Part shown: in pieces, positions 1 to 64,000 of the stretch | How positions within the stretch are numbered: the first letter of the stretch is position 1 | How the letters are laid out: each line of letters begins with the position of its first letter | NCBI GenBank assembly: GCA_030390025.1 | Contig: CM059432.1 | Coordinates: forward strand, 72,728,001-72,792,000 | DNA: 64,000 nucleotides | Direction of reading: 5' to 3' | DNA from: Squalus acanthias | Lineage: Eukaryota | The notes under the pieces: generated by a model | Databases searched by the model: none | What the model was told of the DNA's origin: nothing | Seen by the model: only the letters and a program-made list of their open reading frames with translations | Translations under genes and position numbers: made by a program

Positions 1-380
1 TCAGAGGGTGGTAGGTCCATGGAATATGCTGCCACAAAAAGCTGTAGAAGCTACAACATTAATTAAATTTAAAACAGAAATAGACAGTTTCCTAGAAGTA
101 AAGGGCATTAAGGGTTACGGGGAGCGGGCAGGAATTTGGACATGAGTCTAGGTTCGGATCGGTCATGGCCCTGTGGGTAGTGGAGCGGGCCCAGGGACCG
201 TGTAACCTGATTCTGCTCCTATTTCGTGTGTGCAATTCTGTTAGATGCAGGAGATGGTTCTGTGATAGATAGTAGATTGGCGGTTAGGATCAGATCAGCC
301 ATGATCTTATTGAATGGCGGAGCAGGCTCGAGGGGCCGATTGGCCTACTCCTGCTCCTATTTCTTATGTTCTTATGTTCT
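1..380 (+). mobile_element. CR1 3' end fragments
   Basis: QRVV...WN...LPQ-type C-terminus, gatcagccatgatc, tail ttcttatgttcttatg. Confidence 0.8.
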
Positions 381-1869
381 TACCACCATTCTGAGGGGGG
401 GGGGGGGTGGCCTTACCACCATTCTGAGGGGGGGAGGGAGAGAAGGTGTGAGGGTGGAAGCACGGGAATTGGGACAGACTTGGTCGAGGGTCTTGTCTAT
501 AATGGCATGGAATTCTCAGCTGAAGAAAAAGGACATTTTGGAAGCTTTGGTGTGGAAGATGACATCATCAGAACAGATGCAATGGAGATGGAGAAACTGG
601 AGAAAGGAATGGAGCCCTTGCATGAAATGGGGTGAGAAGTATAATCCAGGTGGTTGTAAGAGTCAGTGGACTTGTAATAGATGTCAGTGGAAGGCTCATT
701 GCCAGAGAAGAGACGTCCAGGAAGCAAAATTAATTACATTCTCTAGATCAAGGTGAGAGCCGGAAGCAGAACCAACACATTCATCATGTAATGGAAAAGA
801 GATCAGGGAAAGGGACCTGCTGTACATGATTAAATTGATCTGATGTGTGGCGCACACAGCCCAGTTATATTTTTAAAAATTGATCTACATTTTATTTAAA
901 TCTGCAGTGGTTGGGGAAGGGAAAAGTGGTGGGATGGAGACGAAAAATAAATCTGTGTTTAAGGCTCTTGAGGTGAAAGATGGCTGCTAAATGTATATTG
1001 TAAAATTGTGTACAAAGTATTCAAAAAAGCAGCCTCATTAAATATAGTGTATCGAGTAAAAAAGGAAAAAATTAAGAGACTCACTTCCATGTCGTTGGTT
1101 TAGCCTAGGAATAGTTTATTTTTGAATTGCACTAATGATGTCCTGTGATGCTAAAGAAATGTATTAAATCTGTTATTTTACAATAAATGACACAGACCAT
1201 GGTGGTTTGAAAGTAAGGCAGACTTAAATGATCATTATTGTTATGCTAAATTTCTGGGGCTTGTTTGAATTCAGAATTGATTATTTGATGACATTAAGTC
1301 TGATATTACTGGCACTGTGTATAAAAATTAGAAAACATCATTGTAAAGGTTTGATGCAAATTGTCTGGTGTGGTGCAAGATTTTCCTTTTTTTTTTGAAT
1401 AGGTCTGTTTTGAGATTTTTTCTGTTAAAGGTGCTATATAAATACAAGTTGTTACGGTGACCTGGCAAATTATTAAGGAGGTGGCTTTTTCAGGAAGTGA
1501 TCTTGCCCAAAAGTTTCAAATGAAATAATTCTGTAAATATCTCTACTCTACCTCCCACCATCACCCAAAAGAAAAGCTTAATACAAATTTGATAGCACAA
1601 CCTGATAGTGTGGTGTCATTTTTATTTCCTTTCCTTAATAGTTCTTGCTGTGTCTGGCAAAGTAGCGACTGTTTTGCACCTGGGTGATGTATCAACTGAG
1701 GGTAAGGGTGCAAATGAGCTGTTCTGAGGCTAATAATGTTCCTAATACCTACTAGGTGGTGTGTGACAACTTTCTTGTGTAGAGGCTCAATCTTTATTTA
1801 CATTTAATAATGTAGATATGGAGTATTGCAATATTTGTTACAGTGCATAGTTCCATTCCAACGTATCTG

Positions 1870-3200
1870 AATGCTGCAAGGTCAGCTACTGCCCGTATTT
1901 TTCACATGCCAAGTCCTGCTTGCCCATTATCCCTGTCTTCATTGACCTACTTTGGTTTCTAGTCTCCCAGTGCTTCAATTTAAAGTTCTCATCCTTGTGT
2001 TTAAATTCCTTCATGTCCCTCCCTATCTCTGTAACTTCCTCCAGCCCTACAACTCACCACCTCCTCCCACTGAACTGTTGGTTCCTCTGACTCTGGTCTC
2101 GTGCCTCACTACCTCTTCATTGGTGACTGTGCCTTCAGATGCCTAGGCTGCGCACACTGAAGTTCCCTCCTTAAACTGCTCCACTTCCTGCACCTCCTTT
2201 TAAATCCATCCTTAAAACCCACCTCTGGCCAAGCTGCTGGTCACCCCTTCTAGTATCCTCTTCTTTGGTTTAAGAACATAAGATCAATTTTATGATTACG
2301 TCTCTGTGAAGGGTTGGGGACATTTTTCTATATTAATGGCATTGTATGAGTGCAAGTTGTTATTTCCAGCAGTGCCTCCTGTTCTCTTTCCTGCATTGTC
2401 CCCTCTGATGTCCCTGAAGGATCTTTCCTCTTCATCTATGTGCTGCAGCTCATTGACATCATCAGCAGGCACGAGGTCCGCTTTCGCATGTATTATGATA
2501 TCGGTTTCTACCTCTCTACCACTTCTCTTGATTCCATTGACTGCCCCTGTGCTGTCAGACTGCTTGTCAAATATCACATTCTGGATGAGTCGGAACTTAC
2601 TCCAGTTGAACATTGGGAGACCAAAACCATCATCTTGGCTGATCTGAATCTATCACCCCTCCCCCGCTACCCTGTCAGACTAAATGAGGCTGTTTGTAAT
2701 CTTGGCATCCTGTTTGACCCAGCTTTAAAACCCATATTCAATCCATCACCAGAATGGATTATTTCCACTTCTGCAGTGTTGCATGTCTCTGTGAAACCCC
2801 TGTATATGCTGTTATCCCCTCCAGACTCAAGTATTCTTAATGCTATCTTGCCGGCCTACCATCCTCTGCCCTTCATAAACTACAATTTGCCCAAAACTGT
2901 GCAGCAGGTAACCTATCCCCAATTAAGTCCTGCTCACCCATCATCCCCAGTTTCATTGACCTACACTCTTCCCAACCTATTCAATTCAAAATCCTCGTCC
3001 TCTTCTGTAAGTCTTCTGTATCCCTGCATACACCTTTTTCAATCTCTTTGAACCCTATTATCCCATGTAACATAACCTATTCCTGTGACTGTAGCCTTAG
3101 GTGCTCCATTCCTTCCAAACCTCACCTTGGTTCAACTACTGGCGGTAGAGCTGTCTCAGTCCTGGTCTTTGGAACTCCTTCCTTAAACATCTCTGACTCT
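1870..3200 (+). mobile_element. Two old L2-clade LINE 3' fragments
   Basis: Degenerate 'FKVLILVFK' and 'WMSRNLLQLNIG' segments similar to the younger L2 copies in this window. Confidence 0.65.
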
Positions 3201-3233
3201 GTACCACGCAGTTTATAGTAAAAGTTGTACTAG

Positions 3234-3548
3234 GCAATGTGATAATGACCAGATAATTTGTTTTTGTTATGTGGATTGAGGGTTAAATATTGGCCAGGAC
3301 ATCCGGGATAACTCCCCTGCTGTTCTTCGAAATAGTGCCGTGGGATCTTTTACGTCCACCTGAGAGAGCAGACGGGGCCTCGGTTTAACGTCTCATCCGA
3401 AAGACAGCACCTCCAACAGTGCAGCACTCCCTCAGCACTGCACTGGAGTGTCAGCCTAGATTTTTGTGATCAAGTCTCTGGAGTGGGACTTGAACCCACA
3501 ACCTTCTGACTCTGGCGAGCGTGCTACCCACTGAGCCACAGCTGACAC
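3234..3548 (-). mobile_element. tRNA-derived DeuSINE (SacSINE1-like), 3'-truncated
   Basis: A box tggctcagtgg, B box ggttcaagtcc, core cggatgagacgttaaaccgaggccccgtc. Confidence 0.8.
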
Positions 3549-3605
3549 ACTAATGTACAGGAATCTGGAGAATAAGGAATGATAAATTAGTAGGGGAAAG
3601 ATAAT

Positions 3606-4324
3606 GCCCCGTAATTTCCAATAGGAGACTTCCTGCATGCGGATGCCTCCTATCGGGAAAAAATCTACGCCCTTACCTGAGGGCTCCCGAGGTCCGACCA
3701 TTTCCGATCCTGGGCCTCTCCACGACAAAATGTGCAGGGCACACGTATCCCAGGGGCGCATGTGGTTCGCAAGCGTCCCTGGGATCACGTGGGCCAGGCG
3801 AGCCAATGGGAGAAGGGAATCCCCCTTGCCAAAAGTATGAATGGGGAATCACTGAAAAAAGACATCAAAACATTAAATAAATTTTTTTTAAAACCATCAC
3901 GTTTTTAAAATGAGTTAAAATTACATTAATTAAATATTTTAAACAAAAATGTAATTTTTTGAAAAAATAATTGAAGTTTTTTTTACGGGGCTAAAAATAA
4001 ACTTACCTTTCTTAAAGGTATTTTTAAATTATAAATGAGTGGAAATTTTTTTTTTACTTTTTTAAACTCTTATGCTGGTAAAAGCAGGCCATACTTTTAC
4101 CAGGCGTAAGATTTTAAGTGATTTCAGCAGGCGGAGGTTCTGCAGAAAACGGAACTCTCCACCCGCAGAGGCCCTTCTCCAGGGCAGGCGTCCTTTTTTT
4201 TTGACAGATCAGAAATGCCGGTTTTCAGCGCATGCGCTTTGCATGCCTGAAACCGGCATTTGCGATGTCCCTACGGGTGTGTACACAGCGCGTACACACC
4301 CGTAGGGATCGGAAAATACGGGCC
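3606..4324. mobile_element. Non-autonomous Harbinger-type MITE
   Basis: TIR gccccgtaatttcc / ggcccgtattttcc (12/14), 3-bp TSD AAT, GC-rich arms with an AT-rich core; related to 7739-8463 and 9130-9550. Confidence 0.75.
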
Positions 4325-4512
4325 AATCTCTTGCATAAGAGAACCATCACTACAACATTTCACCATTGAAATAGACAGGTGTCTGTTTCTGCAATATTTT
4401 AAAATATGTATGTGTGTTATGGGGTGATTTGCAGTATTTTAAATCACAAGAATGTACACTGAATAAAATATTCAAACATTTTTTCTCTTAAGGCTTTTAC
4501 ATTTGACCAAAG

Positions 4513-4563
4513 ATGTCACTGTACCCATCCTTAGAAGACCTTAAAGTAGACAAGGTGATCCAG
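4513..4563 (+). CDS. SDCBP: SDCBP first coding exon ([17 protein letters not shown])
   Basis: Acceptor ttttctcttaag ends at 4492, ATG at 4513, donor gtaagt at 4564; contains the LYPxL ALIX-binding motif. Confidence 0.96.
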
Positions 4564-7500
4564 GTAAGTGTAAAAGATAGTACTTCGTACTTGTCAGTTA
4601 AGGTTCAGTTACTGTGCATAATGCAATCGGGAATACATAAGTGCTGGATTTGAGCTTAAATATGAAACACATCTCTAGATTTCTTATAAACTCTAGCTAT
4701 GTAAAGGAAAGAAGGACACCAAGCCAAAATATATTTTAGGAGGGTTGATCATAGGTGGATTTTAAGGAGGAGAGGGAGGTGGGGAAGCAGAGGGTTTAGA
4801 GACTGAATTCCAAAAGCATGGGGCCTGGGAGACTGATGGCACAGCTGGCAATGGTGGGGCGATGAGGGTAGTGCACAAGAGGCCAGAGTGTGAGGAATGG
4901 AGAGATTATAGAAGTGATATTATGATACCCTGGAGGAGGTTACAGAGACCTGTAACACACAAACACTCGTTTTTTAATAGGAGCACTGGTGACTGGTTCC
5001 AGTGATTTCAGTTGTGTCTAGGTTAATACTGTATCATTAATTCGACTCCATTCATAGAAAATTGTCAGTAAACCTGGCTTAATTATTTTTGATCAGTCAT
5101 CAAAGTGAACTAATGTTCCCAGTTGATGTAAGTCTGCATCTTGTTTTTCTAAAAAACTGCAGATGATGGAAATCAAAGAAAAACAGAATATTGGAAATAT
5201 ACAGCAGGTGTCAGTATCTGTAAAGATGAAAGACTGGTTATGACACTTCATTAGAACTTTGCAGATGCTGACTGCTATATAATTCCAGGATTTGTTTTTA
5301 TTTCACATATCTTTAATGACTTGGGTCGTGGAAGATAGAGTGCACAGTGGGGAAATTACCTGAAAGGGAAGAAAATGAGAAGCAGGTGGAGAAATAGAAG
5401 GAAGTAGTAGAAGTATGAAGGTAAAAAGTAAAATATTTTTTTAAAGAAGTGAATGGAAGTAAAGGGAGCACAACCAGTTGCATAGTAAGTTTCCTATATT
5501 CTGTCCTGACCCTCAGCACCAATCTCATACAATAGAGTGTGACATTCAATTTCTTACAGCAGGCATACTTATGGCTTCTCTGAGTGATGTTGCCAGTGGT
5601 AAATTAAGGGTAGTCTTGTGCTGTGGACTCGTGCACACAGCACAACACTATGTGTTGCATTGAGGCTGCTCAAACTCATTTTGCAGAGGACTCCTCATCT
5701 GGTCGACCCAGGTCTCAAAGGTGATAATTTGCTGTGCTGAGCCACCCAGTTTCCCTTACCTAGGACTATAGTAAAGTACAGGCCCAGATAAGAACCTGCA
5801 GTCCATCTGGACCTTCCAATTGTCTTTTCCGTTAAATGTTTCTGGACTGTTTCCAATGTCTCCCTGGGCAGTTTGTTTCACACATTCACTAACCTCTGCA
5901 TAAATTAGTTAAGTCTGGACCTTTCCTTTCTAAGCACGGGCCCATATCCCCTGGCTCTAGAATTTGTAGCATATTCAAACATATTATTGAAGTTAAAATT
6001 ATCTATTCCCGTAAGAATATTGAATAATATCTCTCCTGGGCTTTTTCTTCTCAGTAAACAATGCCAGGCTGTTCAACCTCTCCTTGTAACTCAGATGTCT
6101 TTAGCTAGATATCAGTTTGATTGCCCTTTTCTTCAGTGCCTGGATATCCTTACTGTAGTGTGACTAGAAGTGTAATCGTACCAATATCTTGTACAGACTC
6201 ATCTCTTTCAAATGTTTGTGCTCTATCCTGCCGGTGAAACATTACAGGATTCGGTTAGTGTTTTTTCCTGCTGTTGCACACTGCTGTTAATTTCAGTGAG
6301 CTATCCATTAATATCCCCAGATATTGTCTGTAGCCTAGAGACATTTAGTTTATATTCCCATAGTTTAACTCCTTTTGTAGTCTCATAACCTTGTACTTGT
6401 TTACGTTAAATGCCATTTGCTACTCATGAGCCCAACCTATCCAAATCCATTTGTGTTTACAATAAAACTGGGGAAATAAACTGCAGATGCTGAAAATGAA
6501 ACCATGCTGGGATACGCAACTTTTGAGTGTAACTCTTTGGCAGAGCCAAACCCTGAGCAGGTTGATGAATTTCCATTCACAACTGCTATTTTCTTTCTCT
6601 GGGTTAGCCAATTTTCAATCTGCTCAGAATCTTGCTTATTGTACCATGCCTTCCTATCTTGTGGATTAATTGCTTAGGTGACATGGTATCAAAAGCTTAG
6701 CTAAAATCTAAATATTGTATCCTTTTCTCCGATTTAAGGTGATTGAGCAACTATTTCAAACCGTGTTCACACGCACTGTTTCACCAGGGAATGCAAATGT
6801 GCTATTCTCAGTTGGTAGTCTTGCCTTGGAAGATTGTGTTCAAACCTCACTTCAGCACATAATCTAGTTTAGGTTGACACTTCAGTGCAGTGCACATCTT
6901 TTGGATAAGATGATAAAGTGAGGCCTTGACACAGGTGTAAAACGTCCCCAGAATCTACTTCAAGATGTCCTGACCACCATTCATCACCCCACCCCTCCCC
7001 TGGTTAAGCATGTTTCTTACATTACAACAGTCACTACACTTCAAAAATATTTCATTGGCTGTAAAGCGCTTTGGGACGGAGGGCATGAAAGACACTGTGT
7101 AAATGCAATTTTTATCCTCTTCCCCTTTTCCTTTTTCTTTCTTGTACCCAACAAGAATATTACATTTTTTTTTAAATTGCTTATGGAAATGCCAGTATGT
7201 CAAATGTTCATATTTTTCAGGCTCAATCTTCATATGCGGCAAATGCTGGAATTCCCGCAATTTTGTCTGAAACTGCAACCTCTCTACCGTCAGATGGTGG
7301 TAAGTTACTGGTTTTGTGGGGGAGGGTTAGGAAGAGAGAGGGTTTGTAATGTGGCACTGCTCATAAGTCAGGTGATGCACTGTTTATAAGAACAGGAGCA
7401 TTATGTCATGTGATGTTGTATCCTGCTAAAATGAAACTACATTCTTTTCAGGCCACAAAGTCTAATTGCTGTTAATCTATGAACTTCCTCAGCATTTGCT

Positions 7501-10500
7501 TAATTGCTGTTCATGCTGTAGTCAGAACCCTAGCTTTCAAGTACGACAGGTGAAGTTGGTTAAGAGGCTGCAGAAGTTCTGGGTTTATTTTGTTCCTGAC
7601 TAGGTTCTCTCTACATTCCAAATGACTGCCTTTGCTTTTTTTACTCTTATTTTTTTAATGGTGATGGACAGGATTTGTGTAATAGACACACCACTTTCCT
7701 GCCTGTGACATTAGTCATAGTTAGTCGGAAAATACACTGGCCCAAAAATTAGTGCCTCTACGCGAGAGTACGCACTGTGTACTCTCGCGTATTCTGTCTC
7801 CAATTGCCGGTTTTCTGCATGCACTGCGCATGCGCTGAAAACCGGCACTTGGTGATTTCAAAAGGGGGCGGTTCCTAGGTGAACCGCGTGCGCGCTACAG
7901 GCTGCGCGCACACAGTGCACTTAGTGCTTTGAACGCGCAGGTAAGCATGGAAGATTTTGCACATAAAGAAAGGAGGCGTAAGACCCTCTTTTAACAAGGT
8001 AAGTGGTTAATTAAGTATTATTTTGAATTTTTTTCAACAAGTATATCTTTTTTAGAGACTTTAAAGAAAGGTAAGTTTATTTTTATAACTTTTCAAAAAT
8101 TTAATTTTTTGTTTATAGTGGTTAATTTATTTAACTATACTTATTTTATTAATGTGATGGTTTTTTTTTATAATTTAATTGAGGTTTAGCTGTTCTTTTG
8201 GGGGGGTATAGATTCATAGCTTTCACAGCACTTGATTGTGAAAACTATGAATGAAAGATGGTGTGCTGCCATTGGCTCTAACTGAATCACGTGATCCCAC
8301 AGCTCGCACGAATTAACTGCGCCTGTGGGATATGCAAGCACTGCCCAGCTGCTGTCTAGAACATCAAGTTCGTGCGAGCTGGGAATGAAAAAGCCGGCGC
8401 GCAGTGAGATATCGCGGGGAAGCCTTACCCTCGCACGAAGGCTCCCTCACTAATTTTTGGGCCACTGTTTTAGACAGGAGTCTTCTATTTAATTGACCTG
8501 AGACTCTATATTTACTTAATTAGACTTTGTGGCCTTGGAGACAATTGAACCGTAGCAGCAGAACAGCACATTGTGTACTGTGTGACACAATGCTCCTGTC
8601 CTTGTAAAACAGCATATTTGACTTGAAAGCAATGCCACTGGATCTCCAGGATGTGTGTGCATATGGGGTGGACATAGCTCATGGTATCAGAAGATGCGCT
8701 GTTTTATCCCTTTTAATGTACAATATTTTATAAGGGCCACTGATTTGTGGTGATTGAATAAGCTCAGAGTGAGGTTTTTTTTTTTCAGGCTCTATTTCCA
8801 TGATTGTGTATGTATTTGTGCGTAATGTATTTGAGAGGATTATATAGTGTAATGGAGAATGTATTATGCTAGTATATTTTTGGTGTTTTGAGTATAAAAG
8901 CAATGTTGATTTAAAATAAAGAAATTAATGGGTAATAGAGTAAATGATAGAGAAGTTATATGGAAATTGAATACAGGGATTGGGAGTTATAGATATAGTT
9001 TTTATATATATATTTAAATATAGTTGTGTATAGTTATAGATAATGTGCATGTGTGTGTATATAGTTAGATGTATCTCATAGATAGATAATTTTGATGCAC
9101 ATACACTTTAAATTAGTTTATGCAAATATTGGCCCCGATTAAGATGTTTAAAATTATTTATCAAAAAATTAAATTTTTATTGAGGTTGGTGCAATGAAGG
9201 GATTTATGAATAAAATTGAATTCAGTACATTTATATTTTAGAATTATATAAATTGTGTAATTATTTGGGGATTCCATTGTATATCATTAAGAGATTCACT
9301 TCGTAAATGATGCAATGGAATTCTCCTTTGTCATTGGAGGACCGGGCCCACGTGATCCCAGGGACGCTTCCTAGCCACGGATCCCAGGGACGCCTGCGTC
9401 CCTGGGATCCGTGGACCTTTTCGCTGCCGTATGCCTGGAGGCCCAAGACTGGAAGTCTACACAGCCTGGGCACCTGAAGGTAGGTTCGGAAATGTTTCGT
9501 GAGTCGGAGACATACTCCGGAGGTACGCCTCCGATTGCAATTTCTAGCCCATTATATAACTGCTAGTAATAGGAGAGAAGGCTCTGGTGAAGCTAGATTT
9601 GAGTTCAACTTTGGTATCCTTTCATTTTAAACTATTACCTATATCTCTTGATTTAAAGCTGGTTATTTTTTTACATCTAGACTACATTTTTGTAGAAGAA
9701 ACTGCACTATCTGCAAAACTTTTTTACATTTTTTCACAGGCCTTTATCCCCGCCTGTACCCTGAATTGTCTCAGTATATGGGACTGAGTCTGAATGATGA
9801 AGAGATACAAAAGAACATGGCTGTGGTCGCAGTAGCAGAGGTATGTGATGATACATTTCTTCATCTTTTTAGTATACTGCATGATTGAGAAATTGTATTT
9901 TTCCACTTCCTCGCTAACATGATGGGGCAGTTAAATCTCAACTGGGATACACCGACCAAGTTGAAATCTCCAGATCATGACTGAGAAAAGTGCTATTAAA
10001 ATAATCATCTCTGTATTTTTCCCTACTAATGTATGCATACAACTATTTAGGCAATGGAAAAGATCCAAAATTAAAGTAAGAGGAGGAAAATGTTTTAAAT
10101 ATATATTTTTAAAACATTTTGTAATATATACTTTTATATCTTAACAGCAAGCTGTTGCTAGACCATCTAGTATAAATTACATGGTGGCACCAGTAACTGG
10201 AGCTGATTTGGGCTTTCGGAAAGCTGAAGTCAAACAAGGTATCCGGGAATTAATTCTCTGCAAGGATCAGGATGGAAAGATTGGCATTCGCCTTAAATCG
10301 ATTGACAATGTAAGTGCCACTTACTAGAATTTTGAGCTATTCAAAGGTTTACAATGTTGAGACCATTATAGTAAATAAAATGTACCAGAAGATGCTTCAC
10401 ATTTCTTTATATTGGTAATGTTACTAAGGTGATTACTGAAAAAGGGGTAGCTTTATAAATATTTTGGTATTGCATAACAAGGGAGGGGGGAATGTTCTTA

Positions 10501-13500
10501 CTTTAGGAAAGCTGGGTCAACTGTTTCAAGACTCTTTCTTTTTGGAATTTAAAAGTGTGTTTTTTTCCCAGAAATTATATACTACAAAGTTTAATCAGCT
10601 AGTATTAATAACCCACCCAGCGCAAAGTCTTTGCATACATTGTCTTGTACAAAATGTGCCTCAGACAACAAAATACTGATTTTGAGGGCTGCTGCCAATG
10701 GGACTGAAGAAATGCTGACTGGCATGTTTGTAGTTAGCTCATACTATTGCAAGTTTGCCCTTTATCAGCCAATCACAGTGCACTATTCACTGAGGTCATG
10801 GAGAAGGCTGTAGCCCAGACTCTCTTCTCTCGCCCTCCCTCCCACCCAACAAGCTGAGGAAACTGCCTGGATGTAAACAATGCGAATTGGGAAATGAACT
10901 GGATCAGCACCAGTCCACTAAAAAAACTGTTAGTATCTATCGATACCAATATTTGTAGCTGGACCAACTAATCAATCCATATGCTTGACTCTGCAAGCCT
11001 CATTTTCTCTCTTTTTTCCTTCTCTGCCTTTGTTTAATGTAAATGATATTTTGTTCTGTCATTACTTTTTTCCACCTTGTAATTCCCAAAACTTAAATCC
11101 TACCTGTGAGTGCTGCTAAGCCAACATGGGACCCATGCATTCCATGTACACAAGTTGGCAGCATTAATCAATGTGTATAATTCTGTGGATGTAGGGCATT
11201 CTGGGATGACTGGTACCAAAAACTTCTCAGGTTACAAAAATGTTGGTTTGTGAGGCCTGCCACTGATGAGCTGACAGGCCCTAAGAAACGCTGATTGTCA
11301 GTGTGAAACGCTGATGATTGGCATGTTTGTAGATATTTTCATGGATTTTTAGTTAAATCCCTATGGTCCTCCCCTAGGAATCATTGGTGCTGGCAGCGCA
11401 ATTAATTGTGTGCAGTGTAGTAAATTCAGATTCTAGTTGTGCAAAGATCAAACCTTTACCATCATCAGTTCACCCATGCTGTAAAACACACAAGAGTTCA
11501 AGACATTTCTTCTGCTTCCAAAGCATGGCTGCACTTATAAATGTTCACCATTATGCGCAGTAGTAGAATTTTGACCATCTATCAAAGTATCCAATGCTCT
11601 TTAAGACATAACTCACTTTAAATGTAACATTTATTTTCAGAAATTATATACTTCCTAGTTTAATCAGCTAATTCTGCAACTTGTTTTTGATTGCCTTTGT
11701 GGATCAGAGAGAAATTTCCCCGAATTCCTTTTCCCGTAATTGGCCATGGGTGTTTTTGCTTTTCCTTCTCTGAGCAGATTACGTGGCTGATGGGTGGGGA
11801 GTAATGGGGGTTGTGTTGCCTAGTTGCAACACAGTTGAAAGGGACAGTCTTGATGGATCAACTACTCTTTTTCTGCCTGCCTTTTCCATATGTTTGTAAT
11901 ATAATCATTTTGATTGACATTGGCACAGTGGTAGCGCTGTCATCTGATTCAGAAGGTCATGAGTTTAACCCCCACTCCAGCACTTTAGCACATGATCTAA
12001 GCTGGCACTCCCAACATTGGAGCCCTTCCTCAGTACTGCATAGGCGGTGCTGTCTTTTGGATTAGACATAAGCAAAATTGTATCTACCTGTTCAGATGGA
12101 CGTAAAAGATCCCATGAAAGTATTTGAAGAAGACATGGGGAGTTCTTTTGATATCATGGCCAACATTTATCTCTCAATCAACACCACTTAAATGACCAGA
12201 TAATTTTTTAAAATCTCATTGCTATTTGTGGGACCTTGTGCACAAATTAGCTGCCATGTCTGCCTGCAGAAGCGACTGTTCCAAAAGTAATTCATTGATT
12301 GTAAACTTCTTTGGGGTGAACTGAGGATGTGCAAAGTGCTTTTTAAATGCAAGCTTGCTCTTTCTTCCTTCTCGCTCAAAGCAGCATTTCTAAGATTTCA
12401 AACTTGATTGTTCCTGTGAGGACTTTATCATTTTGATCACAGTAAAATGCATACATGCCAACCGTCAGCATGTGATTGCTGTTCTGGGTGACCAGGGAAA
12501 TGCCAATTGTATCCCAGTCATCCTGAAAGCAATCTGGAATCTGATGGATATCAGTGGCTCATTAAGTGCTTCTTCAGGCTGTTGTCACATGCATATATGA
12601 TGGATTTGGAAGCTTGCTGAATAATCTGAAGGAAATGGCTGTATCTTGCTCTTGTGAGGAATGTCTAGGTCAGGCTGTGGGTTTATACAGGATCATAGTG
12701 TGTCATAAGATTAGGGGAAACTCAGTTTCATTGTTGGGCAAGGCTTTTAATTTCATACCACTGGAGAAGCTGGAAGCTATGGAAATACATGGCCAGTTAG
12801 AGGGATGACTTGCTGAACCTATCTCTCGAGGAATAAGGCAAGATTGTCCACTGCCACCTTATCCTGTTCAGCGCCTTCATCCGTAACGTGTTCGATGGCA
12901 TAGTAAGGATGCTTATTCTGAGCACTTCCCAAGAATGCTGCTTTTGACTGACATTGGCCGGAATTTGCGGTCAGTGGCGAAGCGACGGCGATCATTGCTG
13001 ACTCAAAGAAAGCTGCCCACAAAGATCTAGCGATCTCTGTGGCATCGATTTCAGCTCTCCCGACGTTTGAATCTGGAGCCCAATCAAGCAAATCCTAAGC
13101 ATCCAGCAACAGTGATGTCATCAAGCTGGATAAGCAGCCAGTCACATTGAAGAATTCTCAGACAGCAAACCAGGAAGTAAAATGCACAAATTATAATTTA
13201 CTTTCAATACATTTTAGAGAGTGAAATAAAGATTGGGGCATACACATAGGATTAAGGTAGAAGCTGAAATATCATAAACAAACTTAAAAAAAATATTATA
13301 TTAAAAACTTGTAATTTGTAATCATATTAATGGAAAAATTTAACATTCCACAAATATAAAAGTAGTTTTTCAGGGCCAGAACAGTTGTTCAGCAGTCAGT
13401 ATGCCGTAAAAACCCAGTTACACCTCTTTCCACAAGGTTTAACGTTTTAGGCGGTTTTTAACAGCGATATGCCATTGCAACGGGGGGAGTTTTCGCCAGT

Positions 13501-16500
13501 TCAATTGATTGCTGGCAATGCGGAGTTCCACAGCGCAACCTGTGGCGGAGCAGTGAATGACTGACCGTAACTACAGGATTTCCACGTTTATCTGCGCATG
13601 CGCTAAATATTGAAGTTGCTGGCAGCTTCAGAGGGGTAATGACGGCGACCACTGACAGTTTTGTCGTCATTATCACCGCAAAATCCGGGCCAATGTGTTG
13701 TTACTGGGAATCTAGTTTGCTGCACTCGCCACTTATGGCTCCAAAAGCATAATTATAGTAAACTTCAAAAGACTTGAATCACAATTCCCTGAGGGGTATC
13801 TTCTCGTAGACCTCATCCCTCCCCCCAAAAAATACATTTATTGTGCTCATTCCCTTTCAAAAGTTTCTAAATCCACCACTGCAAATTTTGCACTTTTATG
13901 ATACAACTGATGGAATATTGAGTATACCTGTACCTTAAGTCATGATAAGCTCATGTCCCACTGCAGATTCATTGTAACTACTTCTTTTCAAATGAAATGA
14001 ATCAGGCTATTGAGTTTCAGTTTCACAGAAAAACAAATTGGCCCTGAATTCGCGGTCGGTATGACGGTGCACTCAGTCCGCCACCATACCGCCTTTGAAA
14101 TTGACCGCAAGTTTGCATGTGCTAAATCCCGAACTTGCAATCTGTCAAAGTGATGGAAGGTGTCATCGACAGTGCTATCAAGCGGCACTTACTCACCAAT
14201 AACCTGCTCACTGGTGCTCAGTTTGGGTTCCACTCGGCTGCCGACCACATTACAGCCTTGGTCCAAACATGGACAAAGGAGCTTAATTTTTTTTTTTTCA
14301 TTCGCTTATGGGATCTGGGCGTCGCTGGCAAGGCCAGCCTTTGTTGCCCTTGACAAGGTGGTGGTGAGCCGCCGCCTTGAACCGCTGCAGTCCGTGTGGT
14401 GAAGGTACTCCCACAGTGCTGTTAGGTAGGGAGTTCCAGGATTTTGACCCAGCGACAATGAAGGATCGGCGATATACTCCCAAGTCAGGATGGTGTGTGA
14501 CTTGGAGGGGAACTTGGAGGTGGTGGTGTTCCCATGCGCCTGCTGCCCTTGCCCTACTAGGTGGAAGAGGTCGCGGGTTTGGGAGATGCTTCCGAAGAAG
14601 CCTTGGCGAGTTGCTGCAGTGCATCTTGTAGATGGTACTCACTGCAGCCACGGTACGCAGGTAGTGGAGGGAGTGAATGTTTAAGGTGGTGGATGGGGTG
14701 CCAATCAAACGGGCTGCTTTGTCCTGGATGGTGTCGAGCTTCTAGCGTGTTGTTGGAGCTGCACTCATCCAGGCATGTGGCGAGTATTCCATCACACTCC
14801 TTACTTGTGCCTTGTAGATGGTGGAAAGGCTTTGGGGAGTCGGGAGGTGAGACACTTGCCACAGAATACCTAGCCTCTGACCTGCTCTTGTTGCCACAGT
14901 ATTTCTGTGGCTGGTCCACTTAAGTTTCTGGTGAAAGGTGACCCCCCCCCAGGATGTTGATGTTGGGGGATTCGGCGATGGTAATGCCTTTGAATGTCAA
15001 GGGGCGGTGATTAGACTCTCTGTCTCTCTCGTTGGAGATAGTCATCGCTTGGCACTCGTGGCAAGTAACATTTGCGCCACATATCAGCTCAAACCTGAAT
15101 CTTGTCCACGTCTTGCTGCATGTGGGCACAGACTGCTTCATTATCTGAGGAGTTGCGAATCAAGCCACTCTTGGCGATGGACATTGAAGTCCCCACCCAG
15201 AGTACTTTCTGTGCCCTTGCTACCTTCTTCCAGATGGTGTTCAACATGGACGAGCACTGATTCATCAGCTGAGGGAGGGCGGTAGGTGGTAATCAGCAGG
15301 AGGTTTCCTTGCCCATGCTTGACCTGAAGCCATGAGACTTCATGGGGTCCGGAGCCAATGTTGAGAACTCTCAGGGCCACTCTCCCTACTGTATACCACT
15401 GTGCCACCACCTCAGGACATACCCAGGGATGGTGGAATCTGGGGCGTTGTTTGAAAGGTATGATTCTGTGAATATGACTGTCAGGCTGTTGCTTGCCTAG
15501 CCTGTGGGACAGCTCTCCCAATTTTGGCACAAGTCCTCAGATGTTAGTGAGGAGGACTTTGCAGGGTCGACTAGGCCTGTGCCGTGGTTGTATTTTATTC
15601 TTATTACTGTTTCTCGTCGCGGTTTGGTACAACTGAGTGGCTTGCTAGGCCGTTTCAGAGGGCAGTCACATATAGGCCAGATAAGGACGGCAGATTTCCT
15701 TCCCTAAAGGACATTAGTGAACCAGATGGGTTTTTACGACAATCTGGTAGTTTCATGGTCACCATTACTGATGCTAGTTTCTTTTTATTTCAGATTTATT
15801 TAATTAACTGAATTTAAATTCCCAGCTCCCGTGGTGGAATTTGAACTTGCGTCTCCAGCATTAGTCCAGTCCTTTGGATTACTAGTCCAGTAACATAACC
15901 ACTATGCTACTGTTCCCAATATGCTCTTAAAACACTTCAATCCTGAAACTCCGTATAATAAAATGTAATTTAACATGGTCAATTGCTTTAAAGCAGTGGC
16001 CTTAATCAATAGGCCTTTACTTGGGGCTGTTTTTCAGTTGTATGTGTTTTGGGGCTGTGACAACTTTTTTGAAGCTGTTTTTTCAACTTTTGCAAGTTTT
16101 ATAGGTTGGTATATCTGTACATAAAGTTTTGAGGATTACCCTATTGCCCTTTTGATAATTTTTGAGTGTTTACAATATGCAAATAGTAGCATATGAACTA
16201 ATGTCCATTTAAAAGACTCCAATTCACCACTTTGTGTAGCTTTTAAATTCTTCCTGGATTATTTAGCAGCTAAAGTTCAAAATACATTTTTCCCAGACCA
16301 ATAACCTTTTGTGGTATGAAGGATAATGCCTGTTTTATACAAAGTATCCTAAAATATAATTCCAGTATATTCAAAATAATTAAAGTTGTCTGGTATATTG
16401 GGGATATGGACCTTTTTCAAGACTCTGAGATCTATATTTTGCACTTGATGGGTTTTAAATCACTTTTATAAAATCATTTGGCTCAATTGGAAATGCAGTG

Positions 16501-19500
16501 ATTATTTTTTTAATTTACTCATTCTCGGGGTGTGAGCATCTCTGGCAAGATCAGCATTTAGTGCCCATTTCCCATCTCTAGTTGCCCAGAGAAAGTGGTG
16601 GTGGGTCGCCTTCTTGAACCGCTGATATTCTGTGTAGCAGTCTGATAGAACTGAGTTGCTTGCTCGGCCACGTCATAGGACAGTTAAGAGTCAACCACAT
16701 TGGTGTGGGACTGGAGTCATTTTAAGATTGTGTGAGAAATTGGATATCGGCTGATGGCACAGTTGACAAGGAAAGCAATAGTGCTTTTTTTTATTCTTGG
16801 GTTTAACATATAGGAACATAATGCATTGTTAACCTTGAAAGACAGCTAACAGAAAGATAGATGACACTCGTTCTTTGTATTGCCCTGCTGGTGCCGTGTG
16901 AGGAAGCTGTTGCAACCAGCAGAATCAAAAGACAGGGATAAACCCTGTTTTGTAGTATCTCCGCACAGAAGAAGCCCATTCAACCATCGTGCCTGTGCTG
17001 GCTCTTTGAAAGAGCTTATCCAATTAGTCCCACTCCCCCTGCTCTTTCCCTTTTGAAAGTGACTATTGAATCTGCTTCTGCCACCCGTTCAGGCAGTGCA
17101 TTCCACATCATAACAACTAATTTCTCTTTTTGGTTGGAATCCAGAAGGAATTAGAGATGCCTTTAAATATAGAGTAGGAACATCAGAAAAAGTACAAATT
17201 CCTTTTATAATTTTTGTGCTATTTTCAGTATTTGCAGATTTAATGTAAGTGAAGGAGATGCTATTCCTCGGGCGTTTTAGCACCATTTTATGGCCGAATC
17301 TTGAGCAACTGGTTATTCAAAAAGTTGTCTCCTCAGGGTGTTAAAAGGCCTAGAGTTGGAAAATAATGAACTCTGTCCATAGTTCCAAATTTTAATGTAC
17401 TGTAATTTGAAATCTTATGACACATAGTTTGTGATCAAGCTTTTGCTAAAAGAATGCAAGCCATTTAAAAAAAAAAATGTTCAACTGTCTCCAACAAAAA
17501 CTTTATGAAGTCCAATGTGTTTGACCATGGTTGTCGAAAGAATTTTTGCAGTGCCTCGCTACACCAGACGGGAACCAAAAATACACACTGGGACTCTTCC
17601 TACTAGAAATTTTTTTTTTTTTTAATTGGTTTTCTTGAAAGGCATGGGATTGTATTTGTAGTGGAGGCTTAAGTGCATTCCAGCTTACTGAATATTACTT
17701 GTTCTTTTATCCCCTCCCCCTTTTCCCAGCTTTACTCTGGCCTTAAATCTATTTGATTTCCGGCTCTTCACAGTTCTGATGAAAGGTCATCGACCTGAAA
17801 CGTTAACTCTCTTTCTCTCTCCACGGATGCTGCCTGGCCTGCTGAGTTTTTCCAGCGTTTTCTGTTGTTATTTCAGATTTCCAGCATCCGCAGTATTTTG
17901 CTATCGCTGAATATTACTTGTATTTGCTTTGTTCAAATCATAAATTACACCAGGTTACTGTAACCTTGCATAGGTTAATTTGTTATGTGTTTTTGCACTA
18001 ATTACTGTTTACATGTCCCTACTCAGTGCTTGCTAATAGAGACAAATTAATAAAAGTTGTATGATCTATAGCCAGTGATAGCACAAGTAAATTCCTTTTT
18101 TTTTTGTGGTGCAGTGAGGAAGAACAAATACATATTTTTCTGTATAATGGGGTGGCTTTACTTTTTGCTTGCAGGGTATCTTTGTTCAACTCGTACAAGC
18201 AAACTCTCCCGCTTCTCTGGCTGGTTTAAGGTTTGGTGACCAGGTCCTACAGATAAATGGTGAGAATTGTGCAGGCTGGAGTAGTGACAAGAGTCATAAA
18301 GTGCTGAAACAAGCTTCTGATCAAAAGATTAGTGTCATAGTTCGTGACCGGTAAGAATACGTTCCTCTTTCTGCTGTAACTATTTTAATTTCTGATGGGA
18401 GTTGCTTTTCATTTTGTTTTAAAACTCAAAGCTGGGAGAAGGTTGGCATTTTGCCACAATGTATAAAGTTTTCTACCGGTCGGTTGTAGAGTATGAGTGT
18501 GAATTTAGTTATCCCATATGGGAGATTTGTATCTTGGCTGGGCCATTTTGGGGAAGCAAAGAACCAGAATGGTCTCTAGCTGGCTGGGGAATGTTGTGTG
18601 AAGCTTGATCAGAGCGAGCCAGCATGGATTTATAAAGGTAGGTCATGCCTGACGAATCTGATTGAATTTTTTGAAGAGATGACTAAAGTAGTGGACAGTG
18701 GAATGTCTATGGATTTTATTTACATGGACTTCCAGAAGCCATTCAATAAAGTCCCTCATAAGAGACTGTTAACTAAAATTGAAGCTCTTGGAATTGAGGG
18801 CAAATTATTGACCCAGTTGGGAAATTGGCTGAGCAGCAGGAGACCGAGAGTAGGGATAATGGGCAGGTATTCTAATTGGCAGGATGTGACTAGTGGCGTC
18901 CCACAGGAATCTGTGTTGGGGCCTCAACTATTAACGACTTACTTGGATGGCGGGATAGAGAGCCACATATCCAAGTTTGCCGATAGGTGACAGTGTAAGC
19001 AGTGTAGATAGAAGCATAATTACAAAGAGATATTAATAGATTAAGTGGGCAAAACTGTGACAAATGTGAGGTCATCCACTTTGGACCTAAAAATGATAGA
19101 TCAGAGTACTTTCTAAATGGTGAAAAGCTAGAAGCAGTGAAGGTCCAAAGAGACTTCGGGGTCCATGTACATAAACATTAAAAGGTCATGGACAGGTACA
19201 AAAAATAATCAAAAAGGCTAATGGAATACTGGTATTTATATCTAGAGTACTAGAACAGTGGTTCTCAAACTTTAGTTGAAGTACCCCTTTTCAAATCTAT
19301 TAGTAATCACGGGACCCCCCCCCCAACTAAATTATAATGCTATATATTACTCAATTTGAAAGTGTTGTATGTAAAAAGTGTTTTAATAATGCTTTTAAGA
19401 AAATAGGTGAGATGTGTGTGCCTGCTTCTCGCACCAATTCTGGATACTCTGCAGCAACAGATGGCCACAATTAGCCACTTAGTGTTGGACAATTTTTAAA

Positions 19501-22500
19501 GCCGTCAGCCAAGGTGAGTGAGGGCACAAGCACCCATGCACATGCTGGGATGCTGCTGGAAACATGATTCACCGCCATACTGTCCCACTGGCATGTTCTG
19601 TAACAGCGGCACTGGGATTGTACATGTTTGCATGAACACTTCAGGCACGTGTTTGGAGGGTCCTGCAGATGCTCTGATCACATGTCTGGAGGATGGCACA
19701 GGGTCACGGCACCAGGGAGAGGAATCCGCTCGACTGGCAGGGAGTGCTCGTTGCGAGTGAGAGCTGTGGGCCTCAGAGGAGGCTGGCCCAGCCGCTGAGA
19801 ATTTGCAAGAACTGAATCAGTGTCAGTTTTAAAAGAGAAGTCGCACAACACCAGGTTATAGTCCAACAGATTTATTTAATTTTACAAGCTTTCGGAGCAG
19901 TTCGCTCCTTCGTCAGGTAAGTTTAGCAGTGAGAGAATCTCCCAGAATTCACAATTTAAACACAGACAAAATATATTCAAACATTTCCCTACATCAAAGA
20001 GCATAGCCAAGACAATGAGATGTGTCCCAGGGGGTCCAACGTGTCAAACCACCTGCTGGCTGCATATCCTGTCAATCTGTGTAGGTTCTTGTGTTAGCCT
20101 TTTTTAAAAAAAAACACCTGGGAAGACCGGCCATGATGTCAAGTCACGTTCTGTATCGTGACATGAACCCGATATCGCGATTGAGGCCATCTTCATGAGT
20201 GCGGAACCTGGCTATCAGTTTCTGCTCTATGATTTTGCGCTGTCGTGTATCTCGAAGGCCGCCTTGGAGAACGCTTACCCGCATATCCGAGGCTGAATGC
20301 CCCTGGCTGCTGAAGTGTTCCCCGACTGGGAGGCAACCCTCCTGCCTGGCGATTGTTGCGCGGTGTCCGTTCATATGTTTTAAAAGAGGAGCAGGCTTGA
20401 AACTACCTGATTCTTGATCACTGAAACTACTGAACAGTTTCACGAATCAGGCTGACTTTGGTACCATCAACATAAAGACATACCGACCGCCACCAACACA
20501 GATTTACTTCTCCCAGCACTATTCCTGATTTAAGAAGGCAGGCACGTAGGATTAAATAGGATATACAGCACAGAAACAAACCATTCAGTCCATGCCGGCA
20601 TTTATGCTCCACTCGAGCCTCCTCCCGTCTTTCCTCATCTTAACTCTATCAGCATAACCTTCTATTCCCTTCTCCCTCATATGCTTACCTAGCCTCCATT
20701 AAATGCATCTATACTATTCACTTCAACCATTCCCTGGGTAAAGGAAGTTTCTTCTGAATTCCCTATTTGATTTTGTGGTGACTATCTTATATTGATGGCC
20801 TCTAGTTTTGCTCTTCCCCACAAGTGGAAACGCTGTCTGTGTGTCTACTCTATCAAAACCTTTCAGAATTTCAAAGACCACTAGGTCACCCCTCAGCCTT
20901 CTCTCTTCAAGAGAAAAGAGCCCCAGCCTGTTCACTCTTTCGTGATAGGTATAACCTCGCATTTCTGGTATCATCCTTGTAAATCTTTTTTGCACCCTCT
21001 CCAGTGCCTCTATATCCTTTTTATAATATGGCGACCAGAATTGTACACAGTATTCCAAGTGTGGTCTAACCAAGGTTCGATACAAGTTTAGCATAACTTC
21101 TCTACTTTTCAATTCTATCCCTCTAGAAATAAACCCGAGTGCTTGGTTTGCTTTTTTTATGGCCTTATTAACTTACGTCGCTACTTTTAGTGATTTGTGT
21201 ATTGGGACTCCTAGATCCCTTTGCTCTTCTACCCCATTTAGCTTATTTTCCAAGTAATATGTGACCTCCTTATTTTACTTACCAAAATGTAATACCTCAC
21301 ATTTATCTGTGTTGAAATTCATTTGTCAATTATATGCCCATTCTGCAAGTTTATTAATGTCGTCTTGTAATTTGTTGCGGTCCTCCTCAGTATTGACTAT
21401 CTCTTCCCCCCCCTCAATTTGGTGTCTTCCACAAATTTAGAAATTGAGAACAACTTTGGTCCCAGCATTGATCCTTGTGGGACCCCACTTTCCACCTTCT
21501 GCCACTCTGAATAGTTACCCATTATCCCTACTCTCTACTTTCTGTCTTGAAGCCATCTAGCTATCCATTCTGCTACTTGTCCTCTGACTCCGCATTCTCT
21601 GACCTTCTTAGTCTGTTTTGTGGTACCTTATCGAAGGCCTTTTGGAAATCTAGATAAATTACATCTACAGCATTACCTTTGTGGCTCGGTAGCACCACTA
21701 CTGACTGAGCTGGCCGAGTCCTGTAGGACATAGCTGCCAGACTGGGCCTGCAGCAGATGGTGAGAGAACCAACATGAGGGAAAAACCTTCTTGACCTCGT
21801 CCTCACCAATCTACCTGTCACAGATGCATCTTTCCATGACACTATTGGTAGCAGTGACCACCGCACAGTCCTTCTGGAGACGAAATCCTGTCTTCACACC
21901 TGAGGACACTCTCCATCAGTTGTGTGGCACTACCACCATGCTAAATGGGATAGATTCAGAACAAATCTAGCAGCTCAAAACTGGGCATCCATGAGGCACA
22001 GCAGCCATCAGCAGCAGCAGAATTGTAATCCACCACAATCTGTAACCTCATGGCCTGGCATATCCCTCACTCTACCATTACCATCAAGCCAGAGGACCAT
22101 CCCTGGTTCAATAAGGAGTGTAGAAGAGCATGCCAGGAGCAGTACCAGGCATACCTAAAAATGAGGTGTCAACCTGGGGAAGTTGCAACGCAGGCTTACA
22201 TGCATGCTAAACAACGGAAGTAGTGATGGAAGTTGTCATCAACAGTGCTTTCAAGCGGCACTTACTCACCAATAACCTGCTCACCGATGCTCAGTTTGGG
22301 TTCTGCCAGGATCACTCTGCTCCAGACCTCATTACAGCCTTGGTCCAAACTTGGACAAAACAGCTGAATTCCAGAGGTGAGGTGAGAGTGACTGTCCTTG
22401 ATATCAAGGCAGCATTTGACCGAGTGTGGCATCAAGGAGCCCTAGTAAAATTGAAGTCAATGGGAGTCAGGGGAAAGACTCTCCACTGGCTAGAGCCATA

Positions 22501-25500
22501 CCTAACACAGAGGAAAAGGGTTATGGTTGTTGGAGGTCAATCATCACAGCCCCAGGACATCGCTGCAGGAGTTCCTCAGGGCAGTGTCCTAGGCCCAACC
22601 ATCTTCAGCTGCTTCATCAATGATCTTCCCTCCATCATAAGGTCAGAAGTAGGTGATGACTGCACAATGATCAGTTTCATTCACAACTCCTCAGATAATG
22701 AAGCAGTCTATGTCCGCATGCAGCAAGACCTGGGCAACATTCAGGCTTGGGCTGATAAGTGGCAAGTAACATTCGTGCCACAAAAGTGTCAGGCAATGAC
22801 TATCTCCAACAAGCGAGAGTCTAACCACCGTCCCTTGACATTCAACGGCATTACCATCGCCGAATCCCCCACCATCAACATCCTGGGGGTCACCTTTGAC
22901 CAGAAACCTAACTGGACCAGCCACATAAATACTGTGGCAACAAGAGCAGATCAGAGGCTGGGTATTTTGCGGCAAGTGTCTCACCTCCTGACTCCCCAAA
23001 GCCTTTCCATCATCTACAAGGCACAAGTCAGGAGCTACAACTATACAAAGCCTTGGTTAGACCACACCTGAAGTACTTTTTTCCGTTCTGGGCGCCACTC
23101 CTTCGGAAGGATATATTGGCCTTGCGGGGAGGGGGGGGTGGGGGGGGGTTTGCGGGGTGCAGTGTAGATTTACTAGAATGATACCGGGACTCCAAGGGTT
23201 AAATTACGAGGAGAAATTCCACAAACTAGGGTTTTATTCTTGGAATTTAGAAGATTAAGGGGTGATTTGATTGCTGTTTTCAGGATATTAAGGGGAACTG
23301 ATCGTGTCGATAGAGAGAAACTATTTCCACTGGTTGGGGAACCTGGGACTGGGGACATAGAATAAAAATTAGAGCCAGCCCTTTCAGGAGTGAAGTTAGA
23401 AAAGACTTCTACACACAGGGTGGTAGAAGTTTGGAACTTGCCTCTGCAAACGGCAGTTGATGCTGGGTCAGTTGTTAATTTTAAATCTGAGATAGTTAAA
23501 TTTCTGTTATCCAGGGGTATTAAGGGATATGGGGCAAAGGCAGGTATATGATCACAGATCAGCCATGATCTTATTGATTGGTGGAACAGGCGCAAGGGGC
23601 TAAATGGCCTACTCCTGTTCTATGTTCCTATGAATTGTAGGGGATTCGGGATTAAAATGAAATGTGATGGCATATTCCCACATAAAGTATAGGGACTTAG
23701 CTAATATTGAGAAATTCCATTCTCAGTTTAGATGTGTATATTGACATTTTTGGTAATCTAATACAGATGAAGTAGTGATGGTGAGTGTAACTGTTACTCA
23801 TGATGAGGAAAGCCCTTCAGGCCCTTACTTGTTAACCATATTTTTTCTTACTGGACTGTTCTTTTTCTTCCAACCTTCTGGGAGAGGCAAAAAAAAGAAC
23901 TATAGCTAATAAAGGAACTGCTGTCAACAATTCTTCTCTAAGCCCCAAAAGACCCTAACCTAGACTCCCAGTCCTTCACCATCAATTTAAAATTCTCATC
24001 CTAGTGTTTAAATCCCTTCATGACCTCTCCCCTCCCTATCTTTCTATCTTTCCCCCCCCCCCCCCCTTTCCAAATTCTACGTTCCTCTGACTCTGACCGT
24101 TTGTATATCCCCGCGATTGGTAGCCGTGCCTTCAGCCACTTAGGCCCCATGCTCTGGAATTCTCTGCTTAAGCCCCTCAGAGTCTCCATGTTGTCCCCTC
24201 CTCTTTTAAGGCCCTTCTTAAAACCTACCTCTTTGACCAATCTTTTGGTATCTCCTTCTAATATGTCCTTCTTTGGCTTGGCATCCATTAATTTCTTCTT
24301 GTGCTTCCTTGAAGCACCTTGGAATGGTTTTTCTATGTTAAAGGTAGTGTATAAATAAACATTTTTAAATTGCCTTTGTGGATTCAAATCTTGCCAAAGG
24401 AAAGGGGCTACTCCACATTCAGGTGTCTATTCTGAGTATTCACATCTCTTGGATTTATATTTTGTTTATTTCTTGTGTTTTTATAGTTGCTTCAAATGAG
24501 GGAAAATTGGACTAAAGTGGTTTAAAATATCATCCTTTTGCCTTTTAGTGCTATTCAAATACAGTTTCGATAGGCTTGAATCATCAGCCAAACAGGATGA
24601 AGTGAATTGTTCAGTAACTCTCTAGTCCCCAATGTCTACAGCAGAACTACACCACTTAGTAATTTATGTTCAGAGTAGGCACGTAAAGATAGCTGCTGTG
24701 GGCAATGAAAATGCAAACTAACTTTGCCTGTGTTTAAAGAATATTGGATGCAATTTTCTCCAAAGAAATTGCTGAGGAGCATAGAAGCTTTTTAAAATAT
24801 CCTTAGAAACATACATTTATGAATGACCCCTTTTTAATATTAAAAAATCCAAGCTGAAGAGTCAAGTGCAGTAGATCATCAGAGTTGAAATGAAGAGAGG
24901 TGGGTGGCAGTAAGCTCGGTTTTAACAGTCTTGAATATTGAACTAGGAAGATGAGTTCCACAGTTTTGATGCCCTGGGAAGGAATGAGTTTCAAATAGGA
25001 GAAAGGACATCCTTGTATTTATATTGCATCTTATTGCCACCTCAGGACATCCTAAAGTGCTTTACAGTCAAAGGATTACTTTTAAAGCACTACCACTGTT
25101 GTGCACACAGATGTGGCAGCCAGTTTATGCACAGCAAGATCACAAACAGCAAATGAATGTCTGTTTTTCGTGATGTTGGTTGCAGGAGAAATGTTATCCA
25201 GGACACTGGGAGAACGTTCTGCTCTTCGAATAGAATCATGCATTTTTTATATCCAAAAGCAGGAAATCTGAATTTCAGCCACATGGCAATGTAGGGAGGA
25301 GCAAGGACATTTAGGATAGTATACTTGAAACTTTGATGGAACAAGAGAGGAAAATTAGATGTTCACTTGGGAATTGTAGCAGCAATGATCTTTCATACTG
25401 GAGTTTGTTGATTAGTTTATTGGTGTGTGTGTGTATAAGTTGTCTCATAGGATTTCATTTTTTGCACAGGCCTTTTGAACGCACTATCACTATGCACAAA

Positions 25501-28500
25501 GACAGCACAGGACATGTTGGCTTCATTTTCAAAAATGGAAAAATCACCTCAATTGTAAAGGACAGCTCAGCAGCCAGAAATGGACTCCTAACAGAACATA
25601 ATATCTGTGAGGTTAATGGGCAGAATGTCATTGGACTGAAGGTGAGAAATGGTGATATTTTAATTGTTGTAAATTAGGCAACCTTGTGGGAAATGCATTT
25701 GGGACTAATGTTCCCTCAAATTTTTTTTTGTGCATTGTATCTTCCAACAGCAGCAGCTGGTGAGCGGCCTGTGCGGGACCTCCCAATTGGTGCACAGCCA
25801 CACAACTTAGGGGAACATTGCTTGGGACCACCTTTTTTTTTCAGAAAGTCATTGTGTTGCAAGATAAACACCTTTTACTTATGTGTGTATATATCTATCT
25901 ATTAATCTCTTTTTAATTAGGATTAACTCCTACTATGTTTCTACAATATTGGTGTGCTTAAACAAGATTCAAGACCTACAGAAATTGAATTGTGTGGCTT
26001 AGTGGTTTGTTTGAATGATGAATTTTTGCACTTTACATAAAGAAAAAAAGACTTGCATTTGTCCCAAAGTGCTTTACAGCCAATTAAGTATTTTTTTTTT
26101 GAAGTGTAGTCACGTTGTAATGTAGGAAATGCGGCAGCCAATTTGCACGCAGCAAGCTCCCACCAACAGCAATGTGATAATGACCAGATAATCTGTTCTT
26201 GTTATGTTGATTGAGGGATGAATATTGACCAGGACACCAGGGATATCTCTTCTGCTCTTCTAAATAGTGCCATGAATCTTTTGCGTCCACCTGAGAGAGC
26301 AGACAGGGCCTTGGTTTAATTTCTCATCCAAAGATGGCAGCTCTCAGCAGTGCAGCACTCCCTCAGCACTGCTCTGGAGTGTCAGCTTAGACTTTTGTGC
26401 TCAAGTCTCTGGAGTGGGACTTGAACCCACAACCTTCTCGCTCGGAGGCAAGAGTGCTACCCACTGAGTTACAGCTGGCATCTTAATGATTGGAGAATTA
26501 TTTTAACCTTTCAGTTACTTTTTTAAATTTTCAATATTTCGGCAATTTTTCTAGCAGTTAAGTCGAAGAGCAGGCTCTTTATAAAAAAAAATTAATTTTG
26601 TCTAAAAATATCTCTGCAGCGATTTCCAAAGAATTTTTCCATACTTCCTCTAATACAAATAATCTGCTTCTCTACAAATGCCGCTCTTGATGAGCTACTG
26701 GGTTCACTGGTCCTTTTTGATTCTTCCTCTCTTTTGGGACATTTAATGACATTCACTAGATCGAACGTGCTCTGTGGTAAATTATGGGTGCAAATCTATC
26801 CTACCACTGTCACAATAGGTGCATTAAAGCAACTGACCCCCACAGTAGGTTATCATCTCTGTCTTCAAACCACAACTGGGAATACAGAGCTGTACATGAG
26901 GGGGGGAAAATTAAAACTGCAAATGCTGGAAATACCAAGGGTCCTTGGTCCTTTTTCAGCATTTTCTGTTTTTATTTGAAGTACATGAGATAACTGAAGT
27001 AATTTATTATGAAGTTGCTAAATGTAATTTTGCTTTTTCTTGATGTCTGAATAGGATACACAAATTGCTGACATTCTGGCAACAGCAGGGAATGCAATAA
27101 CCATTACCATCATGCCTTCCTACATTCATGAACATATGATGAAAAGGTAAATGTTGTTTAAAACATGTTCAGAGGAGCTTTTTGTCTATAGCATAACTGC
27201 TGAATATAGATCCTCCTAAAAATCAGTTATAGTGTACTTCTAGGTGAATACGTTTTAGCACAAGGACTGCAGTGGTTCAAGGACATGACACATCACTACT
27301 GCAGGGTAACTAGATGGGCAATAAATGTGGCCTTGCCAGTGTCACCTACATCCCAAGAACACATTTAAAAACATCTTTTGACAGATCAAAATGTAAACAT
27401 GAAATTCTATAAATACAATTTTGGCTGTTCAAAAACAATTAGATTTTTTAAATGATATGTTTTGACAACCCTTTTAATGTTGTGCTGCAATTACTATATA
27501 TTGTACTATGAATAAATCTCACTTTTAAAAACTGCAGCCTTTGCCCTTAAATAAGACATTACATACAATTTGTTTTATTTGGGAGTATAGTTTCTTTAAC
27601 CATTGGACACTTTTGCAGATTTAACCCCATGATCTGATTATTTTTTTTAGTCCCTAATAACCTTTTTTAAATTCAGTTTTTCACCAACCTAACCAGTACT
27701 CTTATAAAGATTTGATTCTAGGGTTGGCAACACACCAGGATTGCCCTGGAGTCTCCAGGTATTCAAGACTAATCTCCAGAACACTGCTGCGAGCAACCCT
27801 GGAGAAAGGGGCATTTAAAAAAGAAAAAAAGTTTTAAACAATTTTCTTTGAACACTTTCGTTCACTAGTTATAAATAATATTGGACATGGTGGGTGGGGG
27901 GGGGGGGGAAAGTGCGGCTGTTTGATTGACGGTCAAGAATAATCCAGTTGGATAATGAGTCTGTTCACTTTCCGATTAGCGTAGGAAGGCAGTGCACCAC
28001 GAGGACGGACATGTTGGGTGACCAATGCAGCGAGTGTGGGAGTGGGGTGGTTGGAGGCAGGAGGTCATGTGATGAAACTTCCAGGAATAAGTCCAACCAG
28101 GGTTAGCAACCTTACTTGATCCACAGAAAACTGTTTGCATCTTAACAACTGGAATGTGCCCTTTGGCTTTTACACAGTGGATGGTTTGGCTGGAATGTGG
28201 CACATTATTGAGCAAAATATTGTTTGTAAAAGTACCATGTTTAATCACTCCCAGTTGCTTTGTGGGCAAGTGCATCACTTGTGGTATTGAGACACACAGT
28301 CCAAGCAGGTGCTGGTTTCATGCTGTAAGTTTGCTAATGGCAGCTGAGATGGAAGTGTGGGTATAAAGTGTCCCCAGGAAAAGGATTGTTAGCCAATGAT
28401 TGTTAACCAATGAACCTTGTTGGAATTGTACTTTTGATGGCGATTGTTCTTCTCTGGCCCCCACAATTGAAGAGTCTGTTATTGAAAAGGAAAAGTGTCA

Positions 28501-29793
28501 ATGCTGGAAATCTGAAAAATAGATGCTAGAAATACACAGCAGGTCAGTCATCTCTAAAAAGAAGACAGGTTATGATGTTTTAGGTGTGCCCTTCATCAGA
28601 ACTATAATCTACTACTATTGCCCAAACTTGTACTCAAAGAATAACCACTTCAGTGAAGTACCTGGCACTTCTGGAACTGTATCCCCAGAATGGCTCCTTA
28701 ACGCTGGAAAAGGGTAATGAGATGAGAAAATTGAGCTAGGAAAAAGCGTGATTAATTTTAATGTGTAACTAATAATTTGGGATATCCCTGGAGGTAGATT
28801 TAAGAAGTGTTTGTTAAATTGTTAAATTTACTCAAGTGGAAACTTGACATTTCATATCCACACTGACCCATTGCCAAATTTTAGATGCAATTTTCTCCTA
28901 GATTAAATATTTATTATAGCTCCAATATAAAAATATATCATACTCAATTAGCTTGAGTAGAGGTTCACTTATGAATAATAGTGAGTTTGGGAGCTGGAGT
29001 CTTAAGGTTTTAACCACCTTAAATTTTAATACTCTGCTGCTGTACAAGAACAGATATAGCAAAACCACTTTTATTTGTCCTTGTGCCTGATTCTAAAGTA
29101 ATGCAGAAGCTGGTATGGTCTATTGGTTTTACTGAACTACCACAATCTTGGAATTTACTGTTAATCATGTAACAGAATTTATCTTTCTCTGTCCTACTGA
29201 GTACAGATGGCCTGATGTAATTTTTTTTTTACATTTTACATCACAAAAAAATTATATGCAATGGGTTAACTGGGTAATGATGTGGAAGGTGATCAAAATC
29301 ACGAGAGTAGTGGGGTTCTGATGGAATGCAAATTACACTGAATCTGTATGGTAGCATAAAACAGCAAATGGCAGTGATGAAAAATCAGCCAGGCACAGTC
29401 AATTGTATGATCTGATCCAGATGTAAGGGCTTCCTTCTTTAGAGGCGGACCATAGTAGTTCAGCATTGTACTTTGAACACGTACAGGTTGTGCTCATCTT
29501 TCTGATTTGTACACCAAAAAGTAATGCATAAAACTGTAGATAAATATATAAATTGATTATACTTTTATGCATGTTTTAAGTTTTGGATTTAGAATGCAGC
29601 TCTAACCATTTGGGAATACTAATGTGACAAGATTTATAGCTGACAGTCTAAGCCAAATAGCATTCGTGGCTATTCAGCTTCTGTTTGTCATTCTAAACAA
29701 AGCAAGTTGATTTTTGTTCCCCTTTTGTCTTTTTCTAGGATGGCTTCAAGCATCGTTAAGTCCCTTATGGATCACAATATTCCTGAGGTGTAA
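4513..29793 (+). CDS. SDCBP: Syntenin-1 (syndecan-binding protein, tandem PDZ), spliced CDS of 8 exons, 888 nt = 295 aa + stop
   Basis: Exons 4513-4563, 7221-7299, 9740-9840, 10148-10309, 18175-18350, 25470-25641, 27055-27146, 29739-29793. All introns are GT-AG and the phases join into one [20 protein letters not shown]...[17 protein letters not shown], which I recognise as syntenin-1. The non-coding first exon/promoter is not seen in the window. Confidence 0.97.
7221..7299 (+). CDS. SDCBP: SDCBP coding exon 2 ([26 protein letters not shown])
   Basis: tatttttcag acceptor, gtaagt donor, 79 nt, phase 0 to 1. Confidence 0.93.
7739..8463. mobile_element. Non-autonomous Harbinger-type MITE
   Basis: Perfect 16-bp TIR GGCCCAAAAATTAGTG and 3-bp TSD ACT. 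Confidence 0.88.
9740..9840 (+). CDS. SDCBP: SDCBP coding exon 3 ([33 protein letters not shown])
   Basis: ttttcacag acceptor, gtatgt donor, 101 nt; two further LYPxL motifs. Confidence 0.95.
10148..10309 (+). CDS. SDCBP: SDCBP coding exon 4 ([18 protein letters not shown]...[17 protein letters not shown]), start of PDZ1
   Basis: ttaacag acceptor, gtaagt donor, 162 nt. Confidence 0.96.
12956..13691. mobile_element. Non-autonomous Harbinger-type MITE
   Basis: Ends ggccggaatttgcggt / accgcaaaatccgggcc; flanks att / aat. Confidence 0.7.
14146..15570 (-). mobile_element. Second-family LINE fragments (short + piece 14146-14285; internally deleted - copy 14290-15570)
   Basis: [16 protein letters not shown] (APE) and [28 protein letters not shown] (C-terminus). 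Confidence 0.78.
15610..15918 (-). mobile_element. tRNA-derived SINE, third family
   Basis: Head gggaacagtagcatagtggtt...gttcaaattcc; the 3' part matches 16500-16720 and 60230-60430. Confidence 0.7.
17703..17906 (+). mobile_element. Solo Penelope-type terminal-repeat insertion with 15-bp TSD
   Basis: ctgaatattacttgt at 17688-17702 and 17907-17921; the body matches 47040-47228. Confidence 0.85.
17772..17808 (+). ncRNA. Minimal type-I hammerhead ribozyme motif
   Basis: AGTT-CTGATGA-A-AGGTC(atc)GACCT-GAAA-CGTT-AACT: stem I AGTT/AACT, stem II AGGTC/GACCT, palindromic ACGT stem III. Confidence 0.72.
18175..18350 (+). CDS. SDCBP: SDCBP coding exon 5 ([30 protein letters not shown]...), PDZ1
   Basis: ttgcttgcag acceptor, gtaaga donor, 176 nt; matches ORF 18169..18354. 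Confidence 0.97.
18605..19255 (+). mobile_element. CR1 RT fragment (5' half; continues at 23035-23632)
   Basis: ORF 18598..18990 with [29 protein letters not shown]. Confidence 0.85.
19834..20375 (-). mobile_element. Penelope-like element 3' remnant, second family
   Basis: MNGHRATI...LPVGEHFS...[18 protein letters not shown] is the GIY-YIG C-terminus; the downstream terminal segment is shared with 47570-47621. Confidence 0.82.
19885..19917 (-). ncRNA. Minimal hammerhead-like motif in second Penelope family
   Basis: C-CTGACGA-A-GGAGC(gaact)GCTCC-GAAA-GCTT; stem I is not convincing. Confidence 0.55.
20553..21680 (-). mobile_element. CR1 3' fragment
   Basis: ORF 20723..21112 with [29 protein letters not shown] near 21640. 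Confidence 0.85.
21690..23030 (+). mobile_element. Second APE/RT LINE family (CR1/L2 group), internally deleted
   Basis: ORF 22223..23071 with [13 protein letters not shown] and [13 protein letters not shown] tail (LDLVLTN, SDH) upstream. Confidence 0.8.
23035..23632 (+). mobile_element. CR1 3' end (continuation of 18605-19255)
   Basis: [12 protein letters not shown] onward to tail ttctatgttcctatg. Confidence 0.8.
23980..24360 (+). mobile_element. L2 3' fragment
   Basis: tttaaaattctcatcctagtgtttaaatcc ... [16 protein letters not shown] ... tail. Confidence 0.7.
25470..25641 (+). CDS. SDCBP: SDCBP coding exon 6 ([40 protein letters not shown]...), PDZ2
   Basis: tttgcacag acceptor, gtgaga donor, 172 nt. 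Confidence 0.97.
25706..25820. mobile_element. Small MITE; a related left end lies at 49281-49455
   Basis: aatgttccc...gggaacattg inverted ends; internal ctggtgagcggcctg(t/c)gcgggacctc is shared with 49371-49395. Confidence 0.6.
26047..26480 (-). mobile_element. tRNA-derived DeuSINE (SacSINE1-like), near full length with L2-type tail
   Basis: Same family as 3234-3548. Older copies at about 6800-7110 (+), 11920-12360 (+), 25000-25250 (-), 30750-30880 (-). Confidence 0.8.
27055..27146 (+). CDS. SDCBP: SDCBP coding exon 7 ([30 protein letters not shown])
   Basis: tctgaatag acceptor, gtaaat donor, 92 nt. Confidence 0.95.
27719..28114. mobile_element. Non-autonomous hAT (Tip100-like) element
   Basis: Ends tagggttggcaac / gttagcaacctta; 8-bp flanks tttgattc / cttgatcc (6/8). 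Confidence 0.7.
29739..29793 (+). CDS. SDCBP: SDCBP last coding exon ([17 protein letters not shown])
   Basis: ttttctag acceptor, TAA at 29791-29793. Confidence 0.96.
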
Positions 29794-30366
29794 AGTCTCC
29801 TGCCATAAATGCAGTGATTTATGGCAACTTATTAGGCTTTCAGATGGCCTTAGTCTAGTTAAAACAGCAGCTTGGATAGTACCTGGCTTACACATCAAAG
29901 CAGTTTTAAGTGTAATATGGCTATTAACCGTTGCTGCCTGACTGCATACTTACTGTTAAAAATAATATACAAATTATGGGCTGTTTTATTTACTCAGTGC
30001 TATCTGTTTACAAAGCAAAGAAATGGCGCACTAGCATTCTGTACCTGATCATTCCTTTTATACACTTCATTGTTCTATATCCTTTGATTATTTACACATG
30101 GTATGGAGTTTTGATTTGACAGTATTCCGAACCGTTAACTCCAGTAAAATTGTGAATCTTGGGATTTCCATATTCTAGCTAATCGTTAGCTATGTATGTT
30201 CTTGACTGGGATGTCATGTAGTTTTTACTCATTTATTTTTGGTTCTGATTATATTAGTACATTTATTCTGTGTAGCCTGCTAATAAGTTTTGAGACTATC
30301 TTTGTCCTTATACACTGTAAAAATGTCTTGTAAGACATCTGAATGCATTTAATTTGATTACATACA

Positions 30367-30372
30367 AATAAA
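30367..30372 (+). terminator. SDCBP: Probable SDCBP polyadenylation signal (3'UTR about 0.6 kb)
   Basis: AATAAA followed by a T/GT-rich tract (atttattgtttttc) after an AT-rich, repeat-free stretch. Confidence 0.7.
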
Positions 30373-31980
30373 GAATCTCGAACATTTATTGTTTTTCATT
30401 ATTTAAAAAAAAAATTTTTGCTTCACTTCCACTCCCTGCTATCACTCACCATTTTCTTCCATCACGCTGCAAGGTAAAATGTTACCACAATATTTGAAGA
30501 TATACAATTGAAATAATGAGTACTTCCTGCCTTTATGATCCTGTTCCTTTTTTTGGGGGGTTCTTTTTAGTGTGTTGTAATATAACACACAAAATATAAG
30601 TATCCTTAACCACTATTAAAATAGTGTTATGAAAACGTGGAATGCAATATCTCTGAAGGCCAGAGTGGATGAACCAATTGTTTAAAATGGAGGTAGATAC
30701 TTGTCAAATAATGGTATTTGAGGGATACAAAGGAAGGATGTGAAAAAGAACGATTTGCATTTATATAGTGGCTTTCATGACCTTGGGATATTCCAAAGCG
30801 CTTTACAGCCAAAGAAGTCCTTCTGAAGTGTAGTCACTTGTAAAGTAGGAAACACGGCAAATAATTTGCGCACAGTAAACTGCTGCACTGAAGTGCCAGG
30901 CAAGAATACGTGCTCAAGACTTGTACCAAAACCATCTGACCATCAGGTAATTTTTCTTGACTCAAGCAGCATAACTCCTGTGCATTGTGGCCTTCAGCCC
31001 AGGGCAGGACCACCTCTGCAGTTTCCTGTCTTTCCACTCTCAGCCTGACTTTAGGGTCAAATTTTAGTCAAACTGGGGGGCCGAGAGCAGCAGCAATGTG
31101 GTGAGTGGGAGCAGCAGCATGAGAGGGGCAGCCAGTAAAGGAGTGAGTGAAATCTGCAGCCTGACCAGACCTTATGCAGTCCAGGAGGATTCTGGCCATA
31201 GTTTCAGGGTATCAATGGGTTATAGGATTACTACTAGTTACAGATAGGATATGGGGCATTACACCTATTATTACCAGTTACAAATATGTAAGTTATTACA
31301 TTACTGTTGGTTATGAGGGAAATCTGATTTTTATTAGTTATCTGTGCATTTTCAATGAGTTACTATTAGTTATTGGTGGAATCAAAGTTCCTCCCACCTC
31401 TTGTTCCCCGAGACTCGCTCCCTCACCCTTGGTTACCCTTCACCTGCTCGTGGGTGGTCTCTGAACTTCTCGCACAACAGCTGCTGGCGCAATACCACAA
31501 GCACAAATACTCAATTACAGGGGACCCAACCTCTAAGGTAAATGCAGTAACATTTACAGATGTCATGTGATCAGATCTCACATGGTCAAATGGTGTGGTC
31601 AGGATGTCACACAATCAATCCTCCAGGAATGCCTCCAGCCAGAATTGGCAACCCTACTGTTAAGTTCAAATAGAGAGTTGTCCTAGTAGCAAATAGTGTG
31701 AATGATCACCAGAATGTTGAACTATGGTCTTCCAAAGAATTAACTATACTCCTATTTTGGTATCATCTGCAAATTTCAACACCACTCCCTGTAGGCCTAT
31801 ACCCAAATCATTGTTATACACAGTGAATAGAAGTGGCCCCAGAACCCTGTGGAACACCACTACCCATGTCCAACCACTCTGGGGGAAAAACTGTCTTGAA
31901 CTCAGACGGTTTTTACCCTTCCAACAAATTTTTAATCCAGTTTACTATCCTCCCCCCTAATTACATTTTAATTCCTAGTA

Positions 31981-34306
31981 CAGGAAACTCTTTGGTATCC
32001 GGCACCGACGGGACCAGGGTGGTGCCGGTTGAATAAAAATTCCGGATGATGGAGAGGGTTATCTACCGAGGCTATTTTTAACAAACAAAAATAAAAAAAT
32101 AAAGAAATGTGCAGTATACAGTAATTGGGTACTCACCTACAGAATGTTGTTAAATGGATGGTGGAAGATGCTTGATTAAGTACAGTACTGCCAGTTGAGG
32201 GTAATCCATAACTCTTTAATTACTTAACAGTAAAACAAAACTTAAATGACTGTATACAGTACTGTAGTTGACTACACTTATTCCAAGTCAACTGGTTCAT
32301 CAGGAATATCCATGCCAGCTGGGTCATCAGGATCATGCAATTCCACAGATTCTTCAGGCACTTCCGCTGCTTCGACTCTTTTGGAAGCTTTCTTAAACAT
32401 GTCCCGGATGTCTGCTTGCTTAGTGGACTCTTGCCTTTTCTGTAGAAACGTGGAATGCAGAATATGGAGTTGCATAACTTCTTGGGCAGAGTAGCAAGGC
32501 TGCCTTTCAGCAAATTGGAGGATTGAAGAAAATCCTTCTGCAGCTTTAGCCCAAGAAATCTTGTTCTCTTCAGAAATCTCATCCTCTTCACTTTCCATCT
32601 CACTTTCCTTTTCTTTCTTTGGATTCAAAACACACTCAATTATTTCATCATCACTTAGCATATGCACAACAGCAACTTCTCTATCTGCATCAACCCACTG
32701 CTTGATATCACTTTCACTGAGGTGACGTAGAGGGTTTGCTGGGCCTACATTTTTCACCATGCCAGCCATTTCTATTATTGTACTCTTCTTGGGACGAACA
32801 TTGAACCCATGAAATTCCTCCTCCTGAAGAAGAACCTTCAGCAAACATTACAGAAGGCCACAATTTGCGCCAGGCTTGCCTCCGAGTGTGACCTTTCACC
32901 AAGTTCCAGGAACATGCAACATTATAGATGGCATCTTTAATACTGTATTCCTTCTGAAATGCGTGAATATTGTCATCTTGGTTTATCAGTTTACGTAGGA
33001 AGTCTTTCTTGTAATGACAGTACAGATTTTGGATAACGCCCTGGTCCATGGGTTGTATGAGAGAAGTTACATTTGGTGGCAAATAAATGGTGAAAATATT
33101 TCCCGAAACCAACTCGGATTCATGCGGATGGGCTCTACAATTATCAAGCAATAAAATGCATTTGCTATCTTCAGGTTTCCCTATTTTACGGAAATGTTCC
33201 CTCACAGATAAAACAAAAATATGATTGAACCAATAGGAGAAGATTTCCTTATCCATCCAAGCATTTTTTTGATCTTTGTACTCAACAGGTAAGTGCCTCA
33301 CATTTTTAAATGCACGGGGATTTTTATACTTCCCAATAACAAGAAGTTTAACCCGGTGTGATCCAGCAGCGTTCGCACATGTTAGCACGGTTACACGATC
33401 TTTATTTTTCTTGTAACCTGCAGTATTAGCCTCACTAGCCCCAGCAAGCGTTGATTCTGGCAAAAACCTCCAAACCAAGCCAGTTTCATCGGCATTATAT
33501 ATCTGCTGGTGACAAATCATGTTGCTGCACAATCCGATTGAAATAATCGCAGTATTCTTCTGCGGCGTCGTGATCAGCTGATTTCTTCTCCCCGGAAATA
33601 TCGAGTCGTCGTATCCCGTGCCGTAACTTGAAGCATATTAGCCATCCCTCGGAGAAAGCACACTTGTCAGTGAGCTCTATCCTTTCGTAGAAATCCTTCG
33701 CTTTCTCGATTAGCATAGGTCCGGAAAGTGGAACACCCTCTGAACGCTTAAGAGAAAACCACTCATAAAGCACGGTATCCAGCTCTTCAAGCTTAGGCTT
33801 ACGAAGCATGCGCCGTTTCTCTACACTCTTAGATGTCTCCGAGCTTGAATAAAACTTGAGCAGCTTATCCTTCTGCGATTTGATGTCGTAGATTGTTGAC
33901 AAACCAATTTTGAATTCATTCATAATGTTGATACGCTTCTCTCCCCTTTCTAGTCGTTGGCATATCTCGATTTTCTGTTTTAAAGTTAACACCACTCTCT
34001 TCCTTTTGCTTGGACCAGCTTTTGGGAATTCCATAATCCAAGATGGGGGAGATAATTCCCGATAAAGATGGAGAGACACACAGTAAAATGGCGGATCAGA
34101 AGAGACTACTGGCAGCGCGGGAGAATCAGACTCCTGTTATTGTAGTGGCACTTTGGAGAACTACCCCCACTGACTAACTCGGCGTTTGCGGGAGACTCGG
34201 ACTCGGCAACATTGCCGGTTATTGGGGAGGAGTTTTCAGAGTATGAATTTTGCTGGTTAATAGAGAATTCCAGATATTTAGGTGCCGTTTAAACAAGAGT
34301 TTCCTG
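31981..34306 (-). mobile_element. Full-length Tigger/pogo (Tc1/mariner superfamily) DNA transposon, 2326 bp
   Basis: 26-bp TIRs CAGGAAACTCTTTGGTATCCGGCACC / CAGGAAACTCTTGTTTAAACGGCACC (21/26 match), TA on both flanks (31979-80, 34307-08), transposase inside. Confidence 0.93.
32278..34034 (-). pseudogene. Tigger transposase (HTH-psq, CENP-B HTH, DDE_1), two frameshifts
   Basis: Three overlapping ORFs (33495..34079, 32714..33532, 32278..32844). Motifs [37 protein letters not shown]; 32 residues between the last two Asp (DD32D). Shifts near 33505 and 32825. Confidence 0.92.
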
Positions 34307-34359
34307 TAATCTCCGATGTGGTACTGTGTCTAAGGCTTTCCAAAAGACCATGTACAACA

Positions 34360-35610
34360 ATATCAACTTGTATTTATATAGTGCATTTAATGTTTTAAAA
34401 TGTCTCTAGGTGCTTCACAGGAGCGTTATCAAAGAAATTTTGACACCGAGCCACATAATATTCGGGCAGATGGTCATAGAGGTAGGTTTTAAGGAACGTC
34501 GTAAAGGAGGAAAGAGAGGCGGAGAGGTTGAGGGAGGGAATTCCAGAGCTTAGGGCCTTGGCAGCTGAAGGCACGGCCGCCAATGGTGGAGCAATTGAAA
34601 TTGGGGATGCTCAATAGTTCAGAATTGGAGGAATGCAACGATCTCGGAAGGTTGTAGGGCTGGAGGAGATTACAGAGATAGAGAGGATGAAAATGAGGAT
34701 GAGAATTTTAAAATCCAGGTGTTGCTTAACTGGGAGCCAGTGTAGGTCAGCGAGCACAGGGGTGATGGGTGAACGGGAGTTGGTGTGAGTTAGGACACGG
34801 AGCAGCAGAGTTTTGGATTACCTCAAGTTTACGGAGGGTAGAAAGTGGGAGGCCGGCCAGGAGTGCATCGGAATAATAAAGTCTAGAGGTAACAAAGGTA
34901 TGAATGAGGGTTTCTGCAGCAGATGAGCTGAGGCAGGGGTGGAGTCAGGTGATGTTACAGAGATGGAAATAGGCGGTCTTGTGATGGCGCAGATATGTGG
35001 GCGGAAGCTCATCTCGGGGTCAAATATGACACCAAGATTGCGAACAGTCTGGTTCAGCCTCAGACTGTTGCCAAGGAGAGGGATGGAGTCGATGGCTAGG
35101 GAACAGAGTTTGTGGTGGGGACTGAAGACAATGGCTTCGGTCTTCCCAATATTTAATTGGAGGAAATTTCTGCTCATCTAGTACTGGATGTCGGACAAGC
35201 AGTCTGACAATTTAGAGACAGTGTTGGGGTCAACAGAGGTAGTGGTGAGGTAAAGCTAGGTGTCGTTAGCGTACATGTGGACACTGACGCTGTGTTTTTG
35301 GATGTCGCCGAGGGGCAGCATGTAAGTGAGAAATAGGAGGGGGCCAAGGATAGATCATTGGAGGACACCAGAGGCAATGGTGCGGGAGCGGGAAGAGAAG
35401 CCATTGTAGGTGATTTTCTGGCTACGACTGGATAGATAAGAATGGAACCAGGCGAGTGCAGTCCCACCCAACTGGACGATGGTGGAGTGGTGTTGGAGGA
35501 GGATGGTGTGGTCAACCGTGTTAAAGACTTCAGACAGGTTGAGAAGGACGAGGAGGGATAGATTACCACTGTCACAGTCACAGAAGGTGTCATTTGTGAC
35601 TTTGATAAGA
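34360..35610 (-). mobile_element. 5'-truncated L2-clade LINE
   Basis: Same family as 56729-57780 (MSRNFLQLNIGKTEAIVFS); tail caacttgtatttatatag near 34365. Confidence 0.85.
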
Positions 35611-36002
35611 GCTCATAAGGAGGTGCTCTTCCCTTCTTCAGGAAGGAAGAAGCCTCCTCAGTAAACGAAGGCTATGTGGCTCTAGGTGGGCCAGGAGGTG
35701 AATTCTCTGTCTTTGATCCGCAGAACCTGGCTTCAATGCTGCAAAAGATTTCATGACCTTCTGCGCACTGGAAAAGTGAGTATGACTTTCCCATCACCCT
35801 CAATCTGATGCCCTTTGCCTCTCCTCACCAGCACTCAGCTTTAGCAACCTCTTCCTCCACATCCCACTTGACACTGACATCCCTGCACCCTTACCCATTC
35901 CCTCTCTCTCTATAGAAACATAGAAGATAGGAGCAGGAGTAGGCCATTCAGCCCCTCGAGCCTGCTCCGCCATTCAATGAGATCATGGCTGATCATCCAA
36001 AT

Positions 36003-38801
36003 TCAGTACCCTGTCCCTGCCTTCTCTCCATATCCCTTGATCCCTTTAGTTTTAAGAAATATATCTAACTCCTTCTTGAATATATTTAATGAATTGACCT
36101 CTACTGCCTTCTGTGGTAGAGAATTCCACAGGTTCACCACTCTTTGGGTGAAGAAATTCCTCCTCATCTCAGTCCTAAATGGCTTACCCCTTATCCTTAG
36201 ACTGTGACCCCTGGTTCTGGACTCCCCGGCCATCGGGAACATCCTTCCTGCATCTAGTCTGTCTAGTCCTGTTAGAATTTTATAAGTTTCAATGAGATCC
36301 CCTCTCATTCTTCTAAACTCCAGTGAGTATAAGCCCAATCGACCCAATCTCTCCTCATACGCCATTCCTGCCATCCCGGGTATCAGCCTGGTGAATCTTC
36401 GCTGCACTCCCTCCATGGCAAGAACATCCTTCCTCAGATAAGGCGACCAAAATTGCACACAATACTCAAGGTGTGGTCTCACCAAGGCCCTGTACAACTG
36501 CAGCAAGACATCCCTGTTCCTGTACTCGAACCCTTTCGCTACGAAGGCCAACATACCATTTGCCTTCTTAACCGCCTGCTGCACCTGCATGCTTACCTTC
36601 AGCGATTGGTGCACAAGGACACCCAGGTCTCATTGCACTTCCCCTTCTCCCAATCTATTGCCATTCAGATAATAATCTGCCTTCCTGTTTTTGACACCAA
36701 AGTGGATAACCTCGCATTTATCCACATTATATTGCATCTGCCATGCATCTGCCCAATCACCCAACCTGTCCAAATCATACTGGAGTTTCTCTGCATCCTC
36801 CTCACGGCACACACTCCCACCCAGCTTTGTGTCGTCTGCAAACTTGGAGATATTACATCCAATTCCATCGTCCAGATCATTAATATATATTGTGAATAGC
36901 TGGGGTCCTAGGACCGATCCCTGCGGTACTCCACTAGTCACCGCCTGCCACTCGGAAAAAGACCCATTTATTCCAACTCTTTGTTTTCTGTCTGCCAACC
37001 AGTTCTCTATCCAAGTCAATACCTTGCCCCCAATCCCATGTGCCTTAACTTTACATGCTAATCTCTTATGCGGGACCTTATCGAAAGCCTTCTGAAAGTT
37101 CAAATACACCACATCCACTGGTTCTCCCTTATCCATTTTACCAGTTACATCCTCAAAAAATTCCAGTGGATTAGTCAAGCACGATTTGCCTTTTGTAAAT
37201 CCATGTTGACTTTGTCCGATCCTGTCACTGTTTTCCAAGTGCTCTGCTATTACATCTTTTATAATGGACTCTAGCATTTTCCCCACTACCGATGTCAGGC
37301 TTACTGGTCTATAATTCCCCGTTTTCTCTCTACCACCTTTTTTGAATAGTGGGGTAACATTAGCTACCCTCCAATCCATGGGTACTGTTCCAGAGTCTAT
37401 TGAATTTTGGAAGATGACCAGCAATGCATCTACTATTTCTAGGGCCACTTCCTTAAGTACCCTAGGATGTAGATTATCAGGCCCTGGGGATTTATCGGCC
37501 TTCAATCCCGTCAATTTCCCTAACACTATTTCCCTACAAATACTGATTTCTTTCAGTTCCTCCTTCTCATTAGACCCTATGTTCCCCGACATCTCTGGGA
37601 AGTTATTTGTGTCCTCCTTTGTGAAGACAGAACCAAAGTATGTATTTAATTGGTATGCCATTTCTTTGTTCTCCATTATCAATTCCCCTGATTCTGACTG
37701 CAAGGGACCTACGCTTGACTTCACCAATCTTTTTCTCTTCACATATCTATAAAAGCTTTTACAGTCAGTTTTTATGTTCCCTGCAAGCTTACTCTCATAC
37801 TCTATTTTCCCCCTCTTAATTAATCCCTTTGTCCTTCTTTGCTGAATCCTATACTGCTCCCAATCCTCAGGTTTTCTGCTTTTTCTGGCCAATTTATATG
37901 TCCTTTCCTTGGATCTTATGCTATCCCTAATTTCCTTTGTTAGCCACGGTTGAGTCACCTTTTTTGTTTTATTCTTATGCCAAACTGGGATGAACAAATT
38001 CTGTAGTTCATTCATGCGATCTTTGAATGCTTGCCATTGCCTCTCCACCATCAACCCTTTGAGTGACATTCCCCAATCAATCCTACCCAACTCGCGCCTC
38101 ATACCATCGTAGTTTCCTTTATTTTAATTCTGGACCCTAGTCTCTGAGTCAACTACTTCACTCTCCATCTTAATGAAGAATTCGATCATATTATGATCGC
38201 TCCGACCCAAGGGACCTCGCACAACAAGATTGCTCATTAATCCTTTCTCATTACATAATACCCAGTCTAAGATGGCCTGATCTCTAGTTGGTTCCTCGAC
38301 ATATTGGTCCAGGAAACCATCCCGTATACACTCCAGGAATTCCTCCTCCACAGTATTGTTACTAATTTGGTTAGCCCAATCTATATGTAGATTAAAGTCG
38401 CCCATGATAACTGCTGTGCTCTTATTGCACGCTTCTCTAATTTCCCTTTTAATGCCATCCCCAACCTCCGTATTACTGTTTGGAGGTCTATACACCACTC
38501 CCACTAGCGTTTTCAGCCCCTTGGTATTTCTCAGTTCTACCCATACAGATTCCACATCATCAGAGCTAATATCCTTCCTTACAATTGTGTTAATCCCCTC
38601 TTTAACCAGCAATGCTACCCCACCTCCTTTTCCTTTTTGCCTATCTTTCCTGAATATTGAATACCCCTGTATGTTGAGTTCCCAGCTTTGGTCACCCTGG
38701 AGCCATGTTTCCGTAATCCCAATCAGATCATATTCGTTTACCTCTATTTGCGCAGCTAATTCATCCACCTTATTACGAATGCTGCTCGCATTAAGACACA
38801 A
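36003..38801 (-). pseudogene. CR1 ORF2p (APE endonuclease + reverse transcriptase), single frame with two point nonsense codons
   Basis: ORFs 38124..38801, 36630..38102 and 36003..36614 share one frame; stops are TAA at 38124 and TGA at 36630. Motifs [34 protein letters not shown]. Confidence 0.93.
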
Positions 38802-38992
38802 AGCCTTCAGGCTTGTTTTTTTAACGCTCTTAGACCTTTTAGAATTTTTTTTTTACTGTGGCCACGTTTGATTTAAACCCTTGCTTTCTCTGACTGACAC
38901 CTTTGTTTTTTTCCTTCCTGACTTTTGCTTCTATTCTTGTTTCCCTTTCCTCTGTCTCCCTGCTCAGGTTCCCAACCCCCTGCCATTTTAGT

Positions 38993-39928
38993 TTAAACCC
39001 TCCCCCAGAGCACTAGCAAACACTCCCCCAAGGACATCGGTCCCAGGTGCAAACCGTCCGATTTGTACTGGTCCCACCTCCCCCAGAACCGGTTCCAATG
39101 TCCCAGGAATTTGAATCCCTCCCCCTTGCACCATTCCTCTAGCCACGTATTCATCTGAAATATCCTTCTATTTCTACTCTGACTAGCACGTGGCACTGGT
39201 AGCAATCCTGAGATTACTACCTTTGAGGTCCTATTTTTTAATTTATCTCCTAACTCCCTATATTCAGCTTTTAGGACCTCATCCCGTTTTTTACCTATAT
39301 CGTTGGTACCTATATGCACCACGACAACTGGCTGTTCACCCTCCCCTTCCAAAATGTTTTGCAGCCGCTCTGAGACATCCTTGACCCTTGCACCAGGGAG
39401 GCAACACACCATCCTGGAGTCTTGTTTGCGGCCGCAGAAACGCCTATCTATTCCCCTTACAATAGAATCCCCTATCACTATAGCTCTACCCCTCTTTTTC
39501 CTCCCATCCTGTGCAGCAGAACCACCCCTGGTGCCAGGAAGTTGGCTGCTGCTGCCTTCCCCTGATAAGCCATCCCTCTCAACAGTATCCAAAGCGGTAT
39601 ATCTGTTTGAGAGGGGGATGTCCACGGGGGACTCCTGCACTACCTGCCTGCGCCTACTACTCTGCCTGGTGGTCACCCATTCTCTTTCTGCCTGTGCAGC
39701 CTTTACCTGCGGTGTGACCAACTGGTTAAACGTGCTATCCACGAGGTCCTCAGCATTGCGAATGCTCCAGTATGTATCCATTCGCAGCTCCAGCGCCGCA
39801 ATGCGGTCTGCCAGTAGCTGCAGCTGGATACACTTCCCGCACACGTGGTCGTCAGGGACACAGGAAGTGTCCCCGATTTCCCACATAGCGCAGGAGGAAC
39901 ATAGCACGGCGCCGAGCTGTGCTGCCAT
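38993..39928 (-). pseudogene. CR1 ORF1p: N-terminal zinc finger, coiled coil and SGNH esterase; small deletion frameshifts the last ~20 codons
   Basis: CSSC...HVCGKC, IVIGDSIVRG, HIGTNDIG, DGLH motifs. The expected ending VLGGVFASALGEGLN* is in another frame after DGLHL. Confidence 0.9.
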
Positions 39929-42207
39929 GACTTACCCTTTAATTAACTGAACTTAAATTATATCAAATGAATCCCACCAATTATACTATAATTAAATGAT
40001 ATAGGGCCCTTGTTTACCAACTGTCCCCGCTACACCACAGAGACCCTAGAAACTATAAACCAAAAAATTTAAGTTTGGAAAATGGAGAAAAGGAGAAATA
40101 CTCACCAACCAATCACCTGCTTTCCGGTGATGTCACACTTTGATTATTTTTTACTTCTCTCTCTCCCGCTCTGGGGGCTCAGATTGGCAAGCCTACCTGG
40201 TCGCCGCTGCCTCTTTTATCTGCTCCGCCTCGCCACAGCCGCTCCACCCAGGTCCGCCGCCTCTGTGGGCCTACCTGGTCGCCGCCGCCTCTTTTATCTG
40301 CTCCGCCTCACCGCAGCCGCTCCACCCAGGTCCGCCGCCTCTGTGGTCACATTCACCAAACTATTCGACTATGTAGCCCTCACACTCCCTATCGCTGTGT
40401 TGCTATGAAAACAACTTACAACACACAGGATAGGCCCTTGGTCTTGCCACCTCACTCCATCTTTGTCTCCTTCTAAGCATCTATGAGATGGATTCTATAA
40501 ACTCAATCATTCATTCTCACTCAAACTCCACTTGTCTCCATCATTGCAGGAAAAGAGAGCTCACAATAAGTGGGAAAGAGCGAGGACCAGAGGAGGGCCA
40601 CCCTCAGTAGCCCAGCTCACCCCTTGGGAGGAGGTGGCCCTGGAGATCGTGGGAGTCGATGAGGATGCGCAAGTGGGGGACGGGCAGATGGGCGCAGCAG
40701 AGCAAGCCGGTGACAGAATAGTTGTTCATCGCTCTCATTGACATTGCATGAGTCGCTGATAATGATTCTGAAGCTCTAACAGTTGGACTTATGATCATCT
40801 GCAATATGCATTGTGCATGTCACCTTGGACTCACATCTCTGACTCTTTCCTTTACTCCCCCACAGGACCATCGCAAGCACCCGTCCCCACTATCCAGGAG
40901 GAACAGACTGAGGCTCAAGACTCCTCAGAGGAAGCTGAAACCTCTGAGGGCGCAGCGTCAGTAGAATTCAGCCAGCCCAGCTCCAGCGCAGAGACTCACA
41001 CCTCGGTGGGACCCTCGTGAGATAGAGTAGTGTTGTCACCTGGTGTATCACAGCTCACAAGTGAGCCTCAGCAGATGGTGGAGACAGGGAAAGCAGTGGA
41101 GAGTCCTCGTCGGAAGGCGCAGGACTCTCTAAGCTCGGCTCAGCTGCATGTCGACACTCTGCCTCTGGGTCCATCCAGAAGAACAGCGGTGTTGGAACTC
41201 CAGGAAGAGGTGCAGGAGTCTCTGGCAGGTTTTGTCTCCAGGGTCACTGTGAGTGTAGAGCGAATGGAGGAGTCCATCGCTAACATGAGCAGAGCCTTTG
41301 TTGAGGCAGTGGCGCATGAACGCATCACCACAGAAAGGATGGCAACCTCCGTGGAAACGATGTCTACCTCCATGGTAAGGATGGCAACGGTACAGGAGAG
41401 GATGGTAACGGCCATGGAGGAGCTTACTCGCCAGGGTATGGAAAACATGGTATTTGTTCAGAATAGACTGGCATTTCTTGAGCGATGTTCAGCTATTGAG
41501 CAATCAAGCCAGACCTTCACGCAAGTCCTTGGCAGTAGGACTTCAAGTACAGAAACGGTTCCTCATGTCCCCCCTGAAGTGCAGCAAGGTGCTGTCAAGC
41601 CACTTGCTAGTTCTGAGGTGGGGCAGACCCATGAGAGGGATGTTGGTGGCAGAGAACAAGGAAGTGGGGGCTCCTCTCCAAGCGCTCACATGACCATGAC
41701 ACTGCAAAGTCCTTGGTCAGAGCCCCACCAGAGTCCCCACCCATCTGAGATCGGCGTCTCAACCCCAGCACAGCCGCAGGAGCAGCAGACTGTTGGCGAG
41801 CCCTCACAGGCTCGCAACCCCAGAAGACGCCCGCCCAAGGTGTCGAGACAGGAGCAGCAACAGAATGAGCAAGGGGCCTCCACATCTGCTGATGCCAAGG
41901 GGGAACCACCACGTAGAAGCGCGTGTAAGAGAAAGAAACTGCACAAATAGTCACAAGGTTTGTCACTTGGGTGAAATGTTATGTTTAATTCTGATAAGCC
42001 ATCAGTAGCTTCTTGTAAATAAAAAATCTGATGGCTACTGCTGCAGTTGTGGCCTGTGTCATATCGTTATTGGGACTGCCACATTGTGGGCTTAGGAGGA
42101 GTAGCAGCTGTCAGAATGATGGTCAGAATGCTAGGAAGATGATGGTTTCTGGCCATTAACGATGCTGTGGCAAGAAGCTGCGAGGCAAAAGTAATTGCTT
42201 GGCTAGG

Positions 42208-42365
42208 CTAGGCAAATCTGGCCAAGATGAGTGCGTTTCTTGCATCCCGGCCAGCAATGGTCTCGTGTATTGCCGCCGCTGGTTGATGCACCTCTGCCAG
42301 ATGTTCGTTTTCTCTCCTCCTCCTCATCTGAGGAGGATATGTGAGGAGCCTCTTGACAGGAACGG
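42208..42365 (-). pseudogene. C-terminal remnant of Harbinger (HARBI1-like) transposase
   Basis: Ends ...IAGRDARNALILARFA*, resembling Harbinger nuclease C-termini; no catalytic domain is retained. Confidence 0.55.
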
Positions 42366-42501
42366 GATCTGAAAACTCACAACTGGGAAAATTCGGCGGA
42401 GGCGGGATGGAGGCAGGATCGGGCCCACCCGCCATTTTTTGCTATTTTAACTCCCCACACACCACCAATCCCGCCTCCACGGGCCGGTGAAAATCGAGCC
42501 C

Positions 42502-45500
42502 ACTGTATCTGAATGCACGAAGCATTCATAATAAGGTAGACGAATTAACCGCGCAAATAGACGTAAACGGATACAATATAATTGCGATTACGGAGACATG
42601 GCTGCAGGGTGACCAAGGCTGGGAGCTGAATATCCAAGGATATTCGATATTTAGGAAGGACCAGCAAAAAGGAAAAGGAGGTGGGGTGGCGTTGTTAGTA
42701 AAGGATGAGATCAGAGCATTAGTGAGAAAGGATATTGGCTCAGAAAATAAAGATGTAGAATCAGTCTGGGTGGAGCTAAGAAGCACCAAGGGGCAGAAAA
42801 CATTGGTGGGAGTTGTCTATAGGCCTCCAAACAGTAGTGGTAATGTAAGGGATGGCATCAAACAGGAAATTAGAGATGCATGTAACAGTAATCATGGGTG
42901 ACTTTAATCTACATATAGACTGGCCAAACCAAATTAGCAATAATACTGTGGAGGATGAATTGCTGGAGTGTGTACAAGATGGTTTTTTAGACCAGTATGT
43001 TGAGGAGCCAACTAGGGAACAGGCTATCCTAGATTGGGTATTGTGTAATGAGAAGGGGTTAATTAATAATCTTGTTGTGCGGGGTCCTTTAGGGAAGAGT
43101 GACCATAACATGATAGAATTCTTCATTAAGATGGAAAGTGAAGAAGTCCAATCCAAAACTAGGGTCCTAAATCTAAACAAAGGAAACTACGAAGGTATGA
43201 GGAGTGAGTTGGTTGTGATAGATTGGGGAGCTTCATTAAAAGGCATGACGGTGGATAGGCAATGGCTAACATTTAAGGAACGAATGCATGAATTGCAACA
43301 GTTATACATTCCTTTCTGGTGCAAAAACACAAAAGGAAAAGCAGCCCAATCATGGCCTACAAAAGAAATTAAGGATAGTAATAGATCCAAAGAAGAGTCA
43401 TATAAAGTTGCCAGAAAAAGTAGCAAGCCTGAGGATTGGGAGCAGTTTAGAGTTCAGCAAAAAAGGACCAAGAGATTGATTAAGAGACGAAAATAAAGTA
43501 TGAGAGTAAACTTGCAAGGAACATAAAAGCGGATTGTAAAAGCTTCTACAAGTATGTAAAAAGAAAAAGATTAGTGAAGACAAATGTAGGTCCCTTACAG
43601 TCAGAAACGGGAGAATTTATAATGGGGAACAAGGAAATGGCAGAGCAATTAAACAAATACTTTGGTTCTGTCTTCACGGAAGAGGACACAAATAACTTCC
43701 CAGAAATGCTAGGGAACCAAGGGTCTAGTGAGAAGGAGGAATTAAAGGAAATTAGTATTAGTAAAAAAATAGTGCTGGAGAAATTAATGGGACTGAAAGC
43801 CGATAAATCCCCAGGGCCTGATAATCTGCATCCGAGAGTACTAAAAGAGGTAGCCATGGAAATTGTGGATGCATTGGTTGTCATCTTCCAAAATTCTATA
43901 GATTATGGAACAGTTCTTGCAGATTGGACGGTGGCAAATGTAACCCTACTATTTAAAAAAGGAGGGAGAGAGAAAACAGGGAACTACAGACCGGTTAGCC
44001 TAACATCAGTAGTAGGGAAAATGCTAGAGTCTATTATAAAGGATGTGATAACAGGACACTTAGAAAATATCAACGGGATTAGACAAAGTCAACATGGATT
44101 TATGAAAGGGAAATTGTGTTTGACAAACCTATTAGAGTTTTTTGAGGATGTAACTGCTAGAATAGATAAGGGAGAACCAGTGGATGTGGTGTATTTGGAT
44201 TTTCAGAAGGCCTTTGATAAAGTCCCACATAAGACGTTAGTGTGCAAAATTAAAGCACATGGGATTGGAGGACTGGCATGGATTGAAAATTGGTTAACAG
44301 ACAGGAAACAGAGAGTAGGAATAAATGGGTCTTTTTTGGGGTGGCAGGCAGTTACTAGTGGGGTACCGCAGGAATCAGTGCTTGGGCCCCAGCTATTCAC
44401 AATATACATCAATGATTTGGATGAGGGAACCAAATGTAATATTTCCAAGTTTGCTGATGACACAAAACTAGGTGGGATCGTGAGTTGTGAGGAGGATGCA
44501 AAGAGGCTTCAAGGTGATTTAGACAAGTTGAGTGAGTGGGCAAATACATGGCAGATGCAGTATAATGTGGATAAATGTGAAGTTATCCACTTCGGTAAGA
44601 AAAACAGAAAGGCAGAGTATTATTTCAATGGTGATAGATTGGGAAATGTTGATGTGCAGAGGGACCTGGGTGTCCTTGTACACCAGTCACTGAAAGCAAA
44701 CATGCAGGTGCAGCAAGCAGTTAGGAAGGCAAATGGTTTGTTGGCCTTCATTGCAAGAGGATTTGAGTACAGGAGCAAGGATGTCTTACTACAGTTATAC
44801 AGGGCCTTGGTGAGACCATACCTGGAGTACTGTGTGCAGTTTTGGTCTCCTTACCTAAGAAAGGATATACTTACCATAGAGGGAATGCAGCGAAGGTTCA
44901 CCAGACTGATTCCTGGGATGGCAGGACTGTCATATGAGGAGAGATTGGGTCGACTAGGCCTGTATTCACTAGAGTTTAGAAGAATGAGAGGGGATCTCAT
45001 TGAAACGTATAAAATTCTGACAGGGCTAGACAGACTGGATGCAGGGAGGATGTTTCCCCTGGCTGGGGGGTCTAGAATGAGGGGTCACAGTCTCACGATA
45101 CAGGGTAGGACATTTAGGACTGAGAAACATAGAAACATAGAATCTAGGAGCAGGAGTAGGCCATTCGGCCCGTTGAGCCTGCTCCACCATTCAATACGAT
45201 CATGGCTGATCATCCAAATCTCGTACCCTGTCCCTGCTTTAATCCCCACAGTACACATATCCCACCCTACCCCTGTAACCCCACGTATTTAATTCCCCCC
45301 TAACATATCCCATCCTATCCTCATAACCCCACATATTTAATCCACCCCTAACACTAAGGGTCAATTTATCATAGCCAATTCAACCTAACCCGCACATTTT
45401 TGGACTGTGGGAGGAAACCGGAGCACCCGGAGGAAACCCACGCAGACACGGGGAGAATGTGCAAACTCCACACAGACAGTCACCCGAGGTCAGATTCGAA

Positions 45501-45823
45501 CCCGGGTCCCTGGCGCTGTGAGGCACCAGTGCTAACCACTATGCCACCGTGTTGCCCAATGAGATGAGGAGAAATTTCTTCACTCAGAGGGTGGTGAACC
45601 TGTGGAATTCTCTACCACAGAAGGCAGGTGGAGGCCAAGTCACTGAATATATTTGAGGAGGAGATAAGATAGATAGGTTTCTAGACACAAAAGGCATCAA
45701 GGGGTATGGGGAGAGAGCGGGAATATGGTATTGAGATAGAGGATCAGCCATGATCATATTGAATGGCGGAGCAGGCTCGAAGGGCCGAATCGCCTACTCC
45801 TGCTCCTATTTTTCTATGTTTCT
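42502..45823 (+). mobile_element. CR1 LINE, ORF2 portion (APE+RT) with 3' tail; interrupted by a SINE at 45126-45557
   Basis: Starts at LYLNARSI; ORFs 42686.., 42852.. and 43574..45292 with KAFDKVPH and KFADD; tail ttttctatgtttct near 45810. Confidence 0.93.
45126..45557 (-). mobile_element. Full-length HE1-type V-SINE (tRNA head, V-domain, CR1-derived tail)
   Basis: A box tggcatagtgg, B box ggttcgaatc, V-core tgtgtggagtttgcacattctccccgtgtctgcgtggg, CR1-like 3' end with (ttctatgt) repeats, TGAGA duplication at 45121-25 and 45560-64. Confidence 0.88.
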
Positions 45824-46449
45824 AAAGCAGGTGGGTGTAATACCGAGATATTCTTGCCTTGTCTTACTGGATTGTGTCAGGTCTTCTGTTTTCCAGTCAT
45901 CCTACCAAGTCTGGTGGGTTTATGATAAAACACCGCCACACTCAGTGAACCAGGTACTTTGGATTAGAAGGGGTAAAATTCACTTTCAGCAGGACACAAA
46001 ATGGGCAGTAGCAGATTATACACCCAACCCTATTTTCCTTTCTATTGACAATGTGTATAATGGGAGAATCCGCTACCACATGTTTTGCATCCCACTTAAG
46101 AGGGACTTCATATTTCCCTCACTTTTTGCAGTGAAATTGCTAAGTGTCTTCTCAAAGTTTTCTCTATTCTTTACTTAACGTTTTAAACAGGTACTGGACA
46201 AGACTTTTGCAGCTAGCATTTAATTGGCTTTGTCATTGTGTCATTTTTATAGTAGATTACAGCTGGCACTAAACAAAAATACAGGTTCAGGAGTGTCCTT
46301 TATAACTCACATAACATAAGTAATGTTAAGTTAATACTTCATTGCTATAACGAGTAATTTCTAGGCTGTACTGTCAAGCTCTCAAAAAGACACTTTGGGA
46401 GAGAGACTCAACATCGCTTCACCTGTTTTTTGGGTGAAAAATAAATGGT

Positions 46450-47228
46450 TCTCCCCATCCCACAGCACCTTCCCGTGCAAGCGCAGGAGATTCAATACCT
46501 GCCCTTTTACCTCCTCCCTTCCCACCGTCCAGGGTCTCAAACACTCCTTCCAGGTGAAACAGCAATTTACTTGTACTTCTTTCAATTTAGTATACTGTAT
46601 TCGCTGCTCACGATGCAGTCTGCTCTACATTGGGAGATCAAACGCAGATTGGGTGATCGCTTTGCGGAACACCTCCGTTCAGTTCGCAAGTGTGACCCCG
46701 AGCTTCCTGGCACTTTAATTCTCCGCTCCACTCCCACTCTGACCTCTCTGTCTTTGGCCTCCTACACTGCCCCAATGAAGCTCAACGTAAGCTCGAAGAA
46801 CAGCACCTCATCTTTCGATTAGGCGCTTTACAGCCTTCCGGTCTCAACACTGAATTCAACAATTTCAGCTCATAACCACCACTCCAATTTTTTCAGACAG
46901 CAATGATTCTGCTATTGCCATTTACACCTCCTCTAGACCCATATTTGGTTTCTTTACTTGTCTCATTAACATCCCCTTTTGTCATTTAATCTTTCCTGTC
47001 CTCCACCCAATCACAGATCTTCCCTTTTGTTCTTTGCTCGCCTCCCCCCTTTCCCTGCCCCTGCACTTGCTTAAAATCTGTTACATCGCTAACCTTTTCC
47101 AGTTCTGACGAAAAGTCATCAAACTGAAACGTTAATTCTGTTTCTTTCTCCACAGATGCTGCCTGACCTGCTGAGTAATTCCAGTATTTCCTTTCAGATT
47201 TCCAGCATCCGCAGTATTTTGCTTTTGT
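46450..47228 (+). mobile_element. Penelope-like element 3' remnant: GIY-YIG endonuclease fragment plus terminal repeat
   Basis: CKRRRFNTC...FTCTSFNLVYCIRCSRCSLLYIG / KRRLGDRFAEHL, then a terminal segment shared with 17703-17906. Confidence 0.85.
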
Positions 47229-48339
47229 CCCCTGGAAGTGTGTTGGCTGTAAAATTGAAAACTGGCAACTTTTAGGTGTGGAGGGTGCCCATCTGAAAAG
47301 GGCATTAGGACTATGATTTGCATATGCAAGGCACCTAACATTGGTTGTAGGATCCAGATTGAAAGTAGTCTACAAATGGGCAGAGCTTGTGCCCGAGGCT
47401 TACCGCTGGAGGCTGCTCAAAAAACAGCTGGAAAACGTTTAAATAGTTACATTTCTGTGGAGCTAGGAGCAGGAATGCTCCTCCTAGCTTAACCTCCAAG
47501 GTTAATGGGCGCCCGCAATAAGAGCGCAGGCAGCACCAGTTTTTGGTGCTGCCTGCTGATTTAAATGAGAAGTCGCACAACACCAGGTTATAGTCCAACA
47601 GATTTATTTAAAATTACAAGCCATTTTTGTCCACCCCAGTCCAACCATCTCCACATCATGATTTAAATGAGGGCAGTGCAGAAGCTCCCGTGCAACATGC
47701 TCTTTCCGGCGGTAAAATCAGCAGGAGGCAGAAGGTCGGGTCTAAAGGATCTGTGCGGCGTTCTCAGGAGACCGCGATTTATGAAAGTGAACTTCTATGT
47801 TTCCAGTTATGTTTCTCAGTTGACATAGAAAGTATGCAAGATAAATGAAAGCGTCAAAATAGACTAAACTGTCACATTTTAAAGAATGCAACCAATATTT
47901 CCGATTCTACTCCCTAGAATACAAATAAAAGCAAGCTATTCTTTTAATACACAGGCATAGTGAATAAGCTTTATTACAGAGGTTTTTCACTAAGTCTTTT
48001 TAGGAGTGTATCTTTCTGGAACAATGTATCTAGCCCAGCAGTTCATTCTATCCGGCCCGCTGGAGCTCGAGCTGCACATTCGTCTGAGTCTTACGAAGGG
48101 AGGCCCCGAGAGCTCACTCAGGGTTACTGCGGCCTGGGAATAGGCTGCGACCCTGAACTGGCACTATTAAAAAAAGCTGTCGGGACTGCTGCTATATGTC
48201 TGATGCCGATCTGCTTCCCTTGTGTGTCTCAGATACGGCCTAACGTCTGTCTGTGGCTCTCTCCTGCGAACCACTTTTCTTAAACCCGCCAAATCTGCCA
48301 CTCATCGCTGGCTGGTGGGGGCACTGCTGCGCGTGCGCA

Positions 48340-49056
48340 CTGGACGTTCCTCCTCCATCAAGTCATGGCTGCTCATCTCGACGACTCTTAGTTTTACCAG
48401 AGACCGGCGCTGTCTCTTTCCTCTCATGGAACTCAGTCCCACACTCCCAGCCCTGAACTCAGTCCCACACTCCCAGCCCTGAACTCAGTCCCACACTCCC
48501 AGCCCTGAACTCAGTCCCACACTCCCAGCCCTGAACTCAGTCCCACACTCCCAGCCGTGAACTCAGTCCCACACTCCCAGCCCTGAACTCAGTCCCACAC
48601 TCCCAGCCCTGAACTCAGTCCCACACTCCCAGCCCTGAACTCGCCCCACACTCCCAGCCCTGAACTCAGTCCCACATACCCAGCCCTGAACTCAGTCCCA
48701 CATACCCAGCCCTGAACTCAGTCCCACACTCCCAGCCCTGAACTCAGTCCCACACTCCCAGCCCTGAACTTGCCCCACACTCCCAGCCCTGAACTCAGTC
48801 CCACGCTCCCAGCCCTGAACTCAGTCCCACACTCCCAGCCCTGAACTCGCCCCACGCTCCCAGCCCTGAACTCAGTCCCACGCTCCCAGCCCTGAACTCA
48901 GTCCCACACTCCCAGCCCTGAACAAACCCCACACTGAAGCCAGACGACTCAGTTTTATCTAAGAGATTGGCGCTGCGTCCACGGTGCCTAGTGTACGATG
49001 GCAGGAGAGTTCTCATCGCCGTCTTAGACACAGGAGTGGATCCCGGAGTTCCAGGT
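48340..49056 (+). pseudogene. TPP2: Decayed TPP2 (tripeptidyl-peptidase II) exon-1-like fragment, internally duplicated and split by a minisatellite
   Basis: 48994-49056 translates [21 protein letters not shown] (TPP2 as recalled: [21 protein letters not shown]). 48400-48429 gives ETGAVSFLSW and 48963-48980 gives EIGAAS (TPP2: ETGAASFL). ATG at 48365; frameshifts and stops present. Confidence 0.8.
48429..48919. repeat. 26-bp minisatellite (gaactcagtcccacactcccagccct) x19
   Basis: Direct tandem units with no spacers; three 25-bp variant units; 491 bp total. Confidence 0.97.
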
Positions 49057-50566
49057 AATGCCATTGTAGTTCAGGCCTTGCGAAGCCTTGGGCTCCAGTA
49101 CTCAGCACACTAAAAAGAGAACACCTCTCGCGTCGGAAGCCCCGCAGGCTCGAGTCACGGCTTTCAGTACAACATGTAATTGATCGATCAATCATTTCCT
49201 TCATTTAATAACGGAATATTTTACACTACATTTTGTGTATTTAAGATAGCATCTGACTACTATCTGAATTTATGTTTATGCAATGTTCCATCTAATTTTT
49301 TTTCATGCGCGGACCCTTTAAATTTGCTGCAGGGCCGCGCATGCACAGTATCTCTTCCAGTGGCAGTAACTGGTGAGCGGCCTGCGCGGGACCTCACGAC
49401 TCGCGATTGGTGCGTAGCTGTGCACCTTGCACATTGGTGTGCGGCCCTCAACAGCTCACCAAAACTTGCTAAGTGGCCCTCCAACCCAAATAATTGCCCA
49501 CCCCTGCTCTAGAAAGTACCCGGATAAGCATTTTGAAAGCGCAACGGTGTACTGGAATTGGGAGATTTGTTTGTAATACTGGATGTCAGAGCCGGCACAG
49601 GTGATCCATGATTCCTCCCTGAATAGACCAAGAGATGTGAAAAGTTTACTGGATACCCTGAACACTGAATATCAATACCAGTAAATGCAGACGAACAAAT
49701 TCCTTCAGAAACAGGAAAATGTCTTTGGGTCTCCTTTAATTGAAAATGTAATAAGCTCACACCTGTTACTTCAGAGGGACAGGATGCATATTCAATAACG
49801 TTTGTAACAATAACAGTAAACAGTTACAAAGCCCAAATATCATTTAATTTCCAGTTTACTGACACAATTGGAAGCGACAGTAATGGATCAGGCCTTTAGA
49901 TGCAGTACAAGTCCCCCAGACGGTTTGTAACCACATGCTGTTCTGTACACATTACGTGCCAGAACTCACTGACCTGCTCCGGTTGAGTGCTGGCATCTAC
50001 AGTGTATAGAATAGGCCTTCAATCTGATGCGTTTCTGCAGCAATCACCATGAGCCACCTCACTGGACTGGACACACACTGCAGTTATTGAAGACTTTGGC
50101 GGAGATCGATCTATGATCGCCGCCGCTTTCTCCCGGCTCTACACGCCGTTAGCGGCTGCACACACAGGCGTGCTTTGGAGAGGGCGGCAAGAGGAGCGGC
50201 GATGTCCAAAATCACTGAGTGTGCGGCAATTAAAATACTTGCGGCGAGCGCAGGCAACGGCAGCGCTGCCGACCTGCCCATTATGGCGGCCTCAGTGTTC
50301 CGTGCCGGAAGCGAGGCGGCCGTCATTTTTTCTTCAAAACCGGCCTTAACAGACGGCGTTAAAGATTCCAATTTCTAGGCCGTAGTAACCACACTACTTA
50401 ATTACCAGAATGCTGATTAAACCTGTGGTCATGAGTTGTTGTCAAGTTTGGGATGATTATCAGATCGGTGAATTAGCTACATAAAATGCAGAATAGTAAA
50501 TTTATTTATATTCCAGTTAGAAGAATAAACAACACAGGATACTTCTTGAGGTGCATCAGAATACAG

Positions 50567-50572
50567 TTTATT
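50567..50572 (-). terminator. NSMAF: Probable distal NSMAF polyadenylation signal (3'UTR about 2.3 kb, ~50545-52891)
   Basis: tttatt on + (AATAAA on -) with a downstream GT-rich element on - (tcctgtgttgtttatt). The 50.5-52.9 kb stretch is AT-rich and free of recognisable repeats. Other AATAAA at 50501 and 52718. Confidence 0.55.
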
Positions 50573-52891
50573 TTCATGTGCATGGTGTCCATATAATTAG
50601 CTATGGTCAGCTCCATCTAGTGCACAGCCTTAACTGAAGTACTTGGTTTATATAATTTTTAAATTTAAGAAAAAATTTTAACTAGGAAAAGTGTATGTCA
50701 TTGATATTATACGTGCAAAAATATATTGCAATTTTTAAATTTAAACTATGCTCCCACACCAATGAGAAATTTCAAGTACTGCAGAACAAAATGAAATATG
50801 AAATTATACAAATTTAATCAAAACACATTCAATATATATTGTTAAATTATGACTGATACTTGTTTCTTTACGGTTTACAATAATGTAATATTTGGTGTGA
50901 TATAACAAACACCTAAGCATGTCCACAAACAACTTTAAAGAACAGAATAAAAACTTCCTTTTCACTACAAGTTATGCATCTCCAAAAACACCATAAACCC
51001 ATGAGTTCTGAATGATGTAAATCAGCAGCAATAAAACATTTGTGCAAGTTAAAAATTTCCCATTTCCACATTCATTTTACTTTCCCTTCTCTGTGGTGAC
51101 CTTTCTAACTCTAACTGGGAATACTACACACAAATATTTTGGTGCTCTCAAGTCAAATATGCTAGCAAATAAAAATTGGTTTTAATGCACCGTCTCACCT
51201 TGAGCAAGAAATACACTTGCAGAGTTTACGGTGTGGAAGATTCACAAGACAGGATGCGCACAGCCGGTGTAGCTCAGCAGATGGACAGGGCCTAATATTT
51301 ACCACAAATAAACCAGTTAAATTATCCTTGCAATGAACAAATTCTATCCTTTTCCTATGGAGAACTTTAAAAATAATTTTTCATATTAATTTGTGCCAAA
51401 TGGTGCAGAGATTTAACTGACATTCCACAAGAAATTAGACAATTAGGAGACAAGAGCTACCTAAAACTATGGTGGGAGGGGGAAGTAGAAACAGATCTCC
51501 AGTATAAGGGTTCTTACTACTTAAAACAAATCTAATAGTTGGCCTGGATTTCACAACATGGCGCCAAAATAATGTTCAGGAAACAGGGAGGGAGACATTC
51601 TCACGTTTGTGATTCGATATCCAATTTTAGTGACAGTTTGTGCTTTGCAATGCTGCTGTGCAGAACAGAATCTAAAATATAAATGTAAATCTGCTGTCAT
51701 CTTGAATATATAACCCATTAGTAGATGAACCAGAGTACTTAAAAATTCCAAACTGTACCCACACATCCCAAAATTTTTCTTTACAATAACTCTACAGATA
51801 TAAAAAAAGATTAACTAGTATAATTTCAGTTGACAAGAAATACTTTTGATGCCACATGCAGTAAATTTTGTTTTGTGATGAAATACTCCCCAGAATGACA
51901 GAGTTTACTCAGCAACATCGGTAACAACAGCATCCATCCACAAAATCATTTACCCAGAGGACTTACTCACTAGCAAAGTTTTTATCTTCTACACTACCTG
52001 AAATACTTTACGTAACCTTTAATTTTTCTTCAGTAACCATCACAGATGCATATGCCCTCAAGTAATTTCTTACAGCTACTAAAGGGTATCAAGGCACAAT
52101 CATAATTTTAAAAAACTATTGCGGACAACCAACCATATTCACATTAACTGTGTCAGAACATGTGTTAAACTTCACAATTTATCTAAAGATAAAAGCACTT
52201 GTGTATTCTGAAGGTACATCAGTTTTCATAGACACACAATTTGGTCTGGCATGAAAGGGCTCCAGTCCACTGAACTGAGAATGAGTTACTAATGAAAGCA
52301 AAACCTTAGCTCAGCTCAGGTTCAGAATTCTTCTATGACAGATGATTCTGCTACTCATGACTAATCTTAATTCAACCCAGTTGACTAGACTCACACACAT
52401 TCTTAATACTAGATGAACCTCACAAACTTATGATAAATGCATGTTACTATATCTTGTACTTGATGCAGAACACTTGACTATACAGCAACTAAAATGCAAT
52501 AAATATCTTTAACAGTACAAAATTTGGTCAAATCCAAATAAAATTAGTTCTATTTCCCCATGGTTTACTATTTTTTCCAAGATCAGAAACACTCAAAAAT
52601 ACTTTGCTCCTGCGCTGCACAGTGACACAGCATATTGGAAGGACCAATGCAAGATCTCGCAAGCTATCAAGACACGGCCAAATGTTTCCAGACTGCTGAA
52701 TTCTCAGCTTTGGGAGGTTTATTGAATGGAGAGAAGTATTTCCACAGGGAGCAGGAGAAGTAGGTTAATCTTACTGTCTTAATGACTACTTATAGATTGT
52801 GGACAATGCAGCTTTAAAACAGTTCTTGCTTCGTGCTATTTAAAAAAAAGTGCTCGAAGCTGAAGTCTCGAAGGAATTCAGAGAAAGGCAC

Positions 52892-53014
<123 letters not shown>

Positions 53015-53054
53015 TCAAATGATGTTTTAAAAAAAACTAATTCCTTTGGCAATT

Positions 53055-53378
53055 TTGTGGAGAAGAACAAAACTAGAGGCCATCAATATAAGATAGTCAC
53101 CAAGAAATCAAATAGGAAATTCAGAAGAAACCTCTTTACCCAGAGAGTGGTGAGAATATGGAACTCGCGACCACAGGGAGTGGTTGAAGCGAATAGTATA
53201 GATACATTTAAGGGGAGGCTAGATAAGCGTATATGGGAGAAGGGAATAGAGGGTTACGCTGATAGATTTAGACGAGGAAAGACTGGAGGAGGCTCGAGTA
53301 GAGCATAAACGCCGGCATGGACTGGTTGAGCCGAATGGTCTGTTTCTGCGCTGTATATCCTTTGTAATCCTATGTAAT
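53055..53378 (+). mobile_element. Short CR1 3' end
   Basis: [28 protein letters not shown], same subfamily as 20553-21680. Confidence 0.8.
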
Positions 53379-54419
53379 TTGCAATATTAGCTTATTTTCA
53401 AAATCATTGCACAAACATGGTTCTTAGAGTTAAACTGATACCTCACTATGCAATTTTACTATGCTCACACTCAAATATTAATATGGCTGCATTCTGTCTA
53501 AGCACAGTCTTGAATGATGCTCAGCCAACTGAGATTTCTATTTGAAAAGTTGCAAATAAACTGCATCTAGACAATCGCATAGTGCTTTCATTACTATAAC
53601 TGGGATACAATCCAACCCGGTAAGGATAAGGTTGATTCATTTGTACAGGATTAAATTGTGATCAAAAGACATTACAATCTTATCCTGTACCATTGGTAAC
53701 TAAATCTGGTGACAAAAAAGACCAACTCCACAAGCAATTAACGGGTGCTGCAAGGTTAATGAGACACTCCAGGCTTCATATTTTGTCCAGGGACTAGGTA
53801 ACATTTACACAGTGAGTGGATTTGACTGCATAACTTGGGTTATATGCCATGCGTGCCACATCTAGTTGAATCCACAGGATCTGTGTAGTCTTTGATTTAT
53901 GAGACTCAACATATTGGAACTTCCCCCATATCACAGTCTACTGATAAGATTTACACAAGATTAATGGCCAAGGTACCAGAGAGTGATCAGTGCCTGTGGA
54001 ATCATACCCCAGCAAGAAAGCAACAGCTTCAGCAGAGAAGTGGAGGAGAAAAAACGGAGGATGGCAAAATAAGCCTGCTCCTCTTGGCTAGAACCATTTG
54101 TGAAAGGCATCTTTATTTGTTGCTACTAGGACGTTGGACAGTGTCTGAGGAGAGAGAAGTGGGGTTGGGGAGCATGAGCTGTGTTTCATGGATGGGATGA
54201 GCTTCGAGAGGTCGTGGGCAGAGATAAAAGAGATGAATTTCAGGCTAGTATGGAGGGCCAGGGGCGAGGTTTGGCTTGGTGGGAAAGGGAAAGGGGGGAA
54301 GCAGCAGAACAGATGGTCTTTCTTGGTGACAAAGAACTCCATGAGCTCCTCACACTTCTCGTTAGAGGTGAGGGGAAAGGGTGGAGGGGTTTGAATGGTC
54401 TGCACAGAGTGGTTTTAAA

Positions 54420-57400
54420 CGGAGTGTTTCTAAACAGTGTTAAAGTTGGGAATTTGGAGAGAGTGGGAATTCGGAGCAGAGGGGGAAGGAGGTGCTGGTT
54501 TTTGCCTCCAATACTTGTAGTGCTTTGTGTTACAGGTAAATATTTAATTTAATCTACCTTTAACTTAAACTAGATCAAGTAATTAGTTAAAAAACTAAAC
54601 AATGCGCTAAGTTAATTAAATACATAAACTCTAATTAATGAAATAAATAAAACAAGGTTATATAAGGATGGCAGTGCAGGTGGTGTGCCGCAACTACAGC
54701 ATGTGGGAGTTTATGGATAGCATTGTGATCCCAAACAACCACGTCTGCAGTAAGTGTCTGCTTCTCGAGGAAATTCAGCTCAGAGTTGTTGAGCAGACAT
54801 TGCAGGGCATCAGGGAGGGGGAGAGTTACCTGGACACTTTGATCCAGGAGGCAGTCACACCCCTTAGGTTAGGTAGTGGTACGGGTCTGGTTAGTGGTCA
54901 CGGACACGAGGGTGTGACTGGGACTCCGGCAGCTAAAGAGACCCCAGGTGCAGTGCTGGAGGAGCCTCGGCCTTTGCCCTTATCCAACAGGTATGAGGTA
55001 ATTGCTGCCTGTGCAGATGAGGGCAGAGTCTGCAGGGTGGATGACCAAACTGACCATGGCACCGAGGAACAGGAGGCCATTCAAGCATGGGAGTAAAAAG
55101 GAATGTTGTAGTTGTAGGGGACAATATAGTCAGAGGGAGAGATACTGTTCTCTGCAGCCGTGACAGGGAGTACCGAAGGCTGTGCTGCCTGCCACCGGTG
55201 CCAGGGTTAAGGATATTCCTCGTGACTGGAGAAGAACTTGGAGTGGGAAGGGGAGGATCCAGTTGTCGTGGTTCACGTAGGAAACAACGGCATAGGTAGA
55301 ACTAGGAACGAGGTTCTGCTGAGAGAGTTTGAGGAGCTAGGGTCCAAATTAAAACGCAGAACCTCAAAGGTAATAATCTCTGGATTGTTACCTGAGCCAC
55401 GCACAAATTGGCACAGGGACAAGCAGATCAAAGAGTTAAATGCGTGGCTCAAAGAGTGGTGTGGGAAGAAGGGGGTTCGATTCATGGGGCACTGGCACCA
55501 GTACTGGGTAAAGAGGGAGCTGTTCCGTTGGGATGGGCTCCACTTAAATCGGGCTGGGACCAGTGTCCTGGTAAATTGAATAACTAGGGCTGTAGATAGG
55601 GCTTTAAACTAAAAGGTGGGGGCGAGGGGGGGAAAGAGAGGTCAGGTGAGGGGAAATTTAGAAATCTAAAAAGAAAAGTCAAGGCAATGGAGCAGTGTAG
55701 CGATTTGGGTAAAGATAAGCAGAGTGTGACAGGAAAGGACAGAGAGTTTAACAGTAATAGGACATCAGCGAATAAGGTGAAAACGGAATAATGGCAAAAA
55801 TTAAAATTAAAGGCTCTTTATCTGAATGCACGAAGCATTCGTAACAAGATAGACGAATTAGTGGCACAAATAGATTAATGGGTTTGATCTAATAGCCATT
55901 TCAGAGACATGGCTGCAAAGTGACTGAGGTTGGGAACTAAATATTTCAGGGTACTTATCGACTTATCGAAAAGATAGGCAGAATAGAAAAGGAGTGGGGG
56001 GGGGGGGGGGGGGGAGGTTTGCCCTGATAATAAAGGATGACATAAGGACAGTAGTGAGAAAGGATCTTGGCTCAGAAGATCAGGAAGTAGAATCAGTATG
56101 GGTGGAGATAAGAAATAACAAGGGGCAGAAAACACAGTTGGGAATAGTTTATAAACACTCGAACAGTAGCTATACCGTTGGACAGAGTATTAATCAAGAA
56201 ATAATAGGAGCTTGTAACAAAGGTAATGCAATAATCTTCACATAGACTGGGCAAATCAAATTGGCAAAGGTAGTCTGGAGGACGAGTTCATGGAATGCAT
56301 TCGAGGCAGTTTCGTAGAACAAGACGTCGTGGAACCAACCAGGGAACAGGCTATTTTAGATCTTGTATTGTGTAATGAGACAGGGTTAATTAGTAATGTC
56401 ATAGTAAAGGATCCTCTGGGGAAGAGTGATCATAATATGATAAGTATTTCCCACTCAAACCCAATGTGAAATTCTAAGTCCGAAATTAGAGACTTAAACT
56501 TAAATAAAGCCAATCACGTAGGTATGAGGGGTGAGTTGGCTAAGGTAGATTGGGCAATTAGATTAAAAGGTATGACAGTAGATAAGCAATGGCAACCATT
56601 TAAAGAATCTAAAATTCTCAACAAATATAGATTCCATTGAGAAATAAAAACTCCACAGGAAAAGTGATCCATCCGTGACGAACTAAAGAAGATAAGGATA
56701 ATATTAGATTAAAAGAGGCTTATAATATTGTCCCCTAAGGATCTAGCCTTGGCCCCCTCCTATTTCTCATCTACATGCTGCCCCTTGGCGACATCATCAG
56801 AAAACACAGCATCAGTTTCCACATGTATGCTTATGACACCCAGCTCTACCTCACCATCACTTCGACTCGACCTCTCCACGGTCTCTAAATTGTCAGACTG
56901 CTTGTTCGACATCCAGTACTGAATGTGCAGAAATTTTCTCCAATTAAATATTGGGAAGACCGAAGCCATTGTTTTCGGTCCCCGCCACAAACTCCGTTCC
57001 CTAACCACTGACTCCATCCCTCTCCCTAGCTTCAGTCTGAGGCTGAACCACACTGTTCGCAACCTTGGTGTCAAATTTGACCCCGAAATGAGCTTCCGAC
57101 CACATATCCGCGGCATAACTAAGACCACCTATTTCTACCTCCGTAACATCACCTGTTTCTGCCCCTGCTGAAAACCTCATCCATGCCTTTGTTACCTCTA
57201 GACTTGACTATTCCAACATACTCCTGGCTGGCCTCCCACGTTCTACCCAACGCAAACTTGACGCCATCCAAAACTCGGCTGTCCATGTCCTATCTGCCAC
57301 CAGGTCCCGTTCATCCATCACCCCTGTGCTCGCTGACCTACATTGGCTCCTGGTTATGCAACGCCTCGATTTCAAAATTCTCATCCTTGTTTTCAAATCT

Positions 57401-59720
57401 CTCCATGGCCTCGCCCCTCCCTATCTCTGTAATCTCCTCCAGTCCCACAACCCAGTCCCCTCCCCCTGAAATATCTGCGCTCCTCTAATTCTGCCCTCTT
57501 GAGCATCCCTGATTAAAATCACTCAACCACTGGTGGCCGTGCCTTCTGTTGCCTAGGCCCTAAGCTCTGGAATTCCCTGCCTAAACCTCTCCGCCTCTCT
57601 TTCCGCCTTTAAGACGCTCCTTAAAACCTACCTCTTTGACCAAGCTTTGAGTCATCTGCCCTAATTTATCCTTATGTGGCTCGGTGTCAAATTTTTCGTC
57701 TTATAACACTCCTGGGAAGCGCCTTGGGACGTCTTACTATGTTCAAGGCGCTATATAAATACAAGTTGTTGTTGCTGTTGAGGATTGGGAGAGCTTTACA
57801 AACCAGCAAAGGATGACAAAAATTGATAAAAAAGGGACAAAATAGAATGAGAGTAAACTAGCAAAAAATATAAAAACAGATTGTAAGAGCTTCTACAAGT
57901 ATGTAAAAAGGAAGAGAGTAGCAAAAGTAGGCGTTGATCCCTTAGAGGCCTAGACAGGTGAAATTATTATGGGGAATAAGGAAATGGCAGAGACATTAAA
58001 CAAATATTTTGTATCTGTCTTCACAGTAGAAGACACAAAAAGCACACCAAAAGTAGTGAGGAACCAAGGGGCTAATGAGAGCGAGGAACATAAAGTAATT
58101 AAGATCAATAGAGAAAAAGTACTCAAGAAACTAATGGGATTAAAAGCTGACAAATCCGCTGGACCTGATGGTTTACATCCTAGGGTTCCAAAAGAAGTGG
58201 CTGCAGAGATAGTGGATGCATTGGTTGTGATCTTACAGAATTCCCTAGATTCTAGAACAGTCCCAGTGGACTGGAAGATAGCAAATGTAACCCCGCTATT
58301 CAAGAAAGGAGGGAAAGAGAAAACAGGGAACTACAGGCCAGTTAGGCCTGGCATCAGTCGTCGGAAAAATGCTGGAATCCATTATTCAAGAAGTGGTAAC
58401 AGGGCATTTAGAAAATTATAATATGATTAGGCAGAGTCAACATGGTTTTACAAAAGGGAAATCGTGTTTGACAAATTTATTAGCGTTTTTTGAGGATGTA
58501 ACGAGGCGGGTAGATAAAAGGGAACCGGTGAATGTAGTATATTTTTGTTTCCAAAAGGCATTTGATAAGGTGCCACATAAAAGGTTGCAATGCAAGATAA
58601 GGTCTCATGGAGTTAGGGTTAAATATTAGCATGGACTGAGGATTGGTTAATGGACAGAAAACAGAGCGCGTAATTTTCCGTTTGGCAGGCTGTAACTAGT
58701 GGGATGCCGCAAGGATCAGTGCTTGGGCCTCAGCTATTTACAATCTATATTAATGACTTAGATGAAGGGACCGAGTGTAATGTATCCAAGATTGCTGATG
58801 ATACAAAGCTAGGTGGGAAAGTAAGCGGTGAGGAGGACACAAAGAGCCTGCAAAGGGATATAGACAGATTACGTGAGTGGGCAATAAGGTGGCAGATGGA
58901 ATATAGTGTGGGGAAATGAGGTTATTTACTTTGGTAGGAAGAATAGAAAAACAAAATATTTGTTAAATGGTGAGAAACTATTAAATGTTGGTATTCAGAG
59001 AGATTTAGGTGTCCTCGTTCAGGAAACACAGAGCTAGCATGCAGGTACAGTAAGCAATTAGGAAGGCAAATGGCATGATTTGCCTTTTCTGCATGGGGGT
59101 TGAAGTACAAGAGTAAAGAAGTCTTGCTACAATTATACAGGGCTTTGATGAGACCACACCTGGAGTTCTGTGCACAGTTTTGGTCTCCTTATCTGAGGAA
59201 GGATGTACTTGCCTTAGAGGCGGTGCAACAAAAGTTCACTATCTTGATTCCAGGGATGAGGGGGTTGTCCTATGAGGAGAGATTGAGTAGATTGGGCCTC
59301 TACTCTCTGGAGTTTAGATGAATGAGAGGTAATTCAATTGAAACATATAAGATTCTGAGGGGGATTGACAGGGTAGATGATGAGAGGCTGTTTCCGCTGG
59401 CTGGAGAGTCTAGAACTGGGGGGCAAAATCTCAGGATAATGCATCAGCCATTTAAGACTGAGATGAGGAGGAATTTCTTTACTCAGAGGGTTGTGAATCT
59501 TTGGAATTCTCTGCCACAGAGGGCTGCGGATGCTGAATCGTTGAGTATATTCAAGGCTGGAATAGATAGATTTTTGAACTCTAGGGGAATCAAGGGATAT
59601 GGAGATCTGGCGGGAAAGTGAAGTTGAGGTCGAAGATCAGCCATGATCGTATTGAATGGCAGAGCAGGCTCGAGGGGCCATATGGCCTACTCCTGCTCCT
59701 AATTCTTATGTTCTTATGTT
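54420..59720 (+). mobile_element. Near full-length but decayed CR1 LINE (ORF1 SGNH + ORF2), interrupted by an L2 fragment
   Basis: ORF1 pieces 54668.., 55087.., 55238.. (HVCSKC, VVGDNIVRG, HVGNNGIG, DGLHLN); ORF2 pieces to 59621; tail ttcttatg near 59705. 5' boundary approximate. Confidence 0.9.
56729..57780 (+). mobile_element. 5'-truncated L2-clade LINE nested in CR1
   Basis: RT C-terminal motifs (NFLQLNIGKTEAIVFG, SRLDYSN); tail ggcgctatataaatacaagttgttgttg. Confidence 0.85.
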
Positions 59721-61054
59721 GAAGAACACAGTTGGTAATGGAGAAGACATGGTTATCTTTGCTCTCCAGGATGATCCTAGAGGAATAGGTGGTTTTGGAA
59801 GATGAGACCGAGTACGTTAGAGCTTGATATGGCCCAGCCAGATTTGGTGACGAATGGCTGAGAGAATTGCAAGCCAGATAAGCTCACATCTACACCCCTT
59901 GGAATTGAGGAAGTGAAAATGAGGGCCATACTGGAGGAATGAACAGGATGGGAGACAAAAATTTTGCTAGGGACAAGACCAGCAAAAGTAGAGATAAGCA
60001 AATCAACAGCTGCACAGGTATTGGGAATGGAGGGCAAAAGGCTAGGCAGTTGGGAGTTTGAAAGTGCAGTTATAAGCTACTTGTGGGAGTTGTTTCCTAC
60101 CAGGAAAACGAAATTGGGTTAGAAGAAGGTAGGGAGATGTGGGTGGTAAAGGATACAAGGAAGTGCTCAGTGATGGCCTTGTCAGTGATCGAGACCATGG
60201 GAGTAAGGCGGCCATGGGAAACCTGTCATCCTTACCCGGTCTGGCCTATACGTGGCTTCCGTCTCACACAAACATGATTCACTCTTAACTGCCCTCTGAA
60301 GTAGCCTAGCATGCCACTCAGTTGTATCAAACTGTTACTTTCACCACATGGACTGCAGATGCTCAGGAAGGTGGCGCACCACCACCTTCTCTGGGTAACT
60401 GGGTGTTGCCAGCAACGCCAACATCCCAAGAATATATATATATTTTTTTTTAAACGGCGGTTAGCCCAGAAAGAAGTGAAAGGGTGACCAACAGACACTG
60501 CTGGCCACTAAGGAAAACAGTCTATGAAAATTAAGCAATTAATTTCCTATTTTAGATTGTTTAAAAATAAGTACATTAAAGTGTCTTTGTCCACTAAAGG
60601 AAGTTTATTTCACCTTATAGGATGATGCCTTGCTGCCTTTGAAGTTGTCCATCTTATGTGGGTCATTAAGGGATGGTTCTCAGATTTTTTTCTACAAAAA
60701 TGTTCCAGCACTTTAAATTTTTTCTCCAAACTCTGAAAAAGGAGTCTGAACAACTTCAATTGGTGCTCAGGAAGACCCAAGATATGGAACAGGACTCCCA
60801 GCTTGGAGTTGCATGTACCAAATATGCAAATGCTGCGGCTGGCACACACCTTCCAGATTGAACCTCCAGTCAGATCAGCATTAGTAAGATTCTAAGGTTA
60901 CACCTTTTCTCCGAAGGACTTCAGAGCAGATATTCTCACCTACATAATTATCTCAGCATCTAATGAGAGATATATTTTGGTTAAGAGTTGGAAGACTGCT
61001 AGATCATGGATGAATCTAATGTTTCTCTTCAGAGATACAAAAATATACAGACCT

Positions 61055-63000
61055 AGTCATAGAGTTATACAGCACAGAAAGAGGCCCTTCGGCCCATCGT
61101 GTCCGCGCCGGCCATCAAGCCCTGTCTATTCTAATCCCATTTTCCAGCACTTGGTCCATAGCCTTCTATGCTATGGCGTTTCAAGTGCTCCTCTAAATGC
61201 TTCTTGAATGTTGTGAGGGTTCCTGCCTCTACCACCCTTTCAGGCAGTGAGTTCCAGATTCCAACCACCGTCTGGGTGAAAAAGTTTTTCCTCAAATCCC
61301 CTCTAAACCTCCTGCCCCTTACCTTGAAACTATGTCCCCTGGTTATTGACCCCTCTACTAAGGGGAAAAGTTCCTTTCTATCTACCCTATCTATGCCCCT
61401 CATAATTTTGTACACCTCAATCAGATCCCCCCTCAGCCTTCTCTGCTCTAAGGAAAACAACCCCAACCTGTCCAGTCTCTCTTCATAGCTGAAGCGCTCC
61501 AGCCCAGGTAACATCCTGGTGAATCTCCTCTGCACCCTCTCCAATGCAATCACATCCCTCCTATAGTGTGGCGACCAGAACTGCACACAGTATTCCAGCT
61601 GTGGCCTAACGAGCGTTTTGTACAGCTCCATCATAACCTCCCTGCTCTTGTATTCTATGCCTCAGCTAATGAAGGCAAGTATCCCATATGCCTTTTTAAA
61701 CTCCTTATCTACCTGTCCTGCTGCCTTCAGGGATCTATGTACATGCACACCAAGGTCCCTCTGATCCTCTGTCCTTCCTAGGGTCCTACCATTCATTGTG
61801 TATTCCCTTGCCTTGTTAGTCCTCCCAAAATGCATCACCTCACACTTTTCAGGGTTAAATTCCATTTGCCACTGTTCTGCCCATCTAACCAACCCATCTA
61901 TTTACCACTCCACCAATTTTCGTGTCATCTGCAAACTTACTGATCATACCTCCTACATTCATATCTAAATCATTAATGTACACTACAAACAGCAAAGGAC
62001 CCAGCACCGATCCCTGCGGTACACCACTGGACACAGGCTTCCAGTCACAAAAACAACCTTCGACCATCACCCTCTGCCTCCTGCCACTAAGCCAATTTTG
62101 GATCCAATGTGCCAAATTGCCTTGGATCCCATGGGCTCTTACCTTCTTGACCAGTCTCCCATGCGGGACTTTGTCAAAAGCCTTACTGAAGTCCATGTAG
62201 ACTACATCAACTGCACTACACTCATCCACACACCTAGTCACCCCCTCGAAAAATTCAATCAAATTGGTTAGACATGATCTCCCCCTGACAAAGCCATGCT
62301 GACTATCCTTGATTAATCCTTGCCTCTCCAAGTGGAGACTAACTCTGTCCCTCAGAATTTTTTCCAATAATTTCCCTACCACTGATGTTAGGCTTACTGG
62401 CCTGTAATTCCCTGGTTTATCCCTACTACCCTTCTTGAATAATGGTACTACGTTAGCTGTTCTCCAGTCCTCTGGCACCTCCCCCGTGGCCAGAGAGGTT
62501 CTGAAAATTTGTGTCAGAGCCCCTGCAATCTCCTCCCTTGCCTCACACAGCAGCCTGGGATACATCTCGTCAGGGCCTGGGGATTTATCCACTTTTAAGC
62601 CCGCTAAAACTGCTAGTACCTCCTCCCTCTCAATACTAATTTGTTCAAGTATATCACAATCCCCCTGCCTGATTTCTATGCCTACATCATCCTTCTCCAT
62701 AGTGAACACAGATGCAAAATATTTATTTAAAACCTCATCCACATCTTCCGGCTCGACACACAGATTGCCACTTTGGTCCCTAATGGGCCCTACTCTTTCC
62801 CTGGTTATCCTCTTGCCCTTAATATACTTATAAAACACCTTGGGATTTTCCTTTATTTTGCCCGCCAGTGTTTTTTCATGCCCCCTCTTCGCTCTCCTAA
62901 TTTCTTTTTTAAGTACCCCCCTTCACTTTCTATACTCCTCTAGGGCTTCCACTGTTTTTAGTTCTTTGTATCTGCCAAAAGCCTCCCTTTTTTTCCTAAT
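61055..63000 (-). mobile_element. 5'-truncated CR1 LINE (RT)
   Basis: ORFs 61885..62838, 61662..61892, 61131..61634 with canonical CR1 RT motifs. Confidence 0.92.
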
Positions 63001-63298
63001 CCATTGGTCTTGACTGGTATTCTTGAAAACTAATTCCACAACCAACTATGATAGCTACCTATGTTAGAGAAATCTATCTGACCCGGAATGGTGTTGGTGT
63101 TTTATTTAGATTTGGACTGTGTCCAATTTCAAAAGCTGGGAATTTATTTGGAGCTACTATCATTATATTGCCAAAATTACCAATGATAAATCCCACAACA
63201 GAATTTGAACTTGTGACACTGAAACATCTTGGATATTGAGGCTTTATAAATTGGTTAATTCCAATGCAGAAAGGCTTTTTCATTTTTCTTTTTTAAAA

Positions 63299-64000
63299 TC
63301 ATAGAAAGTTACAGCATGGAAGGAGGCCATTTCGGCCCATCGTGTCTGCGCCGGCCAACAAAGAGCTATCCAGCCTAATCCCACTTCCCAGCTCTTGGTC
63401 CGTAGCCCTGCAGGTTAGAGCATCCCAAGTGCACATCCAAGTACTTTTTAAATGTGGTTAGGGTTCCTGCCTCTCCCATCCTTTCAGGCAATGAGTTCCA
63501 GACCCCCACAATCCTCTGGGTGAAGAAATTTCCCCTCAAATCCCCTCTGAACCTTCCCCCAATTACTTTAAATCTGTGCCCCCTGGTTTTTGACCCCTCT
63601 GCTAAGGGAAATAGGTCCTTTCCATCCACTTTATCTATGCCCCTCATAATTTTATACACCTCAATAAGGTCTCCCCTCAGCCTCCTCTGTTCCAAGGAAA
63701 ACAGACCCAGCCTACCCAGTCTTTCCTCATAGCTAAGATTCTCTACTCCCAGCAACATCCTTGTAAATCTCCTCTGTACCCTCTGTAGTGCAATCACATC
63801 TTTCCTGTAATGTGGTGACCAGAACTGCACGCAGTACTCTAGCTGAGGCCTAACTACTGTTTTATACAGTTGAAGCATAACCCCCCTGCTCTTGTATTCT
63901 ATGCCACAGCTAATAAAGGCAAGCATTCCGTATGCCTCCTTAACCTTATCTACCTGGCCTGCTACCTTCAGGGATCTGTGGACATGCATTCCAAGGTCCC
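63299..64000 (-). mobile_element. CR1 3' end running off the window
   Basis: ORF 63375..63989 with [19 protein letters not shown]. Confidence 0.9.

Follow-up and report, generated by a model that had tools for sequence, protein, structure and literature searches.

A decayed first-exon copy of TPP2 beside SDCBP in Squalus acanthias very probably belongs to a repeat family

Introduction

A short, damaged stretch of sequence from the 5' end of TPP2, a housekeeping gene of the subtilase S8 family, lies between SDCBP and a WD40 gene in Squalus acanthias, which raises the question of how it came to be there and whether it is a single relic or one copy among many. The window that we analysed is a stretch of 64,000 nt from contig CM059432.1, and all coordinates below are positions within it. 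On its left side are the coding exons of SDCBP (4513..29793, + strand), identified by a syntenin-1 match with E=6e-31. To the right, on the - strand, the segment 50501..52987 holds the last exon of the WD40 gene, with its stop at 52892-52894, the 3' UTR, and poly-A signals at 50501 and 50567. An initial annotation of this DNA had named the flanking genes SDCBP and NSMAF. The first name was borne out; for the second, the sequence yielded only a last WD40 exon, from a gene that we take to be NSMAF.

Results

Identity and coding state

The locus sequence is derived from TPP2. Drosophila TPP2 was the best match in the PDB search (7 matches), at E=0.0066; the subtilisin ranked after it had E=1.1, and a different subtilase was not seen in first place. 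An HMM built from 24 metazoan TPP2 proteins matched the more complete of the 2 halves of the locus, copy 2, with E=1.5e-7, which was the sole match under 1 among 4082 six-frame pieces; at HMM E<1 the window holds no further TPP2 sequence, either near the locus copy or elsewhere. The previous assignment to the TPP2 N-terminus, with the catalytic Asp at 49027, is thereby upheld. We also found a protein from another animal, P0010, which reads through the end of TPP2 exon 1 and is 76% identical to copy 2 (E=7.4e-4), although it ranked eighth of 8 matches; the 3 inspected among the 7 matches above it are all unrelated repetitive proteins. Copy 1, taken as protein, gave no significant TPP2 match (E=26-33), and its assignment is based on DNA likeness.

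Other protein searches returned little. The 63-aa frame gave 279 candidates, 0 of them at E<=0.01, and a region without the conserved motif gave 1 of 11 candidates; no vertebrate TPP2 appeared among the named rows of the 120 matches listed out of 316. Pfam gave E=0.15 at best for the 25-aa piece and no match for the 63-aa frame. Rfam gave one chance-level snoRNA match, and none for 48036..48364, and 2 metagenome pattern scans produced 0 matches. The atlas searches pointed to a subtilase cluster at 0.92 and to generic WD40 clusters, which we regard as leads only.

Like TPP2, the window copy carries residues ~1-55 with the catalytic Asp motif; unlike TPP2, it has only ~4% of the protein, and that part is frameshifted and stopped. 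The features of a functional paralogue are missing from the window: the reading frame ends after 8 codons, nothing follows past approximately residue 53, and neither the His and Ser catalytic regions nor other TPP2 domains were found there. An HMM of the start of exon 2 gave a best value of E=2.2, at a place in the window away from the locus, as anticipated in the earlier statement that exon 2 is absent. The window copy cannot encode a useful product.

Anatomy of the locus

The features described below lie within 48036 to 49506, on the + strand except where stated. At its 5' side is a GC- and CpG-rich region (48036..48364), a putative captured promoter or 5' UTR on grounds of composition, of which no second copy occurs in the window. 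Its left end is a change in composition only, from GC 0.32 and CpG o/e 0.30 in 47780-48035 to 0.56 and 0.73. For 48036-48428 as a whole we obtained GC 0.56 and CpG o/e 0.76, the CpG o/e of the window being 0.39. The CpG-rich stretch that had been described here is therefore real, but it is modest, since 25 of 170 GC-rich 330-bp windows of the stretch reach a CpG o/e of 0.70 or more. One of 4 matches in the window, each with one mismatch, to what we take to be the NRF1 consensus is located at 48328..48339.

Copy 1 of TPP2 exon 1 (48365..48428) begins with an ATG at 48365 that opens only the reading frame MAAHLDDS*; it contains frameshifts and ends at about codon 28. The peptide ETGAVSFLSW is read from 48391, in a frame different from that of the ATG. 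A 26-bp minisatellite follows (48429..48923; TRF, 19.2 copies with 94% matches). Among its 19 full units, 4 measure 25 bp, and a search allowing up to 6 edits located the unit at no other place in the window. Copy 2 (48943..49054) repeats ~45 bp of copy 1, reads on through YDGR, includes the catalytic Asp codon at 49027, and ends with CAG at its 3' side, directly followed by a GT splice donor (49055..49056) homologous to the TPP2 exon-1/intron-1 boundary.

The repeated segment of ~35-45 bp flanks the array, with alignment starts at 48380 and 48943. Its score of 33 was reached by 0 of 2000 dinucleotide shuffles (maximum 27) and compares with 21 for the runner-up position in the window, so that the initial annotation was correct in describing a duplicated segment split by 26-bp repeats. 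By a count made by eye, copy 1 positions 48397-48426 agree in 21 of 30 letters with the loose end located 5' of 48982 in another copy of the family described below. This resemblance of the end of copy 1 to what lies just 5' of 48982 in other copies indicates that the 2 halves arose by local duplication, with the minisatellite between them. The FPxHG codons present in other TPP2 proteins are missing from both halves, and the duplication thus postdates that deletion. Mismatches between the halves suggest an old duplication, the array units being more homogeneous.

The exon-1 boundary

Copy 2 lacks 8 nt at 49049 that are present in other copies of the family. With these 8 nt, the other copies read DPGAQGLQ, ending in G-A-Q-G-L-Q, and then GTAATG, the boundary being GGA CTC CAG|GTAATG; the final PG of a 'DPGVPG' peptide proposed earlier is accordingly out of frame. 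Full-length TPP2 proteins have PGAPGLQ and then xTxDG at this place, and the TPP2 homology of P0010 ends right after PGLQ. The agreement between LQ|GTAATG in the family copies and the end of homology in P0010 identifies, by sequence comparison, CAG|GT at 49052-49056 as the true donor of exon 1, that is, the TPP2 exon-1/intron-1 boundary. The CCAG|gtaat donor read earlier from the window alone is the same boundary.

In the family copies the GT continues directly after the Gln codon, and no exon-2 match lies near the locus. The family is therefore not a spliced retrocopy, as the initial annotation had held; its further conclusion, that copying took place at the DNA level, is unproven because an unspliced RNA, which keeps the intron, could also serve as template. 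Similarly, although exon 2 is absent, homology does not stop at the end of the exon as had been thought, and within the family it runs at least to 49276. Contig bridging assigns the segment 49055..49276 to the family, CpG-rich until ~49165 and AT-rich beyond, and it would represent intron 1 and/or vector sequence.

Past 49276 the window copy is truncated. The segment 49281..49506 (no strand assigned) contains what appear to be later insertions, namely a MITE-like piece related to 25740-25782 and then a hAT-like right end at 49494-49506, which is followed by CTCTAGAA; both family names are our presumption.

A repeat family in public contigs

We aligned public contigs at 80% likeness to 48921-49300 (380 bp, including the 3' flank). 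Four runs were used: X2 and X12, whole-genome runs of organisms A and D; X6, a small run of organism B; and X7, an RNA-like run of organism A. These gave 473, 502, 27 and 7 contigs, respectively, under 3 species labels that may exclude the species of the window itself, the minor shares assigned to organisms C and E being left out of the counts. In a run search with 47900-49500 the best share was 0.36, and no RNA run was listed.

Contig cover of the family extends from ~48982 to 49276. The segment 48921-48972 was covered in 0 of the 4 runs, no listed contig spans that stretch, and the exact window copy was not seen there. Likeness to the window copy was dominated by the 90-95% class (237 of 473 contigs in X2 and 221 of 502 in X12), and in X2 it was spread over 4 classes of 41, 78, 237 and 117 contigs. 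Distinct contigs with the majority letter numbered 49 and 41 at position 49032, and 58 and 63 at 49089, in X2 and X12, respectively. Summed depth was 5012 (X2) and 1480 (X12) at the exon peak, 8541 and 2549 just past the donor, and 13272 and 6605 in the AT-rich tail, as compared with median depths of 11.4 and 10.2 for long listed single contigs. It should be noted that the raw exon depth ratios of 145-440 are not copy numbers, short-contig overlap probably inflating them 2-3 fold. Judged from these contigs, the family would have at least tens of copies and probably 100 or more.

Several listed contigs of the alignment bridge the exon and the post-donor sequence (1, 2, 3, 9, 18 and 19, eg 48983-49159), and contigs 6 and 10 (49063-49279 and 49051-49283) bridge the latter and the tail. 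Exon, donor and ~220 bp of downstream sequence are thus colinear and form one unit. An identical loose end at 49276 was present in all 4 runs, with a continuation that the window does not have; this continuation starts with AATAAA in 2 of the 4 runs and with GATAAA in the other 2.

Hundreds of divergent contigs under 3 species labels argue for a repeat family and against a one-off copy, and on this contig evidence the window copy very probably is a member of it. The previous view of the locus as a lone relic does not survive the 473 and 502 contigs with exon, donor and tail. No repeat carrying TPP2, nor any gene capture in sharks, was found in the literature listings, a scope that takes in neither subscription papers nor Repbase/Dfam.

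Decay of the family

Deamination is a known source of CpG transitions in methylated DNA. We scored 38 of the 68 variant rows, 25 of the 38 being minor variants, and observed that 14 of these 25 are CpG transitions, CpG making up 9% of sites (p=4e-9). The variant letters thus exhibit CpG-biased decay of the family, and by the same reasoning the family would be methylated and decaying neutrally. Relative to the family majority, the window copy has 13 listed differences and several small deletions. Four of the differences are CpG losses, which amounts to 4 of its 16 CpGs (p=0.056 versus other sites).

Discussion

Origin

The reading that we prefer, with a probability of about 0.45, is that in a shark ancestor the 5' end of TPP2 was taken up by a non-autonomous DNA transposon, from which an amplified family arose. 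The cargo would have been exon 1, its donor and the sequence after it, probably with the promoter as well, and amplification by transposition would have come after the capture. One copy would then have inserted into the interval that separates SDCBP from the WD40 gene, where small deletions and CpG loss eroded it. The local duplication of ~45 bp, with the minisatellite between its halves, may have arisen by slippage or by template switching, and the insertions that cut the window copy short at 49276 would have come later.

Capture of a first exon with its donor, followed by high copy number, is documented in bats, and small cases are documented in Xenopus. HelibatN3 comprises the promoter, 5' UTR, exon 1 and intron 1 of NUBPL in 2745 copies, and a row for the NUBPL fragment is marked '-' in the supplement (PMC4224331); bat Helitrons also trap exons and drive transcripts (PMC4778049). 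Like HelibatN3, the TPP2 family carries the start of a host gene, namely exon 1, the donor and part of intron 1, in high copy number, and it may serve as an exon trap. It differs in gene and lineage, in the '-' given to the NUBPL fragment, and in that no Helitron end was identified at the present locus. In the main text and 4 supplement files covered from the bat work, TPP2 has 0 mentions. In Xenopus, captures by Helitrons favour 5' exons (17 of 19) and another Helitron family is tied to minisatellites, but the Heli1Xen1 captures reach at most tens of copies, eg 17 for armc5.L, and TPP2 is not among them (PMC12001565). Animal Pack-TIRs likewise have a host fragment inside a DNA transposon, yet almost all are single copy, with 4 multicopy cases in reference genomes and hAT as the commonest carrier (PMC8277862), and they differ from the present locus in that no TIR pair was found here. 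Against a DNA transposon, the survey in the supplement of the same source records neither Helitron consensus families nor Pack-TIRs (0 of each) in the elephant shark, in which non-LTR elements dominate (PMC5381603); the available part of PMC11417382 has no mention of sharks.

If a DNA transposon was the vehicle, a rolling-circle element of the Helitron type is the likeliest, though still tentative, candidate. A predicted DNA hairpin at 48119-48155 is followed 8 nt on by CTAT|T, the whole occupying 48119..48168, ~200 bp 5' of the ATG. Its folding gave z=-4.34, with 1 of 200 shuffles folding equally well; among 848 relaxed CTR[AGT]T sites it ranked fourth, and 19 loci of the window reach -13 kcal/mol or better. 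Possibly, this non-canonical structure is a bypassed rolling-circle terminator, a candidate that was chosen post hoc. A canonical Helitron end, ie a hairpin with CTRR|T, was found nowhere in 47600-49600, the window copy being truncated at 49276, and the ATC triplets at the left side of the copy are too common to be informative. A TIR element is an unlikely vehicle. Neither a TIR pair nor a TSD was found around the window copy, and a search of 30000-48430 for a hAT left end gave scores of 26-29, which is background, deletion of the left end being possible. We rejected the hAT-like right end at 49506 as the end of the element, there being no left end and other copies diverging at 49276.

Rather less probable than capture by a DNA transposon is an origin through LINE activity, in which reverse transcriptase would have taken an unspliced or intron-1-terminated TPP2 RNA as template, either directly or by a template switch, with the resulting chimera retrotransposing repeatedly in trans as a SINE-like element headed by a protein gene. 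LINE template switching is known to yield chimeric or unspliced retrocopies that contain an exon plus the start of an intron, most of them isolated events joined to the 3' end of a LINE. The TPP2 family shares with these the exon and intron start without further exons, but a LINE 3' end was not seen here. In X2, X12 and X6, contig depth climbs along the unit from the exon towards the tail, as would be produced by 5'-truncated retrotransposition, and differences in alignability could explain the rise as well. The window has many LINE frames, which we presume to be CR1/L2-like, and the AATAAA that opens the continuation in half of the runs also fits this origin. On the other hand, GATAAA opens it in the remaining runs, the 30 letters past 49276 contain no poly-A, and a 20-nt motif from the continuation gave 0 matches at <=3 mismatches among the LINE pieces of the window. 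The ~330 bp of CpG-rich sequence 5' of the ATG also argues against this origin.

Multiplication of the TPP2 5' end as a macrosatellite-like unit, or by segmental duplications that left an orphan copy in the window, is improbable. The public contigs give no positions, so that dispersed and tandem copies look alike in them, and the window offered no transposon ends. An array kept homogeneous would not, however, be expected to exhibit so wide a spread of likeness or independent CpG decay, and candidate family sequence at the window copy amounts to only ~1.2 kb. Finally, the single copy in the 64-kb window agrees with a unique DNA-level copying of the TPP2 promoter plus exon 1, eg as a repair patch, but this reading is contradicted by the hundreds of divergent contigs with exon, donor and tail under 3 species labels, unless the species of the window is without the family, and we consider it most improbable.

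A family carrying TPP2 is unexpected in sharks, and the locus itself is probably debris. If the family is what it appears to be, it extends the capture of gene fragments to cartilaginous fishes, and implies an unannotated vehicle and many ready-made promoter/donor modules. Repeat libraries purged of protein matches, as described in PMC10468316, would miss a family headed by TPP2, and the mapping of reads to TPP2 exon 1 would be confused by it.

Activity

As had been suggested for this locus, the window copy could be an orphan promoter and first exon, whose predicted transcript would converge on the 3' end of the WD40 gene ~1.45 kb away. This is compatible with every one of the above origins, but we regard it as quite unlikely. 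The ATG is in good context, the GT donor is intact, the two flanks of the minisatellite have CpG o/e values of 0.73-0.82, the NRF1-like motif is present, and copies of HelibatN3 do drive transcripts (PMC4778049). Against these, the ORF stops after 8 codons and many repeat-derived windows equal the CpG level. The 4 CpG losses among the 13 differences also point to germline methylation, so that methylation is mildly favoured and promoter activity disfavoured, and the CpG-biased decay of the family as a whole weighs in the same direction. We infer that the window copy is most likely inert debris.

For the family, as distinct from the window copy, one may imagine hundreds of portable cassettes across sharks, each with TPP2 promoter, ATG and donor, a part of which would act as exon traps or alternative first exons. 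At its boldest, this proposal makes the cassette a LINE-mobilised, SINE-like element with the 5' head of a Pol II protein gene, able to transcribe itself. We hold each of these proposals to be unlikely.

The RNA-like run X7 bears on the same subject. Its contigs show presence only, and 0 of 7 are >=95% alike to the window copy. One ends exactly at the CAG of the donor, but we rejected this as a sign of splicing, since the variant at 49032 lies 30 letters before that end and a contig graph would merge there; this contig reads GAC AGC, a CpG-decayed codon, and is not clearly the parent. Another contig of X7, 911 nt long and with a depth of 161, carries the family tail, and some family sequence may accordingly be part of an abundant transcript.

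Family tail and structure of the TPP2-derived copies

We observed the AT-rich tail of the family (the multi-copy repeat that carries TPP2 exon 1) in record 31 of X7, an RNA-like run of organism A; this contig, which is 911 nt in length, had a depth of 161, and the remaining 6 X7 contigs had depths of 2-14. The matched part corresponded to window positions 49217-49276 and did not include the TPP2 part. Record 31 may represent a highly abundant RNA that includes sequence of the family; alternatively, it may point to the tail being vector sequence.

Family copies from organism B (the small run X6) contained approximately 20-30 additional letters at window positions 49154-49161, which suggests either the existence of subfamilies or a deletion in the lineage of the window copy. 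Ahead of copy 2, the second of the TPP2 exon-1 pieces, the final unit of the 26-bp minisatellite is degenerate and passes into the copy 2 start (48920-48951). The motif ACTCAGT is common to both elements in this segment, and is a possible microhomology for the origin of the array.

Separately, the matches listed include many full-length TPP2-like proteins, carrying the TPP2 Pfam domains, whose source is given as a genome bin of Planctomycetota or Verrucomicrobiota.

Transposon-like sequences around the locus

Three overlapping long frames (32278-34136, minus strand), located about 2.5 kb past the SDCBP stop, resemble a frameshifted pogo/Tigger-type transposase. Two long and little broken CR1-like LINE copies are located at 36003-39931 (minus strand; ORF1-like, endonuclease and RT frames retained) and 42491-45292 (plus strand), and an open frame of 309 codons between them (41021-41950, plus strand) is similar to shark transposon-associated frames. 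Directly left of the TPP2-derived locus, the segment 47560-47621 matches 19828-19889 at 95%, and is a young repeat piece inserted into an older element.
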